Shown here: piece by piece, positions 1 through 64,000 of the stretch | How positions within the stretch are numbered: position 1 is the stretch's first letter | Layout of the letters: every line of letters starts with the position of its first letter | Assembly (NCBI RefSeq): GCF_058153355.1 | Contig: NZ_CM177019.1 | Reading direction: 5' to 3' (one strand) | Length of the DNA stretch: 64,000 nucleotides | Program-made: the position numbers and the translations under genes | Notes under the pieces: generated by a model | Seen by the model: only the letters and a program-made list of their open reading frames with translations | Database searches by the model: none | Told to the model about the DNA's origin: nothing

Positions 1-39
1 TAATTCAAGTGATTCACTTACTTTTATCGTTTCAGCCAT
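1..39 (-). CDS. rimL: ribosomal-protein-serine acetyltransferase RimL, first 13 codons only (gene continues past window start)
   Basis: ATG at 37..39 on minus strand preceded by GGAG; N-terminus MAETIKVSESLEL resembles RimL; expected neighbour of ydcH. Confidence 0.55.
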   Translation of the reverse strand, partial: MAETIKVSESLEL

Positions 40-68
40 CTTATCTCCAGTCAATCCATACAGTTGTT

Positions 69-92
69 AAAAAAGCCGCCTGGCTGGCGGCT
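69..92 (-). terminator. rho-independent terminator downstream of ydcH
   Basis: AGCCGCC/GGCGGCT hairpin followed by a 6-nt T run on the minus strand, immediately 3' of the ydcH stop. Confidence 0.6.
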
Positions 93-101
93 TAGGAAAG
101 T

Positions 102-326
102 TTACACCTCTTTGACGCTCTCCTGCTGCAGGATTTTGAGCATCTCATCTTTTAACTGTAGCTTTTGTTTTTTCATGCGGACCACTTCCGCATTGTACCC
201 TCGACCGTCGGAACCTTCCTTTCTGGCAATTTCATGATCAAGTTTATTGTGTTTATCGAACAAGGACATAAAGCGAGGATTTTCGTTTTTCAGACGGGAT
301 ATTAAATCTCGGTATTCTGGAAACAT
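102..326 (-). CDS. ydcH: DUF465-family small protein YdcH
   Basis: 76-aa ORF; conserved 74-aa product starts at MFPEYRDLISRLKNENPRF; position next to opgD. Confidence 0.85.
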   Translation of the reverse strand: MFPEYRDLISRLKNENPRFMSLFDKHNKLDHEIARKEGSDGRGYNAEVVRMKKQKLQLKDEMLKILQQESVKEV

Positions 327-465
327 ACGCACTCCCTGTTAGTGGCTGACAAGGTGTATCTGAAATACACACTATCAGATTACTCATTTAACTTAGGGAA
401 AAATGCGAGCGGGATCGTGTTTAACCAGACGGCACCTCCCGAAGAAGGTGCCGAAGAAAAAACGA

Positions 466-2121
466 TTAACTCATCACGCGGTCGTCAACATACTGACGTT
501 TATCCGGCGCTGGCGGGAAATACTGATACAGCCATGTTTCACTGATAGCGTCGCCCTGACAACGCAGATACATCCGCATATCGACCGGATCAGTGGAGTC
601 CGAAGTCGGATACCAGTCAAACTGAATACGATAACCATCAATGGGTTCAATATAGAGAATTTCGATTTGCTTCGCTTCCCCACTGGAAAGCGTAATCACC
701 GGCTCAATGCCTTTTGGTGCGGCAGCTTTCAGATCACCACCAACGAAATCGACGGCAAAACGACGCGCCCATTTTTCAAGATAGTGTTCACCAGGCGCCC
801 AACCTTCCGGGAAACCGCCCATGCCGGTACGCGTTGCCATAACGCGCGCTAATGGGCAATGAACAGGCGGTTGCGCACTCCAGTACAGACGATACTGGAA
901 TGCAAACTCATCACCCGCTTTTACAGCTTTTTCTGGCTGCCAGAAGCAGACAATGTTATCCAGCGTTTCGCCCGTTGTTGGGATTTCCATCAGGCCGATG
1001 GTGCCCTTACCCCACTTGTTACGCGGTTCCACCCACAGACTTGGGCGTTTGTTATACCAGCCCATAATGTCCTGATAATGAGAGAAATCACGATCCAGTT
1101 GCAATAAACCAAACCCTTTCGGGTTGTTGTCGGTGTAAGCATTGAACTGCAATTTTTGCGGATTATTCAGCGGACGGCAAATCCACTCGCCGTTGCCCCG
1201 CCACATGGACAGACGATCAGAGTCATGGATTTGCGGATGAATGGTGTCGCACATCCGACGTTCATTAGTGCCGCAGCTGAACATGCTGGTCATCGGCGCA
1301 ATGCCCAGCTGTTTAATGTCTTTGCGCGCATATAGGTGATTTTCCACATCCATAATCACCTGACTTTTCTCACAATGGATAGTGAACTTATAGGCACCAG
1401 TAATGCTGGCGCTATCGAGCAACGCATAAACGGTAAAGGTGGTTGCCCCCGGTTTTACCGTATCAAACCAGAAGGCGGTAAAGTCGGGGAACTCTTCTTT
1501 ACTGTCGGTGTAAGTGTCGATCGCCAGGCCGCGAGCCGACAAACCGTATTGATATGTATCATCAACCGCGCGGAAATAACTCGCACCGAGGAATGATACG
1601 ACATCACGGCGCGCCAGTTCGGGGGCTTTAAACACGCGAAAACCGGCAAAACCGAGATCGCTTTGCCCTTCTAATTGTTTGGTATCAACACCCGCATCGT
1701 TGTATTTGAACAACTCCGGGCGAAAGTGAATTTCACGCGCCAGATGTGTTGCGGGATCAACAGAAAACATACGAACGCGGCGACGGAATCCCATTCCCAT
1801 ATGGAAGAACTGAGCGTCCAGTTGACGGTTCTCAACGTTATGCCAGAGCGATTTTTCGGCGTCGTATTGAATACTGTTATAAGCCTGCGGCGTCATTGTC
1901 GCCAGAGTGTCAGGTAACGGACGCGGCGCACCACGCCACGCGGTTTGCGCTAAGTCGTGCGCCATTGACTGTAGAATGGAGAAGTCAAAACGCTGGGTTT
2001 GCCCGTCGGCAATATCAGAATCTGCCGCGAATGCCGCCTGAGAAAAAAGAGAAGCAATGCCGCTGGTACCGCACACGGCGGCCATAGCCATTGAACCTTT
2101 AATAAATCGTCTACGATCCAT
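466..2121 (-). CDS. opgD: glucans biosynthesis protein D (OpgD/MdoD), Tat-exported periplasmic protein
   Basis: 551-aa ORF with twin-arginine N-terminus ([15 protein letters not shown]...); recognised as MdoD. Confidence 0.95.
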
Positions 2122-2345
2122 ACCTGAAAGTGAGTCCTTCTGGTGTTGTGAATGGTCCCGCGCTGGTCGTTTTCAGCGGCAAGAAAGTGCTTATTTATGA
2201 CCGCTCACTCTAGACAATATTTATTAATAATCCAATTGTTGAACTCAGAGAATATGCATTAATCGGCAATTTTTTTATGTCGATGGGATGAGCCTGATTC
2301 GTTTGTAAAATCAGGCAAATTTTTGCAAAGGCGGATGGTCAGAAT

Positions 2346-3689
2346 TTAAAGCAAACCACAGCGACGTTTACTGCGTTCTTCCGCTTCCTGATAAAGCTGG
2401 AACTCATCCAAAACCGGGCAGCCCAACGCCTGCTCAAATGCTTCGCGACTGGCATTACCGTGACTGCGTGCCTGCGTTTCATTACCCAGATTTGACTGGA
2501 AGATCCCCGCCGCGCTAACGGGCAAGAAATCTTCATAGGTAATGGGTTGCGCCACTATCCAACCACGTTCAATTAAGGGCTGTGGATCGTCTCCGGGATG
2601 AATCGCCTGACGATGCGCCTCACCTGAAGGCGTCAGACGGTACCGGAACCATGCCAACCCTTGCTGACGCATTAAAAACTCACTGTCAGGAAAAGTGCGG
2701 AAGGTTTCCTGTAAATGCATTTGGTGAGTGAGATTATCCTGCCCGGTTCCAGCGTTCCGCAGTAGATCATCATACAGTTGTCGTCCTTTCGGCGTTAATG
2801 CCACGCCACGCTGCTCTATTTCACCAAAGCGCGCGGTATGCGTGCCCTGTTTCTGCCCCGCAAACAACACCTTCTCTTCCAGTGCTTTAAAGCTGGTCTG
2901 GCGTAGTAAAATCGGTACCTCGCGGCGCGGCGGCCCTTCGATCAGAATTTTGGGTTCAATTCCGCATTCAGGCATCATCGACTGCACACGGTCAATATCC
3001 AGCGTACGTGGCGTCAGGTGGTTGATATGGCATCCAGGAAAACAGACCACATCAGCAATCAGCCGATGTTCGTTATGCAAGGCGCGATAGGTTACTTCAT
3101 CCACCGTTGCTGACTGGTGCCAGCGAAACGTTTCCAGGGCTTCCTGCACAAACTCCTGTGCCTGTGTTTCGTTAAAACCGCCCAGCTGCTCATACTCCTC
3201 TAACAGTTGTCGACAACGTGGGGTGAAGATATCGCGCTGACGCAGAATCTCCGCCGCTTTCTGGCGCAAAAATTCGTTCTCGATAAGCTCCAGGCGGAGT
3301 AATGAGGTAAAAACGCGGAAGGGATTACGCGCCAGAGAAGCATCATCAATGGGCCGAAATGCTGTGGAATGTACCGGCACGCCCGCCTGCGAGAGATCGT
3401 AATAGCTCACCGGGTACATCCCCATAATGGCAAACATCCGCCGAAGAGTAGCAAGCTCTTGTGCGGTCCCGACGCGAATTGCCCCATGACGTTCAACATT
3501 CAGTCGCGCCAGCTCGTCTGCATTTACCATTTTTTCGTGCAGTTGAGGATTGTTTTCCAGCACAGCCAGATTCACATCAGCTACCAGTTCCAGCAGCGTG
3601 CCGTACTGCGGAACTTCTTGCTGGTACATGGCTGACATTGCCTGCGAAAACTGTTCCCGAATCTCATCCGCCGTGATGCTGTCCGCCAT
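2346..3689 (-). CDS. ydcJ: DUF1338 family protein YdcJ
   Basis: 447-aa ORF, divergent from ydcI; matches remembered YdcJ. Confidence 0.9.
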   Translation of the reverse strand: MADSITADEIREQFSQAMSAMYQQEVPQYGTLLELVADVNLAVLENNPQLHEKMVNADELARLNVERHGAIRVGTAQELATLRRMFAIMGMYPVSYYDLSQAGVPVHSTAFRPIDDASLARNPFRVFTSLLRLELIENEFLRQKAAEILRQRDIFTPRCRQLLEEYEQLGGFNETQAQEFVQEALETFRWHQSATVDEVTYRALHNEHRLIADVVCFPGCHINHLTPRTLDIDRVQSMMPECGIEPKILIEGPPRREVPILLRQTSFKALEEKVLFAGQKQGTHTARFGEIEQRGVALTPKGRQLYDDLLRNAGTGQDNLTHQMHLQETFRTFPDSEFLMRQQGLAWFRYRLTPSGEAHRQAIHPGDDPQPLIERGWIVAQPITYEDFLPVSAAGIFQSNLGNETQARSHGNASREAFEQALGCPVLDEFQLYQEAEERSKRRCGLL

Positions 3690-3905
3690 AATGTCTGCCT
3701 CCAGTGGTCAGTAATCTGGAGTGTAGGTAACCGCATTCACTCTGGCGGGAAGAATTTGCAAACTGTGATCTCGCCGCGAAAACATCAATATTATCCATTT
3801 TGCTGTAACACAATTGCTTTAATTGTTAATAATATTTTGCAATCAAGTTATCATGATCAAACAACTTCACTTGTCAGCGACACCGCTTCGTTTTTAACAT
3901 CGCTT

Positions 3906-4829
3906 ATGGAAAAAAATAGTCTGTTTAGTCAGCGCATCCGTTTGCGCCACCTTCATACATTCGTAGCTGTTGCACAACAAGGAACTTTGGGGCGCGCAGC
4001 TGAAACCCTTAATTTGAGTCAACCTGCGCTCTCCAAGACATTGAATGAACTAGAGCAATTGACAGGTGCTCGCTTGTTTGAGCGTGGTCGTCAGGGGGCG
4101 CAACTTACCTTACCCGGCGAACAATTTTTAACACATGCCGTCAGAGTTCTTGACGCTATTAACACTGCCGGACAGTCGCTTCATCGTAAAGAAGGTCTTA
4201 ACAATGATGTCGTCAGGGTAGGTGCATTACCTACCGCGGCGCTGGGAATATTACCTTCGGTTATAGGTCAGTTTCATCAGCAACAAAAAGAGACGACCTT
4301 GCAAGTTGCGACAATGAGTAACCCTATGATTCTGGCGGGTTTGAAGACCGGCGAAATCGATATTGGCATTGGTCGGATGTCAGATCCTGAACTGATGACC
4401 GGGCTTAATTATGAACTGCTGTTTCTTGAATCGCTGAAGCTGGTTGTCCGCCCTAATCACCCGCTACTTCAGGAGAACGTAACGCTAAGCCGGGTGCTGG
4501 AATGGCCGGTTGTTGTATCACCAGAAGGCACTGCGCCACGCCAGCATTCAGATGCATTAGTGCAGAGCCAGGGCTGTAAAATTCCTTCGGGCTGTATCGA
4601 AACACTGTCTGCTTCGCTATCTCGTCAACTTACGGTTGAATACGACTACGTGTGGTTTGTTCCATCTGGCGCTGTAAAAGACGACCTGCGTCATGCCACG
4701 CTGGTGGCCCTGCCTGTTCCGGGGCATGGTGCAGGCGAACCGATCGGAATATTGACCCGCGTAGATGCGACGTTCTCTTCCGGTTGCCAATTGATGATTA
4801 ACGCTATTCGAAAATCAATGCCGTTCTGA
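3906..4829 (+). CDS. ydcI: LysR-family transcriptional regulator YdcI
   Basis: ORF opens at 3756 but conserved 307-aa product starts at MEKNSLFSQRIRLRHLHTF; N-terminal LysR-type HTH. Confidence 0.85.
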   Translation: MEKNSLFSQRIRLRHLHTFVAVAQQGTLGRAAETLNLSQPALSKTLNELEQLTGARLFERGRQGAQLTLPGEQFLTHAVRVLDAINTAGQSLHRKEGLNNDVVRVGALPTAALGILPSVIGQFHQQQKETTLQVATMSNPMILAGLKTGEIDIGIGRMSDPELMTGLNYELLFLESLKLVVRPNHPLLQENVTLSRVLEWPVVVSPEGTAPRQHSDALVQSQGCKIPSGCIETLSASLSRQLTVEYDYVWFVPSGAVKDDLRHATLVALPVPGHGAGEPIGILTRVDATFSSGCQLMINAIRKSMPF

Positions 4830-4834
4830 AAAGT

Positions 4835-4854
4835 AAGGGATCTTTCGATCCCTT
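4835..4854. terminator. bidirectional rho-independent terminator between convergent ydcI and trg
   Basis: AAGGGATC-TTTC-GATCCCTT hairpin flanked by A/T runs on both sides. Confidence 0.6.
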
Positions 4855-4865
4855 CTTTGATATTT

Positions 4866-6506
4866 TCACGCTGTTGCGAAACTAACAGACTCACCAGCTC
4901 CGCGTGATTCTGCCAACACAGAATGTTTGTTCAGGCGGAAAACGTCTACCGCCTCAGTTAATCGTGCAGCCTGTTCTTCAAGGGATAGCGCCGCCGCAGA
5001 AGCCTCTTCTACCAGAGAAGCATTCTGTTGCGTCACCTTATCCATTTCGGAAATCGCCTGGCTCACCTGCGTTATGCCTGTACTTTGTTCATCCGAGGCG
5101 GCGGCAATCTCCTGCATGATATGTGTGACACTCGCGACGGCATCAACAATCGTGCTCATGGTTTTCCCTGCCGTTGCCACTTCAACCGACCCCAGGTCAA
5201 TTAACCTGACTGATTCACTGATCAAGCCTTCAATCTCTTTCGCCGCTTGGGCGCTGCGACTTGCGAGTGTCCGTACTTCGCTGGCGACAACGGCAAATCC
5301 ACGTCCTTGCTCACCCGCTCGCGCGGCTTCAACGGCAGCATTCAGCGCCAGAATATTTGTCTGGAAAGCAATGCTGTTGATGACGGCAGTGATCTCGGAA
5401 ATTTTCTTTGAACTCGTGGAGATTGCTCCCATCGTTCTAACTACACCGGAAACCGTCTCCCCGCCATCGCTGGCTTTAATGGAGGCCTCCTGCGCCAGTT
5501 TGCTGGCATGATGCGCGTTATCTGCATTCTGTTTCACCGTCGCAGTGAGTTGCTCCATGCTGGCGGCAGTTTGTTCAATTGCCGCCGCTTGTTCTTCGGT
5601 GCGAGATGAAAGGTCCGCATTGCCAGCGGAAATTTCGCTGGTGCCACGATAAATCTCTTCCGCGCCCTGTCGAACAGTCCCGACTGTCATCCCCAGTGAA
5701 TGCTGCATTTGCTGTAAATGACGACTTAAGCGACCGATTTCATTACGACCCGCCGGTTCATCATTCATCGTCAGATCGCCACTGGCAATTTTTTCAATCC
5801 GTTGTGCGGCATGTTGCAGTGGACGAATGACGATCCGACGTAGCACCATAAATGTTATCAGCGTCATGACCACGGCAAGCACAAACGCGCCAATCATAAA
5901 CATCACACCCAGGCGGGTACGCTGATGGGCCTGTTCCGCCAGTTGGTTGGCTCTGGTGCTACGTATCTTAACGGCTTTGCTCAAAATATCGGTATAAGCA
6001 TTATCCAGCGGTCGGATCTGCTCACTTTCATGATTGATAATCGCCTCAAACATGCCATTTTTGGCATATTTCAGCATGGGTTGGATACCCGTGATATAAG
6101 CCTGGAAACGTTGATTTAATTCAGCCTCGAGAGCTTCATCAGCAGGTGTTTTCACCGGCCGACTCCGGTAAGCCCGATAACCTTGCTGCGACTGTTTAAT
6201 CTCCGATTCGGCTTGCGCAATATTTCGCTTCATTGCTTCCATTTCCGCAATACGACTCGCGGCCCCGGCCTGAATCATATTGATCCGGGCCGAACGCAAA
6301 AAATCTGAGCTGTTCGCTAACCCGGTCCGAACCTCAATCTCTGCAGTCACATCACGCTGATCGCGATCGGCCTTCCAGAGGAAATAGCCAGCCAGGGCTG
6401 AACTCAAGGCAAACAGAAGTAAGATACCGCCAAGAATGCAGGCAAATAACGGAACCAGCCTGATGTGATGCAAAAAACCTAATCGCTGTGAGGGAGTTGT
6501 ATTCAT
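4866..6506 (-). CDS. trg: methyl-accepting chemotaxis protein III (ribose/galactose sensor)
   Basis: 546-aa ORF with two TM segments, HAMP and MCP signalling domain; matches Trg. Confidence 0.95.
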
Positions 6507-6545
6507 TACCGTTGTCTCTCTTCCAGGTTTACTCCTGATAGAAAG

Positions 6546-6572
6546 TCATCGGCATTTGACGGTAATTACTTA
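6546..6572 (-). promoter_or_regulatory. putative sigma-28 (FliA) promoter of trg
   Basis: minus strand reads TAAGTAAT-N11-GCCGATGA (consensus TAAAGTTT-N11-GCCGATAA) about 40 nt upstream of the trg start. Confidence 0.4.
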
Positions 6573-6798
6573 CGACTAAAAACCTCTTTGCGTCACATTT
6601 TTACAACAATTATTGCAGAGAAGATTAATGCCATTGGATTGAAGAAAGTGAGGAATGGTTAAACTGGCTAACCCGAATGACGAAAAATTCTGGAAAACAG
6701 CACGCTATTTCGTGAAGTGATTATTTTCGTCCCTAAGGAAACCTCATAGGATGCTCACGGGTGCCTGAGACTTTCTGTTTTCAGGCTAACCGGGAATC

Positions 6799-6846
6799 AG
6801 AAAGACGAAGGCCCCGACCGATATTTCTATCAACCGAGGCCAACGA

Positions 6847-6858
<12 letters not shown>
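6799..6858 (-). ncRNA. sokB: SokB antisense RNA (antitoxin of hokB); ends approximate
   Basis: antisense to mokB start region; candidate promoter TTGCCG-N17-TAACAT on minus strand inside mokB 5' end; hairpin and U-rich tail; coordinates inferred. Confidence 0.35.
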
Positions 6859-7054
<196 letters not shown>

Positions 7055-7125
7055 GGGCAAGCGCGGGGATTTTCCCCGCGCATCTGACTAGCGGATTCAG
7101 TTTCTCATGGCACCCCTTTTACACT

Positions 7126-7299
7126 TCAGTTAGTGCATGTTTTTTTCGATGCACTAATAGAACCATCATTACAGACAAATTTGCCGCCTGCCGTACAGTG
7201 TGAGATCCCCCCTTTCGAACCAGAACAGGGTTTGCGCCCGGCATCGGCATAAAAGGAAACAAGCGCTCCCATAACCAAGATAAGTGCCAATTTTTTCAT
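7126..7299 (-). CDS. ydcA: small secreted protein YdcA
   Basis: 57-codon ORF MKKLALILVMGALVSFYADAGRKPCSG... with signal peptide, translated by hand; between cybB and hokB. Confidence 0.8.
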   Translation of the reverse strand: MKKLALILVMGALVSFYADAGRKPCSGSKGGISHCTAGGKFVCNDGSISASKKTCTN

Positions 7300-7543
7300 A
7301 TAACCTCCATGATTTATCGAATCTTATGTTCGATTTGAACGTTATACGCTGGTTTATTTTGATACCGTTGATGAGATCAAAGATCGGGTGAATTGATTAA
7401 AGATAAGCCAGATGGACATATGGACAAGGATTATGGTTTTATTTGTCATACAAATAAATATAATAGGCGCTTCCGATGTAGGCCCGTATTCTTCGCCTGT
7501 ACCACGGGTCGGTTTTAGTACAGGCGTTTTCTTTAAATATCCT

Positions 7544-8074
7544 TCAGGAACGTTTACGCGGCATCATGCGTAGAAGTGTGTTGTCCTTCCAGAAATAGTG
7601 GTGTGCCAGTGCAGCCGCAGCGTGCAACCCGATGACAAAATATCCCAGATTCGCCAGCGTCTCATGCCACCACTTTAAGCTATCAACCCGTTCGAAATTG
7701 GCCTCTGCTGCATAAGGCATTGTCATACCAAACGCAAACCACGGGTTGCCCCGGTTATACATCATCACCAAACCAATCACTGGCAGCGCAATAAACAGGA
7801 GATAGATCACCAAATGTCCCAAATGTGCCAGTCCCGTCATCATCGGTTTTGGTTTAGGTACAATCGGCGGAGTTGAGTATTTAAGCCTTAGCAAAAGACG
7901 AACAACCATCAGCACGAGAATTGAGATGCCACAGGAAACATGAATCATGTTGATGAGCGGCCGATCGCTACGTGGGAAGAAACCACGAAACTCCATTGCG
8001 CAATACGCTGCGATAACCAGCAAAAAGACCAGCCAGTGAATGCTGATTTGTAACCTTGAGTATTTATTTTCCAT
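7544..8074 (-). CDS. cybB: cytochrome b561
   Basis: ORF 7544..8110; conserved 176-aa product starts at MENKYSRLQISIHWLVF; polytopic membrane protein with His ligands. Confidence 0.9.
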   Translation of the reverse strand: MENKYSRLQISIHWLVFLLVIAAYCAMEFRGFFPRSDRPLINMIHVSCGISILVLMVVRLLLRLKYSTPPIVPKPKPMMTGLAHLGHLVIYLLFIALPVIGLVMMYNRGNPWFAFGMTMPYAAEANFERVDSLKWWHETLANLGYFVIGLHAAAALAHHYFWKDNTLLRMMPRKRS

Positions 8075-8262
8075 AACATTTCCTGCTTTAAAACAATTTG
8101 CCGTTAACATAACGAGCTTTTCTTAAAATTTCATTAAATATTGTTCACCCGTTTTCAGTACGTTACGTTCCACGGCAAGAATGTAGATTGCCCATCCCGC
8201 CATCCTGGTCTAAGCCTGGAAAGGATCAATTTTCATCCGAACGTTCCTGACAGGAGAAGACC

Positions 8263-9264
8263 ATGAGTAAAGTTGGTATTAACGGTTTTGGTCGTATCGG
8301 TCGACTGGTGTTGCGTCGATTACTTGAAGTCAAAAGTAACATAGACATTGTCGCTATTAATGATCTCACTTCCCCAAAAATTCTCGCCTACCTGCTGAAA
8401 CATGATTCAAACTACGGACCGTTCCCTTGGAGCGTTGATTTTACGGAAGATTCACTTATCGTTGATGGAAAAAGTATCGCGGTTTACGCCGAAAAAGAGG
8501 CTAAAAATATTCCATGGAAAGCGAAAGGCGCAGAAATCATTGTCGAATGTACTGGCTTTTATACCTCCGCCGAGAAATCGCAGGCGCACCTTGATGCTGG
8601 TGCGAAGAAGGTGTTGATTTCCGCCCCTGCCGGTGAAATGAAAACCATCGTTTATAACGTCAATGACGACACACTGGATAGCAACGACACCATTGTTTCC
8701 GTGGCGTCATGCACCACTAACTGTCTTGCACCGATGGCCAAAGCCTTGCACGACAGTTTCGGAATAGAAGTCGGCACGATGACGACCATTCATGCCTATA
8801 CTGGCACCCAGTCACTGGTGGATGGCCCGCGAGGTAAAGATCTACGCGCTTCACGTGCAGCGGCAGAAAATATCATTCCCCACACTACAGGCGCGGCAAA
8901 AGCCATTGGTCTGGTGATCCCAGAACTGAGCGGCAAACTGAAAGGTCATGCGCAACGCGTACCCGTGAAAACAGGTTCGGTGACTGAACTGGTGTCTATT
9001 CTTGGAAAAAAAGTGACTGCCGAAGAGGTGAACAACGCGCTTAAAAACGCGACAAACAATAACGAGTCATTTGGTTATACCGATGAAGAAATAGTCTCTT
9101 CTGATATCATTGGCAGCCATTTCGGGTCGGTGTTTGATGCCACGCAAACCGAAATTACCGCCGTGGGCGATTTACAGTTGGTGAAAACGGTCGCCTGGTA
9201 TGATAACGAATATGGCTTCGTCACGCAGCTTATTCGCACCCTCGAAAAATTCGCTAAACTCTGA
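8263..9264 (+). CDS. gapC: glyceraldehyde-3-phosphate dehydrogenase C, intact
   Basis: uninterrupted 333-aa ORF with NAD-binding [10 protein letters not shown] and catalytic SCTTNC motifs. Confidence 0.9.
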
Positions 9265-9272
9265 CGAGCAAA

Positions 9273-9300
9273 GGCGGAGGGAAAAGCCTCCGCCTCTTTC
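9273..9300. terminator. bidirectional terminator between convergent gapC and aldA
   Basis: GGCGGAGG-GAAAAG-CCTCCGCC hairpin with flanking A and T runs. Confidence 0.55.
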
Positions 9301-9305
9301 ACTCA

Positions 9306-10745
9306 TTACGACTGTAAATAAACCACCTGGGTCTGCAGGTATTCATGCAAGCCATGTTTGCCATCTGCGCCGCCAATACCGGATTTACGCCATCCGGCGT
9401 GGAATCCTTGCATAGCTTCGAAGTTTTCACGGTTGATGTAAGTTTCACCAAACTTCAGCCCTTTAATAGCTTTCATCGCGACGTTCAGATTTTGGGTATA
9501 GAGTGATGAGGTCAGGCCGTAATCACTGTCATTAGCCATTGCGATAGCCTCTTCCAGCGTGTCAAATGCGACCACTGGCAGCACCGGGCCAAAGGTTTCC
9601 TCGTGCATAATCGACATTTCCTGACGAACATCCAGTAGCAATGTCGGCGGATAATAATATCCTTTCCCCTCTACTGCCTTGCCCCCCAACGCCACTCTCG
9701 CCCCCTCTTCGACTGCGCGCGCCACTTTTTGCTCGACCCTTTCCAGCGCCGCGGCGTTAATCAACGGCCCCATCGCAATGTCGTTGCGTTCAGCGGGGTT
9801 ACCAAATTGAACCGCCTGCATCGCTTCACCCAGCCGATTGACGAACTGATCATAAATGCCTTTCTGTACATAAACACGTTCTGCACAGTTACACACTTGC
9901 CCACTATTAATGACGCGTGAATCAACGATGGCTTTGACTGCCAGTTCAAGATCGGCATCGTCCATTACAATAGCTGGTGCTTTCCCCCCCAGCTCAAGAC
10001 ACACTTTGGTGATATTTTTCGCTGCAGTCGCCATGATCTTCTCACCAGCAGAAACACTGCCTGTCATACTGACCATTGCGACCTTTGGGTTACCCGCCAG
10101 TTCTTGCCCAACGGTTTCACCACGCCCCAGCACAAGGTTAAACACACCGCGTGGAAGGCCTATTTCATCGACAATTTTGGCAAAAGCAATCGCATTGTTT
10201 GGCGTAAATTCACTGGGTTTAATGACGATAGTATTACCGGTCAAAAGAGCGGGAGCCATTTTGCGGGCAATGAGGAAGAACGGGAAGTTCCACGGCAGAA
10301 TGCCGGTAGTCACGCCAAGCGCACGTTTAAACAGAAGAATATTTTCTCCTGGACGATCGCTTTGAATAATCTCGCCTTCATAACGCCGTGCCCACTCCGC
10401 CATGTAATCGATATAGTCCGCAGTAAAAGCCACTTCGACTTCAGACAGCTGCTGGATCTTGCCCCCTTCTTCAACAATCAGCGCACTAATTTCACTGGCG
10501 CGTTCGCGGATCCCGGCGGAGATTTTGCGCAACCAACTGGCGCGTTCAATGGCAGGCAACGCTTCCCATTCTGGTTGTGCACGTTCTGCTGCATCGATTG
10601 CCTTACGGGCATCCTCGGCCTGACCATCGGGAATGCGGGAAATGACCGCCTCTGTAGCAGGGTTTACCACATCAATCCATGCGTCTCCACGCCAGGTAAC
10701 AAACTGTCCATCTATATACATAGGATGTTGAACGGGTACTGACAT
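9306..10745 (-). CDS. aldA: lactaldehyde dehydrogenase (NAD-dependent aldehyde dehydrogenase A)
   Basis: 479-aa ORF, ALDH family; matches AldA. Confidence 0.95.
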   Translation of the reverse strand: MSVPVQHPMYIDGQFVTWRGDAWIDVVNPATEAVISRIPDGQAEDARKAIDAAERAQPEWEALPAIERASWLRKISAGIRERASEISALIVEEGGKIQQLSEVEVAFTADYIDYMAEWARRYEGEIIQSDRPGENILLFKRALGVTTGILPWNFPFFLIARKMAPALLTGNTIVIKPSEFTPNNAIAFAKIVDEIGLPRGVFNLVLGRGETVGQELAGNPKVAMVSMTGSVSAGEKIMATAAKNITKVCLELGGKAPAIVMDDADLELAVKAIVDSRVINSGQVCNCAERVYVQKGIYDQFVNRLGEAMQAVQFGNPAERNDIAMGPLINAAALERVEQKVARAVEEGARVALGGKAVEGKGYYYPPTLLLDVRQEMSIMHEETFGPVLPVVAFDTLEEAIAMANDSDYGLTSSLYTQNLNVAMKAIKGLKFGETYINRENFEAMQGFHAGWRKSGIGGADGKHGLHEYLQTQVVYLQS

Positions 10746-10940
10746 GGGCGACTCCTGTGATTTATATGTTTGTTTTTGGTAAATGCATTGTTAATTAACA
10801 TCAATCATCATAGAGACGGCATCGTGAAAGGACAATTCTGTGAAGGGCTTCATAAAAACAAGTGTAAAAGGAATAAAAGGCAGAAATAAACGTCAGGAGT
10901 CATGCCCGTTTGCAAACAGTTGTTCTCAAACGGGCAATTT

Positions 10941-11741
10941 TCAACGTAGCGAGCGACTTTCCATCGCCTCGATAAGCACAGCATCGTGTTTCAGCCTTTG
11001 CCATGCCTGGGTGACTTCTGCAGGAAAATCAACGTGAACGATAAAATCTCGCCCGCGTGGACCGTAGCCATCGCTATCATCGCGTAAACGTGGCAGCTCG
11101 CCAGTGAGTAGTGAGAGATAACGCTCAACCGGCCATAATCCTTGCAACGGATTAACAAAGATTACACTGTCTGCGTTGTTTCCTAGCTGAGGAACGAATC
11201 CGGGATAACTTAACCAGCGAGGTGCATCTGGATTGTCCCCGGTCATACGGCGGAACGTCGCCATCGTGCGCCGCTGCATGGTGGGGTCCTGAACAACGAT
11301 AGCCGTATGAACTCTTTCTACGGCCTGATTCAATAGCGCGATGCTAAAGCGTGCGTTTTCACCGCAGTTTGTTGACTGGTCTTCAATCCAGATTTTTTCA
11401 TGCGGAATGTGCCAGAACTGATGAGCGATATCCGCCAGGATGGTAGCTTCTGCTCTGCCAGTGGTGCGGATAGTGTTGTAGTGCGGATGCTGTGCGATGG
11501 CGCTATACAAAAAAGTTGTCGAGTGACCGATACCACCACTAATCAGTAGAGGAATTTGCTGATCGCGGGCAATCTTACATGCCGCATCGATAGTCGGCAT
11601 AACCGCATTGCCTGCAAGGATCACGCAATCGGCCTGATATGGCTCCTCTCCGGAGAAATCATCCTGCGCCAGCCACTGTCCGATAACATTTATGGCATCT
11701 ATGGTTGCCGTCGAAAGCGTCGGAAACGGGGTAATGTTCAT
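10941..11741 (-). CDS. ydcF: DUF218-family protein YdcF
   Basis: 266-aa [27 protein letters not shown]...; matches YdcF. Confidence 0.9.
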
Positions 11742-12155
11742 GGTTCCTCCTTATAGTTCCCTTAAGAATACTGCGTGAGATAATAATGAGAAGCGGAGCC
11801 ATCTGAAAGGTAGTTGATGCTTTTTCTATCGCGCCATCGCGAACCAGACACTTGTTTAAGTCATACACTATTTGCGGAGAAACTGTTGATAAAACATCAA
11901 TAACATAATGTTCTATCATTTTTAAATGACAGATAATCTGGTGTGATATTTATATAATATTCATTCTTATATTTCTCAATCAAGGGGAACATTTGGTATC
12001 CAGTGTATCGTCCTCATCAACCAGATGTGTTATAAGCACTTTACCTCGTTAATTTTAATATTACGAGTTACAGGACAAAACATCACTCGAATTTAGTCCA
12101 GTAACTCGTAGTAGCCAGAGTATACGTACCCATTGATAAAATGTCTGGCAATAAA

Positions 12156-13013
12156 TTAACCAGCTATACTCGCACTCGTCGGCCCTGTTTCAATACTACC
12201 CACAATATCAATAATGTGCCCCCAGAACATATCATCATCGTTATAATATAATGAATAATCTCTATTATAATCCATAGTCAACTCAACAAGATTTATTCTG
12301 CTAACAAACATATCTTCTGTAATTTCTTCATCTTCTTCATCTTGAAGCCAGTCATTGGCCAATTCAGTTAATTGTTCTGCGGCATATTGCCTAAACTCCT
12401 GATCTTTTTGTTGCATATGACTACATAAAAATCGCAGATTTTCAAAAGCCTGTTGCCAGGTATATCTATCATTCTTATCTACTTCCATAGATACAGAAAT
12501 ATTCTGATCATTCCATTTCACTTCCCCGCTAAAACAGGAGTAGTCTTTATTAAGCACGAAAGTCCCCAATTGCTGATCTTCAACAACAACTGGTTTGCGA
12601 TATTCTTTCTGAATATTGAGCAGTTCCTCACACTGAACATGACTTTCAAGAACCTCAAGAACATAAAACCGATTATAAAACTCGGCTAACTTTCCTTCCG
12701 GCACGGTCCTGTCAATCAAATCTCGTACTCTCAGGCGATATATACCACCAGACTGCATATTAAACGGCCACGCACAGCCTTGAGTTTTCTCATTTTCTTC
12801 TGTTATCAACCAGTTGAGTCGTCCATCTCCAACGTGAATTTCTCCCGTCGTCAGACTCTTCCAGGCGAGTAAGTGTTCAACCGCTGTCCAGTAATTATCA
12901 CCGTTACTCTTACCCGCGCCACCGCCAGTATCACTAAGAAGAACGATAATTTCTTCTTCTGTATCTTTAAATGTATGACTAAATTTTTTGTATTCTTCAG
13001 AATTTAAGTCCAT
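12156..13013 (-). CDS. orphan hypothetical protein (285 aa, acidic, no recognisable motif) in AT-rich islet
   Basis: single long ORF in a visibly AT-rich insert between ydcF and hrpA; ATG preceded by a GGGG SD-like run; no TM, signal peptide, HTH or nucleotide-binding motif seen. Confidence 0.6.
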   Translation of the reverse strand: MDLNSEEYKKFSHTFKDTEEEIIVLLSDTGGGAGKSNGDNYWTAVEHLLAWKSLTTGEIHVGDGRLNWLITEENEKTQGCAWPFNMQSGGIYRLRVRDLIDRTVPEGKLAEFYNRFYVLEVLESHVQCEELLNIQKEYRKPVVVEDQQLGTFVLNKDYSCFSGEVKWNDQNISVSMEVDKNDRYTWQQAFENLRFLCSHMQQKDQEFRQYAAEQLTELANDWLQDEEDEEITEDMFVSRINLVELTMDYNRDYSLYYNDDDMFWGHIIDIVGSIETGPTSASIAG

Positions 13014-13163
13014 TTTTGCCCCGGTGAAAAATAAATTTGATCAATAACATTGAGTGCCGCAGTAATGAATGTGTTATCGATAATTCAAAAATGACTGCGT
13101 ACGCCACAAGCCTACTCCCTACGCGACGTAAGGAGTACCGCCCTTGCTATTTTTCAGAATTCA

Positions 13164-13195
13164 TAAAAAAACCCGGCGCTAAATGCTTACCGGGT
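13164..13195 (-). terminator. rho-independent terminator of hrpA
   Basis: ACCCGG...CCGGGT hairpin followed by a 7-nt T run on the minus strand, about 30 nt past the hrpA stop. Confidence 0.6.
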
Positions 13196-13222
13196 TTTAG
13201 ATTTATCAGGCAAATAGCAGTG

Positions 13223-16200
13223 TTAACCGCTAATCTGTTCCATCGCCTGCAGAATACGCTTATCTGAAATCGGATAGGGTGTACCGAGTTGTTGGGCAAA
13301 ATAGCTGACGCGCAACTCCTCTATCATCCAGCGTATCTCTTTCACGTCTTCATCCTCACGACGTGCAGGCGGCAGTTTGTTGATCCATTGCTGCCACGCC
13401 TGCTGGACGTTTTCAACTTTCAGCATCTGAGCACGGTCACGGTGCGGGTCAACCGCCAGTTTTTCCAGACGCTTTTCAATCGCCTGCAAATAACGCAGCG
13501 TGTCGCCCAGGCGTTTGAAGCCATTACCAGTGACAAAACCGCGATACACCAGCCCACTCATCTGCGCTTTAATGTCAGAAAGCCCCAGCGCCATGGTCAT
13601 ATCCACCCGCCCTTTCAGGCGTTTGTTGATATTGAACACCGCTGTGAGGATTTGCTCGACCTGCTTCGCAATATCCACCACCGTGTCGTTCAGTTCAGCG
13701 CGCACTTTTTCATGCAACGCAGCAAAGCCTTCTTCCGTCCAGACCGGGCCGCCCGCCTCATCAATCAATTTATCAACACCGCAGGAGATGCAGTCGTCAA
13801 TAAGATCCAGCACTTTACCGTACGGGTTAAAGTAGAGACCCAGCTTTGCTTTATTCGGCAGTTTCTCATGCAGATATTTAATTGGCGACGGAATGTTCAG
13901 CAACAGCAAGCGACGCAAACCACGCCACATAGCCTGCTGTTGTTCCTGCGGGTTATCAAAAAGCTTAATCGCTACGCTGTCACGCTCATCCACCAGCGCA
14001 GGCCAGGCCTTCACTTTGTAGTTGCCACGTTTCTGCTCGTAGTGATCCGGTAAATTACCGAAGCTCCAGATATGTAACCCGCTTTGCTCAATACCATCAT
14101 CGGCAACGGCGGAAAGCGTTTCCTGCACTTTGCCTTTCAGGGCATCTTTCAGATCCTGTAATGAGCGCCCTTCTTTTAGCTTCTTATTTTTGTCGTCCAC
14201 CACGCGGAAGGTGATTTTCAGGTGATCAGGCACCTGATCCCAGTGCCAGTCTTCGCGGTCAACGGTAACGCCGGTCATCCGCCGTAGCTCGCGCTCAAGG
14301 CTGTCGAGCAACGGCAGTTCCAACGGCGTGACGCGACCTAAAAACGCTTCGGCGTAGTTTGGCGCGGGCACAAAATTACGCCGTACCGGTTTCGGCAACG
14401 ATTTGATTAGAGCAATCACCAGTTCACGGCGCAGGCCTGGGATCTGCCACTCAAACCCGCTTTCCTCAACCTGGTTAAGTAACGGCAGCGGAATATGCAC
14501 GGTCACACCGTCAGCATCCGCCCCCGGCTCAAACTGATAGCTTAAACGCAGCTTGAGATTGCCCTGATGCCAGAAGTTCGGGTAATCCAGCTTGCTGATT
14601 TTTTCCGCCCCTTCTTTGATCAACATGCTCTTTTCAAAGTTGAGCAAATCAGGTGTTTCGCGGCTGACTTTTTTCCACCAACTATCAAAGTGTCGTGCGG
14701 AAATCACATCGTGGCTGATGCGCTGGTCGTAAAACTCAAACAACGTTTCGTCATCCACCAGAATATCGCGGCGACGTGATTTGTGTTCCAGTTCTTCCAC
14801 TTCTGCCCGTAGTTTCAGGTTTTCACGGAAGAATGCGTGACGCGTCTGCCAGTCACCTTCCACCAGCGCGTGGCGAATAAAAAGTTCACGACACAGCGCA
14901 GGATCAATCTGGCTGTAGTTGACCTTACGCGCAGCAACAATCGGCAACCCGTAAACGGTGACTTTTTCAGTTGCCATCACCGCGCCCTGCGCCCGTTCCC
15001 AGTGCGGTTCGCTGTAGGAGCGTTTAATCAAATGCTGGGCAACTGGCTCTACCCATTCCGGATCGATGCGTGCCGCAATGCGCCCCCACAGGCGGCTGGT
15101 TTCTACCAGTTCCGCCACCATTGCCCATTTCGGCGGCTTCTTGAATAAACCAGAACCGGGGAAGATGGAGAAACGCGCGTTACGTGCGCCGGTATATTCC
15201 TGTTTATCGGCATCTTTCATGCCGATATGCGAAAGCAAACCTGTCAGTAAGGCGATGTGAATTTCGCGATACTCCGCCGGTTCGCTGTTAACCGGAATGC
15301 CAAGTTCTTTCACCACCTGGCGCAACTGGGTGTAGATATCCTGCCATTCGCGCACGCGCAGATAGTTAAGGTAATCGGTACGGCACAGGCGACGGAAGGC
15401 GTTTGAAGAGAGCGCCTTTTGCTGCTCGCCGAGATAATTCCACAGATTTACAAACGCCAGGAAGTCGGATTCTTTATCGTGAAAGCGACGATGTTTTTCG
15501 TCCGATGCCTGCTGCTTGTCCATTGGCCGCTCACGCGGGTCCTGAATAGAGAGCGCGGAAGTGATAATCATCGCCTCACGCACGCAGCCATGTTTCTGCG
15601 CTTCCAACACCATTCGCGCCAGACGAGGATCGACTGGCAGTTGCGAGAGCTGGCGACCGAGCGGCGTCAGTTTATAGGCGCTGGCCTGTTCATCAGTGGT
15701 GATCGCGCCCAGCTCTTCGAGCAGACGCACGCCATCCTGGATATTGCGTTTATCCGGCGCTTCTACAAACGGGAACGCAGCGATATCGCCCAGCCCCAGC
15801 GCGGTCATCTGCAAAATAACCGAGGCCAGGTTGGTACGCAGAATCTCCGGATCGGTAAATTCCGGGCGCGAGAGGAAATCGTCTTCGGAATAAAGACGAA
15901 TGCAGATCCCTTCTGACACACGACCACAGCGGCCTTTACGCTGATTAGCTGAAGCCTGCGAAATGGGCTCAATCGGCAGACGCTGTACTTTGGTGCGATA
16001 GCTGTAGCGGCTAATACGCGCCGTACCTGGGTCGATAACGTATTTAATCCCCGGCACGGTCAGCGACGTTTCCGCGACGTTAGTCGCCAGCACAATGCGC
16101 CGTCCGCTGTGCGACTGGAAGACGCGGTTCTGCTCGCTGTTCGAAAGCCGTGCATAAAGCGGAAGAATTTCCGTATGGCGTAAGTTCAGCTTGTTCAGCG

Positions 16201-17125
16201 CATCGGCGGTATCGCGAATTTCTCGCTCGCCGCTCATAAAAATCAGAATGTCGCCAGGGCTTTCCTGGCTCAGTTCATCTACGGCATCGAAAATCGCCTG
16301 CAACTGGTCGCGCTCGGTGTCATCAGCTTCTTCAACAATCGGGCGATAGCGCACCTCCACCGGATAGGTACGACCGGAGACTTCGATAATCGGCGCATTA
16401 TTAAAGTGGCGCGAAAAGCGTTCCGGGTCGATAGTCGCGGAAGTGATAATGATTTTTAGGTCAGGACGCCGCGGCAGTAACTCTTTCAAATAACCGAGGA
16501 GAAAATCGATATTCAGGCTGCGTTCGTGCGCTTCGTCAATAATGATGGTGTCGTACTGCATCAGCAGGCGGTCTTGCTGGAGCTCCGCCAGCAGGATACC
16601 GTCGGTCATCAGCTTGACCATCGTGTTATCACTTACGTGATCGCTGAAACGCACTTTATACCCGATGCAACCGCCCGGCTCCGTTTTCAGCTCTTCCGCA
16701 ATACGGTTCGCCACCGTTCGTGCCGCCAGACGACGCGGCTGGGTATGGCCGATCAGCCCTTTAATCCCGCGGCCCAGTTCCATACAGATTTTCGGTAGCT
16801 GAGTCGTTTTCCCGGAACCCGTTTCCCCGGCGACGATCACCACCTGGTGATCACGGATTGCTTCGAGAATGTCCTGCTTTTTCTGACTAACCGGCAAATT
16901 GTCTGGATAAGTGATTTCCGGTCGTACTGCTTCACGCAGCAGGACTTTCCCTGCCGCCTGGTCAATCTCTTTCGCCATCTCCTGGAAAATGGCCTGTTGT
17001 GCATCAGGATTTTTAACCTTCTTCACGCCGTGCAGACGGCGGGAAAAACGCAGTCTGTCACGCAGCATCAGCGAATCCAACCGTTGCTGCAAGGCCGTAA
17101 AGGTCAATTTTTGTTGTTCTGTCAT
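13223..17125 (-). CDS. hrpA: ATP-dependent RNA helicase HrpA (DEAH-box)
   Basis: 1300-aa ORF with GETGSGKTTQ Walker A and DEAH motifs; matches HrpA. Confidence 0.95.
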   Translation of the reverse strand: MTEQQKLTFTALQQRLDSLMLRDRLRFSRRLHGVKKVKNPDAQQAIFQEMAKEIDQAAGKVLLREAVRPEITYPDNLPVSQKKQDILEAIRDHQVVIVAGETGSGKTTQLPKICMELGRGIKGLIGHTQPRRLAARTVANRIAEELKTEPGGCIGYKVRFSDHVSDNTMVKLMTDGILLAELQQDRLLMQYDTIIIDEAHERSLNIDFLLGYLKELLPRRPDLKIIITSATIDPERFSRHFNNAPIIEVSGRTYPVEVRYRPIVEEADDTERDQLQAIFDAVDELSQESPGDILIFMSGEREIRDTADALNKLNLRHTEILPLYARLSNSEQNRVFQSHSGRRIVLATNVAETSLTVPGIKYVIDPGTARISRYSYRTKVQRLPIEPISQASANQRKGRCGRVSEGICIRLYSEDDFLSRPEFTDPEILRTNLASVILQMTALGLGDIAAFPFVEAPDKRNIQDGVRLLEELGAITTDEQASAYKLTPLGRQLSQLPVDPRLARMVLEAQKHGCVREAMIITSALSIQDPRERPMDKQQASDEKHRRFHDKESDFLAFVNLWNYLGEQQKALSSNAFRRLCRTDYLNYLRVREWQDIYTQLRQVVKELGIPVNSEPAEYREIHIALLTGLLSHIGMKDADKQEYTGARNARFSIFPGSGLFKKPPKWAMVAELVETSRLWGRIAARIDPEWVEPVAQHLIKRSYSEPHWERAQGAVMATEKVTVYGLPIVAARKVNYSQIDPALCRELFIRHALVEGDWQTRHAFFRENLKLRAEVEELEHKSRRRDILVDDETLFEFYDQRISHDVISARHFDSWWKKVSRETPDLLNFEKSMLIKEGAEKISKLDYPNFWHQGNLKLRLSYQFEPGADADGVTVHIPLPLLNQVEESGFEWQIPGLRRELVIALIKSLPKPVRRNFVPAPNYAEAFLGRVTPLELPLLDSLERELRRMTGVTVDREDWHWDQVPDHLKITFRVVDDKNKKLKEGRSLQDLKDALKGKVQETLSAVADDGIEQSGLHIWSFGNLPDHYEQKRGNYKVKAWPALVDERDSVAIKLFDNPQEQQQAMWRGLRRLLLLNIPSPIKYLHEKLPNKAKLGLYFNPYGKVLDLIDDCISCGVDKLIDEAGGPVWTEEGFAALHEKVRAELNDTVVDIAKQVEQILTAVFNINKRLKGRVDMTMALGLSDIKAQMSGLVYRGFVTGNGFKRLGDTLRYLQAIEKRLEKLAVDPHRDRAQMLKVENVQQAWQQWINKLPPARREDEDVKEIRWMIEELRVSYFAQQLGTPYPISDKRILQAMEQISG

Positions 17126-17316
17126 AACGTTAGTGGGCAGCAGGCTGCCTGATTAATTTTCTTTTAAATGATAGATATAGAGTACCACATTGCGGCTTTC
17201 TATGCGTTGTTCAATAAATTCGAACATAGGCTTCGATTTATTGCGCTATCTCTGTGGCAGGATTGTGAATAAAGTGTCAACAAGCAACGGGGCATCGCCC
17301 ATTCAAACATCTATAA

Positions 17317-17931
<615 letters not shown>

Positions 17932-17984
17932 CCGGACACGATCTTGATGTGGACTGTAGATATTCAGTCCACATCTCAATCCGC

Positions 17985-20747
<2,763 letters not shown>

Positions 20748-20762
20748 TTTCTCTATTTTCCT

Positions 20763-21659
20763 TCAGTAACAGCAGTAGCGAATAAAATAAAAAAATACCG
20801 GAGCGGTGAAAATTAATGAGTCAATCCTGTCAAGGAGTCCGCCATGTCCTGGTAATAGTTTTCCACTATCTTTAACACCAATATCTCGTTTGATGGCTGA
20901 CATCACTACATCGCCGCAAAAACCACTAATACCAATTAACAAACCCGCTAATAATGCCTGTAATGTATCTAGCGGTGTCAGCAACGGTCCAATAATCAGT
21001 GACGCAATCATGGTGGTGATTACGCCGCCCATCAGACCTTCCAATGTTTTTCCCGGGCTGACTTTAGGGACCACTTTTCTTCTGCCGCAGGATTTTCCCC
21101 ATAAATACTGTGCAATATCGTTTGACTCGGTTAATGCCAAAAGAAATAACACCAGTAACGCCCCGCCCTGGATATTTGTGGTTGGCAACATTAATAACCA
21201 GGCGGCATGACTCAAGGCGAAAACGGTCATTATCCAGCCCCAAAAAATGGCGCTCACGGTATGCAGAAAACCAGAGGGGTCACCCACTAAAACTCGCCAG
21301 GTGGCTAATATCAGAAACCCAGCCAAAGGTATAAATAACAGAAACAGCTCAAAGCAATTAAAACCGATAAGCAAATAGTTAAGAGGAATACCCCAATATA
21401 ACCAACGCGGAAAATGTACAGATATAAGCGTACAATATTCTTTCAATGCCAGAAAACTTATCAGCGCAAAAAACGTCAACGTCATCCAGCGTGGACCTGA
21501 AATCACCATTGAAAAACAAATGACGATGCCCCACCAGGTACGAATACGTAATGTAACCTCACCCCCTTTTCTCTCCGGTAACCGCCATATCAGAAAACGG
21601 TTTATCAGCGTTGCTAAAATTAACAACGCGAAAAGTGTTGCCAGAGATTTTTCCAGCAT
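20763..21659 (-). CDS. ynbB: YnbB, CDP-diglyceride synthetase (CdsA)-like membrane protein
   Basis: 298-aa polytopic ORF, CTP_transf_1-like; matches YnbB. Confidence 0.85.
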   Translation of the reverse strand: MLEKSLATLFALLILATLINRFLIWRLPERKGGEVTLRIRTWWGIVICFSMVISGPRWMTLTFFALISFLALKEYCTLISVHFPRWLYWGIPLNYLLIGFNCFELFLLFIPLAGFLILATWRVLVGDPSGFLHTVSAIFWGWIMTVFALSHAAWLLMLPTTNIQGGALLVLFLLALTESNDIAQYLWGKSCGRRKVVPKVSPGKTLEGLMGGVITTMIASLIIGPLLTPLDTLQALLAGLLIGISGFCGDVVMSAIKRDIGVKDSGKLLPGHGGLLDRIDSLIFTAPVFFYFIRYCCY

Positions 21660-22264
21660 TATCTTTCAGCACTCATAAAAAGCACACTCCGACAACGATT
21701 AATCGCAGTCCAGAGAAGCAGAATTGAAGCAATGCTCCATAAAAGATTATTCCATTGCATCCACTGTGGATAAATGGCAACGGCCAGCCCCCACAAACCA
21801 AATATTAACGCGCGATCGCTTTTGCCAAATGGACCGGCATAACTGCGAATACCGTTAATCGTCTGCGCGAGTAAACCACAAAACTCAGTCAATATGGTGC
21901 AAAATAACATGAGTATTACGAGTGATGCGTTACTTTCCGGTAAAAATAAAAACGGTAAATAGAGCGCAATATCGGAAATAACATCGCCAGTTTCATTCAA
22001 AATCGCCCCCAGACGTGTTTGCTGATTGCACTCACGCGCCAACATGCCATCCAGCGCATTGAGCGCCATACGGATAAAAAGCACGATGGGCAATAGCAAA
22101 AAGAGGATGGGTCGTGCCACCAACATCAACAGCAATCCGGTAAGAAGAGAAAGCGCCAGTGCAGCAAGAGTGATGTGATTCGCTGTAACGTGGTGCTTAT
22201 AAAGCCAAAACATCGTCGGCCTTAACAGCGACTGAAAGAGCGGTTTTATCTGGTAGAGCGTCAT
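21659..22264 (-). CDS. ynbA: YnbA, CDP-alcohol phosphatidyltransferase family membrane protein
   Basis: ORF to 22270; 201-aa product from MTLYQIKPLF; DG...AR...G...GD motif region (ALDGMLARE...ETGDVISD); stop overlaps ynbB start. Confidence 0.85.
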   Translation of the reverse strand: MTLYQIKPLFQSLLRPTMFWLYKHHVTANHITLAALALSLLTGLLLMLVARPILFLLLPIVLFIRMALNALDGMLARECNQQTRLGAILNETGDVISDIALYLPFLFLPESNASLVILMLFCTILTEFCGLLAQTINGIRSYAGPFGKSDRALIFGLWGLAVAIYPQWMQWNNLLWSIASILLLWTAINRCRSVLFMSAER

Positions 22265-22434
22265 TATCAATCCTTGATAATTCGGTTTGCGCTATGGTGC
22301 ATCAATTCCCCTGACGGAGATATCGCAACACGCCGCTTCATTAAAAATTCAGAATATATCAAGGTATTGGGGACTCACTGTCAGGAATGATTATCCCCAA
22401 TAGATCAAGTGGTTAAAAATTATTACGCTGTTAT

Positions 22435-24747
22435 TCAATACAACTCATCAAGTTTTCTCATCGCTTGTTCCCGTATTGCGCGCGTCTTACCGTTAAGCGC
22501 CAGCTGGCGAACTAAATCCAGTTCAGGGTTAACAAGCTCTAACGCCAGCAAAGGATTACGTTTCAGCCTCGCCTTCAATACATCAACTGGAAAGCGGGGA
22601 TTATTCATCGCCACAATCCACCACTCGGGATCAATTTCTGCCGCCAGTACTGCAGGCGGTGTGTGGCGGTTGCTAAGTGCGCCGAACTTGAAAAATGTGA
22701 GATTGCTTTTCGCCAGTGTACTCCACCATATACGATCCGGTTGTTTTGCCAGTACATCCAGTTGTGCTAACGCATCGGGGTCGAGTGCATAATAAACACG
22801 TAACGCTTCGTTAACCTGCGCACGGGAACTGTTTTCCTGCCTCAGAAAAAACTTCGCCCAAATATCATTGCGTGGCATGTTTTGCTGTAATTCCTTGAGA
22901 ACAACAGCGGGTAAATTATCCCAACTAATTAATGCACTCTCTAAAAAGTCCCAGTCGTCCGAACGTATCAGAGAGGTGGCATTTAATAGCATCTGGTCAT
23001 CAACTTCACCGTAGCTGATAAGCTCAGACAAAATCATATCAGCGCTGGTTTCATATGCATCTGAATCTGCTTTGGGATTATTTTTCCGATGCGATAAAGC
23101 ACGTTGCCAAATTTTTTGTTTCATCGACGTGCTCAGAAACTGATTTTTCGCCAGATTACTCCACCCCTCAGGATCGTTGAAACGTGTCAATAACCGTTGT
23201 AGAGCAGCGTCAGAGTGAATTACCTGCATATCCCGACAGCAAAAGTAGGCAGGGGATTTTTTCTCCATCCTTTTAACAAAATTAAACTGTAAGTTATCTG
23301 GCAATGCTAAAAATAACACACGTATTAGATCATCGTCATTCTCGAATTTTTGGTATAAATAGGCTGCAACTTTGTCACTCTCTTGTGGCGTCATCCGCAA
23401 TAATTGACCATGGTGTTTCATCTCTGCCAGCTTGAACGCTAAGCTTGTGACAACATTGTTTGATGAATCGTTCGCCAACTGCATTGCCTGATTGTAGGTG
23501 AGTTGTCCTCCAGCACCGACCTGACGAATAGAGGAATCATCACTGCGGATATAGCCATCAATAATGGATTCAGGCAATAACCACGCATCTTTATAAAGCT
23601 CCTGAATGATCATATCCCAATCTCTTTTCGCCAGAGTCATGACGATATCCAGAGGGAGATTTTCACGTAGCGCAAGATTCAACGGACCGACACCATCAGG
23701 TAGACGACTCATTCGCGTCATTATTTCGACAGAGAGCGGTTCACGGTCGAGCAACCCCAGAACAACAGGCTGGTAACCCAATTGCTGATCGGTCAACTCC
23801 AGAATCTCATTGTCAGGCATATATCTCGCCATACTTGCAATCGTTTGTTCATCATTGCTATTAATAAGTTGTTTGCGTAGGTTAGCTGAAATTCCTTTAA
23901 GCCTTGGGAGAGTTCGCATTACGGCAAGATCAAATGTCGCAATGTCTCGTCCTTCAAATGCAGCAACGTTGCCTTCATCCAGCATTTGCAATTCCTGCAC
24001 TAACTCAGGAGAAGGCTTAGGGCGAAACAGCGCTTCTTTTTTCATCTGATTACAGACATTCCCTGCCATGCGAATATTGCTTCGCTTAAAAATTTCTTTC
24101 AGAGCATCTTCATCATTTATTAGACCCCAATAATATGCATCAGGATTTATTATCATCAGCGCTTTTTTGACATTTTCAGTGTCATTTTTGTCACTCGCAC
24201 GGACCATGAATTCACTATTTGTCGAAGACGCAACAACAGGTGCAATTATGTCATTGATAAATATCCCACGCGCATTAATACTCCCCTTAATCGTAGACGG
24301 ATTATCGTAATATGAATCGATAAATACCAGTCCACTTGCATTTATCGAACCGGTAATTAACAGTGGTGAATCCGTAACTATATTCGTTGCCGTCACGTTA
24401 CCGAGAATAACCCATGGATTAGAAAGAGAGAAAGTGGAAATATTACCTTTGACTGTCAAATTACCAAGAACAATCAATTTTTGATTACTCTCTATATTAC
24501 CGTCTACCACTAAATCGCCACGATGCACTTTCCAGTCCGATGCAGATAAACCGAAGGGGACAAGATTCACGCTACTGTTGATAGCTTGTTCAACTTGCTG
24601 TTTATCTTCAGCGGTAGCCGCAGATAAAAATGGATTAATATCAACTGCATTTGCAACACATCGAAGTTCCGCCTGTACTGGAAGACTCAGGATAAACAGG
24701 GGAAGTAAACGTATCCAGCCGCAAATCCTGGCCTTAAACATATGCAC
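22435..24747 (-). CDS. ydbD: YdbD, large secreted protein of unknown function
   Basis: 770-aa ORF with N-terminal signal peptide (MHMFKARICGWIRLLPLFILSLPVQA); matches YdbD. Confidence 0.85.
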   Translation of the reverse strand: MHMFKARICGWIRLLPLFILSLPVQAELRCVANAVDINPFLSAATAEDKQQVEQAINSSVNLVPFGLSASDWKVHRGDLVVDGNIESNQKLIVLGNLTVKGNISTFSLSNPWVILGNVTATNIVTDSPLLITGSINASGLVFIDSYYDNPSTIKGSINARGIFINDIIAPVVASSTNSEFMVRASDKNDTENVKKALMIINPDAYYWGLINDEDALKEIFKRSNIRMAGNVCNQMKKEALFRPKPSPELVQELQMLDEGNVAAFEGRDIATFDLAVMRTLPRLKGISANLRKQLINSNDEQTIASMARYMPDNEILELTDQQLGYQPVVLGLLDREPLSVEIMTRMSRLPDGVGPLNLALRENLPLDIVMTLAKRDWDMIIQELYKDAWLLPESIIDGYIRSDDSSIRQVGAGGQLTYNQAMQLANDSSNNVVTSLAFKLAEMKHHGQLLRMTPQESDKVAAYLYQKFENDDDLIRVLFLALPDNLQFNFVKRMEKKSPAYFCCRDMQVIHSDAALQRLLTRFNDPEGWSNLAKNQFLSTSMKQKIWQRALSHRKNNPKADSDAYETSADMILSELISYGEVDDQMLLNATSLIRSDDWDFLESALISWDNLPAVVLKELQQNMPRNDIWAKFFLRQENSSRAQVNEALRVYYALDPDALAQLDVLAKQPDRIWWSTLAKSNLTFFKFGALSNRHTPPAVLAAEIDPEWWIVAMNNPRFPVDVLKARLKRNPLLALELVNPELDLVRQLALNGKTRAIREQAMRKLDELY

Positions 24748-24804
24748 TCCATGCCATTAAAAAAGAAACAAAAGGGAAATGCATCTTTCCCTTTTGTATA
24801 TTCG

Positions 24805-25665
24805 TTATTCTCGCGAAATACCATCCAACGTAGACAACACGTCCGCAGAAAGATGCAATTTTTCTGCGGCCATATTCTCCCGTAAATGAGCAACAGAAGA
24901 CGTTCCTGGGATCAGCAAAATATTCGGTGAACGCTGTAAAAGCCACGCCAGCGCCACCTGCATTGGTGTCGCATTAAGGCTCGCAGCAACATCGGAAAGC
25001 GTGGAGGATTGCAGTGGCGTAAAGCCCCCGAGCGGGAAGAACGGCACGTAGGCAATACCATCGCGGGCCAAAGCATCAATCATTGCGTCATCAGCACGAT
25101 GAGCAATGTTGTATTCGTTCTGCACACAGACAATTTCGGTAATCTTACGCGCCTCTGCAACCTGCGTCGGTGTGACGTTGCTCAGGCCAATATGTTTTAC
25201 CAGGCCTTGTTGTCGCATCTCTGCCAGCACGGTCAGGCTGGCTTCAATCGATCCTTCCGCTGGGCCATGACCATCCCCCATCATAACGCGCAGGTTAACC
25301 ACATCCAGTACGTCCAGTCCGAGATTACGTAGATTATCGTGTACCGCTTTTTGCAACTCTGCCGGAGAAAATGCAGGCAACCAGGAGGCGTCCTCTCCAC
25401 GCCGCGCCCCAATTTTAGTAACAATGGTCAGGTCGTCAGAGTAAGGATAAAGCGCTTCGCGGATAATCTGATTGGTGACGTGTGGACCATAAAAGTCACT
25501 GGTATCAATGTGATTAACGCCTAATGCCAGCGCCTCGCGCAGCACGGTTATAGCGACGTGGCGATCCCTTGGGGGACCAAAAACTCCAGGACCTGCCAGT
25601 TGCATCGCGCCATAACCAAGACGGTTAACGGATTTTGTACCGAGAGTAAATGTGTTGCTGCTCAT
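24805..25665 (-). CDS. pdxI: pyridoxine 4-dehydrogenase, aldo-keto reductase (YdbC/PdxI)
   Basis: 286-aa AKR-family ORF MSSNTFTLGTKSVNRLGYGAMQLAG... Confidence 0.9.
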   Translation of the reverse strand: MSSNTFTLGTKSVNRLGYGAMQLAGPGVFGPPRDRHVAITVLREALALGVNHIDTSDFYGPHVTNQIIREALYPYSDDLTIVTKIGARRGEDASWLPAFSPAELQKAVHDNLRNLGLDVLDVVNLRVMMGDGHGPAEGSIEASLTVLAEMRQQGLVKHIGLSNVTPTQVAEARKITEIVCVQNEYNIAHRADDAMIDALARDGIAYVPFFPLGGFTPLQSSTLSDVAASLNATPMQVALAWLLQRSPNILLIPGTSSVAHLRENMAAEKLHLSADVLSTLDGISRE

Positions 25666-25820
25666 CGCACCCTGCCCTGTAATAAAACGGATTAAGAAAA
25701 ATCAGTATAGAAACGAAAAGAGTTAAATAATGCGAAGGCGTAAACAAGATTACTGGATGAGTTCCTCTATTGTCCTGAAAAACACCAAAACAAAACGCGT
25801 CAAGCGCCGCATCCGGCAAT

Positions 25821-25850
25821 AAAAAACCGCAACCTGTATCAGCGTTGCGG
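25821..25850 (-). terminator. rho-independent terminator of ydbA (with adjacent partial REP)
   Basis: CCGCAAC...GTTGCGG hairpin followed by a 6-nt T run on minus strand just 3' of the ydbA stop; REP-like GCCGCATCCGGCA at 25805..25818. Confidence 0.6.
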
Positions 25851-25872
25851 TTTATGCATCACATACTAAAAA

Positions 25873-28800
25873 TTAGAACGTTTTCTTGAAGTTCAGCATC
25901 ACGCCTTTATCGCTGATACCATCCTCTTTCCAGTGGTAAGCATCCAGATTCAGCGAACTTTCTTTGCTGCTGTACTTCACGCCGACGCTTGCCAGACTGT
26001 TGATGCCGCCGCCCTTTTGCCCATCATCGACATTAAAGTGCTGGCTGCCTGCGCCTGCCAGGCTTGCCGTGCGCTGGCTCTTCGTGTAGCTCAGGTTCGG
26101 GCCGCCTTCCAGCGTGGCGTTCGCGCTCCAGCCGTCTTTGCCTGCGTAGTCCAGCTTCAGCCCGACGATACTGTCCACCGCCGTTTCGCTGCCGCTGTTC
26201 ATGCTCAGGTTAAAGTCTCCGGCATTACGCTCCTGATAACCGCCTTCCAGCGTGTGACGCAGTTTCACACCCGCATATGGCGTGATTTTCAGCCCTTCGC
26301 GCGGTTCAAAGGTTTTCGCCCCTTCGCTGCGGAACTCCAGGTACTGCTGTTTCACGTTGGTATCCGCCGTTTTGCTAACGTCGCCGTAAGCCACCGAACG
26401 GCTGCTGTCCAGTTGGTGAATATCGTAACGCAGCGCGTTATTCCAGCTCATACCGTTGTCAAAGGACATCTGATGCTTCAGGCCAAAGAACTGGCTGTAG
26501 CCGCCTGTAACACCATTATCACCCGCTTTCTGCGCACCATCGCCGTCCAGACGGGCGATACCGTACTCCAGGCTCATGGTCTGGTTTTCGCTCAGGTCGA
26601 GGGTTTTGCGCAGCGCCAGCATGTCGTACTCGGTATTATTCCCCAGCTCTGCACGCGGATCGCCTTTCGCCACCACGTTAAATGCCAGACCGTTGCCCAT
26701 CTTCGGTGCTGCGTCCGCCAACATGCTGAAGCGGTTACTCAACACGCGGGCCTCACGAAATACCGTGGTAGCCTGGCTCCCGCTGACTTGTTTCAGCGCG
26801 CTGTTCAGCTCTGCAGTGGTGCCAACGTTCAGACTGGTATACAGCTCGTTGTTGGTGTAACCCGCATCCAGCGCTTTTGCCACGTCATTCACTGAGGCAT
26901 CCGTCGCCACATCGGTGTAGGCGTTTTTGCTCATGGTCACGTCAACGTTGCCGCTGGCGTCGGTACTGCCTGTCGCCTGCCAGACAACAGATGTCGAAGT
27001 GATCGCTTGCGCATCAGTCAGGTTGCTGCCTTGCACCACATCATCAAAGCTGACGGTTTTGTCCGCCGTTCCCGCCGCAAAATCGGTGTTGATCTCCACG
27101 CCGTTCATACTGGCGTTATTGAGCATCAGCTTACCGGCGCTACCGTCGGCGTTCGTCCCCACCACGTAACCATTGAGGTTGTTCATGCCATCGTTGCGGC
27201 TAACGGAAGAAGAATGGGTGCCGTCGTATGGCGTAATGGTGGGTTCTTCCGGCGCGGTAAAGTCGACATAGTGCACTTCCGTACCGTCTCCGCCTTCGCC
27301 ACTACCCTCCATCGCCGTGCCAGATTGTTTAATTAATCCGGAACCATTCACGCTGTCGTCAATATAAACAGTGCCGTTGTTAACAATATGACCATTGCTC
27401 CCGAGCTTGCTGAAAGCCCAGGAGTTATTGGCGTAGATATTAATCGTACCGTTGTTTTCAACCACACCATCCGCTTTCGCGTCCGATGCTAATTGCATTC
27501 CAACCATACCTGTATGCGAAGTGCCTTCGCTACCAATATTGATAGTGCCATTGTTGACCATTTTTGCGCTGCCGTGCGCATTCATGGCGATGGTATTATT
27601 TTTATCAATATTGATAGTGCCATCGTTAATTGCCCGGCTACCGGCGTTATTATTTGGCGTCGTAACCTGGCCGTTAATCACACCTGTCGTACCGTTATAC
27701 AACGTATGCCCATTACCGCTGGTAGCGATATCAGCATCACCATTCACTGTACCCCAGTTGTTGAAATGCCCAGCCCAAAGTCCGTTATCAAGAAGATCGA
27801 CAACACCACCGACCAGGTTATTAAAGGTCGCGTTTTTATCAACCGAACCACTGTGAACCGTTCCTGCGTTATTGAAAGTGGCTGCGGCAGAAAAATTCAC
27901 TTTATTGACCGTTCCATCCGCTTCGTTATTCATCACGGCAGAAGCTGAGGCCCCTTTCCAGGCTGTTACCGTCCCGGCGTTATAAAACGTACTGGCCCAT
28001 TGTTCAACAGTGTTCATGGTGCCGGAATTGTTGATAACAGAACCCGCAACGGTTGTACCTACCAACCCGGTCACCGTACCTTCGTTAGTGAACACGCCGC
28101 CATCCACAGAAACGGTTTTTGTCGTGCCCTTATTGGTGTATTCCCCACCGGTTGCGATATCAACCTCATTAATACTGCCCGTGGTTTCATTGACCAAACG
28201 GCCAAAGTCAGCCACGGTGACAGGCCCCCCGGTAACCGTACCCGCGTTGGTTACCAGGGTTTCGGCGGTTGCCGTGATATCAGTCGTACCGCCATATGAA
28301 GACAGGTTAAGCGTTTCCCCGTCAGCCGAAATAATGTCACCATTTCTCCAGCTTAATGAAACAAACCCGTCAGTCGGGTTATAGGCGTTATTGTCCTGGC
28401 ATTTCCCAAAAGTACAGATGGTTCCGTAATTAACAATAGTCCCGCTGCCATCGTTATAGAACGCCTGCCCGTTTTCGGCATTGATATTGATGATGCCAGT
28501 CTGATCATTAATCGCAGTGGCACCATTGTAAACAGCCATGCCGACCAATTTATTTGGCCCCAGCGTATCATCATCATTTTCATTTACTTCCAGATTTATA
28601 GTTCCCTGGTTAATAATAATGTTACCTGGCTTCATCGCGGCCATACCGGCACCGGAATTATAGAGTGTTATTTCACCACCCTGCTGGTTAATGGCGGTAG
28701 AATTAACGCTGGCACCAGAACTGTCTGTACCCACAGCCATCCCGACAGCATAATCTTTGGCGCTGTCATGAGCGATATTGGACGCCAGACTGGAAGTATC

Positions 28801-31371
28801 GTTTTCATCAACCCATAATGCGTCAATGAAAATCTTACCCATATTGTCAATGGTTGAATTATTGGAGGCCAGCATGCCAACACTCCCCCGGCCGTACATT
28901 TGGATCTCACCGGCAGTATTATTTGAAGCGGTGCCATTGTTGCCTGCCGTCATCCCCGTCAGACTAATGACTTGATTATTAAAAATTAAAGGGTCACTCA
29001 AACCTTGAGCGTTCAGACTATTGAAAATACGTCCCTGCGCGAGTACCTTACTGGTGATGGCACTGTTATTAACAACTCGACCACCATAGACGCTCAAATA
29101 CGCAGAACTAGCAGAGTCTGATGTATTCCCCTCTACGCCGTAGATAGAAATCGTTACGTTGTTATTATTTACAGCTAGCGACTCTTCACCAGTAGCCCTG
29201 GCAAAGCCAATATTACCCAGTTCTACATCACCATTATTTATCATCTGCGAACCGGAATTCACCAGTACAACCTGTGATGTGTCACTATTATAATGATCAA
29301 ATGTATTTATATCTTTTAGGATAAAAGTGGCGTTGCGGCCAAGTTCTAAATGGGCTCGGTTATTCAGTTGAATGATATCGCCTAATCCAAGCGGAAAAAC
29401 ACCACTGATTGTTGAATCCCCATTTAGATACAGAGTAGAGTGCCCATCGATTTTGATAACAGGCGTATCGCCATAACCATTACGTTTTAAAGCAGGTGTG
29501 GAGCCATCCTGTAGAGTATTTTCTTCGCCAGCTAAATGGATACCACCATTAATTTCGACGGTATTACCGTCACCCGACACAACCAGACCATTAATATTTT
29601 CCTGGCTGCCATCCATTTCATTATAGATACGAGAAGTGACTTCACTGTCAGCAACAACGGTAAGATTGCCATTTAATACGATATTATTGTCGTGTCCCTG
29701 CACCTGAATGCCAACAGAAGGGGTAAAAAAGTCATTTATTGAATGCTCTCCGGCCTGATTTTTATCCACCAGAATATTACCGGTAATTTCAACTTCATTG
29801 CCATCACCGGCTACATTTACCCCTGTCGCAACACTGCCGGTCACATTAAGCTCATTTGTCGCCAGCGTCATGGCGTTATTATTTCCAGAGACATCCAGAC
29901 CGGTTGAATAATCCCCTACATCCACACGGCCAGCCAGAGAAATCAGACCATCATCTCCGATGATGCGAATCCCGGTACTGAAATTATCAGCAATGATGTC
30001 CCCCACATTGATAAGGGTAGAATGATTACCCTCAATCAGAATCCCTGTCGCATTGGCCTCTGAACTACCATTACTGACGGAAATATCCCCCCTGTTAATG
30101 AACGTCGACGCATCACCACTGAGAGAAACACCCTGCGAATTTTCATCCACGACCGTTATATTTCCTTTGTTGCTGACGATCGCGCCATTACCCTCAACAT
30201 CAATACCCCGTGCAGCATTGCTAACGTATAAATCCCCTTCCTGTATAACCGTCGCATTATTACCAACGATTTTGCTGCCCGTTGAATTTTGCCCATCAAC
30301 CGTCATATGTCCTTTATTATCGGTCCTGACATCATTACCGCTAATAACGGCCCCTATTCCGCCGTTATTGACAGTGGAGTCGCCAGTGTTATTTAAGATT
30401 GTACGATCGCCATTGACGATAACCGCCGTGCCAGCATCGACCACCGTCTGACCGTTATTATTGATGGTTATATTATCGCCGGTCAGGATACCGACCACCG
30501 AACCTTCACCGACAGCCTCTGTTTTACCCTCGTTTGTCAGCGCAATGTTGTTACCATTAATCATCATCACCGTGCCGCCATTCAGGGCCGTGTTACCGCC
30601 CTGGTCAGTGATAATCGCATCATTAACGGTAATTATTCTGCCCGTTGTTCCATCAGACACGACACTGGCTAACTGTGTGACGTGGAGTTTACCTTCGTCA
30701 TCGTAGCGCCATTCCATATCACCTGTGGTACTCACACCACTAAACATGGCGGTATGAGTCTCTTCATGGTTTTCCCACTCAGTCACAATGGTTTTTCGGC
30801 CATCTTTTGCCGTCAGCGTGTAGCTACCATCTTCATTTTGGGTATAAGTGAACGTCGCCCCGCGAATCTTCAGGGTTTGCGCGTCCTCGTCCCATGTCAC
30901 ATTGTTATCAAAGACAACGGGTTCTGTTCTCGGGGGGTCAACATCATCACCGCTATTGTCGGGTGGAGTAACATTACCGCCGTTATCTGGCTTTACAGGT
31001 ATACCTGAATCTTCATCACTGGGAACGGGTAGCGGTAGAGGGCCATTATCATCTGGCGGTATGGGCTGGGGAAAAGAAGAGTGAGCAGAATGATCATTGT
31101 CATGAGACAATTCAATCACTGCGAGTGTTGCCAGTACCGCCGTGGCACCTAATGCCAGTAACGAGCTGAAACCATTATTTGTAACAACAGCACATTTTTC
31201 TGGCACTGTTTTCAACTTCGTTGACGGTCGGGCGTGCCCTTCTGACTGACATGTCATTTGAGAGCTTCTGCGCATACTGTCTGCACTCTCGCCTTCTGTT
31301 ATTTCCGCCCCCCAGCTTTGGCCACTTAACGCTATAGCGATACACGCTGATAATAACGTTTTCTTTTGCAT
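25873..31371 (-). CDS. ydbA: autotransporter adhesin YdbA, intact (signal peptide, long repetitive passenger, C-terminal beta-barrel)
   Basis: single 1832-aa ORF; N-terminal signal peptide; Gly/Asn/Thr-rich repeats; C-terminus ends in aromatic residue (...MLNFKKTF) typical of autotransporter barrels. Confidence 0.85.
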   Translation of the reverse strand: MQKKTLLSACIAIALSGQSWGAEITEGESADSMRRSSQMTCQSEGHARPSTKLKTVPEKCAVVTNNGFSSLLALGATAVLATLAVIELSHDNDHSAHSSFPQPIPPDDNGPLPLPVPSDEDSGIPVKPDNGGNVTPPDNSGDDVDPPRTEPVVFDNNVTWDEDAQTLKIRGATFTYTQNEDGSYTLTAKDGRKTIVTEWENHEETHTAMFSGVSTTGDMEWRYDDEGKLHVTQLASVVSDGTTGRIITVNDAIITDQGGNTALNGGTVMMINGNNIALTNEGKTEAVGEGSVVGILTGDNITINNNGQTVVDAGTAVIVNGDRTILNNTGDSTVNNGGIGAVISGNDVRTDNKGHMTVDGQNSTGSKIVGNNATVIQEGDLYVSNAARGIDVEGNGAIVSNKGNITVVDENSQGVSLSGDASTFINRGDISVSNGSSEANATGILIEGNHSTLINVGDIIADNFSTGIRIIGDDGLISLAGRVDVGDYSTGLDVSGNNNAMTLATNELNVTGSVATGVNVAGDGNEVEITGNILVDKNQAGEHSINDFFTPSVGIQVQGHDNNIVLNGNLTVVADSEVTSRIYNEMDGSQENINGLVVSGDGNTVEINGGIHLAGEENTLQDGSTPALKRNGYGDTPVIKIDGHSTLYLNGDSTISGVFPLGLGDIIQLNNRAHLELGRNATFILKDINTFDHYNSDTSQVVLVNSGSQMINNGDVELGNIGFARATGEESLAVNNNNVTISIYGVEGNTSDSASSAYLSVYGGRVVNNSAITSKVLAQGRIFNSLNAQGLSDPLIFNNQVISLTGMTAGNNGTASNNTAGEIQMYGRGSVGMLASNNSTIDNMGKIFIDALWVDENDTSSLASNIAHDSAKDYAVGMAVGTDSSGASVNSTAINQQGGEITLYNSGAGMAAMKPGNIIINQGTINLEVNENDDDTLGPNKLVGMAVYNGATAINDQTGIININAENGQAFYNDGSGTIVNYGTICTFGKCQDNNAYNPTDGFVSLSWRNGDIISADGETLNLSSYGGTTDITATAETLVTNAGTVTGGPVTVADFGRLVNETTGSINEVDIATGGEYTNKGTTKTVSVDGGVFTNEGTVTGLVGTTVAGSVINNSGTMNTVEQWASTFYNAGTVTAWKGASASAVMNNEADGTVNKVNFSAAATFNNAGTVHSGSVDKNATFNNLVGGVVDLLDNGLWAGHFNNWGTVNGDADIATSGNGHTLYNGTTGVINGQVTTPNNNAGSRAINDGTINIDKNNTIAMNAHGSAKMVNNGTINIGSEGTSHTGMVGMQLASDAKADGVVENNGTINIYANNSWAFSKLGSNGHIVNNGTVYIDDSVNGSGLIKQSGTAMEGSGEGGDGTEVHYVDFTAPEEPTITPYDGTHSSSVSRNDGMNNLNGYVVGTNADGSAGKLMLNNASMNGVEINTDFAAGTADKTVSFDDVVQGSNLTDAQAITSTSVVWQATGSTDASGNVDVTMSKNAYTDVATDASVNDVAKALDAGYTNNELYTSLNVGTTAELNSALKQVSGSQATTVFREARVLSNRFSMLADAAPKMGNGLAFNVVAKGDPRAELGNNTEYDMLALRKTLDLSENQTMSLEYGIARLDGDGAQKAGDNGVTGGYSQFFGLKHQMSFDNGMSWNNALRYDIHQLDSSRSVAYGDVSKTADTNVKQQYLEFRSEGAKTFEPREGLKITPYAGVKLRHTLEGGYQERNAGDFNLSMNSGSETAVDSIVGLKLDYAGKDGWSANATLEGGPNLSYTKSQRTASLAGAGSQHFNVDDGQKGGGINSLASVGVKYSSKESSLNLDAYHWKEDGISDKGVMLNFKKTF

Positions 31372-32017
31372 GAGAAATCCTTTTCAATGAATGACATTTC
31401 AAATAATAAAATATGAGTAATAGATAAGAAATAGCCACAGGCTGTGTCATGATTTAATGCCTGCTCTTGAAATTTTATTTAGCAATCCCAGAACATTCAA
31501 CTTAATTAGTATTTCGAAACCTCAATGTAGACACATAAAAAACAAATTATTCGATTACTTAGGCTATTTGTTGCATTAATACACATCCTCTAACAATAAT
31601 CAGACAAAAAGCAATGTCAGCGTCAAATTGGGTAGCTGATTCATATTACTGACCACTCCGGAAATTCATTCATCGTGAAAATATTAACATTTCAACCATG
31701 TTCCATTTAATCAACCCACTGAAAATCTGGAGGTTATCTACTGCGGTTTGTTGTTGACTGCCCCTGACAGGTTTACCAGGCGTTGACAGAAGATGAGGCT
31801 TGCAAGATGCTAAAAACAATGTGGTGTTACAAGCAATCCCATAAACCTCGTAACTTCACTTAAATGAGCGATGCCGTCCATATTTGGGTTGACTATAAAA
31901 ACCCTTAATATTGAGGTTGATGATGATATTCATGATGGCATTGGAAAAATAGGACACCCATAAAATATCTATACAGCCTTTAAATTAAATCATTGAAATA
32001 TCGCTGTTGCATAGTGC

Positions 32018-32344
32018 TTATTTTTGCAACCATTTCCCGTTAATTCCCTGCACATATTCCCCCGGTTTGGCCCGAGCTACAAGCTTTTGTCCGGCAAGCT
32101 TCGCGATATCATCTACCGATACATTATTTTGCTTTGCCAGTTGTTGATAACTCACTTTACGTGCGGCATTAATCTCGGTTACTAATTTCTCTGTTTCAGC
32201 ATCCGTTTTCAACGCAACCAAATAACCGTTAAATGTTTCACCTACCCGCCCCTGAATTCTGGCCTCGTCCAGTGTTAATGCCACTACATTGCTGCTTACC
32301 AGTCCAACAAGAAACGCACAAAGAAGTAATGTTTTCTTCATCAT
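32018..32344 (-). CDS. ydbL: YdbL (DUF1318 periplasmic protein)
   Basis: ORF to 32422; 108-aa product from MMKKTLLLCAFLVGL (signal peptide); last gene of ydbH-ynbE-ydbL. Confidence 0.85.
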   Translation of the reverse strand: MMKKTLLLCAFLVGLVSSNVVALTLDEARIQGRVGETFNGYLVALKTDAETEKLVTEINAARKVSYQQLAKQNNVSVDDIAKLAGQKLVARAKPGEYVQGINGKWLQK

Positions 32345-32348
32345 CCCC

Positions 32349-32534
32349 TCAGAAAAGATCGCTACGGGTTTTGAGTAAATCCTCGACATCTTTGTCTGCC
32401 TTAATGATGATCTCATGCTCAATTTTAACGTTCATATTGATAGTGATCGGTTCCTTAGGTGCAGCGACTTCAATGCGAGGCGTACAGCCAACCAGCATAA
32501 AAGATGACGTCAACGCAGCCAGTAAAATTTTCAT
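32349..32534 (-). CDS. ynbE: lipoprotein YnbE
   Basis: 61-aa ORF MKILLAALTSSFMLVGC... with lipobox; start overlaps ydbH stop by 4 nt. Confidence 0.85.
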   Translation of the reverse strand: MKILLAALTSSFMLVGCTPRIEVAAPKEPITINMNVKIEHEIIIKADKDVEDLLKTRSDLF

Positions 32535-35170
32535 TGTTTTTCCTCACACCCTTTTCCTTGCGGACAGCCATTTTCCGGCAGACGCGCGTTCTGCTCCAAC
32601 CATGCCTGGAGATTATCGCCAAAGCGTAAACTGCGCCACAGGGTAAAAATATTCTCTTCATGATGGTAATTAAGGTTTACCGTACCACTTTTACCGTCGA
32701 CGCGACTGGTACCTGTAATATTGGCCTGCATGGTTAACACACCGAGATTATCTAAATTAATTTTTGTCGATGAACGGTTAATTTCCATATAGCGCAACCA
32801 GTTAATTGCAGAACCCGCGGTCATATTGTCTTTCACCACCGCATCTGCGGTGTCTTTATCCAGCCGCAAGGTCATTGGTCCGCTATTTGCCAGCCAGCCG
32901 TCTTTAACTATCCATTTTTCATTGTTCAGCCATAAAGGCAATGCCCCACTAAATGCCCCGGACATGGCGAATTGTTTCGGATTGACGGCGCTAACCAGTT
33001 CGCTGGATGAGAGATTATTCAGCCGCAACAGCGCCGGGTCATGTTGCGGCATGCGTAATTGTTTCATCAGCACGTTACCGCCTAACACATCGACGCTAAC
33101 ATCGGTCAACAACAATGGTTCGTCTTCACTCCACGGATAACGCCCTTGCAAATCAGCCGTAATATTTTTCGCTGTCACCAGATTAATCACTTCGGCAATT
33201 CGCAACGTAACGGGGCCGCGAGTCCCCAGATGCCAGGCTCCATCGGCAAAACGGAAAGGCAGGACAAAATCGACACCGTTAACCTGATTATCTGGCATCC
33301 AGGCACTACCGCCTTTCAACACACCGTGCCCTCCCGCGCGGAATCCTTGTTCAGGCGCAGCAGAAAATGCGACCTGGGCATACAGTTCGCCATCGCGTAA
33401 GTTCATCTTCCAGTCGGGTGGCACCAGCGGCTGGAATACGGTCAGTGATTGTTTAGGCCACCAGGCGTTACCGCGCAGACGAATACCGTCCCAGCGACCA
33501 TTTACCCGAACCGGGCCAATCTCACCAGCATGTAAATCGCCTTTAAAGAGGAAATACGTCGGATCGCGTCCATCGACGCTAAATTTTAAGGTTGATGGCG
33601 GTAACACACTGCCGCCAGTGAACAGCGTTTGCCCGGCGTCCAGTGACAGCGCGCCGCTAAAGGAGGGATGCTGTGCGTCACGTACCCAGACGACGGGCTT
33701 GTCGAGAATTAATCGCGGCTTTTCTACCGTCATCGTACCGTATTGTAACTGGTCGAAACCGGTTGAGAGATCGGTCAGCGTAATCGTGCTGTCATGCCAC
33801 TCACCTTTTCCTGCGACATCCCAGGTGGCATTCATCGGTGTAAAACTCCCTTTTCCCCAGTAGCGCCACTGCCAGCGGCCAGCGTCAGGGAGAAAATCAT
33901 TCGCCAGCCCATCCATATGCAGTACGAAATCGCCCAGTTCATTTTCATGCGCCTGCAAAATGGCCTGCAAACGTCCGTCAACACCACGTTGGGTGACTTT
34001 TACACCCGCTAAAGGCCAGCGGATTTCATCAATATCCAGCGAATCGATGACTCTTCCCTTCGAACGTAATAACGCGCCTGGCTCAAAGGCCAGCGTTGGG
34101 TCAGTCAGACTTCCGCTTAGCTGCGCAGGTAAACGGGCATATAAAATGAGGTCCGCCTGTTTCGCTTCACCGGTCAGCTGCAAAGGCAGCTGGCTGTTAT
34201 CCATACTTAATTTTCCTGGGCCAAAATTAAGCACCGCGTTGCCCTTACCCGCTTGCCCCTGGGTCAGCACACTCAGTCGTCCGCTGACCAGAGCGTTCTC
34301 AAGCCCTGCCTGCCAGTTGTCGACTTTGACACCCAGTCGTCCACTCAAAGGAAAACCTGCATACGGCCAGCTCCAGCGACCATCGCTTACGGTCAATTGT
34401 TGGCGAGTAATTTGCCACGGCAGATCGAGCAACGGATCGCCGTTATCCCGTGCCAGCACAATCAATTGCCCGCTATTTTCCTGCCAGTCCAGCTCGGCAT
34501 CCACCAGTGAAGGCTCCTGCGGCAAGTTTAACGTCGCAGTAGCATGACCCCTTACAGGAAGTCCATCCGGCACTAGCGGCATAGTAAATTCCCCCACCAG
34601 TTTAACCGGCGGCTGATTTTCAAACGCAGCGACATCCAGTTCGCTGACTGTAAGTTGTTGCCCTTTCAGCTGGCCTTGAAATTTAACTTTTTCGCCCTGA
34701 TAACGCAGTTGCTGGATATCGGAGTTTAATGCGAGAGAGAGTTTTCCCTGCCATTCCTGCCAGGGAGAAAAAATCAGTTTATCGATATTGATCCAGGTGT
34801 TAGGCAACATGGCCTGCCACTGCGCGAGGGTTTTTGGAGCGGCTGGCGATTGCTCCGTCTGCGGCAATTTCGCCAGACAAGCAGAATCAAGTTCTACCGT
34901 GCCGACGTTCAATAACCAGCGGCTGGGATGAGAAAGGCTGGCGTTGGTGATATGTGCAAGCTGACAATCTCCTACCAGATAACGGAGATCGGGAATGATT
35001 AAACCTTTACGCGTAATGCGTGGGCTTTCATCTAAAGCAATACGTGTGCCGAGCGGTAGCCAGATGCCCGCCAGCGTGGGAACCCACAAGCCGAGCGTCA
35101 TCAGCAGCGTCAACGGCACAAGAATAATCAGTAATAACAGCGCGAGAACGGCTTTATATTTACCCAGCAT
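32531..35170 (-). CDS. ydbH: YdbH, AsmA-like large envelope protein
   Basis: 879-aa ORF with N-terminal membrane anchor MLGKYKAVLALLLLIILVPLTLLM...; matches YdbH. Confidence 0.9.
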   Translation of the reverse strand: MLGKYKAVLALLLLIILVPLTLLMTLGLWVPTLAGIWLPLGTRIALDESPRITRKGLIIPDLRYLVGDCQLAHITNASLSHPSRWLLNVGTVELDSACLAKLPQTEQSPAAPKTLAQWQAMLPNTWINIDKLIFSPWQEWQGKLSLALNSDIQQLRYQGEKVKFQGQLKGQQLTVSELDVAAFENQPPVKLVGEFTMPLVPDGLPVRGHATATLNLPQEPSLVDAELDWQENSGQLIVLARDNGDPLLDLPWQITRQQLTVSDGRWSWPYAGFPLSGRLGVKVDNWQAGLENALVSGRLSVLTQGQAGKGNAVLNFGPGKLSMDNSQLPLQLTGEAKQADLILYARLPAQLSGSLTDPTLAFEPGALLRSKGRVIDSLDIDEIRWPLAGVKVTQRGVDGRLQAILQAHENELGDFVLHMDGLANDFLPDAGRWQWRYWGKGSFTPMNATWDVAGKGEWHDSTITLTDLSTGFDQLQYGTMTVEKPRLILDKPVVWVRDAQHPSFSGALSLDAGQTLFTGGSVLPPSTLKFSVDGRDPTYFLFKGDLHAGEIGPVRVNGRWDGIRLRGNAWWPKQSLTVFQPLVPPDWKMNLRDGELYAQVAFSAAPEQGFRAGGHGVLKGGSAWMPDNQVNGVDFVLPFRFADGAWHLGTRGPVTLRIAEVINLVTAKNITADLQGRYPWSEDEPLLLTDVSVDVLGGNVLMKQLRMPQHDPALLRLNNLSSSELVSAVNPKQFAMSGAFSGALPLWLNNEKWIVKDGWLANSGPMTLRLDKDTADAVVKDNMTAGSAINWLRYMEINRSSTKINLDNLGVLTMQANITGTSRVDGKSGTVNLNYHHEENIFTLWRSLRFGDNLQAWLEQNARLPENGCPQGKGCEEKQ

Positions 35171-35377
35171 GGGTAGTTAATATCCTGATTTAGCGAAAAA
35201 TTAAGCATTCAATACGGGTATTGTGGCATGTTTAACCGTTCAGTTTAAGGTTGCGCCTACACTAAGCATAGTTGTTGATGAATTTTTCAATATCGCCATA
35301 GCTTTCAATTATATTTGAAATTTTGTAAAATATTTTTAGTAGCTTAAATGTGATTCAACATCACTGGAGAAAGTCTT

Positions 35378-36367
35378 ATGAAACTCGCCGTTTATAGCAC
35401 AAAACAGTACGACAAGAAGTACCTGCAACAGGTGAACGAGTCCTTTGGCTTTGAGCTGGAATTTTTTGACTTTCTGCTGACGGAAAAAACCGCTAAAACG
35501 GCCAATGGCTGCGAAGCGGTATGTATTTTCGTAAACGATGACGGCAGCCGCCCGGTGCTGGAAGAACTGAAAAAGCACGGCGTTAAATATATCGCCCTGC
35601 GCTGTGCCGGTTTCAATAACGTCGACCTTGACGCAGCAAAAGAACTGGGGCTGAAAGTAGTCCGTGTTCCAGCCTATGATCCAGAAGCTGTTGCTGAACA
35701 CGCCATCGGTATGATGATGACGCTGAACCGCCGTATCCATCGCGCATATCAGCGTACGCGTGACGCCAACTTCTCTCTGGAAGGTCTGACCGGCTTTACC
35801 ATGTATGGCAAAACGGCAGGCGTTATCGGTACTGGTAAAATCGGTGTGGCGATGCTGCGCATTCTCAAAGGTTTTGGTATGCGTCTGCTGGCGTTCGATC
35901 CGTATCCAAGTGCGGCAGCGCTGGAACTCGGTGTGGAGTATGTCGATCTGCCAACCCTGTTCTCTGAATCAGACGTTATCTCTCTGCACTGCCCGCTGAC
36001 ACCGGAAAACTACCATCTGTTGAACGAAGCCGCCTTCGATCAGATGAAAAAAGGCGTGATGATCGTCAATACCAGTCGCGGTGCATTGATTGATTCTCAG
36101 GCGGCAATTGAAGCGCTGAAAAATCAGAAAATTGGTTCGTTGGGTATGGACGTGTATGAAAACGAACGCGATCTGTTCTTTGAAGATAAATCCAACGACG
36201 TAATCCAGGATGACGTATTCCGTCGTCTGTCTGCCTGCCACAACGTGCTGTTTACCGGGCACCAGGCATTCCTGACAGCAGAAGCTCTGACCAGTATTTC
36301 CCAAACTACCCTGCAAAACTTAAGCAATCTGGAAAAAGGCGAAACCTGCCCGAACGAACTGGTTTAA
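35378..36367 (+). CDS. ldhA: fermentative D-lactate dehydrogenase
   Basis: 329-aa ORF, D-isomer 2-hydroxyacid dehydrogenase family, GxGxxG NAD motif (GVIGTGKIG); matches LdhA. Confidence 0.95.
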   Translation: MKLAVYSTKQYDKKYLQQVNESFGFELEFFDFLLTEKTAKTANGCEAVCIFVNDDGSRPVLEELKKHGVKYIALRCAGFNNVDLDAAKELGLKVVRVPAYDPEAVAEHAIGMMMTLNRRIHRAYQRTRDANFSLEGLTGFTMYGKTAGVIGTGKIGVAMLRILKGFGMRLLAFDPYPSAAALELGVEYVDLPTLFSESDVISLHCPLTPENYHLLNEAAFDQMKKGVMIVNTSRGALIDSQAAIEALKNQKIGSLGMDVYENERDLFFEDKSNDVIQDDVFRRLSACHNVLFTGHQAFLTAEALTSISQTTLQNLSNLEKGETCPNELV

Positions 36368-36477
36368 TCTTGCCGCTCCCCTGTACGCCAGGGGAGCTTA
36401 TTCAGATAATCCCCAAAGACCTTTCATCCTCTATTCTTAAAATAGTCCTGAGTCAGAAACTGTAATTGAGAACCACA

Positions 36478-36900
36478 ATGAAGAAAGTAGCCGCGTTTGT
36501 TGCGCTAAGCCTGCTGATGGCGGGATGTGTAAGTAATGACAAAATTGCTGTAACCCCAGAACAGCTACAGCATCATCGCTTTGTGCTGGAAAGCGTAAAC
36601 GGTAAGCCCGTGACCAGCGATAAAAACCCGCCAGAAATCAGCTTTGGTGAAAAGATGATGATTTCCGGCAGCATGTGTAACCGCTTTAGCGGTGAAGGCA
36701 AACTGTCTAATGGTGAACTGACAGCCAAAGGGCTGGCAATGACCCGTATGATGTGCGCTAACCCGCAGCTTAATGAACTCGATAACACCATTAGCGAAAT
36801 GCTGAAAGAAGGTGCACAAGTGGATCTGACCGCGAACCAGTTAACGCTGGCGACCGCGAAACAGACATTAACTTATAAGCTGGCGGATTTAATGAATTAA
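36478..36900 (+). CDS. hslJ: heat-inducible lipoprotein HslJ
   Basis: ORF opens at 36466 (TTG) but ATG at 36478 gives MKKVAAFVALSLLMAGC lipoprotein signal; 140 aa. Confidence 0.9.
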   Translation: MKKVAAFVALSLLMAGCVSNDKIAVTPEQLQHHRFVLESVNGKPVTSDKNPPEISFGEKMMISGSMCNRFSGEGKLSNGELTAKGLAMTRMMCANPQLNELDNTISEMLKEGAQVDLTANQLTLATAKQTLTYKLADLMN

Positions 36901-37163
36901 TAGCTGCCACAGCTCCCGGCGGCAAGTGACTGTTCGCTACAGCGTTTGCCGTTGGGTAATGCACACATCCCAATCGCCGTACCATCCAGTTGACGGGCAA
37001 CAGAAAGCGAACCGCCAATCATTGCACAATTTGCTTCTCCACTACTGGACATTGACGCTTTTAAACCGGGCGCTACGTGCGCCGCAGTCGCCTGCTGAAC
37101 AGGTTCACTACTACACGCCGACAATAATAAAGCGGCACACCCTACCCAAAACGCTGCTCGCAT
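36897..37163 (-). CDS. ydbJ: lipoprotein YdbJ (DUF333)
   Basis: 88-aa ORF MRAAFWVGCAALLLSAC...; convergent with hslJ, stop codons overlap. Confidence 0.8.
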   Translation of the reverse strand: MRAAFWVGCAALLLSACSSEPVQQATAAHVAPGLKASMSSSGEANCAMIGGSLSVARQLDGTAIGMCALPNGKRCSEQSLAAGSCGSY

Positions 37164-37436
37164 CTTTTCTTCCTCTGATCTTCAAGCCAAACGACACCGC
37201 CATAAATAATAGGCAGCACAGAGGGCGGCGTCGAGAGCTGTCCTGCGCGTTGCCCCGCATTTTTACTTTTTTATGGCTATTTTTTTGCCCTCTGTTTGAT
37301 CAAAACATTCATTACGCTGATGTGGGGGACACAAAAGCGAAAATGCAGAAGAAAGCCATTTGCTAAAATTGAAAGATAACTACTGGGCGCGCAGCAATTT
37401 CGTGCGCCCCTCATTTGCGCAATGTAAGGGTGTCAT

Positions 37437-40400
37437 ATGATTACTATTGACGGTAATGGCGCGGTTGCTTCGGTGGCGTTTCGCACCAGTGAAGTTATCG
37501 CCATCTACCCTATTACCCCCAGTTCCACGATGGCAGAACAGGCTGATGCATGGGCCGGAAACGGCTTGAAAAACGTTTGGGGAGACACACCACGCGTGGT
37601 TGAAATGCAGTCGGAAGCGGGTGCTATCGCTACCGTGCATGGTGCTTTGCAAACTGGCGCCCTCTCAACATCGTTTACGTCATCGCAGGGTTTGCTGCTG
37701 ATGATCCCAACGCTGTACAAACTGGCAGGCGAACTGACGCCGTTTGTCCTGCATGTTGCGGCTCGTACCGTTGCCACACATGCACTCTCTATTTTTGGCG
37801 ATCATTCCGACGTCATGGCAGTGCGCCAGACGGGTTGCGCGATGTTGTGTGCAGCAAACGTCCAGGAGGCGCAAGACTTTGCTCTCATTTCGCACATTGC
37901 GACGCTGAAAAGTCGCGTGCCATTTATTCATTTCTTTGATGGTTTCCGCACCTCCCACGAGATCAATAAAATTGTCCCGCTGGCCGATGACACTATTCTT
38001 GAACTGATGCCGCAGGCAGAAATTGATGCTCATCGCGCCCGTGCACTCAACCCGGAACATCCGGTGATCCGCGGTACGTCCGCCAATCCTGACACTTATT
38101 TCCAGTCTCGCGAAGCCACCAACCCATGGTACAACGCAGTCTATGACCATGTTGAACAGGCGATGAATGATTTCGCTGCCGCGACAGGTCGCCAGTATCA
38201 GCCGTTTGAGTATTACGGGCATCCACAAGCGGAACGGGTGATTATCCTGATGGGCTCTGCCATTGACACCTGTGAAGAAGTGGTTGATGAATTGCTAACC
38301 CGTGGCGAAAAAGTCGGCGTGCTGAAAGTTCGCCTGTACCGTCCCTTCTCCGCCAAACACTTACTGCAAGCGTTGCCGGACTCTGTTCGGACAGTGGCGG
38401 TGCTGGATCGCACCAAAGAGCCAGGTGCGCAAGCGGAACCCCTGTACCTGGATGTGATGACCGCACTGGCAGAAGCCTTTAATAATGGCGAGCGTGAAAC
38501 CCTGCCCCGTGTCATTGGTGGGCGCTATGGTCTTTCATCCAAAGAATTTGGCCCGGACTGTGTACTGGCGGTATTTGCCGAGCTCAACGCGGCTAAACCG
38601 AAAGCGCGCTTTACGGTTGGTATTTACGATGATGTGACCAATCTGTCACTGCCGTTGCCGGAAAACACCCTGCCAAACTCGGCGAAACTGGAAGCCTTGT
38701 TTTATGGTCTTGGTAGTGATGGCAGCGTTTCCGCGACCAAAAACAATATCAAGATTATCGGTAATTCCACGCCGTGGTACGCACAGGGCTATTTTGTTTA
38801 CGACTCCAAAAAGGCGGGCGGCCTGACGGTTTCTCACCTTCGCGTGAGCGAACAGCCGATTCGTTCCGCTTATCTCATTTCCCAGGCTGATTTTGTTGGC
38901 TGCCACCAGTTGCAGTTTATCGATAAATATCAGATGGCTGAACGTTTAAAACCTGGCGGCATTTTCCTGCTCAACACGCCGTACAGCGCAGATGAAGTAT
39001 GGTCGCGCTTGCCGCAGGAAGTTCAGGCCGTGTTAAACCAGAAAAAAGCGCGCTTCTATGTGATTAACGCGGCGAAAATCGCCCGTGAATGTGGCCTGGC
39101 GGCCCGTATTAATACCGTCATGCAGATGGCTTTTTTCCATCTGACGCAAATTCTGCCTGGCGATAGCGCCCTGGCCGAATTGCAGGGCGCTATCGCCAAA
39201 AGCTACAGCAGCAAAGGCCAGGATCTGGTGGAACGCAACTGGCAGGCTCTGGCACTGGCGCGTGAATCGGTAGAAGAAGTTCCGCTGCAGCCGGTTAATC
39301 CGCACAGCGCCAATCGACCGCCTGTGGTTTCCGATGCTGCTCCTGATTTCGTGAAAACCGTTACCGCTGCGATGCTCGCCGGACTTGGCGATGCTCTCCC
39401 CGTTTCGGCGCTGCCGCCAGACGGCACCTGGCCGATGGGTACCACCCGCTGGGAAAAACGCAATATTGCCGAAGAGATCCCCATCTGGAAAGAGGAACTC
39501 TGTACCCAATGTAACCACTGCGTTGCCGCTTGCCCACACTCAGCTATTCGCGCCAAAGTGGTGCCGCCTGAAGCAATGGAAAATGCCCCTGCCAGCCTGC
39601 ATTCGCTGGATGTAAAATCGCGTGATATGCGCGGGCAGAAATATGTCTTGCAGGTAGCTCCGGAAGATTGCACCGGCTGTAACCTGTGCGTCGAAGTTTG
39701 CCCGGCGAAAGACCGTCAGGATCCAGAGATTAAAGCCATCAATATGATGTCGCGCCTGGAACATGTCGAGGAAGAGAAAATCAATTACGACTTCTTCCTG
39801 AATTTACCAGAAATCGATCGCAGCAAACTGGAACGTATTGATATTCGTACATCGCAACTGATTACACCGCTGTTTGAATATTCAGGTGCTTGCTCTGGTT
39901 GTGGCGAGACGCCGTATATTAAATTGCTGACTCAGCTCTATGGCGATCGGATGTTGATCGCTAACGCTACGGGTTGTTCTTCAATTTATGGTGGTAACCT
40001 GCCCTCCACACCATATACCACTGATGCCAACGGTCGTGGACCGGCATGGGCGAACTCGCTGTTTGAAGATAACGCCGAATTCGGCCTTGGTTTCCGCCTG
40101 ACGGTCGATCAACACCGTGTCCGCGTGCTGCGTCTGCTGGATCAATTTGCCGATAAAATCCCGGCGGAATTACTGACTGCGTTGAAATCAGACGCCACGC
40201 CAGAGGTTCGTCGTGAACAGGTTGCAGCTTTACGCCAGCAACTCAACGATGTTGCCGAAGCACATGAACTGCTACGTGATGCAGATGCACTGGTGGAAAA
40301 ATCAATCTGGCTGATTGGTGGCGATGGCTGGGCTTACGATATCGGCTTTGGCGGTCTGGATCATGTATTGAGTCTGACGGAAAACGTCAACATTCTGGTG

Positions 40401-40961
40401 CTGGATACGCAATGCTATTCCAACACCGGTGGTCAGGCGTCGAAAGCGACACCGCTGGGTGCAGTAACTAAATTTGGCGAGCACGGCAAACGTAAAGCGC
40501 GTAAAGATCTTGGCGTCAGTATGATGATGTACGGTCATGTTTATGTGGCGCAAATTTCTCTCGGCGCGCAGCTCAACCAGACAGTGAAAGCGATTCAGGA
40601 AGCAGAAGCGTATCCGGGACCATCGCTGATCATCGCTTATAGCCCGTGTGAAGAGCATGGTTACGATCTGGCACTCAGTCACGACCAGATGCGCCAACTC
40701 ACTGCCACCGGCTTCTGGCCGCTATATCGCTTCGATCCACGTCGAGCCGATGAAGGCAAACTACCGCTGGCACTGGATTCACGCCCGCCGTCAGAAGCAC
40801 TGGAAGAAACGTTACTTCACGAGCAGCGTTTCCGTCGTCTGAATTCACAGCAGCCAGAAGTGGCAGAACAGTTATGGAAAGATGCCGTAGCTGATTTGCA
40901 AAAACGCTATGACTTCCTGGCACAAATGGCCGGAAAAGCGGAAAAAAGCAACACCGATTAA
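37437..40961 (+). CDS. ydbK: pyruvate:flavodoxin oxidoreductase (PFOR)
   Basis: 1174-aa ORF with 4Fe-4S ferredoxin cysteine clusters (CTQCNHCVAACP, CTGCNLCVEVCP) and TPP-binding region; matches YdbK/Pfo. Confidence 0.95.
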   Translation: MITIDGNGAVASVAFRTSEVIAIYPITPSSTMAEQADAWAGNGLKNVWGDTPRVVEMQSEAGAIATVHGALQTGALSTSFTSSQGLLLMIPTLYKLAGELTPFVLHVAARTVATHALSIFGDHSDVMAVRQTGCAMLCAANVQEAQDFALISHIATLKSRVPFIHFFDGFRTSHEINKIVPLADDTILELMPQAEIDAHRARALNPEHPVIRGTSANPDTYFQSREATNPWYNAVYDHVEQAMNDFAAATGRQYQPFEYYGHPQAERVIILMGSAIDTCEEVVDELLTRGEKVGVLKVRLYRPFSAKHLLQALPDSVRTVAVLDRTKEPGAQAEPLYLDVMTALAEAFNNGERETLPRVIGGRYGLSSKEFGPDCVLAVFAELNAAKPKARFTVGIYDDVTNLSLPLPENTLPNSAKLEALFYGLGSDGSVSATKNNIKIIGNSTPWYAQGYFVYDSKKAGGLTVSHLRVSEQPIRSAYLISQADFVGCHQLQFIDKYQMAERLKPGGIFLLNTPYSADEVWSRLPQEVQAVLNQKKARFYVINAAKIARECGLAARINTVMQMAFFHLTQILPGDSALAELQGAIAKSYSSKGQDLVERNWQALALARESVEEVPLQPVNPHSANRPPVVSDAAPDFVKTVTAAMLAGLGDALPVSALPPDGTWPMGTTRWEKRNIAEEIPIWKEELCTQCNHCVAACPHSAIRAKVVPPEAMENAPASLHSLDVKSRDMRGQKYVLQVAPEDCTGCNLCVEVCPAKDRQDPEIKAINMMSRLEHVEEEKINYDFFLNLPEIDRSKLERIDIRTSQLITPLFEYSGACSGCGETPYIKLLTQLYGDRMLIANATGCSSIYGGNLPSTPYTTDANGRGPAWANSLFEDNAEFGLGFRLTVDQHRVRVLRLLDQFADKIPAELLTALKSDATPEVRREQVAALRQQLNDVAEAHELLRDADALVEKSIWLIGGDGWAYDIGFGGLDHVLSLTENVNILVLDTQCYSNTGGQASKATPLGAVTKFGEHGKRKARKDLGVSMMMYGHVYVAQISLGAQLNQTVKAIQEAEAYPGPSLIIAYSPCEEHGYDLALSHDQMRQLTATGFWPLYRFDPRRADEGKLPLALDSRPPSEALEETLLHEQRFRRLNSQQPEVAEQLWKDAVADLQKRYDFLAQMAGKAEKSNTD

Positions 40962-40990
40962 ATGCTCTGGATAAGGATTATCCAATTCTA

Positions 40991-41099
40991 AAAAAAAGCC
41001 CGAACGACTGTTCGGGCTTGTCTTCTTATATGTTGGAAAATCAGTGGCAATGCAATGGCCCAACAGAAAATAAAATCTGTGACAATAAAGGCATATAAC
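40991..41099 (-). ncRNA. micC: MicC sRNA (Hfq-dependent repressor of ompC/ompD)
   Basis: minus strand reads GTTATATGCCTTTATTGTCACAGATTTTATTTTCTGTTGGGCCATTGCATTGCC...GCCCGAACAGTCGTTCGGGCTTTTTTTT, recognised as MicC; terminator shared with ydbK. Confidence 0.85.
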
Positions 41100-41326
41100 C
41101 CGCGCAGAATAACGTATAGCAAATTAAAAGTATAATTTTTATTTTGTATGTATTATCTTCGATACATTCACCAGACTTATTATCATTTCAGAGGAATTAT
41201 TTGATTAAGGTTTTACTTAAGGCGTAACAAATGATATTTATCGGCTAACTGAACTTCTCCTTTAGGATGTTTTCATTCCCCGAAATGGGGATAAAAGGCA
41301 AATAAAATAACTAAAGGATTTATTCA

Positions 41327-42460
41327 ATGAAAAGCAAAGTACTGGCACTTTTAATTCCTGCCCTGCTCGCCGCAGGTGCTGCACATGCAGCCGAAGTTTA
41401 TAATAAAGACGGCAACAAATTAGATCTGTATGGCAAAGTTGATGGCCTGCATTATTTTTCTGATAATTCAGCGAAAGATGGCGACCAGAGCTATGCGCGT
41501 CTGGGTTTTAAAGGCGAAACCCAAATTAACGATCAACTTACTGGCTACGGTCAATGGGAATACAATATTCAGGCAAACAACACTGAATCTTCAAAAAACC
41601 AGTCATGGACCCGTCTGGCATTTGCCGGACTGAAATTTGCAGATTACGGTTCTTTCGATTACGGACGTAATTATGGCGTAATGTACGACATCGAAGGCTG
41701 GACCGATATGCTGCCTGAATTTGGCGGTGACTCTTATACCAATGCAGACAACTTTATGACTGGTCGTGCCAATGGCGTCGCGACTTATCGTAACACTGAT
41801 TTCTTCGGTCTGGTAAATGGTCTGAACTTCGCGGTGCAGTATCAAGGTAACAACGAAGGAGCCAGTAATGGTCAGGAAGGCACCAACAACGGACGTGATG
41901 TTCGCCATGAAAACGGTGACGGCTGGGGTCTTTCCACAACATATGATTTAGGCATGGGCTTTAGCGCTGGTGCGGCATACACCTCTTCTGACCGCACCAA
42001 TGACCAGGTTAACCATACTGCGGCTGGTGGTGATAAAGCAGACGCGTGGACTGCTGGGCTAAAATACGATGCTAACAATATTTACCTGGCAACCATGTAT
42101 TCAGAAACGCGTAATATGACCCCGTTTGGCGACAGCGATTATGCTGTTGCAAACAAAACCCAGAACTTTGAAGTCACTGCACAGTACCAGTTTGATTTTG
42201 GTCTGCGTCCGGCAGTCTCTTTCCTGATGTCTAAAGGCCGTGACCTGCACGCTACCGGTGGTGCAGACAACCCGGCAGGTGTTGATGATAAAGATCTTGT
42301 AAAATACGCCGATGTTGGCGCGACTTACTATTTCAATAAAAATATGTCCACTTATGTTGACTATAAAATCAACCTGTTGGATGAAGATGACAGTTTCTAT
42401 GCTGCTAACGGCATCTCTACCGATGATATTGTCGCTTTAGGTCTGGTTTATCAGTTCTAA
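41327..42460 (+). CDS. ompN: outer membrane porin N
   Basis: 377-aa ORF with signal peptide and porin C-terminus (...VALGLVYQF); matches OmpN. Confidence 0.95.
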
Positions 42461-42468
42461 ATCCTCCT

Positions 42469-42493
42469 GCCCGCTGTTATGGCGGGCTTTTTC
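42469..42493 (+). terminator. rho-independent terminator of ompN
   Basis: GCCCGC-TGTTATG-GCGGGC hairpin followed by TTTTTC. Confidence 0.65.
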
Positions 42494-42519
42494 TGCTTAT
42501 TCTTCCTCCTTTGATCTAA

Positions 42520-43035
<516 letters not shown>

Positions 43036-43042
43036 CACTAAC

Positions 43043-43067
43043 GCCCGCACATTGCTGCGGGCTTTTT
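43043..43067 (+). terminator. rho-independent terminator of uspF
   Basis: GCCCGCA-CATTGC-TGCGGGC hairpin followed by TTTTT. Confidence 0.65.
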
Positions 43068-43123
43068 GATTCATTTCGCAAATGTGCTGACATTTTCCCC
43101 TCTAATCATTACAATTTAAATTT

Positions 43124-43735
43124 ATGAATTATGCATTGATAATCGCTATTATAATATCGTTCCCCTGTGCATTATTATCAGTTTTTCTGGTATTAAAAGA
43201 CTGGGCGCTAATAGGAGATGCAATGAACCACGCAATGTTTCCTGGCATAGTTCTAGCCTGGATTATAGGTATGCCGCTGGGAATTGGTGCATTTATTGTA
43301 GGACTGTCTTGTGCAATTGCAACTGGCTATCTGAAAGATAATAGCATCATAAAGAAAGATACCATTATAGGTATCGTTTTTTCAGGAATTTTTGTCTTGA
43401 CTATCAACAGGCACAAGTCAGCGGATTACAGATATCATTATTACATTACGGTTTACTCTGCATGGTATCGCCTACCATTTTTGCCACATTAAAAGCAGTC
43501 GGAATTATTCTGTCTATATACTATTAATAGCTCCAGGGTCTATTGCTGTCCTCATCACGCATCGCTTTCATAAGACATTACTTATCGCCGTAACGATATC
43601 AATAACAATATCAGGCGTATGGTTATTATATTTTCTCGACAGAGCCCCAGCGCCGACAATCGTCCTCTTATTTGCTGTAGCATTTCTTTTCGCGCTTATA
43701 ATAATCAATTTTCGGAAACAATAATCTCAACAGTA
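43124..43735 (+). pseudogene. decayed ABC-3 family (Mn/Zn/Fe) transporter permease gene, frameshifted and internally truncated
   Basis: frame of 43124..43492 encodes an ABC-3 permease-like N-terminus (DAMNHAMFPGIVLAW, TIIGIVFSGIFVLTI); permease-like C-terminus (LLIAPGSIAVLITHRFHKTLLIAVTISITISGVWLLYFLDRAPAPTIVLLFAVAFLF) continues in another frame to stop at 43733..43735; AT-rich. Confidence 0.5.
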
Positions 43736-44991
43736 GAATAAAGAGGCAAATCAATCATTACATATATAAGATGGTGCTAATATTGCACCGCCTTTAAATT
43801 GAACTTTATCCTTTCACCCTTACACAATTTAAGGAATGCAGATGACTATTTTATCAGCACCCAGCCTTTTTCCTGGTAATCGAAAACTTGAAAATCATTA
43901 ACTCTAAGAAATTCTGCCAAATCGTTGAAATTACTTTAAATTAGACTCGAACAAATCAACCCCTGATGGGGCTTTTACTTATCCATTTAATCGGGTATAT
44001 ATCGACCTCCATCTGCCCGCCTCAGATTCGTACCTGGTGGAGGTCTTTTTTCGTTACCTCTTTCCCCCTTTAGTTCAGTATAAAATCATCAAACTAATGC
44101 TGTTCACACTATTTACCTCCAGCATTCTATATAAATAATAGAAATAAAAACCCCAATACATAGTGCATTGGCATGACCAAACATCAATGCCATTATACTC
44201 GCCTCTGTTAAATACTCGCTAGTTAATATGATAGGCACGCATGATATAACAATCCATATGCTAATACATAAATACACCAGTATTTTTCTCATAGTCAGTC
44301 CCTGTGATTAACAATCAAGGCATAGTTAAGCATATTTCACATTCAAACGTAAACATTATTAATAACATTATGTCAATCGAACTGACATCACGATTCAAGC
44401 CCTCTTCAGACTGAAGGCTAGAGCAGCGTAGAACATTTCAAAACAATACACTGAAAAAATACTTGAACAAAAAACTTAATTCTTTTTTATTGTGAACTTT
44501 AGTAATTTTGTCATGCAACTCTTTATTACATTTAGGCCTATCTTATTTCATGGCAACGCAAATACAGGACCATTTCTTGTGCTATGGATAAGTAATAAGC
44601 TAGTTACATCTTATTAAGAGAACCATTTTCACATATCAAAATATCATCACCACCCACAATGAATTAAGTATTTTTCTTATTCTTTAGATTAGATACGTAA
44701 TGAATCCCTAACTCCATTCGGGTGTCATGGCTCTTTCATTTGAAATACATTCATATCCAATGTAATATTTCTATGCGCAAATATAACTACCGACCATACT
44801 CATCATTTATTACAGAGAATTATTTTATTCACCGAAAAGTTTCACAAAATATCCCCTGATAGAAAACTAAAAAACACTGCATAATATCGCTATTCTGGCA
44901 CTTGCGAAAAATTATATTCTGCACCTGTTGTAGCGTTCTATTTCTCCGCCTGGCAACGAATGCACAATGTCCGCCACAGTTTCTGTTCTAA

Positions 44992-45309
44992 TTTCTTCCT
45001 GTGTTACCGCATCCTGTACGGGTAGCGCAACACCAGCATGCTAAGCAAGGCTTTCCCATCAGATTTCACTACGACTATTTGGGAGCGAGATGGAATGCAG
45101 CAGTAAAACGTGCTGGTATTCGCCGCCGTAATCCGTACCATACGCGACATACTTTTGCCTGCTGGCTGTTGACGGCAGGAGCGAACCCGGCATTTATAGC
45201 CAGCCAGATGGGGCATGAAACTGCGCAGATGGTGTATGAAATTTACGGTATGTGGATTGATGACATGAACGACGAACAGGTAGCTATGTTGAATGCGCGG
45301 TTATCGTAG
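44992..45309 (+). pseudogene. 3' fragment of a tyrosine-recombinase (Rac-type prophage integrase) gene
   Basis: open frame encodes only the integrase C-terminal catalytic region (RRNPYHTRHTFACWLLTAGANPAFIASQMGHETAQMVYEIYGMW) with no N-terminal domains; directly upstream of ttcA where K-12 carries intR. Confidence 0.7.
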
Positions 45310-45360
45310 TTGCAAAGTTTGCCCCCAATTTGCCCCATTTAGTACCAGAGAACTGAAATA

Positions 45361-46296
45361 ATGCAAGAAAATCAAAAGAATACGAAGAAAGAGATATACA
45401 ATCTGAACAAATTACAAAAACGTCTGCGTCGTAACGTGGGCGAAGCCATTGCTGACTTCAATATGATTGAAGAAGGCGATCGCATCATGGTTTGCCTCTC
45501 CGGGGGTAAAGACAGCTATACCATGCTGGAGATTCTGCGCAATTTGCAGCAAAGCGCGCCAATCAATTTTTCGCTGGTGGCTGTTAACCTCGATCAAAAG
45601 CAACCGGGCTTCCCGGAACACGTTCTGCCCGAGTATCTTGAAAAGCTGGGCATTGAGTACAAGATTGTGGAAGAGAACACTTACGGTATCGTGAAAGAGA
45701 AGATTCCGGAGGGCAAAACCACTTGCTCACTGTGTTCTCGTCTTCGTCGCGGAATTCTTTACCGTACCGCAACGGAACTGGGAGCGACGAAGATCGCGCT
45801 GGGTCACCATCGTGACGATATCCTGCAAACGTTGTTCTTAAATATGTTCTACGGCGGCAAGATGAAAGGTATGCCTCCGAAACTGATGAGCGATGATGGC
45901 AAACATATTGTGATTCGTCCGCTGGCCTACTGCCGCGAGAAAGATATTCAGCGCTTTGCCGATGCAAAAGCGTTCCCGATTATTCCTTGCAACCTGTGCG
46001 GTTCACAGCCTAACCTGCAACGTCAGGTGATTGCTGACATGTTGCGTGACTGGGATAAACGTTATCCGGGGCGTATCGAGACGATGTTCAGCGCGATGCA
46101 GAATGTGGTGCCGTCGCATCTGTGCGATACCAACCTGTTCGATTTCAAAGGCATTACCCACGGTTCTGAAGTGGTTAACGGGGGTGATCTGGCGTTTGAT
46201 CGCGAAGAGATCCCTCTACAACCGGCGGGTTGGCAGCCTGAAGAAGATGAAAATCAGTTGGATGAGTTACGACTGAATGTGGTGGAAGTGAAATAA
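45361..46296 (+). CDS. ttcA: tRNA-cytidine(32) 2-sulfurtransferase
   Basis: 311-aa ORF with PP-loop SGGKDS and CxxC motifs; matches TtcA. Confidence 0.95.
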
Positions 46297-46304
46297 CCCG
46301 GATA

Positions 46305-46376
46305 GCGCCCGATGCGCAAGCTTATCGGGCTACTCTTATGGAGGCCGGATAAGACGCGGCCAGCGTCGCATCCGGC
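46305..46376. repeat. REP/BIME-like palindromic units between ttcA and dbpA
   Basis: two palindromes, GCGCCCGATGCGCAAGCTTATCGGGC and GCCGGATAAGACGCGGCCAGCGTCGCATCCGGC, the latter a classical REP consensus. Confidence 0.6.
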
Positions 46377-46424
46377 AATCCCGAAGAAGATGTTTACTCT
46401 TGCACCCTGCGATTCAACATTTCA

Positions 46425-47798
46425 TTATTTTAATAACCGCACCCGGCACGTTTTTCCTTTAATTTTACCGCCCTGTAACTGTTTCCATGCTTTATGAGCA
46501 ACAGCCTGACGCACCGCGACATAGACATGCGCCGGATGCACGGCGATTTTGCCAATATCTGCGCCATCAAGCCCGATATCTCCTGTCAGCGCACCTAATA
46601 CATCACCCGGGCGCATTTTGGCTTTTTTCCCGCCATCGATACATAACGTTGCCATTTCTGCTTCCAGCGGCACAATGGAACTATTAACTGGCGGCGTTTG
46701 CCAGTTAAGTTTTATCTGCAACATGTCAGAAATGATATTGGCCCGCTGTGCTTCTTCCGGGGCACAGAAACTGATCGCCAGACCGCTATTTCCTGCACGC
46801 GCTGTACGCCCGATGCGATGTACATGAACTTCAGGGTCCCACGCCAGTTCAAAGTTCACTACCAGCTCAAGCGATTTAATATCAAGACCACGCGCAGCAA
46901 CATCCGTCGCAACCAGCACACGAGCGCTACCGTTAGCAAAACGTACCAGGGTCTGATCGCGGTCACGTTGCTCCAGATCGCCATGTAACGACAATGCACT
47001 TTGCCCTATGTCATTCAGCGCGTCGCAGACAGCCTGACAATCTTTTTTGGTATTGCAAAACACCACGCAAGAGGATGGCTGATGCAAACTTAATAACCGT
47101 TGCAACAGCGGAATTTTGCCTTTGCTGGATGTCTCATAAAATTGTTGTTCAATGGGAGGCAGAGCATCTGTTGAGTCAATTTCAATCGCCAATGGATCGC
47201 GTTGAACTCGTCCGCTGATTGCGGTGATGGCTTCCGGCCAGGTTGCCGAAAACAGAAGCGTCTGTCGAGATGCTGGCGCAAAACGGATAACATCATCAAT
47301 GGCATCGCTAAATCCCATATCCAGCATGCGATCGGCTTCATCCATCACCAGCATATTCAACGCATCCAGTGATACCGTGCCTTTTTGCAGATGGTCCAGC
47401 AAACGCCCCGGGGTTGCCACGATAATATGCGGCGCATGTTGCAACGAATCACGCTGCATACCGAACGGTTGACCACCGCACAAAGTCAAAATTTTGGTAT
47501 TTGGCAGAAAACGCGCCAGCCGACGCAATTCACCTGCCACCTGATCCGCCAGTTCACGCGTAGGGCACAGCACTAAAGCCTGGGTCTGAAATAGCGACGC
47601 ATCAACTTTCTGTAGCAGCCCGAGGCCAAAAGCCGCCGTTTTGCCGCTGCCGGTTTTCGCCTGCACGCGAACATCTTTTCCGGCAAGGATCGCCGGAAGC
47701 GCGGCAGCCTGCACCGGCGTCATAGTTAAATAACCCAACTCATTAAGGTTCGTGAGTTGGGCGGGAGGCAAAACATTCAGGGTAGAAAAAGCGGTCAC
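46425..47798 (-). CDS. dbpA: ATP-dependent RNA helicase DbpA (DEAD-box, 23S rRNA-specific)
   Basis: 457-aa ORF with AKTGSGKT Walker A and DEAD motif (MDEADRM); matches DbpA. Confidence 0.95.
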   Translation of the reverse strand: MTAFSTLNVLPPAQLTNLNELGYLTMTPVQAAALPAILAGKDVRVQAKTGSGKTAAFGLGLLQKVDASLFQTQALVLCPTRELADQVAGELRRLARFLPNTKILTLCGGQPFGMQRDSLQHAPHIIVATPGRLLDHLQKGTVSLDALNMLVMDEADRMLDMGFSDAIDDVIRFAPASRQTLLFSATWPEAITAISGRVQRDPLAIEIDSTDALPPIEQQFYETSSKGKIPLLQRLLSLHQPSSCVVFCNTKKDCQAVCDALNDIGQSALSLHGDLEQRDRDQTLVRFANGSARVLVATDVAARGLDIKSLELVVNFELAWDPEVHVHRIGRTARAGNSGLAISFCAPEEAQRANIISDMLQIKLNWQTPPVNSSIVPLEAEMATLCIDGGKKAKMRPGDVLGALTGDIGLDGADIGKIAVHPAHVYVAVRQAVAHKAWKQLQGGKIKGKTCRVRLLK

Positions 47799-47828
47799 AA
47801 TCTGTTCTCGTGGTCATCGACGCAAAAA

Positions 47829-48002
47829 TTAGCAAGCGCGTATCCTCGCAGATCTACGCTCACGATGCGACAATTTAATCGGTTCTTCATCGGGTGGTGG
47901 GTCAGGCATGGGTTGCGGGCGAGGGATTGGATCGGGCACTGGAACAGGATCGCCAGGAATCGGTTCAGGGACAGGAATTTGCAAATAAATGAGTGTCGTC
48001 AT
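47829..48002 (-). CDS. candidate small proline-rich protein (57 aa)
   Basis: ORF MTTLIYLQIPVPEPIPGDPVPVPDPIPRPQPMPDPPPDEEPIKLSHRERRSARIRAC with strong SD (GGAGGG, 5-nt spacer); below ORF-track cutoff, translated by hand. Confidence 0.3.
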   Translation of the reverse strand: MTTLIYLQIPVPEPIPGDPVPVPDPIPRPQPMPDPPPDEEPIKLSHRERRSARIRAC

Positions 48003-48059
48003 ATTTCCCTCCGGTCATTGGGTGGACTCTTAAAGGGTAGACGCTGATATATAACAGGC

Positions 48060-48181
48060 AAAAAAAAGCCGACTCATCAAAGTCGGCGTCGTACGAATCA
48101 ATTGTGCTATGCAGTAATTCAAAAAAGGAAGTAAGACAATATGGAGCGCAACGCCCATCGCTTGACGTTGCATTCACCTGC
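48060..48181 (-). ncRNA. fnrS: FnrS sRNA (FNR-activated, Hfq-dependent)
   Basis: minus strand reads GCAGGTGAATGCAACGTCAAGCGATGGGCGTTGCGCTCCATATTGTCTTACTTCCTTTTTTGAATTACTGCATAGCAC...GCCGACTTTGATGAGTCGGCTTTTTTTT, recognised as FnrS with intrinsic terminator. Confidence 0.85.
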
Positions 48182-48216
48182 AAGAGAGATATTGCCCTGA
48201 ATGGGTAGAGAGTTTA

Positions 48217-48230
48217 TTGACTTCGCTCAA
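48217..48230. promoter_or_regulatory. putative FNR binding site of the fnrS promoter
   Basis: TTGACttcgCTCAA matches FNR consensus TTGATnnnnATCAA at 8/10 positions, centred about 42 bp upstream of the inferred fnrS 5' end. Confidence 0.5.
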
Positions 48231-48276
48231 ACTTTGCGGCGTTTTTGTATACAGACCGCCGGAAAAATTGCTTTTG

Positions 48277-49281
<1,005 letters not shown>

Positions 49282-49513
49282 TTATTTTGTAGTCTAGCCT
49301 TCTGGCCCTGTTACGCAACATCTCATCACCCCATTACCCTGAAATGATTAATAAAATTCTGTCTAAATTGAATACAAAAAGCAAAATGCTTTTCCATATA
49401 CAAACCGTGTGAAGTGTTAAATAGCGTCTATCATTATCAGAATTATCTGATCATATGACGTGGCTTTTTGCGATCGGATAGCAACAAAAATTGATAAAAA
49501 TAACGGGATCTCA

Positions 49514-50746
49514 ATGATTACGCACAACTTCAATACCCTAGACTTACTCACCAGTCCTGTCTGGATCGTTTCGCCCTTTGAGGAACAGTTAATTTATGCC
49601 AACAGCGCGGCACGACTGTTGATGCAAGACCTCACGTTTAGTCAGCTACGAACCGGTCCCTATTCCGTCTCCTCACAAAAAGAACTACCGAAATACCTCT
49701 CCGATCTGCAAAACCAACACGATATTATCGAAATCCTCACCGTTCAACGTAAAGAAGAGGAAACAGCATTAAGCTGTCGGCTTGTTTTGCGAGAGCTGAC
49801 AGAAGCAGAACCGGTGATTATTTTCGAAGGTATCGAAGCGCCGGCAACGCTGGGTTTAAAAGCCAGTCGCTCGGCAAATTATCAGCGCAAAAAACAAGGT
49901 TTTTATGCGCGCTTTTTTCTGACTAACTCTGCACCAATGTTGTTGATTGACCCCTCACGAGATGGCCAAATCGTCGATGCTAACCTCGCCGCGCTCAATT
50001 TCTATGGTTATAACCATGAAACGATGTGCCAGAAACATACCTGGGAAATTAATATGCTCGGGCGTCGCGTCATGCCTATCATGCATGAAATCTCGCATTT
50101 ACCCGGTGGTCATAAGCCTTTGAATTTTGTTCATAAACTGGCGGATGGTTCGACTCGTCATGTGCAGACCTATGCTGGGCCGATTGAAATTTATGGCGAC
50201 AAGCTCATGTTATGTATTGTGCATGATATTACGGAGCAAAAACGGCTGGAGGAGCAGCTGGAACATGCTGCCCACCATGACGCGATGACCGGATTACTGA
50301 ATCGGCGACAGTTTTATCACATTACCGAGCCAGGCCAAATGCAGCACCTCGCCATCGTTCAGGATTACAGCTTATTGCTCATCGACACCGATCGTTTTAA
50401 ACACATTAACGATCTCTATGGGCATTCTAAAGGTGATGAGGTGTTATGCGCCCTTGCCCGCACTCTCGAAAGCTGCGCTCGCAAAGGCGATTTGGTGTTT
50501 CGTTGGGGAGGCGAAGAGTTTGTCTTATTGCTACCAAGAACCCCACTGGATACCGCGCTTTCGCTGGCTGAAACTATCCGCGTAAGCGTGGCAAAAGTGA
50601 GTATTTCGGGCTTACCACGCTTTACCGTCAGCATTGGTGTGGCGCATCACGAAGGAAATGAAAGCATCGATGAACTGTTTAAACGCGTTGATGATGCTTT
50701 GTATCGGGCGAAAAATGATGGACGCAACCGCGTGCTGGCGGCATAA
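49514..50746 (+). CDS. dgcM: diguanylate cyclase DgcM (PAS-GGDEF)
   Basis: ORF opens at 49460; conserved product starts MITHNFNTLDLL; GGEEF active site (RWGGEEFVLLL). Confidence 0.9.
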   Translation: MITHNFNTLDLLTSPVWIVSPFEEQLIYANSAARLLMQDLTFSQLRTGPYSVSSQKELPKYLSDLQNQHDIIEILTVQRKEEETALSCRLVLRELTEAEPVIIFEGIEAPATLGLKASRSANYQRKKQGFYARFFLTNSAPMLLIDPSRDGQIVDANLAALNFYGYNHETMCQKHTWEINMLGRRVMPIMHEISHLPGGHKPLNFVHKLADGSTRHVQTYAGPIEIYGDKLMLCIVHDITEQKRLEEQLEHAAHHDAMTGLLNRRQFYHITEPGQMQHLAIVQDYSLLLIDTDRFKHINDLYGHSKGDEVLCALARTLESCARKGDLVFRWGGEEFVLLLPRTPLDTALSLAETIRVSVAKVSISGLPRFTVSIGVAHHEGNESIDELFKRVDDALYRAKNDGRNRVLAA

Positions 50747-50766
50747 GCCGCGGATGCGTCTCGAGA

Positions 50767-51330
50767 TCAACGACTGCGCTTAGCGTGGCGCTCCCAGTTT
50801 TCTTGCTTTGCCTGCGCCGTTTTACGTAGTGCGACGTAACACGCCCCGCTGCCGCCATGATGCGGTAGCGCGGTACAATATGCCTGGACATCATCAAATT
50901 CGGTCAACCAGCGCGCCACATAGCTGCGGACAATATTGGCATGCGATTTATCTTCCCGCCCTTTACCATGAATAATCAGCACATTACGCAAACCATCCGC
51001 CAGGGCTTGTTGAATGAAACTGAACACCATTTTGCGGCACTCTTCCACCGGCTGGCGCAAAAGATTCAGGCTCGCCTGTTGCGGATATTTACCACTGCGC
51101 AGCTTATCCAGCACCCCATGTTGCAACCCTTCCCGCCGAAACTCCAGCGGCTGGCTTAGCGGGATGATGTCGAGAAATCCGGTGGTGAGGAAATTATCAA
51201 GTTGCAGCGTGTCGATACGCTGCGGCGCACGTTGGTTACGCGTTGGATGCCAGTGGACATCTGTAGCACGTTTCAGCGGCTGGACATCTTCCATGGCGTC
51301 AAGAAACAGCGATTTGTCGTCAAGGTTCAT
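50767..51330 (-). CDS. smrA: Smr-domain endonuclease SmrA (YdaL)
   Basis: 187-aa ORF MNLDDKSLFLDAMEDVQPL...; Smr domain; matches YdaL. Confidence 0.9.
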   Translation of the reverse strand: MNLDDKSLFLDAMEDVQPLKRATDVHWHPTRNQRAPQRIDTLQLDNFLTTGFLDIIPLSQPLEFRREGLQHGVLDKLRSGKYPQQASLNLLRQPVEECRKMVFSFIQQALADGLRNVLIIHGKGREDKSHANIVRSYVARWLTEFDDVQAYCTALPHHGGSGACYVALRKTAQAKQENWERHAKRSR

Positions 51331-51557
51331 GTTACATCCTCCCGCAATTAAGAGCGCGATATGATAACCAGACCGGGTCGGTCCAACAACGTATTACCCA
51401 AAATTCCAGTAATAAGTTCCAAATATTGCCGATATTTTAAGCAAAATGCTTATGCATGATTATTCATTCACGATATTAATAATGTAACTTATATTTTCGT
51501 GAAATCTGTCACTGAAGAAAATTGGCAACTAAAGGTTAAAACCGTTATAACACAGTC

Positions 51558-51651
51558 ACCGGCGCAGAGGAGACCATGCCGGATTTAAGACGCGGATGCA
51601 CTGCTGTGTGTACTGTAGAGTCTGGCGGATGTCGACAGACTCTATTTTTTT
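51558..51651 (+). ncRNA. mcaS: McaS sRNA (IsrA)
   Basis: ACCGGCGCAGAGGAGACCATGCCGGATTTAAGACGCGGATGCACTGCTGTGTGTACTGTAGAGTCTGGCGGATGTCGACAGACTCTATTTTTTT recognised as McaS; terminal hairpin plus T7; between smrA and abgR. Confidence 0.7.
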
Positions 51652-51659
51652 ATGCAGTT

Positions 51660-52568
51660 TTAACTTTGCAGATAGCCGCATTCTCGCCGGAATTGCGTGA
51701 TTAATGACGCGGTCAGCGGTGTCTGGCGACTATCACGCCGCTGAATCAAATAATAGGCCGCTTTCGGTAAAATTTCGCTAACCGGCAACATCACCAGCCC
51801 CTGTCCGTGCAAGGGATCGCAGCCCATTTCTTCAGGTAGTATGCTGAGAAAATCGCTTTTTGCCACCAGACTGATACAGGCTGAAAACGTCTCGCAGACT
51901 ACGCCGACCTGTGGCGTTTGCGCCTGATCGTCAAGCAATTCACTCAACTGTTTGTAGTAGCTGCCGTGTGGCGTCGGCATTGTCCAGCTGTAGTCCAGTA
52001 ACTGTTTGATCGAACGGGCACCAATGGCGGGATGTCCCGGGCGGCAAAAGATCGCGAATTGCTTTTCCAGTAATTTCTCAAAAGTAAATTCGTGGTCGTA
52101 GGGTCCCTGATAATAGGTATTGATGGTGAAATCCAGTTCTCCCTGGCGCAATTCATTAATCATCGACACCAGTTGCCCTTCCATAATGCGTACTTTTACC
52201 TGCGGATGCTGCTGATGAAAACGAGATATGACAGCTGGCATCAGACTGCGGGAAATACTGGCCCCCATGCCGATATTAATTTGCCCTGCCAGTTGCCCTT
52301 GTCGTTGGCGAATATCCTCTTGCGCTGCGCGCAGCTCTTCAAGAATAAGACTGGCGTGCTGATAAAAACTTTCGCCGGCATCAGTTAACGTCACGCCTTT
52401 ACTACGGCGAAAAAAGAGTTGTGCCGCTAACCCTTCTTCCAGCTCCTGAATAGATTTACTCAGTGCCGGTTGCGACATATTCAACATTCGGCTCGCTCCG
52501 CGAATGCTGCCCTGACGAGCCACTTCAACAAAAGCCCGAATTTGATGAATTTTTACCTGAAAAGCCAT
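51660..52568 (-). CDS. abgR: LysR-family regulator of the abg operon
   Basis: 302-aa ORF with LysR HTH; divergent from abgA. Confidence 0.9.
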   Translation of the reverse strand: MAFQVKIHQIRAFVEVARQGSIRGASRMLNMSQPALSKSIQELEEGLAAQLFFRRSKGVTLTDAGESFYQHASLILEELRAAQEDIRQRQGQLAGQINIGMGASISRSLMPAVISRFHQQHPQVKVRIMEGQLVSMINELRQGELDFTINTYYQGPYDHEFTFEKLLEKQFAIFCRPGHPAIGARSIKQLLDYSWTMPTPHGSYYKQLSELLDDQAQTPQVGVVCETFSACISLVAKSDFLSILPEEMGCDPLHGQGLVMLPVSEILPKAAYYLIQRRDSRQTPLTASLITQFRRECGYLQS

Positions 52569-52743
52569 GACGCCACCGATAACCGTTATTTATCAGACCA
52601 AAGAAACTGGCATCTACTTTAATGCAGATGATTGTGTCAGGGTAATTTATGAACGGTTAAAACTGTGAAAAATCAGTTAGTGATAAGTAAAAACTATCAC
52701 TACGTGAACCGGGTCACATTTTTTACTGATGACGGGAAAGGTT

Positions 52744-54054
52744 ATGGAGTCTTTGAATCAATTTGTTAATTCGCTTGCCCCAAGATTATCGCACTGGCGA
52801 CGTGATTTTCATCGCTATGCAGAGTCTGGCTGGGTGGAATTCCGCACAGCCACCCTTGTTGCAGAAGAATTGCACCAGCTCGGCTATTCACTGGCGCTGG
52901 GCCGCGAAGTCGTTAATGAAAGTAGTCGGATGGGACTACCTGATGAACTCACTCTACAGCGCGAATTCGAGCGCGCTCTTCAACAAGGTGCGTTAGCACA
53001 ATGGATTGCGGCTTTTGAAGGTGGTTTCACTGGCATCGTCGCCACCCTGGATACCGGTCGCCCCGGTCCGGTGATGGCTTTCCGTGTCGATATGGACGCG
53101 CTGGATCTCAGTGAAGAACGGGATGTCAGCCATCGCCCCTACCGCGACGGTTTTGCGTCATGTAACGCCGGAATGATGCATGCCTGTGGTCATGATGGAC
53201 ATACCGCTATTGGGCTTGGGCTGGCGCACACCCTTAAACAGTTCGAGTCCGGACTTCACGGCGTCATCAAACTGATTTTTCAGCCTGCAGAGGAAGGTAC
53301 GCGTGGCGCGCGGGCGATGGTCGATGCAGGTGTAGTGGATGATGTTGATTATTTTACTGCCGTGCACATTGGCACTGGCGTACCTGCGGGCACCGTGGTG
53401 TGCGGCAGTGATAATTTTATGGCAACAACCAAATTTGACGCGCACTTCACTGGTACCGCCGCTCACGCAGGCGCAAAACCACAAGACGGTCACAATGCCT
53501 TACTGGCGGCAGCACAAGCAACTCTTGCGCTGCATGGAATCGCCCCGCACAGCGAAGGGGCTTCCAGAGTAAACGTGGGCGTTATGCAGGCAGGAAGCGG
53601 TCGTAATGTGGTTCCTGCCTCGGCGTTGCTGAAAGTTGAAACTCGAGGGGTCAGCGACGTCATCAATCAATATGTTTTTGACCGTGCACAACAAGCGATT
53701 CAGGGCGCAGCAGCCATGTATGGTGTCGGCGTTGAAACTCGGCTGATGGGTGCAGCTACCGCCAGTTCTCCTTCGCCGCAATGGGTCGCATGGTTACAAA
53801 GCCAGGCGGCTCAGGTCGCGGGGGTCAATCAGGCCATTGAACGTGTTGAAGCGCCTGCGGGTTCCGAAGATGCCACATTAATGATGGCCCGCGTGCAGCG
53901 ACATCAAGGGCAAGCCTCCTATATGGTGTTTGGCACACAGCTGGCAGCAGGTCATCACAACGAAAAATTCGATTTTGACGAGCAGGTTCTCGCTATTGCC
54001 GTCGAAACGCTGGCGCGCACCGCGCTCAACTTTCCCTGGACGCGAGGTATCTGA
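52744..54054 (+). CDS. abgA: p-aminobenzoyl-glutamate hydrolase subunit A (M20 peptidase family)
   Basis: ORF opens at 52729; conserved 436-aa product starts at MESLNQFVNSLAP. Confidence 0.9.
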   Translation: MESLNQFVNSLAPRLSHWRRDFHRYAESGWVEFRTATLVAEELHQLGYSLALGREVVNESSRMGLPDELTLQREFERALQQGALAQWIAAFEGGFTGIVATLDTGRPGPVMAFRVDMDALDLSEERDVSHRPYRDGFASCNAGMMHACGHDGHTAIGLGLAHTLKQFESGLHGVIKLIFQPAEEGTRGARAMVDAGVVDDVDYFTAVHIGTGVPAGTVVCGSDNFMATTKFDAHFTGTAAHAGAKPQDGHNALLAAAQATLALHGIAPHSEGASRVNVGVMQAGSGRNVVPASALLKVETRGVSDVINQYVFDRAQQAIQGAAAMYGVGVETRLMGAATASSPSPQWVAWLQSQAAQVAGVNQAIERVEAPAGSEDATLMMARVQRHQGQASYMVFGTQLAAGHHNEKFDFDEQVLAIAVETLARTALNFPWTRGI

Positions 54055-55499
54055 TGCAGGAAATCTATCGTTTTATCGACGATGCGATTGAAGCCGATCG
54101 CCAACGTTATACCGATATTGCCGATCAAATCTGGGATCATCCAGAAACACGTTTTGAAGAGTTCTGGTCAGCGGAGCATCTGGCTTCGGCGCTGGAATCT
54201 GCAGGCTTCACCGTGACTCGCAACGTAGGCAATATCCCAAATGCCTTTATTGCTTCGTTTGGTCAAGGCAAACCGGTTATCGCCTTGCTGGGGGAATATG
54301 ACGCCCTGGCAGGTTTAAGTCAGCAAGCAGGTTGCGCGCAGCCTACATCCACGACGCCCGGTGAAAATGGTCACGGTTGCGGACACAATTTGCTGGGAAC
54401 CGCCGCTTTTGCCGCAGCAATAGCCGTCAAGAAATGGCTGGAACAATATGGGCAAGGCGGCACGGTGCGCTTTTATGGTTGTCCTGGCGAAGAAGGCGGC
54501 TCGGGAAAAACGTTCATGGTCCGCGAGGGGTTATTTGATGATGTGGATGCGGCACTCACCTGGCACCCGGAAGCCTTTGCCGGTATGTTCAATACCCGCA
54601 CGCTGGCAAATATTCAAGCATCATGGCGCTTTAAAGGGATCGCAGCACATGCTGCAAATTCCCCTCATTTGGGACGCAGCGCCCTTGATGCCGTAACGTT
54701 GATGACCACTGGCACCAACTTCCTCAACGAACATATTATTGAAAAAGCGCGCGTACACTATGCCATCACAGAGAGCGGCGGGATCTCGCCCAACGTGGTC
54801 CAGGCGCAGGCAGAAGTGCTTTATCTTATCCGCGCCCCCGAAATGACCGACGTGCAGCATATTTATGATCGGGTAGCCAAAATCGCCGAAGGTGCGGCAT
54901 TGATGACCGAAACCACGGTTGAATGCCGCTTCGACAAAGCCTGTTCCAGTTATCTCCCTAATCGCACCTTAGAAAAGGCCATGTACCAGGCTCTGTCCCA
55001 TTTTGGAACCCCTGAATGGAAATCCGAAGAACTGGCTTTTGCGAAACAAATTCAGGCTACGCTCACCCCCAACGATCGGCAAAACAGTCTGAATAATATC
55101 GCCGCAACCGGTGGAGAAAACGGCAAGGCTTTTGCACTACGTCATCGTGAAACGGTACTGGCGAATGAAGTCGCTCCATATGCCGCCACCGATAACGTGC
55201 TTGCGGCATCAACTGATGTCGGCGACGTCAGTTGGAAACTGCCTGTTGCCCAGTGTTTCAGCCCCTGTTTCGCCGTCGGTACACCGCTACATACGTGGCA
55301 ACTGGTTAGCCAGGGGCGAACGTCTATTGCTCATAAAGGAATGCTGCTGGCGGCGAAAACTATAGCAGCAACCACACTTAATCTCTTCATTGATTCAGGG
55401 CTATTGCAAGAATGCCAACAAGAGCATCAGCAAGTTACGGACACGCAACCGTATCACTGCCCTATCCCGAAAAACGTGACACCGTCACCTTTAAAATAA
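54054..55499 (+). CDS. abgB: p-aminobenzoyl-glutamate hydrolase subunit B (M20 peptidase family)
   Basis: 481-aa ORF; start overlaps abgA stop (translational coupling). Confidence 0.9.
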   Translation: MQEIYRFIDDAIEADRQRYTDIADQIWDHPETRFEEFWSAEHLASALESAGFTVTRNVGNIPNAFIASFGQGKPVIALLGEYDALAGLSQQAGCAQPTSTTPGENGHGCGHNLLGTAAFAAAIAVKKWLEQYGQGGTVRFYGCPGEEGGSGKTFMVREGLFDDVDAALTWHPEAFAGMFNTRTLANIQASWRFKGIAAHAANSPHLGRSALDAVTLMTTGTNFLNEHIIEKARVHYAITESGGISPNVVQAQAEVLYLIRAPEMTDVQHIYDRVAKIAEGAALMTETTVECRFDKACSSYLPNRTLEKAMYQALSHFGTPEWKSEELAFAKQIQATLTPNDRQNSLNNIAATGGENGKAFALRHRETVLANEVAPYAATDNVLAASTDVGDVSWKLPVAQCFSPCFAVGTPLHTWQLVSQGRTSIAHKGMLLAAKTIAATTLNLFIDSGLLQECQQEHQQVTDTQPYHCPIPKNVTPSPLK

Positions 55500-55535
55500 C
55501 AACAACAACGCAAACACAACAATCGAGGAATGCCC

Positions 55536-57062
55536 ATGAGTATGTCATCCATACCGTCGTCCTCCCAATCCGGGAAGCTCTATGGCTGGGTCGAAAGAAT
55601 TGGTAACAAGGTTCCCCATCCTTTTTTGCTCTTTATCTATTTGATTATCGTACTCATGGTGACGACGGCAATTTTGTCGGCCTTTGGCGTCAGTGCGAAA
55701 AACCCGACCGATGGTACGCCAGTGGTCGTGAAAAACCTGCTCAGTGTGGAAGGATTACACTGGTTTTTACCCAATGTGATTAAAAACTTTAGCGGTTTTG
55801 CCCCACTAGGCGCGATCCTGGCGCTGGTTTTAGGTGCTGGTCTGGCGGAACGCGTCGGCTTACTGCCAGCGTTAATGGTTAAAATGGCATCGCATGTGAA
55901 TGCCCGCTATGCCAGTTATATGGTGTTGTTTATTGCTTTTTTCAGCCATATATCATCCGATGCGGCGTTAGTTATCATGCCACCGATGGGCGCATTGATT
56001 TTTCTGGCGGTGGGCAGGCATCCAGTGGCAGGTTTACTGGCCGCCATTGCAGGCGTCGGTTGCGGCTTTACGGCTAATTTACTGATTGTCACAACCGACG
56101 TGTTGCTGTCGGGGATCAGCACGGAAGCTGCGGCTGCGTTCAATCCGCAAATGCACGTCAGTGTAATTGATAACTGGTATTTTATGGCCAGCTCCGTAGT
56201 CGTACTGACGGTTGTTGGCGGCCTGATAACCGACAAAATCATTGAGCCACGGTTAGGTCAATGGCAGGGAAACAGCGATGAGAAACTGCAGACATTGACC
56301 GAAAGTCAGCGTTTTGGTTTACGCATAGCAGGTGTCGTATCGCTACTTTTTATTGCTGCGATTGCGCTGATGGTGATCCCGGTAAACGGTATATTGCGCG
56401 ATCCGATTAATCACACCGTGATGCCATCACCCTTTATTAAAGGTATCGTGCCACTGATCATTCTTTTTTTCTTTGTGGTCTCGCTGGCTTATGGCATCGC
56501 TACCCGCACAATTCGACGTCAGGCGGATTTACCGCATTTAATGATTGAACCGATGAAAGAGATGGCGGGATTTATCGTGATGGTTTTTCCCCTCGCCCAG
56601 TTTGTCGCCATGTTTAACTGGAGCAACATGGGGAAATTCATCGCCGTGGGGCTGACCGATATACTGGAAAGTTCAGGGCTTAGCGGCATCCCGGCGTTTG
56701 TCGGTCTGGCGTTGCTTTCCTCTTTCTTATGCATGTTTATCGCCAGCGGTTCCGCAATCTGGTCGATTCTGGCCCCCATTTTCGTACCGATGTTTATGCT
56801 ACTTGGCTTTCACCCGGCATTTGCGCAAATCCTCTTTCGTATTGCCGACTCATCCGTATTGCCTTTAGCGCCGGTATCTCCTTTTGTTCCACTGTTTCTT
56901 GGATTCCTGCAACGTTACAAACCAGACGCGAAACTGGGTACTTACTATTCGTTAGTTTTGCCCTATCCACTTATCTTTTTGGTGGTATGGCTGCTGATGT
57001 TGCTGGCGTGGTATCTTGTTGGTCTGCCGATAGGTCCGGGGATTTACCCTCGTTTGTCTTAA
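55536..57062 (+). CDS. abgT: p-aminobenzoyl-glutamate transporter
   Basis: ORF opens at 55530; conserved 508-aa product starts at [18 protein letters not shown]; polytopic membrane protein. Confidence 0.9.
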
Positions 57063-57072
57063 GAGAGAACGG

Positions 57073-57588
57073 ATGCTGAGATTACTTGAAGAAAAAATTG
57101 CCACGCCACTAGGTCCACTGTGGGTGATTTGCGATGAGCAATTTCACTTGCGGGCGGTTGAATGGGAAGAGTACAGCGAACGCATGGTGCAGCTGCTGGA
57201 CATTCATTACCGCAAAGAAGGCTATGAACGCATTTCTGCCACCAACCCAGGTGGTTTAAGCGACAAGCTTCGTGAATATTTTGCCGGTAATCTTAGCATT
57301 ATTGATACGCTTCCCACTGCCACGGGGGGGACGCCATTTCAGCGCGAGGTCTGGAAAACATTACGCACAATCCCCTGCGGGCAGGTAATGCATTACGGCC
57401 AACTGGCTGAACAATTGGGCCGCCCCGGCGCGGCGCGTGCCGTAGGTGCGGCAAATGGATCGAATCCCATCAGCATTGTTGTGCCTTGTCATCGGGTCAT
57501 TGGCAGAAACGGTACCATGACCGGATATGCAGGCGGAGTTCAGCGAAAAGAGTGGTTATTACGCCACGAAGGTTATCTTTTGCTGTAA
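57073..57588 (+). CDS. ogt: O6-methylguanine-DNA methyltransferase
   Basis: 171-aa ORF with PCHRV active site ([10 protein letters not shown]); matches Ogt. Confidence 0.95.
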
Positions 57589-57782
57589 ACATTAAACAAT
57601 TTGTGCCAGCTTGTTCACACTTTTATGTAAAGTTACCCTTAATAACTTAAGGGTTTTCAAATAGATAGACATATATTTACATCTAATATCGGAATTCTCT
57701 GCTGTTAAGGTTTGCTTAGACTTACTTGCTCCCTAAAAAGATGTTAAAATTGACAAATATCAATTACGGCTTGAGCAGACCT

Positions 57783-58535
57783 ATGATCCCGGAAAAGCGA
57801 ATTATACGGCGCATTCAGTCTGGCGGTTGTGCTATCCATTGCCAGGATTGCAGCATCAGCCAGCTTTGCATCCCGTTCACACTCAACGAACATGAGCTTG
57901 ATCAGCTTGATAATATCATTGAGCGAAAGAAGCCTATTCAGAAAGGCCAGACGCTGTTTAAGGCTGGTGATGAACTTAAATCGCTTTATGCCATCCGCTC
58001 CGGTACGATTAAAAGTTATACCATTACTGAGCAAGGCGACGAGCAAATCACTGGTTTCCATTTAGCTGGTGACCTGGTGGGATTTGATGCCATCGGCAGC
58101 GCTCATCACCCGAGCTTCGCGCAGGCGCTGGAAACCTCGATGGTATGTGAAATTCCGTTCGAAACGCTGGACGATTTGTCCGGTAAAATGCCGAATCTGC
58201 GTCAGCAGATGATGCGTCTGATGAGCGGTGAAATCAAAGGCGATCAGGACATGATCCTGCTGTTGTCGAAGAAAAATGCCGAGGAGCGTCTGGCTGCATT
58301 CATCTACAACCTGTCCCGTCGTTTTGCCCAACGCGGCTTCTCCCCTCGTGAATTCCGCCTGACGATGACTCGTGGCGATATCGGTAACTATCTGGGCCTG
58401 ACGGTAGAAACCATCAGCCGTCTGCTGGGTCGCTTCCAGAAAAGCGGTATGCTGGCAGTCAAAGGTAAATACATCACCATCGAAAATAACGATGCGCTGG
58501 CCCAGCTTGCTGGTCATACGCGTAACGTTGCCTGA
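57783..58535 (+). CDS. fnr: fumarate/nitrate reduction transcriptional regulator FNR
   Basis: ORF opens at 57726; conserved 250-aa product starts at [29 protein letters not shown] with N-terminal Cys cluster and C-terminal HTH. Confidence 0.95.
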
Positions 58536-58686
58536 TTTTTCCGCATAACTCACTATCCTTCTGTCATATCATTAAATTTTTCTGATTTATTGATCTGGCA
58601 GAAGGTTCATCACTGTTTCATTCACCAGATATGGGTTAATCTTTTAATTACAAACTGCGTTGACAGTTGTTGTAAGGAGACCCTGT

Positions 58687-59637
58687 ATGGCTATGTATCA
58701 GAACATGCTCGTTGTTATCGATCCTAACCAGGACGACCAACCAGCATTGCGGCGAGCTGTTTATTTACATCAACGGATTGGTGGCAAAATTAAAGCCTTT
58801 TTGCCGATCTATGACTTCTCATACGAAATGACCACCCTGCTCTCCCCGGACGAACGTACCGCTATGCGTCAGGGCGTCATCAGCCAGCGAACAGCCTGGA
58901 TCCACGAGCAGGCAAAATATTATCTCAATGCTGGCGTTCCCATTGAAATTAAAGTGGTCTGGCATAACCGTCCATTCGAAGCCATCATTCAGGAAGTGAT
59001 CAGCGGCGGACACGATTTGGTGCTAAAAATGGCGCACCAACATGACCGTCTGGAAGCGGTGATTTTTACGCCAACGGACTGGCATCTGTTACGCAAATGC
59101 CCAAGCCCGGTGTGGATGGTGAAAGACCAGCCGTGGCCGGAAGGGGGTAAGGCGCTGGTGGCGGTGAATCTCGCCAGTGAAGAGCCGTACCATAATGCGC
59201 TCAATGAAAAACTGGTTAAAGAGACGATCGAACTGGCGGAACAAGTCAACCATACCGAAGTTCATCTGGTTGGCGCTTATCCGGTAACGCCAATTAATAT
59301 CGCGATTGAACTGCCGGAATTTGACCCGAGCGTTTATAACGATGCCATTCGTGGGCAACATTTGCTGGCAATGAAAGCCCTACGGCAGAAATTCGGCATT
59401 AATGAAAACATGACGCACGTAGAAAAAGGTCTACCAGAAGAGGTGATTCCTGATTTGGCGGAGCACTTACAGGCGGGGATTGTGGTTCTGGGTACGGTCG
59501 GACGCACCGGTATTTCAGCAGCATTCCTCGGCAACACGGCGGAACAGGTGATTGATCATCTTCGCTGCGACCTGCTGGTCATTAAACCTGACCAGTATCA
59601 AACACCCGTTGAACTGGATGACGAAGAAGACGATTAA
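58687..59637 (+). CDS. uspE: universal stress protein E (tandem Usp domains)
   Basis: ORF opens at 58660; conserved 316-aa product starts at [17 protein letters not shown]. Confidence 0.9.
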
Positions 59638-59687
59638 TGACTCTTCAATAACTGACAAGGCCCGATTTATCGGGCCTATTTTTTTAA

Positions 59688-59945
59688 TTACTGCTCCTCG
59701 CCGCCAAGGAAATAAATTCCCAACGGGATTGCCAGCAACACAGTAAAGACCAGGCTATAAACAAAAATCATTGATGACTGAATCACATACATTGATGTCG
59801 TCCACTCAGACAGCGGAATATTGTACTGTTCTATCACGCCGCCGATGGTCGCGCGAGTCACAACCGACGCCGCAATAATGAAAACCGCCAACAAACCAAA
59901 GAGAAATTTCTTCCCTTTCGCTGACTTCAGTTTCGCCATAATCAT
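59688..59945 (-). CDS. ynaJ: small inner membrane protein YnaJ
   Basis: 85-aa ORF with two hydrophobic helices; matches YnaJ. Confidence 0.85.
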   Translation of the reverse strand: MIMAKLKSAKGKKFLFGLLAVFIIAASVVTRATIGGVIEQYNIPLSEWTTSMYVIQSSMIFVYSLVFTVLLAIPLGIYFLGGEEQ

Positions 59946-60029
59946 GATGTAATCCTTGTGCAGACAAATTTCTTGTTACCTAACCGTAACAATACCATGA
60001 CATTTCACCGTTGTCTGCTCTGAAAACCT

Positions 60030-60042
60030 CACCTCTTAGCTG
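60030..60042. repeat. 13-bp target-site duplication (left copy) of IS4
   Basis: CACCTCTTAGCTG immediately outside the IS4 left end; identical copy at 61469..61481. Confidence 0.85.
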
Positions 60043-61468
60043 TAATGCCAGTCAGTTAAGCAACTGACTGGCTCTTTTTCGGGGCTGTGGGGTATTTCCA
60101 GGGCCTCTCCTTTACCACTCTCGGGAAGGCCCTTTCCCTTCTTGTCGGTAATTTCACAAGTTGTCCCATACTTGCAAGATCGCGCATCAGCTCCGGTATA
60201 CGTCCCGGTGAAGCGCCCTGCAATGTCATCAGCATTCTCATCACCATTCCGCATGATTCTGAGAAACTCAGTTGATTCGGCCAGTAACCTTTCAGATGTT
60301 CCGCCATTTTAATCATCTGATATCTCACCAGATTATAAGCCAGTAAGACACCCCACAGCTCTTGCTCCACAAGCTCCGGCTTTTTACTTCTCAGCGTCAG
60401 CCTGCTCAGTTGCATCGTCTGTTTTATCTCCCTGTATCCCAGTTCGATTTCCCAGCGATGACTGTACAGATCCGCCATTTCTCCTCCGGGGAAGCGCATG
60501 GCGTCCGTCATCGACGTCAGCAGATGGCAGACTTTTCCTTTGCGCGTCACGGTCAGCAGGCGGGCTGTCACTTCATTTCCCAGTCCCGGCCACTTTTTTC
60601 GTGCCTGCGGGCTGGTTTTCAGCTTCACCAGATGATCGCCTTTACCCAGTTTTCTGATCTCTTCATATTGCGCTCCCTTTCTGAGAGGTATCATCCAGTG
60701 GCGGTGTTCTCCCGCCAGGCTCCAGGCATTTAACAGTCCCAGTGAGTAATAACCTTTATCCATTAACGTCAGAGTGTTATCGCCGGTTTGTTCTATAAGT
60801 TGCTCAGCAAGCTCATTTTCGCTGTTCTTCATCGTGCCGAAGGCTGCAGCCGTCAGCAGATGGCTGGTCAGTTCCATCTGGCAGACCATTTTGACCTGCG
60901 GGTAGAGCGCCGGGTTCCCGGCATGTGTCTGGCGGGGGAAGGCTGCATCGTTCTCTGGTGTATCCGGTGTGCGCCAGAACACACCATCGATGGCCAGCAG
61001 GGTCAGGCCGCACCAGTGCGGATGCGGCGTGGCGTTATGCCAGAGCTGCGCTGTTTTCGTGAACACGCGGCGGACAGCCTCACTTCCCAGGCGCTGGCGG
61101 GCCTGAATAACGGCACTGGGGGCAACGAAGGGGCGATTGCCCGGCAGCATGATGTCCAGGCGATTCACAATCTGGTGAAGAGGTTCTTTACGCTCAAGCG
61201 CCATGCCAACAATACACCAGACCATCATTTCGAGGGGAAGACGGCGCTTGCGTAGCGTTACAGTACCTGATTCGGCAAGGCAACGAGAGATGAGTTCGGG
61301 GTCGAGGTAATCCCCCAGAGAAGTCAGTGGGTTACGCAGAGAATCGTAACGGGATACCAGATCAAGAGCCTGTCCAATGTGCATAAAAAAATCCGGAAAC
61401 AAGTGAGCGTTTCCGGATTCTTACACAGCCACTGGATCGGTCAACTGATCCTTAACTGATCGGCATTA
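60043..61468 (-). mobile_element. insertion sequence IS4, complete (1426 bp)
   Basis: ends TAATGCCAGTCAGTTAAG... and ...CTTAACTGATCGGCATTA (imperfect terminal inverted repeats); encodes IS4 transposase; flanked by 13-bp direct repeats. Confidence 0.9.
60056..61384 (-). CDS. insG: IS4 transposase InsG
   Basis: ORF opens at 61402; conserved 442-aa product starts at [20 protein letters not shown]; IS4-family DDE transposase. Confidence 0.9.
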
Positions 61469-61481
61469 CACCTCTTAGCTG
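61469..61481. repeat. 13-bp target-site duplication (right copy) of IS4
   Basis: CACCTCTTAGCTG immediately outside the IS4 right end. Confidence 0.85.
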
Positions 61482-61627
61482 GATTTACAATCAACGCATT
61501 GATTAGTTAGCTAATGTTGCTACTTCCTTCCCTGACTATTGATGATCTGAATGAATTGTCGCGGTAAAATAGCCCCGCCAGGGGTTTCCGGCATGACGAC
61601 AATTATCTGGAGGAGCCTGATAAAACA

Positions 61628-62659
61628 ATGATCGCTGAACTGTTTACAAATAATGCGCTTAATCTGGTCATTATTTTCGGTAGCTGCGCAGCATTGATTC
61701 TGATGAGCTTTTGGTTTCGCCGCGGAAATCGTAAAAGAAAAGGATTTTTATTCCATGCGGTGCAATTTTTAATCTACACCATAATTATCAGTGCTGTTGG
61801 TAGCATCATTAATTATGTTATAGAAAACTATAAACTCAAATTTATCACCCCAGGCGTTATCGATTTTATCTGTACGTCCCTGATTGCGGTTATTCTGACG
61901 ATTAAGTTATTTCTGCTGATTAATCAGTTTGAAAAACAGCAGATTAAAAAAGGTCGTGATATCACCAGTGCGCGGATTATGTCGCGTATCATCAAAATCA
62001 CCATTATTGTGGTACTTGTTTTGCTTTATGGCGAACATTTCGGCATGAGCCTTTCTGGCTTGCTGACCTTTGGTGGTATTGGTGGTCTGGCTGTCGGTAT
62101 GGCCGGTAAAGATATTTTGAGTAACTTCTTTTCCGGGATTATGCTCTATTTCGACCGTCCTTTTAGTATTGGCGACTGGATCCGTTCACCGGACAGAAAT
62201 ATCGAAGGTACAGTAGCGGAAATTGGCTGGCGAATTACCAAAATTACGACCTTTGATAATCGTCCGTTATACGTCCCGAACTCGCTGTTTTCGTCTATCA
62301 GCGTAGAAAACCCGGGGCGAATGACCAACCGACGTATTACCACGACAATCGGTTTACGTTATGAGGATGCGGCAAAAGTGGGAGCCATTGTCGAAGCCGT
62401 ACGTGAGATGCTTAAAAATCACCCAGCCATCGACCAGCGACAAACCTTACTGGTTTATTTCAACCAGTTTGCTGACTCGTCATTGAATATTATGGTTTAT
62501 TGCTTTACCAAAACCACAGTATGGGCTGAATGGCTTGCCGCCCAGCAGGATGTTTATTTGAAGATTATCGATATTGTACAGTCACACGGCGCGGATTTCG
62601 CGTTCCCAAGCCAGACGCTGTATATGGATAACATTACACCACCAGACCAGGGTCGTTAA
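61628..62659 (+). CDS. ynaI: MscS-family mechanosensitive channel YnaI
   Basis: 343-aa ORF with N-terminal TM helices and MscS core; matches YnaI. Confidence 0.9.
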
Positions 62660-62704
62660 TTCAGACATCACTGGCGTTACCCACAAGGGTAACGCCAGTT
62701 CACA

Positions 62705-64000
62705 TCAATGTTTCACAATATACATAGTCCGGCTATACGCCACATCTTCCGGGTTATTAATGGGATAACCTTTCAGCCACGGCTTGATTAATCGTCCATT
62801 GGTATATTGATAAATTGGTGCAATCGGTGCTTGCTCCATGAGGATTTTTTCTGCCGCATTGTAATCGGCATTACGCGCTTTAACGGTATTTTCCGTCGAT
62901 GCCTGGGCCAAAACTTTGTCGTAGGCCGGGTTGTTAAAGCGTGAAATGTTGCCTGAATGCGTTGACGTTAATAATGTCAGGAAGGTGGAGGGTTCATTAT
63001 AATCCCCCACCCACGAGGCGCGGATAACATCAAAATTACCTGTATTACGACTATCGATATAGGTTTTCCATTCCTGATTTTGCAATTTAACATCTACGCC
63101 AAGGTTCTTTTTCCACATCGATGCTACAGCAATCGCAATTTTTTGATGGTTTTCTGAAGTGTTATACAAAAGCGTCAGCTTCAGCGGTTTTTGCGGACCA
63201 TAACCAGCGGCGCTCAACAAAGTTTTTGCCTGCGCATTCAGTTCTTCCTGACTCATTTGTTCAAACGGCGAAGGTTCCGGCGTAAATCCCGCGGTAACAT
63301 CTGGTGTAAAATGCCACGCTGGCTTTTCGCCCGTCCCCAACACTTTTTCGGTCATCAGGCGGCGATCTATCGTCATACTTAATGCCAGGCGAACGCGCTG
63401 ATCTGCCGTCGGCCCTTTTTGCGTGTTAAACGCATAATAATAGGTCCCGAGCTGCGGCGGCGTATAAACCTGCCCCGGAATATCCTTCAACAGCTTCTGA
63501 TACATATTTTTCGGGAAGGATTCGGTGATATCAATATCCCCCGCGAGGTAACGCTTAGTGGCTGCGGATTCCTGATTAATTGGCAGGAAGGTCACTTTTT
63601 GCAGTACCGTTTTGGCGTTATCCCAATAATGGGTATTCGGTACCACGACCAGTTTTTCATTGACTACGCGCTCTTTAAGAACATAAGCGCCATTGCCGAT
63701 CAGATTTCCGGGTTTCGTCCACTCTTTACCGCTTTCTACGTTGGCTTTTTGCACCGGGAAGAAGGCAAAGTTAGCGGTTAAATTCACAAACCACGGCAAC
63801 GGTTTATCAAGCTGAATTTTCAAAGTATGGGCATCAACTGCGGTGACGCCAAGCTGGTCAGGCGTAGCTTTACCATCAATAATCGCCTGTGCGTTGTTGA
63901 TTCCCGCCAGCGCGGCAAACCATGCAAATGGCGATAGAGTTTTCGGGTCCACCAGACGCTGCCAGCTGTAGACAAAATCTTGCGCCGTTACCGGTATGCC
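62705..64000 (-). CDS. mppA: murein tripeptide ABC transporter periplasmic binding protein MppA, 3' portion (5' end beyond window)
   Basis: OppA-like family-5 solute-binding protein; open frame continues to the window edge; C-terminus ...YSRTMYIVKH. Confidence 0.85.
   Translation of the reverse strand, partial: GIPVTAQDFVYSWQRLVDPKTLSPFAWFAALAGINNAQAIIDGKATPDQLGVTAVDAHTLKIQLDKPLPWFVNLTANFAFFPVQKANVESGKEWTKPGNLIGNGAYVLKERVVNEKLVVVPNTHYWDNAKTVLQKVTFLPINQESAATKRYLAGDIDITESFPKNMYQKLLKDIPGQVYTPPQLGTYYYAFNTQKGPTADQRVRLALSMTIDRRLMTEKVLGTGEKPAWHFTPDVTAGFTPEPSPFEQMSQEELNAQAKTLLSAAGYGPQKPLKLTLLYNTSENHQKIAIAVASMWKKNLGVDVKLQNQEWKTYIDSRNTGNFDVIRASWVGDYNEPSTFLTLLTSTHSGNISRFNNPAYDKVLAQASTENTVKARNADYNAAEKILMEQAPIAPIYQYTNGRLIKPWLKGYPINNPEDVAYSRTMYIVKH

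Follow-up and report, generated by a model that had tools for sequence, protein, structure and literature searches.

A probable CRP-assisted σ28 promoter upstream of trg in Escherichia coli and its footprint across enterobacterial genera

In a 64,000-nucleotide stretch of DNA (the window), a motif resembling the recognition sequence of σ28 (FliA) RNA polymerase lies on the minus strand shortly upstream of trg. A sequence-only reading of the window had taken this motif for the promoter of trg and had regarded it as what is expected of a class 3 chemoreceptor gene. The locus thus raises the question of whether the motif is indeed the trg promoter and, if so, whether it is a plain class 3 promoter or one that takes a second input, and of how far the answer holds in other genera.

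The trg locus and its promoter elements

The DNA of the window is Escherichia coli. The 546-aa open reading frame next to the motif (Table 1) matches methyl-accepting chemotaxis protein families, its product is 96% identical to K-12 Trg over its length, and RefSeq E. coli genomes annotate it as trg. Of 5,426 complete E. coli genomes, 5,195 contain the 601-bp region around the trg promoter, the best of them at 99.7% identity. When only the 60-bp promoter core was used as a megablast query, 470 of the complete E. coli genomes were recovered, but this low figure is artificial: with a required word of 28 nt, the census misses K-12-like alleles, whose substitutions are too closely spaced.

The genes of this part of the window stand in the order ydcI - trg - sokB/hokB/mokB - ydcA - rydC - cybB - gapC - aldA, the same series as in K-12 but running the other way. 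The hokB/mokB/sokB type I toxin-antitoxin locus (6759..7054) sits immediately upstream of the trg promoter; within it, sokB lies on the same strand as trg, upstream of it, and ends in a terminator-like hairpin (6841..6810, minus strand). The small RNA RydC (7470..7533, plus strand; Rfam RF00505, 90.5 bits) is found between ydcA and cybB, as in K-12.

Table 1. Features of the trg locus in the window. Promoter coordinates (negative numbers) are relative to the putative transcription start.
Feature	Position in window	Strand	Description
trg coding sequence	4866..6506	-	546 aa, ATG at 6506; methyl-accepting chemotaxis protein, ribose and galactose
Putative transcription start (+1)	6540 (T) or 6539 (A)	-	6-7 nt downstream of the -10 octamer
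σ28 -10 octamer GCCGATGA	6553..6546	-	-13..-6; 7/8 to GCCGATAA
Spacer	6564..6554	-	11 nt, the consensus spacing
σ28 -35 octamer TAAGTAAT	6572..6565	-	-32..-25; 4/8 to TAAAGTTT
T-tract TTTTT	6582..6578	-	-42..-38; downstream edge of the CRP site
Putative CRP site, 22-mer AAATGTGACGCAAAGAGGTTTT	6600..6579	-	-60..-39; centred at -49.5
sok	6759..6910		Rfam match
mokB open reading frame	6847..7014	+
hokB	6905..7054	+

Read on the minus strand, the promoter region runs ...GTCG TAAGTAAT TACCGTCAAAT GCCGATGA CTTTCTATCAGGAG...GGTA ATG, with the A of the trg ATG 40 nt from the last base of the -10 octamer. The sequence-only reading had placed the motif exactly (6546..6572, minus strand, N11 spacing), and its distance of about 40 nt to the trg start and its 7/8 match for the -10 octamer both agree with our count; its 5/8 for the -35 octamer was one too many, the matching bases of TAAGTAAT being T, A, A and the final T. 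The CGA core is present in the -10 octamer, in which the sole mismatch is a non-consensus G at position 7, and the -35 octamer, weak but recognizable, has both T-32 and A-30. At the K-12 aer promoter, the CGA core of the -10 element (-11..-9) is essential, and mutating -32T, -30A or -28 in the -35 element severely cuts activity (Hollands, Lee, Lloyd and Busby, 2010; PMC2859248). The sequence upstream of trg has the sequence features expected of a σ28 promoter, namely a -10 element with the CGA core, a -35 element with T-32 and A-30, and an 11-nt spacer.

A further element, the putative CRP site, had gone unnoticed in the sequence-only reading. The 22-mer begins 28 bp upstream of the -35 octamer, as expected for a site centred at -49.5. 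Its left half-site, TGTGA (6597..6593), is perfect, but the right half-site is poor (0 of 5 bases matching), and with 13 of 22 positions agreeing with the CRP consensus the site is weak by sequence alone; the window holds 42 22-mers that match the consensus equally well. When K-12 aer and the window trg are aligned on their σ28 octamers and the interval -75..-20 is searched, the best match to the CRP consensus starts at -60 in both (17/22 in aer, 13/22 in trg), so that the elements of the two promoters start at the same coordinates: -60 for the CRP 22-mer, -32 for the -35 octamer and -13 for the -10 octamer. They are also alike in having non-consensus -35 and -10 elements and in serving a chemoreceptor-type gene. 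Beyond its better CRP site, aer differs from trg in a -35 element, TAAAGATA, that is nearer to the consensus and a -10 element, GCCGACAT, that is poorer, and the two sequences are otherwise unrelated. Between CRP and σ28 domain 4, the C-terminal domain of the RNA polymerase α subunit (αCTD) may touch the DNA at the T-tract on the downstream margin of the CRP site; at aer, Hollands et al. placed αCTD downstream of CRP (PMC2859248).

The aer start has been mapped by primer extension to a position 6 bp downstream of the -10 octamer (PMC2859248), and it is from this mapped start that we infer the trg start at 6540/6539, which would give trg a 5′UTR of ∼34 nt (6507..6540). We found no mapped trg start in the accessible literature, including by full-text search, and no entry at the predicted start coordinates in the Cappable-seq supplements; a Salmonella FliA preprint has trg in a strain genotype only, without promoter data. 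In the start-site table of Kim (2012), trg is represented only by a 4-read start 586 nt upstream, with nothing at the σ28 promoter, possibly because the strain used was poorly motile.

Evidence from K-12 and a second input from CRP

The K-12 trg promoter lies in the orthologous locus (hokB/sokB - trg - ydcI) and is nearly unchanged in the window. All 38 bases of the CRP 22-mer, the -35 octamer and the -10 octamer are identical, and the two promoters also agree in the 11-nt spacer, in the 6-bp gap between the CRP site and the -35 octamer and in the distance to the ATG. Four single-base substitutions separate the window from K-12 between the CRP site and the ATG (95 bp), all at unconstrained positions: two in the linker that joins the CRP site to the -35 octamer and one each in the spacer and the 5′UTR. 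The 28-mer reported from K-12 by chromatin immunoprecipitation sequencing (ChIP-seq) differs from that of the window at one base, spacer position 6555.

Published data on K-12 bear directly on the role of σ28. In MG1655, FliA ChIP-seq gave a peak at 1490461 with a fold-above-threshold score of 23, assigned to trg, with TAAGTAATTACCGTCAAGTGCCGATGAC listed as the FliA motif (Fitzgerald, 2014; PMC4183435); after coordinate conversion, the peak centre (NC_000913.2) coincides with the orthologue of the putative start in Table 1. In the same study, trg RNA stood at 108 in the motile parent and at 4 in the ΔfliA strain, a significant, 27-fold drop (PMC4183435). Microarrays had earlier placed trg in the σF regulon, with expression 2.0-fold down without σF and 2.2-fold up on its induction (Zhao et al., 2007; PMC1935009).

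Does σ28 act on this promoter unaided? The canonical class 3 promoters (tar, tsr, fliC, motA, flgM), which follow the pattern TAAAGTTT-N11-GCCGATAA, use the same sigma factor as trg and have the same arrangement of octamers, with the 11-nt spacer and the CGA core. They score 15-27 bits with the all-sites weight matrix, mostly with a near-consensus -35 element, whereas trg scores ∼15 bits with a -35 element of 4/8, and they bind no CRP in an activating position, whereas trg depends on CRP in K-12. One could nevertheless hold that trg has a plain class 3 σ28 promoter without an activator and that the AAATGTGA element upstream is there by accident or has some other role. The canonical layout of the octamers and their spacing speaks for this, as does the poverty of the CRP 22-mer described above, and CRP is known to control the whole flagellar cascade indirectly, via flhDC (PMC2859248). 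We nonetheless consider it unlikely. In gel shifts, the K-12 trg fragment, in which the 22-mer is identical, binds CRP to much the same extent as the aer fragment, and a trg100::lacZ fusion is σ28 dependent and is activated by CRP even when FliA is supplied independently of CRP (PMC2859248). The same work found the spacing of CRP site, -35 and -10 elements at trg to be identical to that at aer, where CRP is optimal at -49.5 and where 5-bp shifts in either direction, or placement at -41.5 or -61.5, abolish σ28-dependent activation; trg and aer are the only two σ28 promoters in K-12 that are directly activated by CRP (PMC2859248). Genomic SELEX with the σ28 holoenzyme alone likewise returned tsr but neither trg nor aer (Shimada, 2017; PMC5493296), which fits activator-dependent promoters, although absence from such a list is weak evidence.

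We are therefore confident that the segment 6546..6600 (minus strand) is the trg promoter, read by σ28 and assisted by CRP, with its function carried over from K-12, and we infer that this strain behaves like K-12 at this promoter. On this reading, σ28 RNA polymerase would recognize a good -10 element, GCCGATGA, with its CGA core, together with a weak -35 element, TAAGTAAT, and would begin transcription at about 6540/6539, ∼34 nt before the ATG. Because the -35 element is weak, full activity would require cAMP-CRP to occupy the 22-mer (6600..6579), whose centre is at -49.5. Expression of trg would then be confined to cells in which the flagellar cascade has freed FliA (late, class 3) and glucose is scarce, a double gate that would suit a receptor for ribose and galactose. 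Of the class 3 label given by the sequence-only reading, the dependence on FliA stands, but a plain class 3 promoter does not, given the direct activation by CRP in K-12. That trg is transcribed from this promoter by σ28 with CRP as activator was already known in K-12 (2010, 2014), and the elements are unchanged here; an annotation of the promoter should accordingly name two inputs, FliA and CRP, rather than a generic class 3 promoter.

Conservation across enterobacterial orthologues

In the accessible published work, CRP has been tested at trg only in K-12, and conservation across species has been scored only for the FliA motif. We scanned species-representative genomes once with the Trg-specific N-terminal 280 residues and obtained 80 loci from more than 20 enterobacterial genera, including Escherichia, Citrobacter, Enterobacter, Lelliottia, Leclercia, Kluyvera, Kosakonia, Trabulsiella, Phytobacter, Pluralibacter and Mangrovibacter. 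At each locus, the 300 nt upstream of the start codon were scored at fixed spacing with a σ28 matrix from which trg had been left out. A σ28 site is present upstream of trg in 79 of the 80 loci. Across these loci, the window and K-12, the best forward-strand score has a mean of 15.5 bits and a minimum of 11.7, compared with a mean of 4.3 bits and a maximum of 9.9 for the best reverse-strand score, which served as the control.

The site also keeps its place. In 77 of the 80 loci its distance to the ATG is 34-53 nt: the matrix match ends 39 nt short of the start codon in Escherichia; most genera have 49-53 nt, and Kluyvera and Dryocola 34-36 nt. The three loci outside this range are L081 (76 nt), L029 (244 nt) and L037, the sole locus without a site, which has an assembly gap (NN) 5 nt before its ATG. 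In L029 (Enterobacter mori), the promoter is kept, and an insertion of ∼190 nt separates it from the trg start codon; this 5′UTR insertion looks like a repetitive intergenic element. A second GTCGAT is found in the trg 5′UTR of many genera. Together with the ChIP-seq site at the K-12 orthologue, the loss of trg RNA in ΔfliA and the σ28-dependent fusion, this conservation bears out the proposal that the motif is a σ28 promoter of trg.

To resolve the individual elements, an ungapped profile was built from the 78 distinct sequences, anchored on the matrix match; the orthologous sequences are phylogenetically related, and counts of conservation among them are not independent observations. Information content is highest in the TAA at -32..-30 (1.97 bits per position), the -10 octamer (1.84 bits per position) and the T-tract at -41..-38 (1.75 bits per position), intermediate in the left half-site of the CRP site with its flank (0.99 bits per position) and in the right half-site (0.87 bits), and lowest in the spacer and upstream of -62 (0.40 bits per position in each). 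A spacer saturated with changes between elements that hold fixed positions is the signature that constraint would be expected to leave. The -10 element is GCCGATGA in 63 of the 78 distinct sequences, so conservation extends to the non-consensus G at position 7. The -35 element is always TAA plus non-consensus bases and in none of the 78 is it the consensus, which, with the SELEX result, argues further against a promoter that needs no activator.

A TGTGA is found at -57 or -58 in 70 of the 78 distinct sequences (at -57 in Escherichia, at -58 in most other genera), while the bases next to it drift, and this too is hard to reconcile with an incidental element. It lies ∼8 bp further upstream in Kluyvera and is absent in two distant genera. 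The -49.5 geometry for CRP thus appears not to be strictly conserved across genera, since the TGTGA is 1 bp farther from the -35 element in most other genera and ∼8 bp farther in Kluyvera. Outside Escherichia (L006..L080), a block GCGCTTTT occupies approximately -46..-38, just upstream of the -35 element. This block is more conserved than the CRP right half-site that a 6-bp spacer would predict, and it would fit either a TGTGA-N8-xCxCx arrangement or a contact with αCTD.

The profile raises a different account of the upstream region, in which the conserved TGTGA ... GCGCTTTT block is mainly an UP-element-like target of αCTD or the site of another regulator. Its attraction is that the most conserved part of the block is the T-tract and not the CRP right half-site, and that the position of the left half-site differs by 1 bp from Escherichia to the other genera and by ∼8 bp in Kluyvera. 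We think this account quite improbable, in that both the binding of CRP and CRP-dependent activation have been demonstrated directly for the K-12 fragment; moreover, at aer the αCTD contact downstream of CRP belongs to the CRP mechanism itself (PMC2859248), so that a role of the T-tract in docking αCTD is compatible with CRP-assisted σ28 transcription and does not exclude it.

Whether the arrangement as a whole has been selected is a finer question. The elements concerned are the weak -35, the -10 with its conserved G, the TGTGA at -57/-58 and the T-tract at -41..-38. It is, in our judgement, an evenly balanced proposition that this composite design has been selected across more than 20 genera of Enterobacteriaceae, with co-dependence on CRP being ancestral, the σ28 elements kept sub-optimal and the T-tract docking αCTD. 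If this is true, the σ28 elements would be held below their optimum so that CRP stays necessary. The cross-genus footprint is the only increment of the present analysis over what was known from K-12; it suggests that the composite design is conserved across Enterobacteriaceae and lends modest support to CRP-assisted σ28 transcription of trg being an old, conserved arrangement.

Motif scores against chance and other features of the window

How much of this could have been read from the motif itself? A search of the window for TAAAGTTT-N11-GCCGATAA with up to 3 mismatches does not recover the trg site, which has 5, and returns two other places, no more than expected by chance. A 28-column weight matrix built from the 51 other FliA ChIP-seq sites (PMC4183435, Table 2), with trg left out, gives the trg site 15.2 bits and rank 3 of 127,946 positions, and a matrix of the 24 strongly bound sites only gives 16.4 bits and rank 2 of 127,946. 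Dinucleotide-preserving shuffles contain 0.43 (51-site matrix) and 0.27 (strong-site matrix) equally good matches per 64-kb window. By arithmetic from the shuffles, this amounts to ∼3e-6 per position and, by the same arithmetic, to a chance of roughly 3e-4 for a correctly oriented match in the 100 nt that precede a chemoreceptor gene. The motif score alone is suggestive and not significant at the scale of the 64-kb window; the strong support for the trg promoter comes from orthology and conservation, not from the motif score.

Three other motifs in the window score as high or higher. At 41237..41264 (minus strand), TAAAGGAG-N11-GCCGATAA, with a perfect σ28 -10 element, scores 18.1 bits, more than the trg site. 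It lies in the intergenic region between ompN (41327..42460, plus strand) and micC (40982..41102, minus strand) and is directed at micC, ∼130 nt upstream of the micC 5′ end; it is identical in K-12 and yet is absent among the 52 FliA ChIP-seq sites. Two further motifs equal the trg site in score, one antisense inside azoR (17812..17839, minus strand; identical in K-12) and one sense inside ompN (42289..42316, plus strand; 3 substitutions in K-12), and neither is reported as bound by FliA in the K-12 ChIP-seq data. A σ28 motif score alone is thus a poor predictor, motifs that outscore the trg site being unbound by FliA in K-12.

These scores, the unbound motifs and the distant 4-read start of Kim (2012) are what can be said for the view that the trg motif is a chance occurrence and that trg is transcribed from a σ70 promoter, by read-through from sokB or from the weak start 586 nt upstream, a view that we regard as scarcely credible in light of FliA occupancy exactly at the site in K-12, the 27-fold lower trg RNA in ΔfliA (PMC4183435) and a position and orientation conserved in 79 of 80 loci with an assembly gap as the lone exception. 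A search of 6400..7200 on both strands for σ70-like promoters (TTGACA-N16-18-TATAAT-like) gave none, with 1.1 expected in shuffles, and read-through from sokB probably does not account for most trg RNA because the terminator-like hairpin at 6841..6810 closes sokB; with the loss of trg RNA in ΔfliA, both were rejected as its main source, in favor of the CRP-assisted σ28 promoter.

Other features were noticed elsewhere in the window, some of them differences from K-12. A single 1832-aa open reading frame at 25873..31371 (minus strand) corresponds to the ydbA autotransporter gene, which appears intact, whereas K-12 ydbA is split in three fragments by IS2 and IS30. The feaR-feaB-tynA-paaZ-paaA..paaY cluster, which occupies ∼19 kb between ydbL and ydbA in K-12, appears to be absent here (∼31400..32500), as the genes on the ydbL side adjoin the autotransporter gene. 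gapC (8263..9264, plus strand), a pseudogene in K-12, is an intact 333-aa open reading frame in the window, and its counterpart in the 99.7%-identical genome is annotated as a type I glyceraldehyde-3-phosphate dehydrogenase. Finally, ∼1.5 kb (11742..13222) separates ydcF (10941..11741) from hrpA (13223..17125) and contains a 285-aa open reading frame at 12156..13013; the near-identical genome has several hypothetical genes in this interval, with coordinates that are ∼190 nt off those of the window there, and beyond 11 kb its gene positions drift by ∼480 nt from the window.

Follow-up and report, generated by a model that had tools for sequence, protein, structure and literature searches.

An intact gapC at the cybB-aldA locus: the common state in Escherichia coli of a gene that is broken in K-12

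In Escherichia coli, gapA and epd co-occur with gapC. GapA, the main glycolytic glyceraldehyde-3-phosphate dehydrogenase (GAPDH) of the organism, shares its fold, its reaction and its SCTTNC motif with GapC, but it is encoded at another locus, and K-12 GapA is only 46% identical to the GapC protein considered here. A far closer relative has been characterized as EcGAPDH1, for which a series of crystal structures is available (PDB 7C5F plus 13 entries; 7C5G, 7C5H, 7C7K and related). The purified enzyme has a KM of 0.73 mM for glyceraldehyde-3-phosphate (G3P) in an assay of NADH formation with NAD+, and its activity was abolished by the C150A substitution and lowered about 8000-fold by H177A (Zhang et al., 2021; PMC8615399). 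Furthermore, the structures visualize the thiohemiacetal at Cys150, the hydride transfer and the phosphorolysis (PMC8615399). The name gapC does not appear in the structure paper (PMC8615399); the sequence in the PDB is the GapC allele that is common in E. coli, as found, for example, in an O20:H12 strain (WP_000048667.1).

The gene has also been described from K-12 and from natural isolates. In a K-12 derivative (NZ_CP062241.1) gapC is annotated as 'frameshifted; internal stop', and in a K-12 ChIP-seq table it appears as 'gapC_1 ... (pseudogene)'; both confirm the pseudogene status that the original prediction had given for K-12. Intact gapC has been reported in environmental E. coli isolates, with preferential expression in fresh water (Espinosa-Urgel and Kolter, 1998, Mol Microbiol 28:325, PMID 9622357, as summarized in PMC2949598). 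The same study is cited, where a review touches on it, for an adaptive role of laterally acquired gapC (PMC1796617). As far as these summaries describe it, the intact gapC of natural isolates is the same phenomenon as the one described below, with no substantial difference.

Here we analyse gapC in a 64,000-nt stretch of DNA (the window; contig NZ_CM177019.1 of RefSeq assembly GCF_058153355.1). As had been predicted from the open reading frame, the gene is a single uninterrupted frame from ATG to TGA, encoding 333 amino acids (Table 1), and its extent is the same as that of the RefSeq coding sequence in strain Z0117EC0005, to which it is 99.7% identical. The product has the two-domain architecture of a GAPDH, with an NAD-binding N-terminal domain (Pfam Gp_dh_N, PF00044; residues 3-102, E = 9e-36) and a catalytic C-terminal domain (Gp_dh_C, PF02800; residues 155-313, E = 4e-58). 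On the TIGR01534 profile (GAPDH-I, EC 1.2.1.12) it scores 447 bits against a curated equivalog cut-off of 367.2, and the match covers the whole profile (1-330 of 330). With these Pfam and TIGR01534 matches, the frame is no chance open reading frame. The NAD-binding and catalytic cysteine motifs that had been claimed for it were both located, the first as a GxGxxG motif within a dinucleotide-binding region at residues 5-14 and the second as SCTTNC with Cys150; the catalytic histidine, His177, was found in addition. The role of GxGxxG in dinucleotide binding is established for Rossmann-fold GAPDHs, and Asp34 is an NAD-preferring residue. Three short antisense or overlapping frames (8402-8617, 9075-9302 and 9200-9415) were without support and were treated as spurious.

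We are confident that positions 8263-9264 hold an intact and functional E. coli gapC orthologue, that its product is a type I, phosphorylating GAPDH dependent on NAD+, and that the gene lies in its usual place between cybB and aldA in what is the common state of the locus. The activity of this particular allele, and its expression in its own strain, are parts of this reading that we infer.

Table 1. Positions of gapC, its diagnostic residues, the sites altered in K-12 and the surrounding features of the window
Feature	Coordinates	Strand	Basis or remark
sok (hokB/sokB locus)	6759-6910	+	Rfam match at gathering threshold
RydC	7470-7533	+	Rfam match at gathering threshold
cybB	7544-8074	-	
cybB-gapC divergent intergenic region, 188 nt, presumed promoter region	8075-8262	.	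position
Shine-Dalgarno sequence AGGAG	8252-8256	+	6 nt before the gapC ATG; direct reading
gapC coding sequence	8263-9264	+	333 codons and TGA; open reading frame, Pfam, TIGR01534
GxGxxG dinucleotide-binding motif (G8-F-G10-R-I-G13)	8284-8301	+	translation
Asp34 codon	8362-8364	+	translation
Codon 39, AAA (Lys); TAA in K-12 (gene nt 115, A>T)	8377-8379	+	alignment with K-12 derivative; changed base 8377
Catalytic Cys150 (TGC), inside SCTTNC	8710-8712	+	sequence; EcGAPDH1 C150A
Catalytic His177 (CAT)	8791-8793	+	sequence; EcGAPDH1 H177A
A7 run, gene nt 744-750, codons 248-250 (GGA AAA AAA); A6 in K-12	9006-9012	+	alignment
9-bp G+C-rich hairpin between gapC and aldA	9272-9295	.	fold -20.2 kcal/mol, z = -3.8
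aldA	9306-10745	-	convergent with gapC
ydcF	10941-11741		neighbour beyond aldA
DUF7021/DUF2262 frame, 285 aa	12156-13013	-	between ydcF and hrpA
MicC	40982-41102	-	Rfam match at gathering threshold
FnrS	48064-48181	-	Rfam match at gathering threshold
McaS	51558-51653	+	Rfam match at gathering threshold

An alignment to K-12 gapC had been proposed as the way to find the K-12 lesion. When the gene of the K-12 derivative was aligned with that of the window, the two sequences, which occupy the same cybB-aldA locus and are 95.6% identical, were found to differ by 43 substitutions and one deletion, and K-12 proved to carry a nonsense mutation at codon 39 as well as a 1-nt deletion in an A-run that has seven residues in the window. 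With one A fewer, the K-12 sequence reads GGA AAA AAG TGA at this point and stops after Lys250. A further difference is R18G. Thus, the claim that gapC is broken in K-12 holds, and with two lesions rather than one the gene would in principle be left in three pieces. Compared with the intact O20:H12 allele, K-12 gapC has six synonymous substitutions and one non-synonymous substitution, and with both lesions and R18G set aside it reads as a normal allele. As K-12 gapC lies so near to the O20:H12 allele, its inactivation is recent.

The original prediction had implied that an intact gapC would be unusual, and this was not borne out: in most E. coli the gene is intact, and reports of an intact gapC go back to 1998. 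A gapC match was present in 5417 of the 5426 complete E. coli genomes in RefSeq, with the best match per genome in the 90-95% identity band or higher and a top match of 99.7%, so that by nucleotide identity the gene of the window falls within the E. coli gapC orthologue group. The distribution of the two K-12 lesions was followed with exact short sequences. A 59-mer carrying the K-12 TAA was found in 1152 genomes and its AAA counterpart in 3221, the remainder having other single-nucleotide differences there, while a 70-mer carrying the K-12 A6 run was found in 1041; EDL933 (O157:H7) and ATCC 8739 are among those with A7. We also sampled 40 rows at even steps down the ranking of E. coli matches. 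Thirty-two of these were ungapped matches of 1002 bp, seven were of 1000-1001 bp and one was truncated, and all 15 of the ungapped matches that were retrieved are annotated as intact coding sequences with protein accessions and have no internal stops. From these 40 sampled rows and the three haplotype counts we estimate that gapC is intact in roughly four-fifths of complete E. coli genomes, and that the double-lesion haplotype of K-12 belongs to a minority, about one-fifth. The intact form is the common state of the species and probably also the ancestral one.

The double lesion of K-12 is a natural haplotype, carried by some 1000-1150 of the 5426 genomes, and cannot be put down to laboratory domestication alone, contrary to what the literature summary implies. 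For example, TAA at codon 39 together with A6 occurs in the human isolate 720632 (NZ_CP025842.1), and in the sediment isolate ET5 (NZ_CP101014.1) the same two lesions are joined by the loss of one more nucleotide, at gene nt 988.

The surroundings of gapC in the window are those expected of the orthologue, with cybB on one side and aldA, convergent with gapC, on the other. The gene order sokB/hokB-RydC-cybB-gapC-aldA-ydcF is shared with K-12, Z0117EC0005 and other E. coli genomes. The 188-nt spacer between cybB and gapC is 93.6% identical to that of K-12, with no indels, and 100% identical to that of Z0117EC0005. The longest open reading frame at cybB is of 188 aa (7544-8110, minus strand; first base of the ATG at 8110), and in the RefSeq annotations of relatives the start is placed 12 codons further in (176 aa, from 8074); taken mechanically, the overlong frame would leave an apparent cybB-gapC spacer of 152 nt instead of 188. 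Downstream, the hairpin between gapC and aldA is probably a bidirectional terminator serving both genes. A simple terminator scan gave no call at this hairpin, because the T-run there is short. An Rfam scan of the whole window gave no RNA family inside or antisense to gapC; the families that it did return elsewhere, RydC, sok, MicC, FnrS and McaS, are ordinary E. coli small RNAs at their expected loci.

An open frame need not be a working gene, and the alternative that survives best, although we hold it to be improbable, is that gapC in the window is silent or already decaying, a cryptic gene that has yet to acquire its lesion. Loss of the gene is evidently tolerated, as about one-fifth of E. 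coli genomes have a dead copy, and the additional deletion in ET5 indicates that decay continues once the gene is broken. Furthermore, a scan of positions 8000-9400 for sigma-70 consensus promoters found no site upstream of gapC. However, the expression signals that can be recognized have been kept: the Shine-Dalgarno sequence and the probable terminator are in place, and the upstream region is free of indels in comparison with that of K-12. The K-12 ChIP-seq study lists a peak of sigma-S RNA polymerase in the interval from gapC_1 to cybB, and environment-specific promoter activity has been reported, according to the summary in PMC2949598. The pattern of substitution also argues against decay. 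Pairwise dN/dS values were calculated by the Nei-Gojobori method for six intact gapC alleles and the repaired K-12 sequence, and all pairs except one gave values between 0.015 and 0.07, dS being up to 0.2. The exception was the pair formed by the window and Z0117EC0005, with a value of 0.155 that is based on three substitutions only. Such low ratios at dS values of up to 0.2 point to strong and long-standing purifying selection on gapC.

It is considerably less likely still that the gene is functional but that its product is a GAPDH-fold enzyme of another specificity, whether an Epd-like erythrose-4-phosphate dehydrogenase, an ArsJ-coupled enzyme of arsenate detoxification or an NADP-dependent form. 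The protein does align over its full length with the Epd and ArsJ-associated models, but it falls well short of their curated cut-offs: 276.8 against 530.55 bits for TIGR01532 and 280.8 against 539 bits for NF010058 (Epd), and 308 against 450 bits for the ArsJ-associated GAPDH model NF033735. There is no arsJ nearby, the neighbours being cybB and aldA. Identity as a GapA-type enzyme was similarly rejected (300.2 bits against a cut-off of 662; NF011954, PRK15425). Asp34 argues for NAD rather than NADP, and the comparison with EcGAPDH1, which oxidizes G3P with NAD+, is more direct. The two proteins are identical at 329 of 333 positions (98.8%) over their full length and have the same catalytic Cys150 and His177; EcGAPDH1 differs from the GapC of the window by I29V, S140G, N262Q and N265T, all of which are conservative allelic substitutions. 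By this analogy, the GapC of the window very probably has NAD-dependent GAPDH activity. An enzyme assay of the cloned gene had been proposed as a check, and with the assay of EcGAPDH1 a near-identical protein has in effect already been put to this test.

With GapC read as a type I GAPDH, its reaction would be expected to follow the course visualized for EcGAPDH1. Cys150 would attack G3P to form a thiohemiacetal, a hydride would then pass to NAD+ with His177 acting as the base, and phosphate would cleave the resulting thioacyl intermediate to release 1,3-bisphosphoglycerate. Neither gapA nor epd was found in the 64-kb window, where gapC is the sole GAPDH homologue.

The idea that misassembly produced the open frame, through a wrong homopolymer count in the A-run, draws on the fact that the K-12 frameshift lies in just the kind of sequence where long-read assemblies err, but we regard it as negligible, as an independent Logan short-read contig (SRR8656992) matches positions 1-19264 of the window with one mismatch, most of the sampled complete genomes have A7, and codon 39 is intact too.

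The exact GapC protein of the window already has a public record ('MULTISPECIES: type I glyceraldehyde-3-phosphate dehydrogenase [Escherichia]') and is represented on 45 contigs, and the cluster to which it belongs at 90% identity comprises 4797 sequences, one of them from Citrobacter freundii. Over positions 1-25000 the highest identity among the 5426 complete RefSeq E. coli genomes is about 98.3%, with most near 96.2%, and the flanking aldA is just 97.4% identical to that of Z0117EC0005, the strain that matches gapC at 99.7%. These comparisons suggest an under-sampled or mosaic Escherichia lineage as the source of the window. The frame with DUF7021 and DUF2262 domains beyond ydcF has a G+C content of 38.6%, compared with 48.4% for the window; K-12 has no gene there, and among contigs with the same GapC it is present in four and absent in three. 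Its appearance is that of a variable insertion of small size. We think it unlikely that the minor GapC allele of such a lineage (I29/S140/N262/N265) would have distinct properties or a condition-specific role, for example in cold fresh-water survival, and nothing points in that direction.

In summary, the intact gapC of the window is an already known condition and the usual one for the species. What purpose is served by a second GAPDH beside GapA is a question that the window makes no more tractable, and as a counterpoint to any need for gapC, some 20% of E. coli genomes lack an intact copy. The gene is a pseudogene in K-12 and in about one-fifth of genomes, but elsewhere it is mostly intact, constrained and, as judged from EcGAPDH1, enzymatically competent. 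In this respect gapC illustrates how poorly K-12 serves as a reference for the gene content of E. coli.

Follow-up and report, generated by a model that had tools for sequence, protein, structure and literature searches.

A DUF7021-DUF2262 gene in the strain-variable ydcF-hrpA spacer of Escherichia coli: a candidate orphan immunity gene

What does a lone gene do in an AT-rich islet between ydcF and hrpA of Escherichia coli? In E2348/69 and K-12-like strains ydcF and hrpA lie only ∼271 bp apart, which agrees with an earlier note on this DNA that had described the two genes as close together in K-12. In the 64,000-nucleotide stretch analysed here, referred to as the window, ydcF (positions 10941..11741) and hrpA (13223..17125) are separated by DNA of markedly low GC content, 0.33–0.43 over 11700–13200 versus ∼0.50–0.58 in the two genes, and the AT-rich islet described in that note is therefore real. 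The note had regarded the single ORF of the islet as an orphan with no assignable motif and had proposed an immunity protein, an antitoxin or an anti-phage factor. The first option is favoured, with a probability of roughly 0.55. On this reading, made by association, the islet supplies a stand-alone ('orphan') immunity protein, one that would bind a toxin arriving from another bacterium.

The coding sequence occupies 12156..13013 on the minus strand, stop codon included. It is intact, specifies 285 amino acids and aligns over its full length with its homologues; the frame, its N-terminus and its DEEDEE stretch are all as previously reported. The protein is no orphan, since it shows significant full-length matches to two profile HMMs: Pfam DUF2262 (PF10020; 4.2e-43, model positions 1–142 of 142) and DUF7021 (PF22886; 5.8e-31, model positions 2–123 of 123). 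Judged by its sequence, it belongs to a catalogued, widespread and uncharacterised Pfam family with thousands of members, and four E. coli genomes in RefSeq carry it at this site under the name 'DUF2262 domain-containing protein'. The structure model (pLDDT 93.8) is characterized by two domains. The N-terminal DUF7021 domain (aa 8–138; 12600..12992, minus strand) is an OB-like five-stranded barrel with the order b1-b2-b3-helix-b4-b5. The C-terminal DUF2262 domain (aa 146–283; 12165..12578, minus strand) consists of four strands, two long helices, the acidic DEEDEE loop, one helix and four further strands. The profile and structure searches advocated in the earlier note have thus yielded two DUF domains and a recognisable barrel, and no close solved relative of the C-terminal domain in fold comparison of the model.

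Several properties of the protein would suit a binder. It is predicted to be cytoplasmic and is strongly acidic (pI 4.42, net charge −29); both domains share this acidity, and the median pI of the family is 4.4. It contains no transmembrane segment, signal peptide, or catalytic or effector Pfam domain, and fold comparison disclosed no enzyme relatives in the PDB for either domain. PDB sequence searches with full-length and C-domain profiles returned nothing meaningful, and scans against NCBIfam, PADLOC and PHROGs gave sub-threshold noise only. An ssDNA-binding protein of the SSB/RPA type was considered in view of the OB topology and rejected: no SSB/RPA match emerged in Pfam or among PDB sequences, and the N-terminal domain is not basic (pI 4.9, net charge −9). 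Oligomerisation and DNA-binding motifs of the kind found in SSB, RPA and PriB were not found either. The OB-like domain is more likely a protein-binding surface.

Relatives of this protein are numerous and sporadically spread across phyla, some copies residing on ICEs and plasmids. A search of 5.8 billion proteins recovered 112, nearly all with the two-domain architecture: PF10020 is present in 112/112, accompanied by PF22886 in all except five, which are short or fused. Identity to the window protein amounts to 82–93% in Escherichia, 44–49% in Bacteroidota, 32–45% in Clostridia and ∼33% in Bacillaceae. An exhaustive profile search brought the family to 3,080 clusters at 50% identity, and AFDB contributed 375 structural matches, every one uncharacterised and many from oral or gut taxa. 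Nine residues are invariant in the family alignment (G150, L215, A219, F236, D259, F263, G265, H266 and G285), and the window protein has all nine. The C-terminal domain displays two conserved motifs, AAExLTELANDW and YYNDDDMFWGH, and the C-terminus is a conserved IAG. Long family members offer no informative fusions: they carry transmembrane anchors, a second OB domain and, in one case, a fusion to DUF5713, an array neighbour. Literature searches found no papers on DUF2262 or DUF7021.

The layout of the islet reveals a composite history. Alignment of hrpA-ydcF junctions across E. coli, a comparison that the earlier note had called for, places its boundaries at 11811..13149 relative to empty sites, where it replaces ∼150 bp with no sign of a target-site duplication in this comparison. 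The DUF2262 cassette proper is assigned to 12040..13125 on the minus strand, by setting its junctions against those of L002 and L103, loci of the SUKH type, because relics of two other genes lie beside it. One relic (11995..12039, plus strand) corresponds to the 3' end of a 99-aa gene that elsewhere follows an SMI1/KNR4 (SUKH) gene: it is 45 bp long and in register, and 41–42 of the 45 positions match L002 5143–5187 and L103 5537–5581. The other (11857..11922, minus strand) comprises the last ∼20 codons, MIEHYVI..DVLSTVSPQIVYD, of a 125-aa gene, D, from a four-gene cassette discussed below. The window therefore holds one intact gene and two relics, whereas a polyimmunity locus has at least two immunity genes in tandem, in one orientation and with short spacers, and no recombinase, XerC/D-type, tyrosine or other, lies between ydcF and hrpA. 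What is left in the islet is the only intact gene of a decaying, strain-variable array.

Regulatory signals are sparse. The 5' part of the cassette (13014..13125, minus strand) holds the palindrome TTATCGATAA and a weak Shine-Dalgarno-like GGGG (13019–13022, minus strand) located 5 nt before the ATG, which reads GGAG in the allele of the E. coli contig L010; the 3' part (12040..12155, minus strand) includes a short AT-rich hairpin, CTCGTTAAT...ATTACGAG. Upstream of the ORF there is no match to the sigma-70 consensus. Expression in the window is thus putative, with a weak ribosome-binding site and no consensus promoter found. Two palindromes had been put forward as possible operators. The 10-bp palindrome TTATCGATAA exists, at 13074–13083 rather than 13075–13084, and has a second copy elsewhere in the window; the 63 perfect 10-bp palindromes of the window are close to chance expectation, and an operator role was rejected on this ground. 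The near-palindrome is also genuine and needs a shift of eight bases, from 13121–13145 to 13113..13137: it is an imperfect inverted repeat with 11-bp arms, one mismatch and a 3-nt loop. The repeat lies across the right-hand junction of the cassette at ∼13125/13126, and the right arm alone belongs to the shared backbone. The intrinsic terminator hairpin of hrpA, already recognised in the earlier note, is located at 13165..13199 on the minus strand, outside the islet and in the backbone common to empty sites.

The occupancy of the ydcF-hrpA spacer varies widely between strains. Most of the 5,426 complete E. coli genomes surveyed are empty at this site. In 586, as in O157:H7, the spacer holds a cassette of four genes (A, 141 aa; B, 112; C, 143; D, 125); a SUKH gene followed by the 99-aa gene is found in 186, and the DUF2262 gene in four. 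Such strain-variable gene content is a mark of polyimmunity loci. In three of the four carriers the DUF2262 gene is ∼99% identical and undisrupted, and in the remaining one it is 91% identical. Fuller versions of the islet occur on the E. coli contigs L010 and L011, in which the order is hrpA-DUF2262-A-B-C-D-ydcF: all five genes are co-oriented on one strand, C is truncated, and only D is independently tied to immunity. Escherichia sp. MOD1-EC7003 combines a frameshifted DUF2262 gene with A–D, and in E. albertii hrpA is followed directly by an intact DUF2262 allele of 51% identity. Among strains that match the hrpA of the window at 99% identity or more, most carry the SUKH cassette. The SUKH and DUF2262 cassettes are not alleles, as they lie on opposite strands and have adjacent insertion points. 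K-12-like genomes lack the gene, and no characterised housekeeping family was found to match it; the earlier note would have counted its presence in K-12, or such a match, against its proposal.

Does the gene still function? Comparison of the window allele with that of L010 gives a dN/dS of 0.25 at a dS of 0.40, which indicates that the gene is functional and under purifying selection. In the adjacent hrpA the corresponding values are 0.02 and 0.37: the ratio for the DUF2262 gene is ∼12 times higher at a similar dS. The gene thus evolves much faster than the genes around it, yet its divergence has kept pace with theirs, and it is not a recent arrival. The alternative that the frame is a silent relic, intact within a decaying islet but neither expressed nor of use in this strain any more, draws on the remnants of two neighbouring genes in the window, on the promoter search described above with the hrpA terminator lying upstream, and on the frameshifted allele. 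It is nevertheless very unlikely, given a full-length ORF with every invariant residue, the constraint that operates across alleles at a dS of 0.40, and the three other, undisrupted E. coli copies. Decay in other strains, which together with a lack of expression would have meant a dead remnant to the earlier note, does occur in one lineage, that of MOD1-EC7003.

The company that the gene keeps at this site gives a first indication of its role. It is well established that cdiI genes can occur as orphans, with no cdiA, and gene D appears to be such a case. Its homologues (46% identity, E ∼1e-30) lie 6 bp downstream of CdiA genes with TPS, Fil_haemagg and PT-VENN domains in Yersinia mollaretii and Duffyella gerundensis, the same C-terminal toxin being present in both CdiA proteins, and a further homologue follows an ICE-borne CdiA-CT fragment. 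Because these homologues sit in the canonical CdiI position, the E. coli gene D is interpreted as an orphan of the cdiI type. The CdiA-CT paired with D has no Pfam family, and A, B and C show no match to it. For A, B, C and the 99-aa partner of the SUKH gene, no Pfam, NCBIfam or PADLOC family was found; B and D are unrelated to each other. The presence of SUKH and CdiI-like genes implies that the site collects stand-alone immunity genes, and the ydcF-hrpA spacer is probably a small, strain-variable hotspot or array of orphan immunity genes of DUF2262, SUKH and CdiI-like type. The kinship is one of location. SUKH genes occupy the same site in the 186 genomes, including the closest hrpA-allele relatives of the window, and a relic of their cassette abuts the DUF2262 cassette, yet the two families share neither sequence nor fold. 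Likewise, the likeness to CdiI concerns D, a relic in the window, whereas DUF2262 itself was never found after a cdiA gene.

More distant relatives tell a similar story on a larger scale. The ORFs of 80 species-level genome loci were clustered and immunity families counted within 10 kb: a named immunity family lies at most 10 kb from the DUF2262 gene in 40 of the 80 loci, and in 35/55 of those at least 12 kb long. Recurrence in polyimmunity arrays is thus seen in these 40 loci and in two unrelated array types, although many Clostridial arrays are related mobile elements and the 40 loci do not represent independent events. In Oscillospiraceae, including Flavonifractor, and Lachnospiraceae the gene is embedded in long, shuffled arrays whose members share one strand and are separated by short gaps; two or three DUF2262 paralogues are often present. 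Two such arrays, according to precomputed Pfam assignments, encode Imm17, SUKH-3, Imm-NTF2, SUFU, ankyrin, LRR, TPR, DUF4241, DUF5713, NADAR and DUF6138 proteins, and a tyrosine integrase adjoins the Flavonifractor array. An unrelated array in Clostridia contains Imm44, Imm26/Imm51 and Imm68 together with DUF1963; its DUF2262 protein is 44–45% identical to that of the window and belongs to the closest subfamily. A Flammeovirgaceae copy also adjoins a DUF1963 gene. Some arrays are located downstream of MobP3 relaxases or amid ICE genes.

These arrays fit the heterogeneous polyimmunity loci described by Zhang et al. (2012; PMC3482391), which are co-oriented, tightly spaced, strain-variable, adjacent to a recombinase and devoid of a toxin gene; several Imm families were named there on the criterion of array membership alone. 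The relatives' arrays match this description in being same-strand, tight and variable, in lying beside an integrase without a toxin gene, and in their content of Imm17, SUKH-3, Imm-NTF2, SUFU, ankyrin, Imm44, Imm26/51 and Imm68 genes. The E. coli site conforms to it by varying between strains and carrying SUKH and CdiI-like genes, and departs from it in that the window retains a single intact gene with relics and no recombinase. DUF2262 and DUF7021 are not among the Imm families described in the main text of that survey, nor do the names appear in one small supplementary file (PMC3482391). A second precedent is provided by the AID and rAID clusters of gut bacteria, low-GC mobile arrays of orphan immunity genes that recall the DUF2262 arrays; arrays of this kind were shown by experiment to protect strains that lack the toxin, against T6SS toxins (Ross et al. 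2019, 10.1101/471110). The hallmarks of the rAID type, described in Bacteroidales, are an XerD-like recombinase at the 5' end and intergenic sequences that are repeated (10.1101/471110). The E. coli site has neither of these features, and protection by DUF2262 proteins is conjectural where that by AID/rAID genes is experimental. The locus type, orphan immunity genes, was already known, so no new kind of system is at hand, and the DUF family had been catalogued; what appears to be new is the link between DUF7021-DUF2262 and immunity arrays, and the ydcF-hrpA spacer as a small immunity hotspot.

The immunity reading is favoured by three lines of evidence: the polyimmunity contexts, the SUKH cassette at the same site and the CdiI-type gene in the islet. 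A toxin gene directly upstream and co-oriented was sought among the upstream neighbours in 80 genome and 80 metagenome loci, complemented by NCBIfam scans of eight large array-side proteins. In ∼170 loci none was found: the position upstream is taken by housekeeping genes or by further members of the array, and the large proteins and neighbours turned out to be relaxases, a glycosidase, TPR proteins and housekeeping products. Because no cognate toxin pair is on record in these loci, the assignment is one of guilt by association. If it is correct, a cytoplasmic, acidic two-domain protein would bind and block a toxin domain that competitors deliver via CDI, T6SS, T7SS or a comparable pathway, and would protect strains that are not themselves producers of the toxin. 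The family-wide negative charge might, speculatively, point to a basic toxin directed at nucleic acids, for example a nuclease. The antitoxin option of the earlier note, a type II TA antitoxin, finds no support: no conserved partner gene appears across the loci, and no partner ORF is present in the window, in locus L001 or in the fuller versions of the islet.

The same neighbourhoods bear on two further explanations. A compact single-gene anti-phage defence protein, also suggested in the earlier note, would be at home in an AT-rich, strain-variable islet, and a few relatives do have defence-like genes close by: NACHT and KAP NTPases (L105), an AAA/DUF4276-like pair (L115) and AbiEi/AbiEii (L104). 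The dominant neighbours, however, are immunity genes and not defence systems, the best PADLOC match is a non-significant one to JukB (E 0.039, 11 bits), and the protein lacks effector domains of the nuclease, TIR, SIR2, pore or any other type; this option is unsupported and highly improbable. A factor that helps a mobile element to become established, such as an acidic DNA mimic that counters restriction or further defences of the host once the element has entered by conjugation, is distinctly unlikely. The family is essentially absent from phages (0/50,697 phage records; one of 2.9 million viral contigs), the gene is chromosomal in E. coli and many other hosts with no mobile-element genes nearby, and the array neighbours are immunity families rather than Ard, Acr or Psi genes.

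A different picture is offered by the loci outside arrays. In about half of all loci, including those of most of the closest non-Escherichia relatives, the gene stands alone among housekeeping genes. In the Fusobacterium nucleatum group it is kept at 81% identity or more, adjoining rplM/rpsI, and a search with the Fusobacterium homologue retrieved Fusobacterium orthologues only; these copies look more like a stable cellular gene than an immunity gene. A cell-intrinsic protein, acting on a ligand or substrate through an Asp/His pocket or serving as an OB-fold chaperone of nucleic acids or proteins, and hitch-hiking in accessory arrays, would accommodate this stand-alone setting, the conservation across the group, the invariance of D259, F263, G265, H266 and the C-terminal G285, and the OB-like fold of the N-terminal domain. 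Against it stand the mere four carriers among 5,426 E. coli genomes, pseudogenisation in one Escherichia lineage, the acidity of both domains, which fits nucleic-acid binding poorly, and the lack of enzyme relatives by sequence or fold. Moreover, array paralogues have degraded the conserved motif to DCDEMFTDH. On balance a cell-intrinsic role is unlikely.

The immunity reading also admits a bolder version, which is a long shot: DUF7021-DUF2262 proteins would form a large, unrecognised immunity family that does not act as a passive plug. The OB-like barrel, acidic C-terminal domain and Asp/His pocket would mimic nucleic acid and trap nuclease-type toxins of several secretion systems, or would enzymatically undo a toxin modification. 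Acidic protein inhibitors and DNA mimics such as Ugi, Ocr/ArdA and cystatin-like inhibitors are among the closest known systems. Protection would then be unusually broad, extending to whole toxin families, which would explain why the gene is frequently found alone and far from toxins. If the immunity reading as such is correct, a Pfam DUF pair shared by thousands of bacteria from gut, mouth and environment would acquire a function, and a structurally distinct family, an OB-like domain joined to a new C-terminal domain, would enter the catalogue of interbacterial immunity. The ydcF-hrpA spacer is a tractable place in which to study how strains build up protection against the toxins of their competitors. 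The conserved D...F.GH motif and C-terminus could mark a ligand-binding or catalytic site, a feature that would speak against immunity.

Adjoining ydcF on the minus strand (window 11857–11922), the islet retains the 3' end of gene D, a 125-aa gene that belongs to the four-gene cassette found at the ydcF–hrpA site of other E. coli (5116–6804 in the O157:H7 locus L004; 6997–8685 in L010, where the cassette accompanies the DUF2262 gene). Intact copies of gene D occur in 586 E. coli genomes; the loci compared are L004 (5116–5493) and L187–L190 (7001–7387). In Yersinia mollaretii and Duffyella gerundensis, CdiA toxins are encoded 6 bp upstream of D homologues (46% identity), and gene D is thus an orphan CdiI-type immunity gene, judging by this gene order. 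The CdiA C-terminal toxin paired with the D homologues (...GRSKLFER...IQSGKNRIKFRYDE) has no Pfam family. The remaining genes, A (141 aa), B (112 aa) and C (143 aa), are tightly packed, with gaps of 4 and -14 nt, and are carried by approximately 11% of E. coli genomes, O157:H7 among them; no family was found for any of the three in Pfam, NCBIfam or PADLOC.

A 45-bp element (window 11995–12039; 5143–5187 in the SUKH-type locus L002) represents the 3'-terminal part of the 99-aa gene that other strains carry in the SUKH cassette. The DUF2262 and SUKH cassettes flank this element on opposite sides, each abutting it, which suggests that an older array once harboured both cassettes and was later cut down by deletions at short repeats (ATTTG).

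The neighbouring hrpA (13223–17125) is only 90–95% identical to its counterparts in 5,394 E. coli genomes, with a dS of 0.37 relative to typical E. coli, and only 11 genomes carry an hrpA at least 99% identical to it. In contrast, the ompN–nifJ segment (window 40000–42500) shows 95–99% identity to most genomes, so that, in the region near hrpA, this lineage seems to carry an allele that is either old or imported. Elsewhere in the genus, the DUF2262 gene also follows hrpA: in Escherichia sp. MOD1-EC7003 (L017 5302–6097) it is broken by a frameshift or deletion, and in E. albertii (L018 5174–6049) an intact allele, only 51% identical, occupies the same site.

In approximately 10 species of Oscillospiraceae a DUF6138 gene (460 aa) lies 5' of the DUF2262 gene and overlaps it by 8 bp, the two forming a conserved pair (L052, L058, L064, L065, L073, L080, L083, L084 and L092, around 9983–10843); L099 contains tandem DUF6138 paralogues. 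Relaxases of the MobP3 family, fused to Sel1/TPR repeats, are encoded a few genes upstream of the start of clostridial immunity-type arrays (L089 2476–5349; L050 35–2716), which indicates that these arrays are cargo of conjugative or mobilisable elements. Second DUF2262 paralogues within arrays (L065 13964–14866; L054 15704–16543) display a degraded motif, DCDEMFTDH versus DDDMFWGH, in which the Asp and His are kept. Among the family variants (P0331, P0245, P0358 and P0273) are forms bearing N-terminal transmembrane segments, a form in which the OB-like domain occurs twice, and a read-through fusion that joins the protein to DUF5713, an array neighbour.

The Fusobacterium vincentii homologue (L102 8947–9927), which has rplM/rpsI on one side and an IS200-type transposase on the other, has no acidic loop. 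Throughout the F. nucleatum group it is kept at an identity of at least 81%, whereas the family is patchily distributed elsewhere.

Follow-up and report, generated by a model that had tools for sequence, protein, structure and literature searches.

The ydbA locus and its closest described relatives

In K-12, ydbA (b4492) carries a pseudogene annotation, with IS2D and IS30C dividing it into three fragments, in agreement with the earlier note on this DNA. Salmonella BigA is represented by a curated NCBIfam model (NF033178, auto_BigA; cut-off 3400 bits), and earlier work described BigA as an AIDA-I-like passenger combined with a barrel of the NalP group (PMC3419190). No functional studies of YdbA or enterobacterial BigA were found in the searchable literature, and the literature searched contained no expression, secretion or adhesion data for any YdbA allele.

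The DNA analyzed here (64,000 nucleotides of contig NZ_CM177019.1, referred to as the window) comes from an ordinary E. coli chromosome without the fea/tynA/paa cluster. Between ydbL and pdxI(ydbC)-ydbD, and directly upstream of the latter, it contains a single ATG-started open reading frame (ORF) of 1832 codons (Table 1), preceded by the Shine-Dalgarno sequence AAGGA 8 nt 5' of the ATG. The ORF listing gave the same coordinates as the continuous ORF of the earlier note, and translation revealed a sole stop at the end, with no internal frameshift. No strand had been given for this ORF previously; it lies on the minus strand. The opposite-strand shadow ORFs mentioned in the same note are real and are accounted for by the coding of the gene, since the codon-aligned antisense frame contained 41 stops in 1833 codons, a count unchanged under synonymous-codon shuffling. 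The largest shadow ORF had no Pfam match.

Comparison with K-12 confirmed the ydbA locus. K-12 ydbA occupies the same slot upstream of pdxI(ydbC)-ydbD with the same domain order, and the reconstructed K-12 YdbA (2020 aa) is collinear with the window protein from end to end at 58% amino acid identity. The C-terminal 430 aa were 87-97% identical, compared with about 37-57% for the passenger, which also contains one 72% block. No DNA homology was detected over the first ~1.4 kb of the gene (the 5' third) or in the upstream region. The N-terminal module is the same in both proteins, each of which has Cys residues at 10, 41 and 60 and a hydrophobic segment at ~68. The window gene is uninterrupted whereas its K-12 counterpart is IS-split, and its left neighbour is ydbL, where K-12 has paaY/ynbG, owing to the absence of the fea-tynA-paa cluster from the window. 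The identity of 58%, the difference in codon number and the lack of 5'-third DNA homology refute the reading of this gene as K-12 ydbA made whole. Thus, the earlier identification as ydbA stands for locus and collinearity but not for a K-12-type allele.

Other family members were also compared. Common full-length YdbA alleles (such as P0106, from a cluster of 1619 sequences, and P0005) showed 62-67% identity overall, with a like architecture, the Pfam set BigA_N, BigA_3rd, BigA_4th and BigA_beta, and a near-identical translocator. Salmonella BigA has BigA_N and BigA_beta in common with the window protein, which aligned to NF033178 over aa 441-1832 with 986.4 bits, far under the cut-off; it is a relative of Salmonella BigA rather than BigA proper.

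Table 1. Positions of features of the ydbA-locus gene and its flanks in the window
Feature	Position	Strand	Evidence or remark
Intergenic region between ydbL and the gene, presumed promoter region	31372..32017	-	AT-rich, 34.6% GC
BigA/YdbA-family type Va autotransporter gene, ydbA locus	25873..31371	-	1832 codons + stop; family profile matches
Sec-type signal peptide, aa 1-21, MQKKTLLSACIAIALSGQSWG followed by AE	31309..31371	-	Inspection; AF2 helix at residues 4-16
Cys41...Cys60 loop	31192..31251	-	Both Cys invariant in 31 family members
TM-like hydrophobic segment, aa 68-88, FSSLLALGATAVLATLAVIEL	31108..31170	-	Conserved
Asp/His patch SHDNDHSAHSS and short degenerate Pro/Asp-rich spacer, aa 89-151	30919..31107	-
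BigA_N domain (PF25784), aa 152-232	30676..30918	-	89.6 bits, cut-off 24.5
Passenger, aa ~236-1396	27184..30666	-	AF2 three-faced parallel beta-helix over aa 236-560
G6 homopolymer, codon 1048	28225..28230	-	G7 in 2020CK-00188
Mosaic block	27372..28371	-	12-31% DNA divergence from strain R32_14_1F
BigA_beta sandwich (PF25783), aa 1401-1484	26920..27171	-	91.3 bits, cut-off 24.3
Helical junction ending in pore-spanning alpha-helix	26713..26919	-	AF2; helix aa ~1536-1553, TVFREARVLSNRFSMLAD
12-strand autotransporter beta-barrel, aa ~1562-1832	25876..26688	-	PF03797; AF2 pLDDT >90; Foldseek
Terminator-like hairpin, weak	25793..25814	-	59 nt past stop codon; such sites at chance level here

Translocator and passenger

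The C-terminal beta-barrel proposed in the earlier note was recognized by three approaches. PF03797 was missing from the output of the full-length Pfam scan and was reported when the last 350 aa were scanned alone (E = 9.9e-19; 68.5 bits compared with a cut-off of 26). AF2 modelled the BigA_beta strands at aa ~1397-1482 (pLDDT ~90) and an 18-residue pore-spanning helix that precedes ~12 long strands; mean pLDDT was 85.8 for the C-terminal model and 78.7 for the N-terminal model, with domain cores >90. Foldseek analysis of the C-terminal model gave EstA, AaaA, NalP, EspP, Hbp and BrkA as top matches, and the best structural matches were type Va translocators exclusively. A PDB sequence search with the full protein gave no match, and fold comparison alone worked. 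The protein ends in an outer membrane protein beta-signal (...GVMLNFKKTF) with an aromatic end, and the ...KKTF ending is kept in family representatives. The translocators of NalP, EstA and EspP have a similar 12-strand barrel and internal alpha-helix (Foldseek E of 1e-10 to 1e-7; TM-score of 0.67-0.72 for NalP), but are only 13-17% identical in sequence to the window barrel and carry unrelated passengers, a protease or esterase in place of a long beta-helix. The SPATE group was rejected on the basis that Pfam identified no protease family (Peptidase S6) and that the linker TVFREARVLSNRFSMLAD has no SPATE-type Asn-Asn cleavage pair; without such a motif, the passenger probably stays attached.

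The passenger is rich in Gly (14%), Asn (13%) and Thr (10%), in line with its earlier description, and contains an invariant CxxxxC pair at aa 986/991. Within aa 236-560 the AF2 model consisted of three-strand rungs of ~24 residues (pLDDT 90-98), and a weak periodicity of 8/16 residues in the passenger agrees with these rungs. The same description had called the passenger repetitive, which is true of its modelled structure but not of its sequence, as TRF detected no tandem repeats in 25600-32600 and self-BLASTP no internal repeats at E<=1e-3. The pertactin-like repeats that had been anticipated were absent by Pfam, and AIDA repeat domains gave no Pfam match, in each case for both the full-length protein (E<=0.01) and the passenger alone (E<=10). 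Residues 241-1340 had no Pfam match of any kind at E<=10 with a model set that excluded PF27417 and PF27415. Precomputed Pfam matches to these two families (BigA_3rd, PF27417; BigA_4th, PF27415) are present in the passenger region of P0001, a public protein that is 99% identical to the window protein, has an equal ORF length and belongs to a cluster of 113 sequences.

AIDA-I, Ag43 and TibA resemble the window protein in combining a type Va barrel with a long beta-helix passenger. AIDA-type repeat rungs span ~19 residues, compared with ~24 in the window model, and the Cys-loop/hydrophobic/spacer module, BigA_N and BigA_beta are particular to the BigA/YdbA family. Foldseek comparison of the N-terminal passenger model gave weak and generic matches (one at E<=1e-3; TM-scores of 0.1-0.3; identity of ~10%). 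These included phage depolymerases, tailspikes and polysaccharide lyases or epimerases, and some relatives carry the RefSeq name 'pectate lyase-fold domain-containing protein', as would suit a passenger that is not an adhesin but a surface beta-helix enzyme or glycan-binding module, for example a polysaccharide lyase or depolymerase. We consider this improbable, as matches of this strength are obtained with any right-handed beta-helix, Ag43 and TibA were among the same weak matches, and Pfam identified no catalytic family. On the basis of family resemblance, the likeliest role would be that of a surface adhesin or aggregation factor.

Taken together, these models predict a complete product, a BigA/YdbA-family autotransporter of type Va with a signal peptide, a beta-helix passenger and a translocator. 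From established type Va biology, we infer that the precursor would pass the inner membrane via Sec with removal of the signal peptide, be chaperoned through the periplasm and have its C-terminal barrel inserted by BAM. The passenger would then be threaded outward C-terminus first, folding into a beta-helix stalk of ~1,150 residues that extends from the cell and places the BigA_N domain, the spacer, the hydrophobic segment and the Cys loop at its distal tip. Recombination would diversify this exposed passenger, with conservation of the translocator.

A conserved module at the N-terminus

Inspection of the N-terminus supported the signal peptide of the earlier note, with n-, h- and c-regions, small residues at -3/-1 and a cleavage site between SWG and AE (assigned by eye, a heuristic). 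The AF2 helix (Table 1) agrees with this assignment, and the signal peptide is kept across 31 relatives of the BigA/YdbA family. We also considered whether 'LSAC' at aa 7-10 could be a lipobox, and rejected this reading because only five residues stand before the Cys and the motif is missing in several relatives. NalP has a lipobox; the window protein does not. Further downstream, BigA_N was modelled as a small beta domain that caps the beta-helix at its N-terminal end (AF2 pLDDT >90).

In the module that the family carries between the signal peptide and BigA_N, an invariant Cys...Cys loop is followed by a TM-like helix rich in Gly and Ala, and then by a His/Asp patch and a low-complexity spacer. 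The helix is more hydrophobic than the signal peptide, and no 19-mer elsewhere in the protein matches the hydrophobicity of the segment at aa 68-88. The spacer is lineage-specific and variable in length: common alleles contain a perfect tandem array of the 10-aa unit PVPPDDGGDT in 11-17 copies, so that their protein lengths step by 10 aa, whereas the window allele has a short degenerate spacer in this region. AF2 gave no confident structure for residues 1-150 (pLDDT <50), and therefore we make no structural statement on the hydrophobic segment. Pfam scans of the module in the window protein and four relatives returned sub-threshold noise only (TrbK, DUF6234, YjbE), and assignment to a glycine-zipper family was unsupported.

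The classical type Va scheme does not account for the hydrophobic segment, which could hinder export by Sec. There is a slim chance that the family-wide module is a functional device undescribed for type Va autotransporters, and the evidence that points to it is conservation only. It might form a tip that inserts into membranes or self-associates, carried at the distal end of the beta-helix by a tether of adjustable length; the N-terminal GxxxG region of VacA bears a loose likeness to such a tip. Alternatively, it might serve as a transient inner-membrane tether during secretion. If the module is functional, the window allele would represent a natural short-spacer variant.

Allele distribution, selection and expression

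Intact ydbA is common in wild E. coli and routinely annotated, and its intactness here is unremarkable. The reported share of phylogroup A with full-length ydbA is ~42% (PMC4951805), and full-length annotated relatives number in the hundreds. The allele of the window is rare, with at least 80% of it covered in 17 of 5426 complete genomes; all but one of these (16/17) annotate it as a single CDS. The exact window protein sequence was absent from the protein collection looked up. Strain R32_14_1F is near-identical over most of the gene, with flanks that are 99.9% identical, and diverges in the mosaic block (Table 1). The protein encoded by this block was 94-99% identical to P0001 and P0002 and 82-85% identical to an E. 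albertii protein. Identity to other alleles switches module by module in this way, and by these comparisons the window gene is a rare mosaic, produced by recombination, whose modules also occur in other alleles.

Analysis of substitution rates revealed dN/dS values of 0.06-0.33 in every segment compared with R32_14_1F and 0.11-0.12 compared with the two nearest relatives (98-99% identical). Against K-12, dN/dS was ~0.06-0.16 where dS was estimable, with dS saturated over codons 1-1000. The range of 0.06-0.33 indicates that the gene is maintained by purifying selection. We also considered the reading that the intact frame arose by accident in assembly or sequencing, or that inactivation is very recent, with no full-length product made. 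The gene contains four homopolymers of six bases, at 31308-31313, 30932-30937, 30087-30092 and 28225-28230, of which three are G6 and one is C6, and in 2020CK-00188, the closest complete-genome relative, the tract at codon 1048 is G7, which causes a frameshift with a stop at codon 1055 and annotation as two CDSs. However, G6 at this tract is common to the window, R32_14_1F and the P0001 locus, P0001 has the same ORF length, and removal of one G from the 2020CK-00188 copy restored full read-through, which identifies that copy as the outlier. Together with the dN/dS values for the nearest relatives, this makes an accident or recent inactivation very improbable. The tract at codon 1048 is the most likely place for any frameshift on resequencing; phase variation at this tract was unsupported, with G7 found in one genome only. 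Thus, the gene is very probably an intact, maintained type Va autotransporter gene of the BigA/YdbA family at the ydbA locus, present as a rare recombinant allele.

To this reading we add a question of expression that is compatible with it, namely that the gene is intact but cryptic, ordinarily silent through, for example, H-NS-type silencing of its upstream region, with the protein made in particular niches only. The 646-nt upstream intergenic region had a GC content of 34.6%, compared with 48.4% for the window, and such an AT-rich region is compatible with silencing. Promoter and terminator scans gave the same counts as shuffled expectation, and a promoter-like site at 31500..31472 on the minus strand was within chance expectation in the shuffled control; hence we claim no promoter. 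An Rfam search of 25000-33000 at E<=0.1 found nothing, leaving a long upstream region without a known RNA element. Transcription of K-12 ydbA increased ~7.7-fold in an rpoZ mutant, alongside prophage and foreign-like genes (PMC5811629), and the authors of a study of Salmonella adhesins noted that, for most adhesins of this kind, it is not known which conditions induce them (PMC13228587). The low dN/dS among 98-99% identical relatives argues in the other direction, as it implies that the protein is used often enough to be maintained. On balance, ordinary silence is a substantial possibility, if somewhat short of an even chance.

The result corrects the tempting view of this gene as the K-12 pseudogene restored, and otherwise matters little for the window. 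The only real curiosity of the gene, and its feature most worth experiment, is the N-terminal hydrophobic and spacer module. The window allele could be used as an intact, repeat-free representative in studies of YdbA/BigA function. The ydbA locus is a recombination hotspot with very different passenger alleles and a conserved translocator, the pattern expected for a surface-exposed protein under diversifying pressure.

Reading frame and genomic setting

The autotransporter gene was a single open reading frame at exactly the coordinates proposed in the earlier note, as confirmed by the ORF listing, with a Shine-Dalgarno sequence (AAGGA) 8 nt 5' of its ATG. Comparison with the nearest complete genome, E. 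coli 2020CK-00188, revealed a sole indel in the gene, G6 versus G7 at codon 1048; the G7 truncates the 2020CK-00188 copy at codon 1055, and consequently the gene is annotated there as two CDSs. Either a genuine mutation or a homopolymer error in the sequencing of that assembly could account for the G7. G6 was common to the three other copies examined (the window, its close relative R32_14_1F, hereafter R32, and the locus of P0001, a public 99%-identical protein), and the 2020CK-00188 copy reads through after deletion of one G, indicating that the window represents the normal state. This tract is the likeliest site of any frameshift that resequencing of the window gene would show. The shadow ORFs noticed opposite the gene are real and a by-product of its coding: the codon-aligned antisense frame contained 41 stops, the same number as after synonymous shuffling, and no family match was found for the largest shadow ORF.

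Coordinates of features in and around the autotransporter gene (P0002 and P0003, other family proteins; P0005 and P0106, common full-length E. coli YdbA alleles)
Feature	Window position	Residues	Remarks
BigA/YdbA-family autotransporter ORF	25873..31371		minus strand; ATG start, 1,832 codons, one terminal stop
Homopolymers in gene (three G6, one C6)	28225-28230, 31308-31313, 30932-30937, 30087-30092		first tract at codon 1048
N-terminal module, Cys-to-hydrophobic part	31108-31251	41-88	also in P0005, P0106, P0123-P0183
His/Asp patch and degenerate spacer region	30919-31107		
BigA_N		152-232	
Segment		501-900	100% to P0001 and R32; 41-65% to P0002/P0003
CxxxxC pair (ICTFGKC)	28399-28416	986-991	mid-passenger
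Diverged block	~28371-27372		
Segment		1101-1300	94-99% to P0001/P0002; 67-69% to R32/P0003
BigA_beta		1401-1484	
AT-rich spacer upstream of gene	31372-32017		646 nt
Patch in ydbH	33372-34371		
301-nt deletion in ynbC	19652/19653		ORF 19617..20747; missing segment, L001 19721-20021

Window ORFs and annotated relatives placed nifJ(ydbK)-ydbJ-hslJ-ldhA-ydbH-ynbE-ydbL on one side of the gene and pdxI(ydbC)-ydbD-ynbA-ynbB on the other. The ydbH-ldhA flank shared 95-99% identity with essentially all of the 5,426 complete E. coli genomes compared, reaching 99.9% with R32; the window is ordinary E. coli chromosome. The K-12 slot upstream of pdxI holds ydbA (b4492), annotated as a pseudogene of three fragments parted by IS2D and IS30C, as the earlier note had correctly stated; without the IS elements it forms a clean 2,020-codon frame. 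In K-12 the fea/tynA/paa cluster separates ydbL from ydbA; it was absent from the window and its closest relatives, and in the window, 2020CK-00188 and R32 an AT-rich spacer directly follows ydbL and leads into the autotransporter gene. The ydbA region is already known to be heterogeneous (PMC4951805).

The flanking core gene ydbH carries a recombination patch, 4-8% diverged from 2020CK-00188 and identical to R32, in surroundings nearly identical to both. On the other side of the gene, 301 nt of ynbC present in both close relatives were missing from the window. The ynbC product is 585 aa in these relatives and the longest ORF left in the window is 376 aa; since 301 is not divisible by 3, the window ynbC is probably a deletion pseudogene.

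Architecture of the predicted protein

BigA_N ('BigA and YdbA N-terminal beta barrel domain') and BigA_beta were both detected far above the Pfam cut-off. The PF03797 autotransporter beta-domain was unreported in a Pfam scan of the full-length protein and was recovered when the last 350 residues were scanned alone (E=9.9e-19, 68.5 bits, cut-off 26). Modelling of aa 1341-1832 with AF2 from a family alignment of 36 sequences (mean pLDDT 85.8) gave a beta-sandwich, a helical junction with a terminal 18-residue helix, and ~12 long antiparallel strands. When this model was compared with the PDB by Foldseek, the best matches were all type Va translocators (E 1e-10 to 1e-5), comprising EstA, AaaA, NalP (TM 0.67-0.72), EspP, Hbp and BrkA, and a recognisable translocator is therefore present. 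The C-terminus (...MLNFKKTF) is a canonical OMP beta-signal kept across the family; no SPATE-type Asn-Asn site was found in the pore helix.

The AF2 model of aa 1-560 consisted of a confident small beta domain (BigA_N) followed by a regular parallel beta-helix with three strands per rung and ~24-residue rungs (pLDDT 90-98). Foldseek revealed only generic resemblance to solved beta-helix proteins (tailspikes, Ag43, TibA and polysaccharide lyases). The passenger had been described as repetitive, which holds for its fold but not for its sequence, as TRF on the gene and self-BLASTP on the protein identified no repeats; pertactin-like repeats were undetectable by Pfam in the passenger. The mid-passenger CxxxxC pair was kept in 4/4 alleles examined (window, K-12, P0106 and the E. 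albertii protein P0007) despite ~40% identity around it, and falls in aa 901-1000, the block where passenger conservation is highest (72% identity to K-12).

A module following the signal peptide is shared by all family members whose N-terminus is intact, even at identities as low as ~25-30%. It comprises an invariant Cys...Cys loop (consensus CP..(I/L)S.L...E..KLP..C), a Gly/Ala-rich TM-like segment that is the protein's most hydrophobic 19-mer and exceeds the core of the signal peptide, a His/Asp patch, and a low-complexity spacer with lineage-specific repeat units. In the textbook account of type Va autotransporters, no TM-like helix follows the cleavable signal peptide. The window's Cys loop is atypical (CQSEG...VPEKC), with both cysteines kept. 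Among common alleles from E. coli and E. albertii (P0005, P0106 and P0007), the spacer consists of a perfect tandem array with ~11-17 copies of a 10-aa unit, PVPPDDGGDT or VTPPDDGGN, the former in the common E. coli alleles; variation in copy number explains why the proteins differ in length by steps of 10 aa (1861, 1871 ... 1961). In the window allele this array is lacking, and the spacer is short and degenerate. The module had pLDDT <50 (AF2) and no Pfam family.

Allelic divergence, mosaicism and selection

Reconstructed K-12 YdbA (the b4492 frame after IS removal) was collinear with the window protein at 58% identity overall, with 37-57% over most of the passenger, one 72% block, and 87-97% over the last ~430 residues. 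DNA homology to K-12 was undetectable across the 646-nt upstream region and the gene's initial ~1.4 kb; beyond this, identity was 66-69% in patches, reaching 83% across the final ~2 kb. The window gene is not K-12's ydbA made whole. The earlier observation of an intact autotransporter ORF was confirmed and its interpretation partly supported. Among the 5,426 complete genomes, 3,071 matched the gene at all, and at least 80% of it was covered in 17 (best match 98.0%); 13 partial matches listed individually covered only the 3' 24-42%, at 80-88% identity. A 5' fragment of K-12 type was found at at least 80% coverage in 967 genomes, and other allele types occur, such as the ST131 type at ~85%.

Compared with R32, the gene was mostly near-identical, with one sharply bounded block diverged by 12-31%. 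Protein identity in 100-residue bins revealed that modules assort independently among alleles, and residues 1101-1300 further shared 82-85% identity with a protein of E. albertii. The allele is a mosaic.

Analysis of dN/dS against R32 gave 0.06-0.33 in every segment, including the mosaic block (dS=0.86, dN/dS=0.15). Values against K-12 were ~0.06-0.16 where dS was estimable, dS being saturated over codons 1-1000, and those against the two nearest relatives were 0.11-0.12. These low ratios, nearest relatives included, indicate strong, continuing purifying selection on the gene.

Occurrence and presumed role

The exact window protein was not found in a 15-billion-sequence collection; P0001, of equal length and in the same genomic context, stands for a cluster of 113 sequences. 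Full-length E. coli relatives of 1,860-1,960 aa number in the hundreds and carry the annotation 'autotransporter domain-containing' or 'BigA/YdbA N-terminal beta-barrel domain-containing' protein, and full-length ydbA has been reported for ~42% of the genomes in phylogroup A (PMC4951805). The passenger family is narrow: of 1.84 billion cluster representatives, 171 matched at E<=1e-3.

The upstream region has 34.6% GC, and no promoter stood out in a scan of it. K-12 ydbA transcripts are increased in an rpoZ mutant, together with prophage genes (PMC5811629). Expression of the window gene under H-NS derepression is plausible.

BigA has been assigned an AIDA-I-like passenger and a barrel of the NalP group (PMC3419190). 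The literature searched yielded no study on the function of YdbA or of enterobacterial BigA, and BigA in Salmonella is still listed as a candidate adhesin (PMC13228587); the window protein is therefore a putative adhesin. Overall, the window gene is intact and maintained by selection; it encodes a type Va autotransporter of the BigA/YdbA family and occupies the ydbA locus. The allele is a rare recombinant, very unlike that of K-12, and belongs to a class of genes that are common and have been annotated before.

Follow-up and report, generated by a model that had tools for sequence, protein, structure and literature searches.

In the window, by which we mean the whole 64-kb stretch of DNA that was analysed, the genes ydbA and ydbL lie on the minus strand exactly 646 bp apart, with a spacer at 31372-32017 between them. 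ydbL is followed by ynbE and ydbH, also on the minus strand, and then by ldhA on the plus strand. The features of the locus are as follows.

24811-25671, minus strand: pdxI (ydbC), conserved core gene beyond ydbA
25873-31371, minus strand: ydbA/BigA-family gene, 1832 aa, positional allele of the K-12 ydbA pseudogene
31372-31687, minus strand: ydbA-proximal half of the spacer, presumed 5' UTR and promoter region of ydbA
31688-32017, no strand: ydbL-proximal orphan half of the spacer, 330 bp
32018-32344, minus strand: ydbL, lineage-specific allele
32349-32534, minus strand: ynbE
32531-35170, minus strand: ydbH, conserved core flank

The same arrangement is annotated in EC42405, a public genome nearly identical to the window. 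The autotransporter gene there has the same start, ydbL lies at the equivalent of 32018-32344 and is followed by ynbE, ydbH and ldhA, and the 646-bp interval equal to 31372-32017 carries no annotated gene. An earlier note on this DNA had put ydbA directly beside ydbL across a 646-bp spacer, and the open reading frames and the EC42405 annotation both give exactly these coordinates. It had also stated that about 19 kb, from feaR to paaXY, separate the two genes in K-12, and this was right. In K-12 MG1655 the distance from the stop of ydbL to the start of ydbA is 19,185 bp, and the interval holds feaR, feaB, tynA, paaZ, paaA-K, paaX, paaY and the small ORF ynbG, with no annotated integrase or tRNA. 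The divergence of the window from K-12 is raised over about 24500-33000 and is at background level outside that block; over the 3' 900 bp of ydbH it is still raised, with 95.4% identity to K-12.

Is the cluster really missing, or is it hidden by the assembly or placed elsewhere on the chromosome? When the 18 proteins of the K-12 island were searched against the 64-kb window by tblastn, the only match was aldA, which encodes a paralogous aldehyde dehydrogenase with 33% identity to FeaB, and none fell in the spacer, where the search for remnants of cluster genes gave only chance-level matches (tblastn E<=10, tblastx E<=1). A chimeric query was then made of 2 kb of the window junction and 350-bp probes from feaB, tynA, paaA and paaK. 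On each of the 17 complete chromosomes with this junction it matched at one place only, the junction itself, and the four probes had no match on any of them. Moreover, a protein identical to the window's YdbL is recorded in 81 blocks of public assemblies, and at each of the nine distinct places read a BigA-like gene coding for 1830 or 1832 aa begins 646 bp downstream of ydbL, split in two at one of the nine. The claim that the cluster is missing is therefore upheld, for the window and for the 17 chromosomes sharing its junction, and the fear of an assembly artefact is put to rest. Since the identical junction is found in 17 complete chromosomes free of the probes and in at least nine further independent assemblies, a misjoin hiding the cluster has a negligible probability.

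TynA, FeaB and FeaR serve the conversion of 2-phenylethylamine to phenylacetate, and the Paa enzymes make up the phenylacetyl-CoA pathway. Because these roles are established and the cluster is absent, no growth is predicted on either compound: the strain should be unable to convert 2-phenylethylamine to phenylacetate or to degrade phenylacetate.

The spacer was described as AT-rich, and its GC content is indeed 0.348, against about 0.45-0.55 in the flanks. Does it contain the two ends between which the cluster lies in K-12? It was compared with the 171-bp ydbL-feaR flank and the 330-bp paaY-ydbA flank of K-12 by alignment with MAFFT, sensitive blastn and tblastx, and no homology to either was found. 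Similarity to K-12 ends at the stop codon of ydbL (window 32020) and comes back only at the ribosome-binding site and the signal-peptide codons of ydbA, becoming robust only from about 27560 inside that gene. Such an alignment had been proposed in the earlier note for locating the breakpoint and any direct repeats; it leaves nothing to map, and neither can be defined because the spacer has no homology to either flank. Repeats within the spacer are only 10-20 nt long with two copies each, as expected by chance, and no meaningful direct or inverted ones are among them. There was no match in an Rfam scan (E<=1), no terminator-like hairpin in a terminator scan and no similarity to plasmids and phages, and a z-score of -0.05 was obtained when the DNA downstream of ydbL was folded. 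The short ORFs of the spacer (<=49 aa) were considered as genes and rejected as being without support; ynbG of K-12 is not conserved.

These results can be compared with what different kinds of junction should look like. A clean empty site, or the junction of a precise deletion, would keep both flanks abutting each other, and the window keeps neither. A deletion scar would hold truncated cluster genes, and the spacer holds none. The integration site of a mobile island would be marked by att sites or direct repeats, by a tRNA or integrase next to it and by remnants of mobile elements; the spacer has only chance-level repeats and no plasmid, phage or Rfam match, and in the K-12 interval no integrase is annotated.

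The two halves of the spacer differ in their relatives. The ydbA-proximal 316 bp (31372-31687) show distant homology, at 60-73%, to the ydbL-ydbA spacer of the SMS-3-5 type, and the ribosome-binding site together with the first 32 bases of ydbA is identical to SMS-3-5. A match to the sigma-70 consensus, TTGAAT-17-TAAAAT, lies at 31500-31472, and its -35 hexamer is conserved in SMS-3-5; as promoter-like hexamers are no commoner in the spacer than in shuffled sequence, it should be taken as a candidate promoter only. The earlier placement of the ydbA promoter region in the spacer holds in that the spacer must carry the 5' region of ydbA, and we infer that the ydbA-proximal half is the promoter and 5' UTR of this gene. 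The other half (31688-32017) has no homolog detected outside the 17 complete genomes of the lineage and appears to be intergenic DNA without detectable function. Silencing by H-NS, as suggested in the earlier note, is plausible for a spacer with 35% GC, judged from its composition. In the one paper found that mentions ydbA, H-NS and autotransporter together, ydbA transcription is reported to go up in an rpoZ mutant, and its passages dealing with ydbA tie no H-NS binding to the gene.

In the window ydbA is intact and encodes 1832 aa, while its K-12 counterpart is a pseudogene disrupted by an IS element. The Pfam domains BigA_N and BigA_beta, common to the adhesins BigA of Salmonella and YdbA of E. 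coli, are both found in the protein (PF25784, 89.6 bits with a cutoff of 24.5; PF25783, 91.3 bits with a cutoff of 24.3). The NCBIfam BigA model aligns to residues 441-1832 up to the last position of the model, the C-terminal translocator included, with a score of 986 bits that is far under the 3400-bit cutoff set for the whole protein. PF03797 (Autotransporter) is recorded on a homolog of the window YdbA. By its domains the product belongs to the BigA/YdbA autotransporter family, which is marked by a BigA_N beta-barrel, a BigA beta-sandwich and an autotransporter domain at the C-terminus. Conservation along the gene is very uneven. The signal peptide and the ribosome-binding site are conserved between the window and K-12, divergence is high in the passenger part (about 27560-31300), and the C-terminal part has 85-94% DNA identity to K-12 and SMS-3-5. 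The N-terminal part of the protein has only 31-42% amino-acid identity to K-12 YdbA, and for its first 450 aa the best identity among the matches listed, which do not include a known near-identical protein, is 53%. As a separate observation, the middle of ydbA (window 27000-28500) has only 68-92% identity even to EC42405, against about 100% for the 2.9 kb at the 5' end of the gene; this pattern points to variation, or to recombination, inside the passenger repeats. Also, in 2020CK-00188 ydbA is split into ORFs of 1054 and 780 aa.

The neighbouring ydbL is divergent too. Its DNA identity to the alleles of E. coli sensu stricto is 88-92%, compared with about 97% for the neighbouring genes, and it is only 78-79% identical to the alleles of E. 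albertii, E. whittamii and Escherichia sp. E1V33. The window protein ends in GKWLQK and that of K-12 in GKWVRKF. Among ordinary E. coli, ydbL evolves at about 3-5 times the rate of ldhA. It is fast-evolving across the species: between K-12 and the B2-type strain UPEC132 ydbL has 94.5% identity (ldhA 98.9%), and between K-12 and SMS-3-5 it has 93.3% (ldhA about 99%).

To which lineage does the window belong? Over 9.8 kb of adjacent core genes, the window is closest (98.3-99.4%) to 18 genomes, namely the 17 junction carriers and the strain N96, and all other E. coli have at most 97.8%. EC42405 and 2013C-4282 are members of cryptic clade I (PMC10100065, Okuno et al.). The window comes from a minor, clade I-like lineage of E. 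coli, with 2 of the 17 junction genomes tied to clade I by the literature. It is none of these strains itself. EC42405 was suspected at first, but the identity to it varies along the window in a mosaic, from about 100% over 28500-32500 to 95-99% in the rest.

N96 is the exception in this lineage. On either flank its identity to the window is about 99%, and at 23706-44171 of its locus record it has ydbL-feaR...paaY and then directly pdxI, with no ydbA. Its cluster is uniformly 96-98% identical to that of K-12, and its best identity to any of the 3172 other paa-bearing complete genomes is 97.1%; it is the most divergent of them and as divergent as the core genes of the lineage. In N96 ynbE is 100% identical to K-12 and ydbL 97.5%, and the sequence changes over from lineage type to K-12 type near the boundary of ynbE and ydbH. 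We considered whether N96 had recently imported the cluster from ordinary E. coli, and rejected this because the cluster is at most 97.1% identical to that of every other genome. An import from E. coli sensu stricto is nevertheless hinted at by its values for ynbE, identical to K-12, and ydbL.

How common are these states in the species? Among 5426 complete E. coli genomes, 3097 hold at least 80% of the K-12 island, and 3348 are matched by one or more of the four probes (feaB, tynA, paaA, paaK). About 38% have none, in agreement with the statement of the earlier note that the cluster is variably present. In 1037 genomes the match to the island query reaches only 80-90% identity, and the examples sampled from them are short scars or flank joins. 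The SMS-3-5 spacer is found in 47 genomes and the window's spacer in 17 (0.3% of the 5426), at 98.5-100% identity.

This variation is known. Goldstone et al. [quoted passage not shown] 2017 (PMC5422975) found paa missing in phylogroups B2 and E. The polymorphism of these two studies shares with the window the locus (ydbH-ynbE-ydbL to pdxI/ynbA-D), the absence of the cluster and a variably intact ydbA. Carriage was scored there mainly in phylogroups A and B1, unlike the clade I-like junction of the window, and no description of a clade I-type junction was found in the searchable literature. The window thus adds one more allele, restricted to its lineage, to a presence/absence polymorphism that was already known. 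New is only the nature of the junction, a lineage-specific replacement haplotype instead of a clean "empty site".

Junctions of several other types exist at the locus, and the spacers can be sorted into three or more families that do not align with one another: K-12, UPEC132 and ZH063; the O157-like RM19259, E1V33 and E. whittamii; and the window and SMS-3-5. In both UPEC132 and ZH063 ydbL lies directly beside ydbA without a functional cluster, as in the window, but these two strains keep K-12-like flanks and the window keeps neither. UPEC132 has a clean flank-to-flank join, in which 64 bp of the left flank of K-12 (97%) run directly into 310 bp from the right flank (80%). ZH063 has a scar with remnants feaR' and 'paaY. 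The junction of SMS-3-5 (phylogroup F) has no cluster remnants, like that of the window; the ydbA-proximal 316 bp are homologous at 60-73%, and the ribosome-binding site and the first codons are identical in both. Its spacer, however, is 457 bp long, and its ydbL-proximal half and ydbA passenger region are unrelated to those of the window. The reading of the junction as the empty site of an island is not supported by these comparisons, given that the spacer lacks both K-12 flanks and any meaningful repeats, and that true joins and scars are found in other strains.

Outside E. coli the cluster is also found beside ydbL. Two species of Silvania have ydbL-feaR-feaB-tynA-paaZ-paaA in the order and orientation of K-12, and Yokenella regensburgei and "Enterobacteriaceae bacterium 89" have at least ydbL-feaR-feaB in that order. 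Because the order is kept in these genera, the position of the cluster beside ydbL predates Escherichia. The word "island" used in the earlier note is then doubtful, as other genera keep ydbL-feaR-feaB and N96 carries a deeply divergent copy. Within the genus, E. albertii (locus 4977-6380) and E. whittamii (locus 10001-11875) have ydbL directly before pdxI with neither cluster nor ydbA, and E1V33 has ydbL beside a ydbA-like gene with no cluster there. A search of genome contigs with YdbL gave 19 loci, useful as outgroups, none of them with the window's spacer.

Some side observations concern the second spacer family. About 290 bp of the E. whittamii spacer is homologous to the ydbA upstream region of E1V33 and the O157-like strains. 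Between RM19259 (8589-9517) and the cryptic-clade strain E1V33 (10001-10733), ydbL, ynbE and the spacer are 98-99.5% identical and the nearby ldhA only 89%, a pattern that looks like introgression between species at this same locus. A ydbA-ydbL-ynbE query from the window finds only 60-80% identity in about 355 complete E. coli genomes (RM19259, 79.9% over ydbL-ynbE), and these genomes may carry the allele of the RM19259/E1V33 type.

How, then, did the haplotype arise? We consider it likely that the window carries a lineage-specific haplotype of a hypervariable region, in which the absence of the cluster is derived and its flanks were overwritten. The interval from ynbE/ydbL to pdxI would be the haplotype of this lineage, with a divergent ydbL, the 646-bp spacer, an intact but divergent ydbA and no trace of the cluster, and it would be one of several deeply diverged alleles of the known hypervariable region. 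Homologous recombination in the core genes on either side may exchange such alleles as entire cassettes. The cluster would have been lost or replaced and its flanks overwritten, and the junction would be neither a scar nor the empty site of a discrete insertion or deletion. The absence is most likely derived because ydbL-feaR-feaB is kept in other genera and N96 has its own old cluster; loss or replacement is more likely than a site that was never occupied. The raised divergence over 24500-33000 fits an old or imported haplotype block, as expected. There is an argument against derived absence: 17 of the 18 sampled relatives lack the cluster, and parsimony within the lineage would make absence ancestral and N96 the recombinant. 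The absence is perhaps old within the genus, since there is no cluster beside ydbL in E. albertii, E. whittamii or E1V33 either. These same facts, with the lack of cluster-gene remnants in the spacer, would speak for a pristine empty site, in a lineage that never had the cluster while K-12-like strains gained it between ydbL and ydbA. We think this improbable. The spacer cannot be the insertion target because it has no sequence in common with either flank of the occupied site, and junctions that do have K-12-like flanks exist elsewhere, in UPEC132 and ZH063. Nor are there direct repeats, or an annotated integrase or tRNA in the K-12 interval. In addition, three other genera keep at least ydbL-feaR-feaB, in Silvania with the order continuing through paaA, and the cluster copy of N96 is divergent at the level of its lineage.

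Another scenario is that the block of ydbL, spacer and ydbA came from an unsampled, distant Escherichia donor and replaced the resident cluster in one recombination. The block is flanked by decaying divergence, ydbL is distant from all E. coli alleles by comparison with its neighbouring genes, and the near identity of RM19259 to E1V33 over ydbL, ynbE and the spacer gives a precedent at this locus. No donor was found, however: the ydbL alleles of E. albertii, E. whittamii and E1V33 are still further away, and the spacer matches nothing else. The 8% divergence of ydbL is also what vertical inheritance within a clade I-like lineage could give, and because ydbL evolves several times faster than ldhA among ordinary E. 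coli, introgression is not required. This scenario is possible, but we hold it to be rather unlikely. A two-state cassette locus between ynbE and pdxI is more doubtful than either of these alternatives. In such a locus of this lineage an intact ydbA adhesin gene with its 646-bp upstream region and the cluster as in N96 would never occur together and would be swapped by homologous recombination in the core genes on either side. If it were true, there might be a niche-linked trade-off between adhesion and the catabolism of aromatic amines. With as little probability, a regulatory element or small RNA specific to the lineage could lie in the 330-bp orphan half of the spacer.

What does the locus mean for the comparison of genomes? 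Under the reading we prefer, a lineage-specific haplotype with derived absence, it indicates that "presence/absence" in E. coli can mean the exchange of old, mutually unalignable haplotypes instead of simple insertion or deletion. This is relevant to calls of "islands" and "empty sites" in pan-genome studies. The 646-bp spacer, or its orphan half, could be used as a PCR or k-mer marker, since its 17 carriers among 5426 complete genomes make up all but one of the 18 nearest relatives. Beyond such bookkeeping the junction has little importance.

Two other segments of the window vary among related genomes. The 2.26 kb at 43107-45368, between uspF and ttcA, are absent from EC42405, N96 and K-12 and present in strains such as NC101 and UPEC132. 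They contain a truncated ABC-3 permease fragment (43124-43492) and the C-terminal fragment of a phage integrase (45001-45309) that abuts ttcA, and are probably what is left of an element that had integrated at ttcA, the Rac site in K-12. The other segment, of roughly 1.3 kb at 11810-13151 between ydcF and hrpA, is absent from EC42405 and N96, and within it a 285-aa protein with DUF7021 and DUF2262 is encoded on the minus strand at 12156-13013.

Follow-up and report, generated by a model that had tools for sequence, protein, structure and literature searches.

Shared two-way terminators are common between convergent genes of Escherichia coli, and the described examples closest to the element reported here lie between ynaJ and uspE (Ju 2019; bioRxiv 10.1101/2022.10.23.513370) and between can and hpt (PMC6131387). 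Each consists of one GC-rich palindrome with a good U-tract in one direction and an interrupted U-tract (UUGUC...) in the other, and in each the 3′ ends of the two RNAs overlap and read-through is unequal by direction. When ynaJ-uspE was transcribed from one side only in single-molecule experiments, release was 9% toward the shorter U-tract and 39% toward the other (bioRxiv 10.1101/2022.10.23.513370); judging from the sequence, we assigned the 9% side to ynaJ. Knowledge of the small RNA MicC, of its terminator, and of the location of its gene, with ompN on one side and ydbK on the other, dates from 2004. The micF-ompC locus likewise has a porin-regulating sRNA divergent from a porin gene (PMC5745476); that likeness is limited to the promoter side and is silent on the terminator that micC has in common with ydbK.

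We describe here the micC-ydbK element in a 64,000-nucleotide stretch of DNA (contig NZ_CM177019.1 of assembly GCF_058153355.1; hereafter, the window), an E. coli chromosome segment extending from rimL/ydcH to tyrR. We propose, with a probability of roughly 0.8, that the hairpin at 40996–41019 is a two-way Rho-independent terminator common to the convergent genes micC and ydbK, a proposal that draws on K-12 data for ydbK. In its flanks, with ompN divergent and ydbK convergent, the locus is the same as that of K-12 MicC (b4427, IS063; RF00121). It differs from ynaJ-uspE and can-hpt in that an Hfq-dependent sRNA of 110 nt takes the place of one of the two mRNAs, in that the strong side doubles as the presumed Hfq-binding end of that sRNA, and in having a longer stem, of 10 bp. 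The uspE/ynaJ convergent pair, whose hairpin is the published model of a bidirectional terminator, also lies within the window, with the hairpin GGCCCGA-TTTA-TCGGGCC at 59655–59695 (approximately 59660–59690); it has a U7 on the uspE side and the tail UUGUCAGU on the ynaJ side, and this weak side is nearly identical to the ydbK side of the element described here.

The features of the locus are collected in Table 1. The ydbK product contained the Pfam domains POR_N, POR, EKR, PFOR_II, and Fer4, a genome of 99.5% identity carries a RefSeq annotation of nifJ at this position, and the stop codon is a TAA at 40959–40961 (+). The Rfam MicC model (RF00121) matched along its full length (model positions 1–123 of 123) at 40982–41102 on the minus strand, with 124.4 bits relative to a gathering score of 90 and an E value of 4.6e-20. 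The conserved 5′ targeting region of MicC, GUUAUAUGCCUUUAUUGUCAC, was present and identical to that of MG1655, and the 5′ 60 nt were identical to those of K-12. The hairpin and its U8 correspond to the terminal stem and tail of the Rfam model, and RefSeq annotation places the 3′ end of the K-12 orthologue within the U-run, at 1437229–1437231 (+). From the Rfam match, the U8 tail, and this annotation, it is certain that the hairpin is the MicC terminator, as had been claimed in a sequence-only reading of the window, which described it as intrinsic with a U-run on the minus strand. In sRNAs of the MicC class, a 3′ hairpin followed by poly-U is the module bound by Hfq; the 10-bp stem and U8 at the 3′ end of MicC thus make up both a terminator and a predicted Hfq-binding end. 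The 5′ end of micC is the G at 41099, and micC and ompN are divergent with a gap of 227 nt between them, the same length as a cloned intergenic fragment (PMC5745476). The positions of the ORFs and of the Rfam match bore out two further statements of the sequence-only reading, that micC and ydbK are convergent and that micC, starting at 41099 (−), is transcribed away from ompN, which begins at 41327 (+).

Table 1. Features of the micC-ydbK locus and other small RNAs in the window (window coordinates)
Feature	Position	Strand	Basis
ydbK (nifJ/pfo) CDS, pyruvate:flavodoxin/ferredoxin oxidoreductase, 1174 aa	37437..40961	+	ORF list, Pfam, RefSeq
Equivalent of reported K-12 TSS (1437301, minus), within the last 14 ydbK codons	40920	+	dRNA-seq; mapped onto the window here
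Predicted ydbK 3′ UTR, ~62 nt, with its end 6 nt beyond the GC stem	40962..41023	+	Expected for the window allele from the K-12 TTS
micC sRNA gene, ~110 nt, 5′ GUUAUAUGCC...	40990..41099	−	Rfam RF00121 match; alignment to MG1655 micC b4427, 1437121–1437231
A8 on + / U8 on −: poly-U tail of MicC; A-tract preceding the hairpin in the ydbK sense	40990..40997	both	Sequence
Terminator hairpin in common, 10 bp, 4-nt loop; GC core 40998–41017	40996..41019	both	Terminator scan, folds
Tail in the ydbK sense, UUGUCUUCUUAU; imperfect U-tract with U at 5 of the first 8 positions	41018..41029	+	Sequence
ompN porin gene	41327..42460	+	ORF; Pfam Porin_1, E 1e-145; RefSeq
sok antitoxin	6759–6910	+	Rfam
RydC	7470–7533	+	Rfam
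FnrS	48064–48181	−	Rfam
McaS	51558–51653	+	Rfam

Elsewhere in the window, several segments distinguish it from NZ_CP169399.1, to which it is otherwise 99% identical. Approximately 2.26 kb between uspF and ttcA (43107–45368) is absent from that genome; within it are a truncated ABC-3 family permease ORF (43124–43492) and, adjoining ttcA, a phage-integrase C-terminal fragment (45001–45309), and it looks like the remnant of an element integrated at the Rac attachment region. Just beyond ynaJ, at 60042–61469, the window has an insertion of 1.43 kb relative to the same genome, and this insertion carries on the minus strand a 448-aa ORF for an IS4-type transposase (Pfam Nterm_IS4 + DDE_Tnp_1). Approximately 340 bp at 6767–7110, overlapping the sok match, had no megablast match in NZ_CP169399.1.

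The plus strand at the locus reads ...GAT TAA ATGCTCTGGATAAGGATTATCCAATTCT A8 GCCCGAAC GACT GTTCGGGC TTGTCTTCTTAT..., in which the GC core at 40998–41017 (+) is GCCCGAACGACTGTTCGGGC, that is, GCCCGAAC-GACT-GTTCGGGC, and two flanking A:T pairs lengthen the hairpin to 40996–41019. The core begins 36 nt past the ydbK stop, the extended stem 34 nt, and the A-run, which is the annotated 3′ end of MicC, 28 nt; the distance of 25 nt stated in the sequence-only reading was wrong. A 46-nt segment folded with a free energy of −17.4 kcal/mol as read on the plus strand and −19.5 kcal/mol as read on the minus strand (z-scores of −5.4 and −6.3, respectively), and none of 200 shuffles was as stable. A consensus terminator scan flagged the hairpin on both strands, a scan that is undiscriminating when used alone, as 3 sites were found and 3.6 were expected in shuffles. 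In the micC direction, a GC-rich stem-loop is followed by U8 at the end of the transcription unit, the arrangement of an intrinsic terminator; in the ydbK direction, the GC-rich stem-loop lies 3′ of the stop codon. The ydbK-side tail, UUGUCUUC, has U at five of its eight positions and is above the scan threshold, with a T-weight of 2.9 versus 5.2 on the micC side, and it is not conserved between genera; the sequence by itself suggests weak termination on the ydbK side. On the minus strand, the stem and the U8 behind it make a strong terminator for MicC and supply the sRNA with its hairpin and poly-U end; we propose that on the plus strand termination would use the palindrome, preceded by A8, and the imperfect U-tract UUGUCUUCUUAU that follows it.

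To compare the element among enterobacteria, one genome per species was scanned with the conserved 5′ motif of MicC, which gave micC loci in 34 enterobacterial genomes; these, the window, and MG1655 made up a comparison set of 36 sequences. nifJ was convergent on micC in 35 of the 36, belonging to Escherichia, Citrobacter, Salmonella, Klebsiella, Superficieibacter, and Pseudocitrobacter, and its stop codon lay 22–41 nt from the stem; the exception (L033) is a locus whose contig has only 247 nt on that side. Eight of the ten stem pairs were invariant, the closing pair changed from C-G to U-A in four sequences, a compensatory change, and all loop positions varied, from which we conclude that the stem is under purifying selection. 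The tail on the micC side was T7 to T10 at all 36 loci (T-weight 4.7–6.1). The tail on the ydbK side opened with TTGTC at 35 of the 36 and then varied, with four to six U in eight positions (T-weight 2.3–3.3). TTGTC (UUGUC in the RNA) is the complement of the conserved GACAA of MicC, and the tail UUGUCUUCUUAU in full is complementary to the conserved segment ..AUAAGAAGACAA of MicC. These properties speak against a two-way terminator, as the ydbK-side U-tract appears to be poor and not to be conserved as a U-tract, and its invariant UUGUC is simply the complement of GACAA.

Conservation of the stem across genera and its fixed position in MicC ruled out a chance hairpin, a REP element, and the end of a mobile element. 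In Salmonella enterica arizonae and diarizonae (L025 and L043) the nifJ-micC convergent terminator was kept, and tblastn found no ompN homologue within the ~3–4 kb of flank beyond micC; the linkage of micC with nifJ is thus more conserved than that of micC with ompN. The spacer between the ydbK stop and the terminator contains a small palindrome predicted in the minimum free energy fold, GGATAA-GGA-TTATCC at 40970–40984, the GGATAA and TTATCC arms of which were identical in eight of eight Escherichia sequences with three loop variants; relative to shuffles it was not significant (z of −1.2). Citrobacter has a different inverted repeat at the equivalent place, TTAATAC...GTATTAA, which overlaps the nifJ stop codon. 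We considered a second structured element in this spacer and rejected it as a part of the terminator, because the weak hairpins present there in many lineages are non-homologous and mostly non-significant (z of approximately −1 to −3).

Alignment of the window with MG1655 revealed three differences in the element, all of them within the 3′ module of MicC. The run is A8/U8 in the window and A9/U9 in K-12. At stem position 41003 the window has a perfect A-T pair, whereas K-12 has G on the ydbK strand, which gives a G·U pair in the ydbK sense and an A·C mismatch in the MicC sense. In the tail, at 41025, the window has TTGTCTTC and K-12 has TTGTCTTT, a difference that in MicC is G for A four nucleotides upstream of GACAA. 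The core stem of K-12 had energies of −13.3 kcal/mol in the ydbK sense and −9.3 kcal/mol in the MicC sense. When matches at 99% or more over a 100-nt segment were counted, the window version was present in 4 and the K-12 version in 3,587 of 5,426 complete E. coli genomes. Since the common K-12 allele has A·C in one sense and G·U in the other, the MicC form of the hairpin is less stable than its ydbK-strand form by approximately 4 kcal/mol in most E. coli. Other Escherichia species had perfect stems, with the exception of one sequence labelled E. coli E69 (L017), which has a C·A mismatch at the closing pair.

Direct evidence of where ydbK transcripts end came from published SMRT-Cappable-seq, the sequencing of full-length primary transcripts, which for K-12 in rich medium reported a b1378 transcript from a TSS at 1440845 to a TTS at 1437197 (PMC6131387, Supplementary Data 1, Rich_TTS). 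The row reads 'NC_000913.3 1437197 1440845 reverse 203 49 9 1 93 novelTTS b1378'; that is, 203 reads start at the TSS, 49 end at the TTS, 9 pass it, and 1 ends within 50 bp downstream, and the median read-through past the TTS is 93 nt (PMC6131387). Among the 59 reads that reached the site, approximately 83% stopped there and approximately 15% continued. Counted along the ydbK strand, 1437197 is nucleotide six beyond the GC stem (GGGC-UUGUCU), equivalent to 41023 in the window. Its distance from the centre of the hairpin is 15.5 nt; the RegulonDB-known terminators in the same table lie at 14–19 nt. The site also fits the TTS motif of that study, which has GC-rich blocks at −24 to −20 and −10 to −7 (PMC6131387). 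The sequence-only reading had proposed one bidirectional terminator for micC and ydbK and had named 3′-end mapping as the way to check it; the K-12 ydbK TTS, 6 nt past the stem and with some leakage, supports that proposal. As the mapping concerns the K-12 allele, which has the three differences from the window described above, we infer that the window allele behaves like the K-12 allele, and also that the mapped end is made by termination and not by trimming. Most ydbK transcripts would then have their 3′ ends near 41023, approximately 6 nt beyond the GC stem, and a minority of approximately 15% would continue antisense through micC toward ompN.

Exonuclease trimming is another way in which 3′ ends at hairpins can originate, and the RNAs in a study of Rho-dependent transcripts reportedly ended at stem-loops after trimming. 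The hairpin might accordingly terminate micC only, with ydbK transcription stopping further on, through Rho or in the region of the micC promoter, and 3′-to-5′ exonucleases trimming the RNA back. We consider this unlikely, even though the ydbK-side U-tract is weak and unconserved and the weak side of ynaJ-uspE terminates poorly alone in vitro (bioRxiv 10.1101/2022.10.23.513370), because the mapped end is situated 6 nt past the stem, in the U-rich tail and at an offset like those of known intrinsic terminators in the same data, because only 9 of the 59 reads reaching the site extend more than 50 nt past it, and because the downstream RNA is AT-rich with no obvious C-rich rut site. No Rho-termination region was listed on the ydbK strand in Adams 2021, a result that also opposes trimming; expression there is low, so it is indecisive. 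The Term-seq tables of that study contained no 3′ end here on either strand and nothing for micC, ydbK, pfo, or positions 14371xx–14372xx, probably reflecting low expression, and their one relevant listing was a Rho region, at 1436165 and antisense to ompN (PMC7815308). The supplements of Dar 2018 (PLoS Genet) had nothing on the micC and ydbK genes, and searches of literature text for ydbK-ompN, for micC Term-seq, and for micC with pfo found nothing relevant.

The two-way terminator that we propose is leaky on its ydbK side, and the fate of the reads that pass it bears on the relation of ydbK to ompN. The median read-through of 93 nt ends at approximately 41116 (MG1655 ~1437104), which is approximately 17 nt beyond the micC +1 and inside the micC promoter; the polymerases that read through may be stopped there. 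The b1378 operon was scored as monocistronic by SMRT-Cappable-seq, as it is in RegulonDB (PMC6131387). According to PMC6176095, Fabrega 2012 reported that in a SoxS-constitutive strain ydbK and ompN are 'coexpressed in an operon', and the leak past the terminator fits such co-transcription. In addition, a TSS at 1437301 from the dRNA-seq of Thomason 2015, as tabulated in Table S1 of PMC7967276, is the only ompN-side TSS there; its equivalent at 40920 precedes ompN by 408 nt and the mapped ydbK 3′ end by 103 nt. Our scan found no consensus-like promoter at 40920, and this internal start is uncorroborated, since at the six coordinates searched (1437300–1437302 and 1435324–1435326) the Cappable-seq supplement (PMC4782308) lists nothing. 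A start at 40920 could give rise either to an RNA of 105 nt that ends at the terminator in common with micC and is antisense to MicC at its 3′ end, or to a long leader for ompN.

If transcripts from ydbK or from the internal start do proceed to ompN, the ydbK-strand hairpin might act mainly as an attenuator, either in a ydbK-ompN operon or in the ompN leader starting at 40920, that keeps the 'quiescent' porin gene ompN off as long as read-through does not increase. The co-expression under SoxS and the start inside ydbK, both known to us through the secondary sources cited above, and the nine reads that pass the TTS would be in keeping with such a role; in K-12 in rich medium, however, 83% of the reads stop and the median read-through falls short of ompN, the operon is scored as b1378 alone, and Salmonella keeps the nifJ-micC hairpin without an ompN homologue in the flank searched. 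We judge it quite improbable that attenuation is the main function of the hairpin; moreover, attenuation is a regulatory overlay on termination, not an alternative to it.

The convergent, asymmetric architecture that the locus has in common with ynaJ-uspE, where convergent transcription lowers read-through (bioRxiv 10.1101/2022.10.23.513370), also raises the idea that termination on the ydbK side is driven by head-on collisions with polymerases coming from micC, as in the model of Ju 2019 and Wang 2022. The stem of 10 bp here, compared with 7 bp in ynaJ-uspE, argues against a need for such collisions. In addition, Chen et al. in 2004 reportedly observed weak expression of MicC in rich medium at 37°C, the condition used in mapping the ydbK TTS, so collisions should have been rare, and we regard a dependence on them as very improbable. 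Trimming, attenuation, and collisions are each less well supported than a two-way terminator, and the latter two would be refinements of it, not replacements.

With the two-way terminator, the MicC and ydbK RNAs overlap tail-to-tail by 33–35 nt across the hairpin (K-12 3′ ends at 1437229–1437231 and 1437197, respectively), and the ydbK 3′ UTR is perfectly complementary to the terminator hairpin and poly-U tail of MicC, as the possible 105-nt RNA would be. Such an overlap might be regulatory, with ydbK transcription, driven by SoxS or sigma-S, lowering the amount of functional MicC; this could occur through pairing, RNase III cleavage, or read-through interference at the micC promoter. The prevalence in E. 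coli of an allele whose stem is weakened in the MicC sense alone would accord with selection on the ydbK strand. We found no evidence for such coupling of ydbK expression to MicC activity and hold it to be very doubtful; if true, it would tie porin control to oxidative-stress metabolism.

The arrangement itself is ordinary and is documented in E. coli, and the ydbK 3′ end was already present in a published dataset, only as a 'novelTTS'; the finding therefore matters little beyond correct annotation, for which a ydbK 3′ UTR of approximately 62 nt is useful. It does mean that the ydbK mRNA would carry an antisense copy of the 3′ end of MicC, and an asymmetric terminator, leaky on the ydbK side, would reconcile reports of a monocistronic ydbK with those of a ydbK-ompN operon.

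Follow-up and report, generated by a model that had tools for sequence, protein, structure and literature searches.

What occupies the attachment site of the Rac prophage when uspF and ttcA lie close together on the chromosome? We analyzed a 64,000-nt window of contig NZ_CM177019.1 (assembly GCF_058153355.1), in which the stop codon of uspF at 43035 and the start of ttcA at 45361 leave 2325 bp between them, in agreement with the ~2.3-kb gap given by a first-pass annotation of this DNA. The same annotation had placed a 23-kb Rac prophage between ttcA/intR and ynaE-ttcC-uspF of K-12, an order that we found to be correct for K-12, and had called the site in the window empty, interpreting it as the deletion scar of a Rac-like element and not as a naive attB. 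The site is in fact occupied by a remnant, and every check that had been proposed for the scar interpretation supported it. We conclude that positions 43108-45410 are very probably the decayed skeleton of a Rac-like lambdoid prophage.

The GC content of 43036-45360 is 31-39%, compared to ~50% in the flanks, so that the interval is AT-rich as first described. Its description as largely non-coding was overstated, since fragments of phage and cargo genes are present, and the recombinase stub next to ttcA, initially listed as the sole phage-like coding sequence, is accompanied by remnants of ydaW, lygF/DUF977 and hok (ydaW', lygF' and hok') and by a sitD-like pseudogene (sitD'). All recognizable phage and cargo genes in the interval are fragments or pseudogenes, and one 59-codon ORF is intact. 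The features, with the basis of each assignment, are as follows.

43036..43107, plus strand: bacterial side of the old attachment site (97.4% identity to the flanks of K-12, O157, ISHS7 and Rac-SA53, through 43115)
43108..43725, plus strand: sitD-like Fe/Mn ABC-3 permease pseudogene (nucleotide match to ISHS7 sitD; protein matches to SitD and PF00950)
43726..44002, no strand: unassigned AT-rich DNA with two small hairpins (homologs only in the ~1044 scar-bearing genomes)
44003..44100, minus strand: hok/gef-family toxin pseudogene (78.6% identity to Rac-SA53 hok)
44113..44292, minus strand: 59-codon ORF, predicted small membrane protein (ORF list)
44293..44845, no strand: unassigned AT-rich DNA, ~31-33% GC (matches only in scar-bearing E. 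coli, none in the phage collection)
44846..44973, minus strand: lygF-like fragment, DUF977 in PGAP (70.5% identity to Rac-SA53 13060-12933)
44951..45072, minus strand: ydaW-like fragment, DUF1627 in PGAP (86.6% identity to Rac-SA53 ydaW, 12447-12336)
45079..45309, plus strand: 3' stub of a Rac-type integrase, 76 codons and stop (tblastn against IntR; Pfam PF00589; 99.3% identity to Rac-SA53)
45310..45360, plus strand: phage-derived 51-bp spacer, P arm of attL (agrees with K-12 and Rac-SA53 at SNPs where LF82 and CFT073 differ)
45361..45410, plus strand: phage-supplied ttcA 5' end including the 26-bp att core (comparison with Rac-SA53 attP and TtcA N-termini)

A tblastn search with IntR returned the stub at E=1e-48 over residues 331-411, of which residues 336-411 constitute the genuine match, with 75 of 76 positions identical and a single I-to-V change. 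The stub reads toward ttcA and terminates at 45309, leaving 51 bp between the two, a layout also seen in K-12 and Rac-SA53. The first-pass annotation had thus correctly recognized a C-terminal recombinase fragment oriented as intR is in K-12, but its ~100 codons (44992..45309) reduce to 76: the ORF carrying the stub spans 45001-45309, and its first 26 codons are not integrase and overlap the opposite-strand ydaW/DUF1627 fragment. This frame is not part of any longer intact gene. Of the 172 positions of the Pfam Phage_integrase model (PF00589), only 112-165 are matched; the HxxR, H and Y motifs are kept and the box I arginine is absent, the box I region of IntR (..SGLRHGEL..) lying upstream of residue 336. 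The stub therefore lacks the complete catalytic domain of an active tyrosine recombinase and, judged from its sequence, the integrase is dead.

When compared with Rac attL, the segment comprising the integrase 3' end, the spacer and the ttcA 5' end (45078-45500) showed 99.3% identity to Rac-SA53 and 96.5% to K-12 Rac. The Rac att core is present inside ttcA, at 45385-45410 (AAGAAAGAGATATACAATCTGAACAA), where it falls within codons 9-17; it is of the Rac-SA53 attP form, one base off the annotated site. The ttcA gene itself is intact (311 codons), with a phage-type N-terminus and a phage-type upstream region. On the opposite side, homology to the attR/ttcC flank ends at 43107-43115, and a search of 43036-45330 for a second att core or a ttcC copy gave only weak, AT-rich matches at chance level. 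Of the two attachment sites of a prophage, attL and attR/ttcC, attL alone is thus kept. The missing second core and ttcC, together with the stop in right-side homology, indicate a fixed remnant and not a prophage, and this remnant cannot excise because it has no active integrase, no xis and no attR.

Could the site nevertheless be a naive attB that was never occupied, its integrase-like frame having arisen by chance or belonging to a host gene? The short distance between uspF and ttcA relative to K-12 is all that favors this explanation, the probability of which we consider next to nil. It is refuted by the identity of the stub to the IntR C-terminus and to Rac-SA53 DNA, and by the existence of a real empty site of different sequence. 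In Rac-free strains, uspF and ttcA are separated by a clean 175-bp spacer and not by the same scar, and TtcA has a different N-terminus (MSQNQEIS), the protein starting MSQNQEISKKEQYNLNK; this form corresponds to the K-12 ttcC side joined to ttcA, with identical sequence. The window, with 2325 bp and another N-terminus, differs on both counts, and its 2 kb do not align to the core DNA of Rac-free strains.

The empty form was found in 2489 of 5426 complete E. coli genomes (46%), the commonest single arrangement counted, and also occurs in E. whittamii and two unnamed Escherichia species. From this distribution we infer that the empty form is ancestral and the scar derived. The 175-bp spacer holds an older integrase relic, the first half of which ("relic0a", ..KCADIFPSN..) persists in the window at ~43080-43107, downstream of the uspF terminator hairpin (43043-43062), and is broken off after TCTAATC. 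A candidate promoter of the empty form, CTGACA-17-TACCAT, lies inside this relic and is 2.25 kb from ttcA in scar strains. We also considered whether the empty form could have arisen from the 2.3-kb form through a deletion between the TAATC motifs at 43103-43107 and 45129-45133. This route was ruled out, since downstream of TAATC the empty form carries another, diverged integrase relic and a ttcA 5' end unlike that of the window, and since other Escherichia species share the empty form.

Inside the remnant, ydaW', lygF' and hok' follow the order and orientation of Rac-SA53 (integrase 823-2058, ydaW 11878, lygF 12656, hok 17873). The phage-derived coding sequence of ydaW' covers 44951-45061, and a PGAP pseudogene is called at its position in LF82, CFT073 and N1420. 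Identity of lygF' to DUF977 genes from E. coli prophages is 74-79%, and this fragment also matches the ydaW/LygF region of vB_EcoS phages. The match of hok' to Rac-SA53 is short (56 nt, 44003-44058), and thousands of genomes carry a hokD with 82-84% identity to hok'; the fragment retains the C-terminal half only, with an in-frame stop (VTKKDLHQVRI*GGQMEVDIYP). With a partial, interrupted hok and no Rfam family over threshold in 42400-46400 (E<=1; no sRNA called), the locus holds no intact hok/sok type I toxin-antitoxin system. Sub-threshold Rfam matches comprised STnc420 at 44445-44495 and naRNA4/REP downstream of ttcA. Distant blastn searches of 43712-44850 and 43116-45078 in 5426 E. coli genomes and a phage collection of 50,697 records matched only sitD, hokD, DUF977 and DUF1627, leaving ~1 kb of the interval with no assignable origin in these sets, and none of five small ORFs from the AT-rich DNA had a PHROG match below E=0.06.

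At the uspF end, sitD' matches ISHS7 sitD in two blocks at 66-68% nucleotide identity. It lacks its first 8 codons (the left junction falls at about codon 9), carries a 171-nt internal deletion and is spread over three reading frames; PGAP labels it "metal ABC transporter permease, frameshifted". A functional SitD would be an uninterrupted frame of ~280-285 codons within a sitABCD operon, and here sitABC is absent. In some strains, the sitD remnant forms a 199-codon open frame (P0001).

The low identity of sitD' raises the question of whether the left half, that is sitD' and the AT-rich DNA, is an independent "PAI sit" island that arrived next to uspF by a non-phage route and is unrelated to the stub. 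PAI sit does occur at several chromosomal locations, with rearrangements ascribed to homologous recombination (PMC7545054). Against this, ISHS7 carries an intact sitABCD at the same locus, inside a Rac-like prophage, ~350 bp from attR, adjoining uspF and in the orientation of sitD'; sitABCD is documented as tail-end cargo of prophages (PMC2808357); and between sitD' and lygF', where phage order would place it, there is a hok fragment, which is typical of a lambdoid nin region. We therefore regard an island origin of the left half as very unlikely.

How could a Rac-like prophage have been reduced to this skeleton? The phage would have integrated via an IntR-type tyrosine recombinase at the 26-bp core inside ttcA codons 9-17, bringing with it a replacement ttcA 5' end, a step established for Rac and here read from the sequence. 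The junctions, compared with reference phages, point to several illegitimate deletions, of which the sequence fixes neither the number nor the order. One loss of ~11.3 kb, extending from codon 335 of the integrase into mid-ydaW, would have removed the N-terminal three quarters of the integrase, xis, recET, kil, the repressor and the replication genes, and a further ~0.5 kb would have disappeared within ydaW-lygF. Loss of the nin-to-tail region would have left the hok fragment and the ~1 kb of unassignable AT-rich DNA. Finally, removal of ttcC (the right attachment site), sitABC and sitD codons 1-8 would have fused sitD' to the older integrase relic downstream of uspF. The remnant would since have been inherited as plain chromosome, and homologous recombination in the flanks could shift it between lineages.

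Neither this sitD allele nor the ~1 kb of unassigned DNA turned up in an intact relative in either collection searched (5426 E. coli genomes; 50,697 records of phages), so that we infer a single-prophage origin from gene order only. Identities to Rac-SA53 are uneven (99% for the integrase, 87% for ydaW', 79% for hok' and 71% for lygF'), which could reflect mosaic phage genomes, fragments of different age or the presence of several elements. The last of these corresponds to a composite of at least two successive elements, for example an older sitD'..hok' and a later tandem lygF'-ydaW'-int', merged by deletions. Consistent with such a history, identity to reference phage genes spans 66% to 99%, tandem occupation of the site occurs in N1420, the attL block has been replaced in the lineage of the window, and the still older integrase relic documents serial use of the site. 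However, a single pass along one Rac-like genome would yield all fragments in the order and orientation observed, no internal ttcC or core copy or second integrase fragment marks a boundary, and lambdoid mosaicism alone can account for the uneven identities; a composite is possible, if unlikely, and we favor descent from one prophage.

The scar is present in ~1043 of the 5426 complete E. coli genomes (19%), at 80% or more of its length and with 98-99% identity. CFT073, LF82 and E2348/69 are among the carriers and show the same PGAP pseudogene calls. Its best-conserved part consists of the stub, the spacer and the ttcA 5' end, the stub having 0-1 mismatch in 231 nt compared to LF82 and CFT073. 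The attL block from 45285, inside the stub, to 45395, in the core, is of the SA53 type in the window and in 7 of the ~1046 scar genomes, and of the K-12 Rac type in LF82 and CFT073. In N1420 a ttcA 5' end and the core come after the scar, with a CDT-IV lambdoid prophage next to them in tandem, and the retained core can, on this evidence, still capture new Rac-like phages.

Selection might account for this conservation if it kept the stub and spacer as the upstream or promoter region of ttcA, or the 59-codon ORF for a function of its own. The high conservation itself and the removal of the empty-form candidate promoter to 2.25 kb from ttcA are in line with the former, and the latter agrees with the ORF being intact in all four scar sequences compared (window, LF82, CFT073 and L006), with one change, V6M. 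A scan for sigma-70-like consensus sites on the plus strand of 45000-45360, covering stub and spacer, found no promoter-like site, though, and a young scar together with gene conversion with incoming phages would explain the conservation equally well. The 59-codon ORF is restricted to E. coli, hypothetical wherever annotated, absent from the PGAP annotation of the RefSeq records checked, and matches no PHROG or other family. Maintenance by selection thus seems unlikely.

A more elaborate proposal, which we consider distinctly unlikely, is that the scar serves as a landing pad that can be used repeatedly and that contains its own eviction arm. The attL core would take in a Rac-like phage, as the N1420 tandem illustrates, and RecA could then delete the incoming phage by way of the resulting ~350-bp repeat (stub, spacer and ttcA 5' end). 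Only a swapped attL/ttcA 5' block would then stay behind, and the window and 7 of the ~1046 genomes carry such a block. If selection maintained this arrangement, it would amount to a device that passively restricts stable lysogeny at ttcA and repeatedly rewrites the TtcA N-terminus.

Whatever its later history, the decayed prophage that we favor means that the Rac site of strains such as CFT073, LF82 and E2348/69 is not empty but holds a fixed remnant, which is housekeeping knowledge. Liu et al. (2015; PMC4632033) noted CFT073 as an exception to their TtcA grouping, with no rac-like prophage in ttcA; its TtcA N-terminus is K-12 Rac-type, and the scar explains this exception. E. coli TtcA has at least three N-terminal variants and two unrelated upstream regions, a diversity relevant to the carbenicillin phenotype that is reported to depend on TtcA. 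Three successive occupations have left their mark at the locus: an integrase relic predating the radiation of the genus, then the scar, then present-day prophages. The site is thus a convenient natural series in which to study how prophages decay and how att sites are reused. We found no prior description of the scar in the literature on Rac, ttcA, uspF, remnants and Rac-SA53. Since about one-fifth of E. coli genomes carry it, the scar is an ordinary, though tidy, case of prophage decay, a kind of feature already known, and it leaves the current understanding of prophage biology unchanged.

The scar can be compared with several known systems. Like the empty ttcA attB (Liu et al. 2015, TtcA' form), it retains the body of ttcA, the terminator of uspF and the older integrase relic, the latter as its first half; where the empty site has the 175-bp spacer and MSQNQEIS, the scar shows phage debris amounting to 2325 bp and an N-terminus of phage type. 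In sit-bearing Rac-like prophages, namely ISHS7 at this locus and prophage 042p3 of EAEC 042, sit lies between attR and the tail-fibre genes (PMC2808357), adjoining uspF and running in the direction of sitD' in the window; these prophages have an intact sitABCD, whereas the scar has lost sitABC and attR and keeps a degraded sitD only. With K-12 Rac (intR..ttcC, 23 kb), for which the biology of the 26-bp att core has been described (PMC4632033), the scar has in common the core at the ttcA 5' end, the family and orientation of the integrase, the 51-bp spacer and a ttcA rebuilt with a phage-supplied N-terminus (PMC4632033). K-12 Rac differs in having an intact intR, xisR and both att sites and in still excising, while the scar is left with 76 integrase codons and attL; the N-terminus of K-12 TtcA is MQENQQIT..EQY, and the core and N-terminus in the window represent another allele. 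Rac-SA53 (KU052037), an inducible phage that encodes LT-IIa, is 99.3% identical over 45078-45500, has the same attP-type core and is collinear for ydaW, lygF and hok; it differs from the scar as a complete 52-kb prophage record with no sit genes, to which the internal fragments of the scar are 71-87% identical.

In the window, ompN (41327-42460) is followed by uspF (ending at 43035), a gap of 2325 bp, an intact ttcA of 311 codons (45361-46296) and dbpA on the minus strand. The gene order of K-12 at this locus is the reverse, and the K-12 annotation confirmed the placement, made in the first-pass annotation, of the 23-kb Rac prophage between ttcA/intR and ynaE-ttcC-uspF; the measured gap likewise bears out its estimate that uspF and ttcA lie only ~2.3 kb apart here. 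Around the locus two stretches are homologous to K-12, 41001-43115 (with uspF) and 45078-48000 (with ttcA), which leaves ~1.96 kb of the gap with no counterpart at the K-12 locus. The GC content of the gap is 31-39%, compared to ~50% in the flanks. Just downstream of ttcA, sub-threshold naRNA4 Rfam matches were seen on both strands at 46343-46381, in what looks like a palindromic element of the REP type.

The integrase-like fragment is oriented toward ttcA as intR is in K-12, as had been proposed, and in both, 51 bp separate its stop codon from the start of ttcA. Its extent had been overstated at ~100 codons from 44992: ORF 45001-45309 matches IntR in its last 76 codons only (45079-45309, IntR residues 336-411), where a single residue differs conservatively, and the 26 codons preceding these overlap a phage gene fragment of opposite orientation. 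Of the 172 positions in the Pfam Phage_integrase model, the stub covers only 112-165. It retains the motifs HxxR, H and Y but not the region of the box I arginine (..SGLRHGEL..); the catalytic core has thus been lost and the fragment cannot be active.

This stub had been taken for the only phage-like coding in the gap. Comparison with phage Rac-SA53 (KU052037) showed that fragments of ydaW, lygF and hok are also present.

Matches of the window to Rac-SA53
45078-45500, integrase 3' end, spacer and ttcA 5' end, 99.3% identity (K-12 Rac, 96.5%)
44951-45061, ydaW, 86.6% identity
44846-44973, lygF, 70.5% identity
44003-44058, hok, 78.6% identity

The first match identifies the ttcA-side boundary as a Rac attL, and the order and orientation of the integrase, ydaW, lygF and hok pieces are those of one Rac-like genome. 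The hok segment, translated from the minus strand, gives VTKKDLHQVRI*GGQMEVDIYP, where Hok has VTRKDLCEVRIRTGQTEIAVFT; hokD of thousands of E. coli genomes is 82-84% identical to it. PGAP marks three pseudogenes in the gap of LF82, CFT073, N1420 and FDAARGOS_1372, namely a frameshifted metal ABC transporter permease, a DUF1627 fragment and an integrase fragment. About 1 kb (43726-44002 and 44101-44845) stayed unassigned in genome, phage and PHROG comparisons. Within it, a 59-codon ORF on the minus strand (44113-44292), preceded by a plausible Shine-Dalgarno sequence, encodes a predicted small membrane protein. The ORF is intact in every scar sequence compared, with V6M as the sole change across LF82, CFT073 and one Logan contig; it was found in E. 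coli only, annotated as hypothetical only, with no PHROG match. Strain FEX669 (NZ_CP065152, O150:H6) carries an IS200C element inside the scar (3667302-3670338).

The uspF side of the gap holds a permease pseudogene that aligns to sitD at 66-68% nucleotide identity in two blocks (43107-43394 and 43397-43711). Internally it lacks 171 nt, its homology falls in three different frames, and approximately the first 8 codons have been lost at the left junction. In some strains (two Logan contigs; protein P0001) the frame of this remnant is open over 199 codons and gives an ABC-3 Pfam match, whereas the window and the RefSeq strains are frameshifted. Strain ISHS7 has an intact sitABCD at the same locus, in the order uspF, an old integrase relic, ttcC, att core, ~350 bp, sitABCD, a diguanylate cyclase and tfaR-stfR-lom-J of a Rac-like prophage. 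This order places sit as cargo just inside attR, and its orientation matches that of sitD' in the window. Given this position and the fragment order, the gap reads as one collinear skeleton: [attR, sitABC deleted]-sitD'-...-hok'-...-lygF'-ydaW'-int'-attL-ttcA. We infer a single-prophage origin, as well as the number of deletions.

Rac recombines site-specifically through IntR/XisR at the core, replacing the 5' end of ttcA (PMC4632033, PMC6379469), and we assume that this holds for the scar. The core in the window's ttcA (45385-45410, AAGAAAGAGATATACAATCTGAACAA) has the attP form of Rac-SA53 apart from one additional SNP, and the encoded TtcA has a third type of N-terminus, distinct from MQENQQITKKEQYNLNK in K-12 and from the ancestral MSQNQEIS.... 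The gap, which has lost attR, contains no further copy of the core or of ttcC, and neither xis nor an active integrase; the remnant therefore cannot excise. Liu et al. (2015, PMC4632033) sorted the N-termini of TtcA according to whether rac is present, and treated CFT073 as the exception, since it has no rac-like prophage in ttcA. CFT073 carries the scar together with a K-12 Rac-type N-terminus, so that the scar accounts for this exception. The region's best match to a promoter (CTGACA-17-TACAAT, 10/12 matches; window 43087-43115, O157:H7 TW14359 locus 1888-1916) lies across the left deletion junction and is directed toward sitD'. Its -35 element is also present in the empty form, where it is paired with TACCAT, ~95 nt upstream of ttcA. 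In scar strains, ttcA may have been cut off from this candidate ancestral promoter.

Among a spread set of 5426 complete E. coli genomes, three main forms of the locus were found. An empty form, with 175 bp between uspF and ttcA and a TtcA beginning MSQNQEISKKEQYNLNK, is present in 2489 genomes (45.9%); its sequence is what results when the uspF-ttcC side of K-12 is fused to ttcA at the core. The window's form is present in about 1043-1046 (19%), and the remainder mostly carry an intR prophage. CAVP776 (NZ_CM176338, 6336-12408) has uspF followed by IS1, an MFS transporter, a gamma-glutamylcyclotransferase and a LysR regulator, with no ttcA nearby, and so appears to be a different rearrangement. 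All three other Escherichia compared (E. whittamii, Escherichia sp. E1V33 and Escherichia sp. MOD1-EC7003) have the empty form, which makes the 2.3-kb form the derived state and settles the choice between a deletion scar and a naive attB in favor of the scar, as first proposed.

The 175-bp "empty" spacer itself contains a degenerate integrase C-terminus (1880-2011 in the TW14359 locus), whose stop codon directly abuts the ttcA ATG. It reads ..KCADIFPSNPYHTRHSF.. against ..KRAGIRRRNPYHTRHTF.. in IntR, and tblastn gave 26.9 bits (E=3e-6), compared to a maximum of 18.9 bits over 200 shuffles. Since this relic is conserved in E. whittamii and two other Escherichia species, the first scarring of the site predates the diversification of the genus. 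Its first half is retained in the window at ~43080-43107.

N1420 (NZ_CP176489, 15001-32325) has, beyond the scar, a ttcA 5' stub and the core, then GTAAGGGCAAAAATC... and a lambdoid prophage with cdtABC (CDT-IV) and an omptin gene; the scar's attL core thus still serves as attB for a new phage. At 45285-45395 (stub 3' end, spacer and ttcA 5' end) the window has the SA53-type sequence, and LF82 and CFT073 have the K-12-Rac type; to the left of 45285 the stub is essentially identical in all three. Only 7 of ~1046 scar genomes have the window's block, which is bounded by the core on the right and ends inside the stub on the left. This suggests that a second phage may have integrated site-specifically and then been lost when its integrase gene underwent homologous recombination with the stub; we infer that the block was swapped through RecA-mediated eviction. 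Further right, 45600-48000 (ttcA 3' half, dbpA and ynaL) is a rare allele, at least 99% identical in only 18 of 5402 genomes and diverging 3-7% from K-12, LF82, O157 and FDAARGOS_1372. It is common to the window and 2013C-4282, which has an empty site, and the window's flanks are nearer to this strain than to other scar strains compared, such as FDAARGOS_1372 and N1420. This pattern indicates that scar and flanks were reshuffled between lineages by homologous recombination. Judged from these alignments, the window appears to be a mosaic, matched by no genome among those compared.

Our literature search found no paper describing the remnant as a Rac-like scar; pieces of it are already flagged as pseudogenes in RefSeq. 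The feature belongs to a well-known class, that of fixed prophage remnants.
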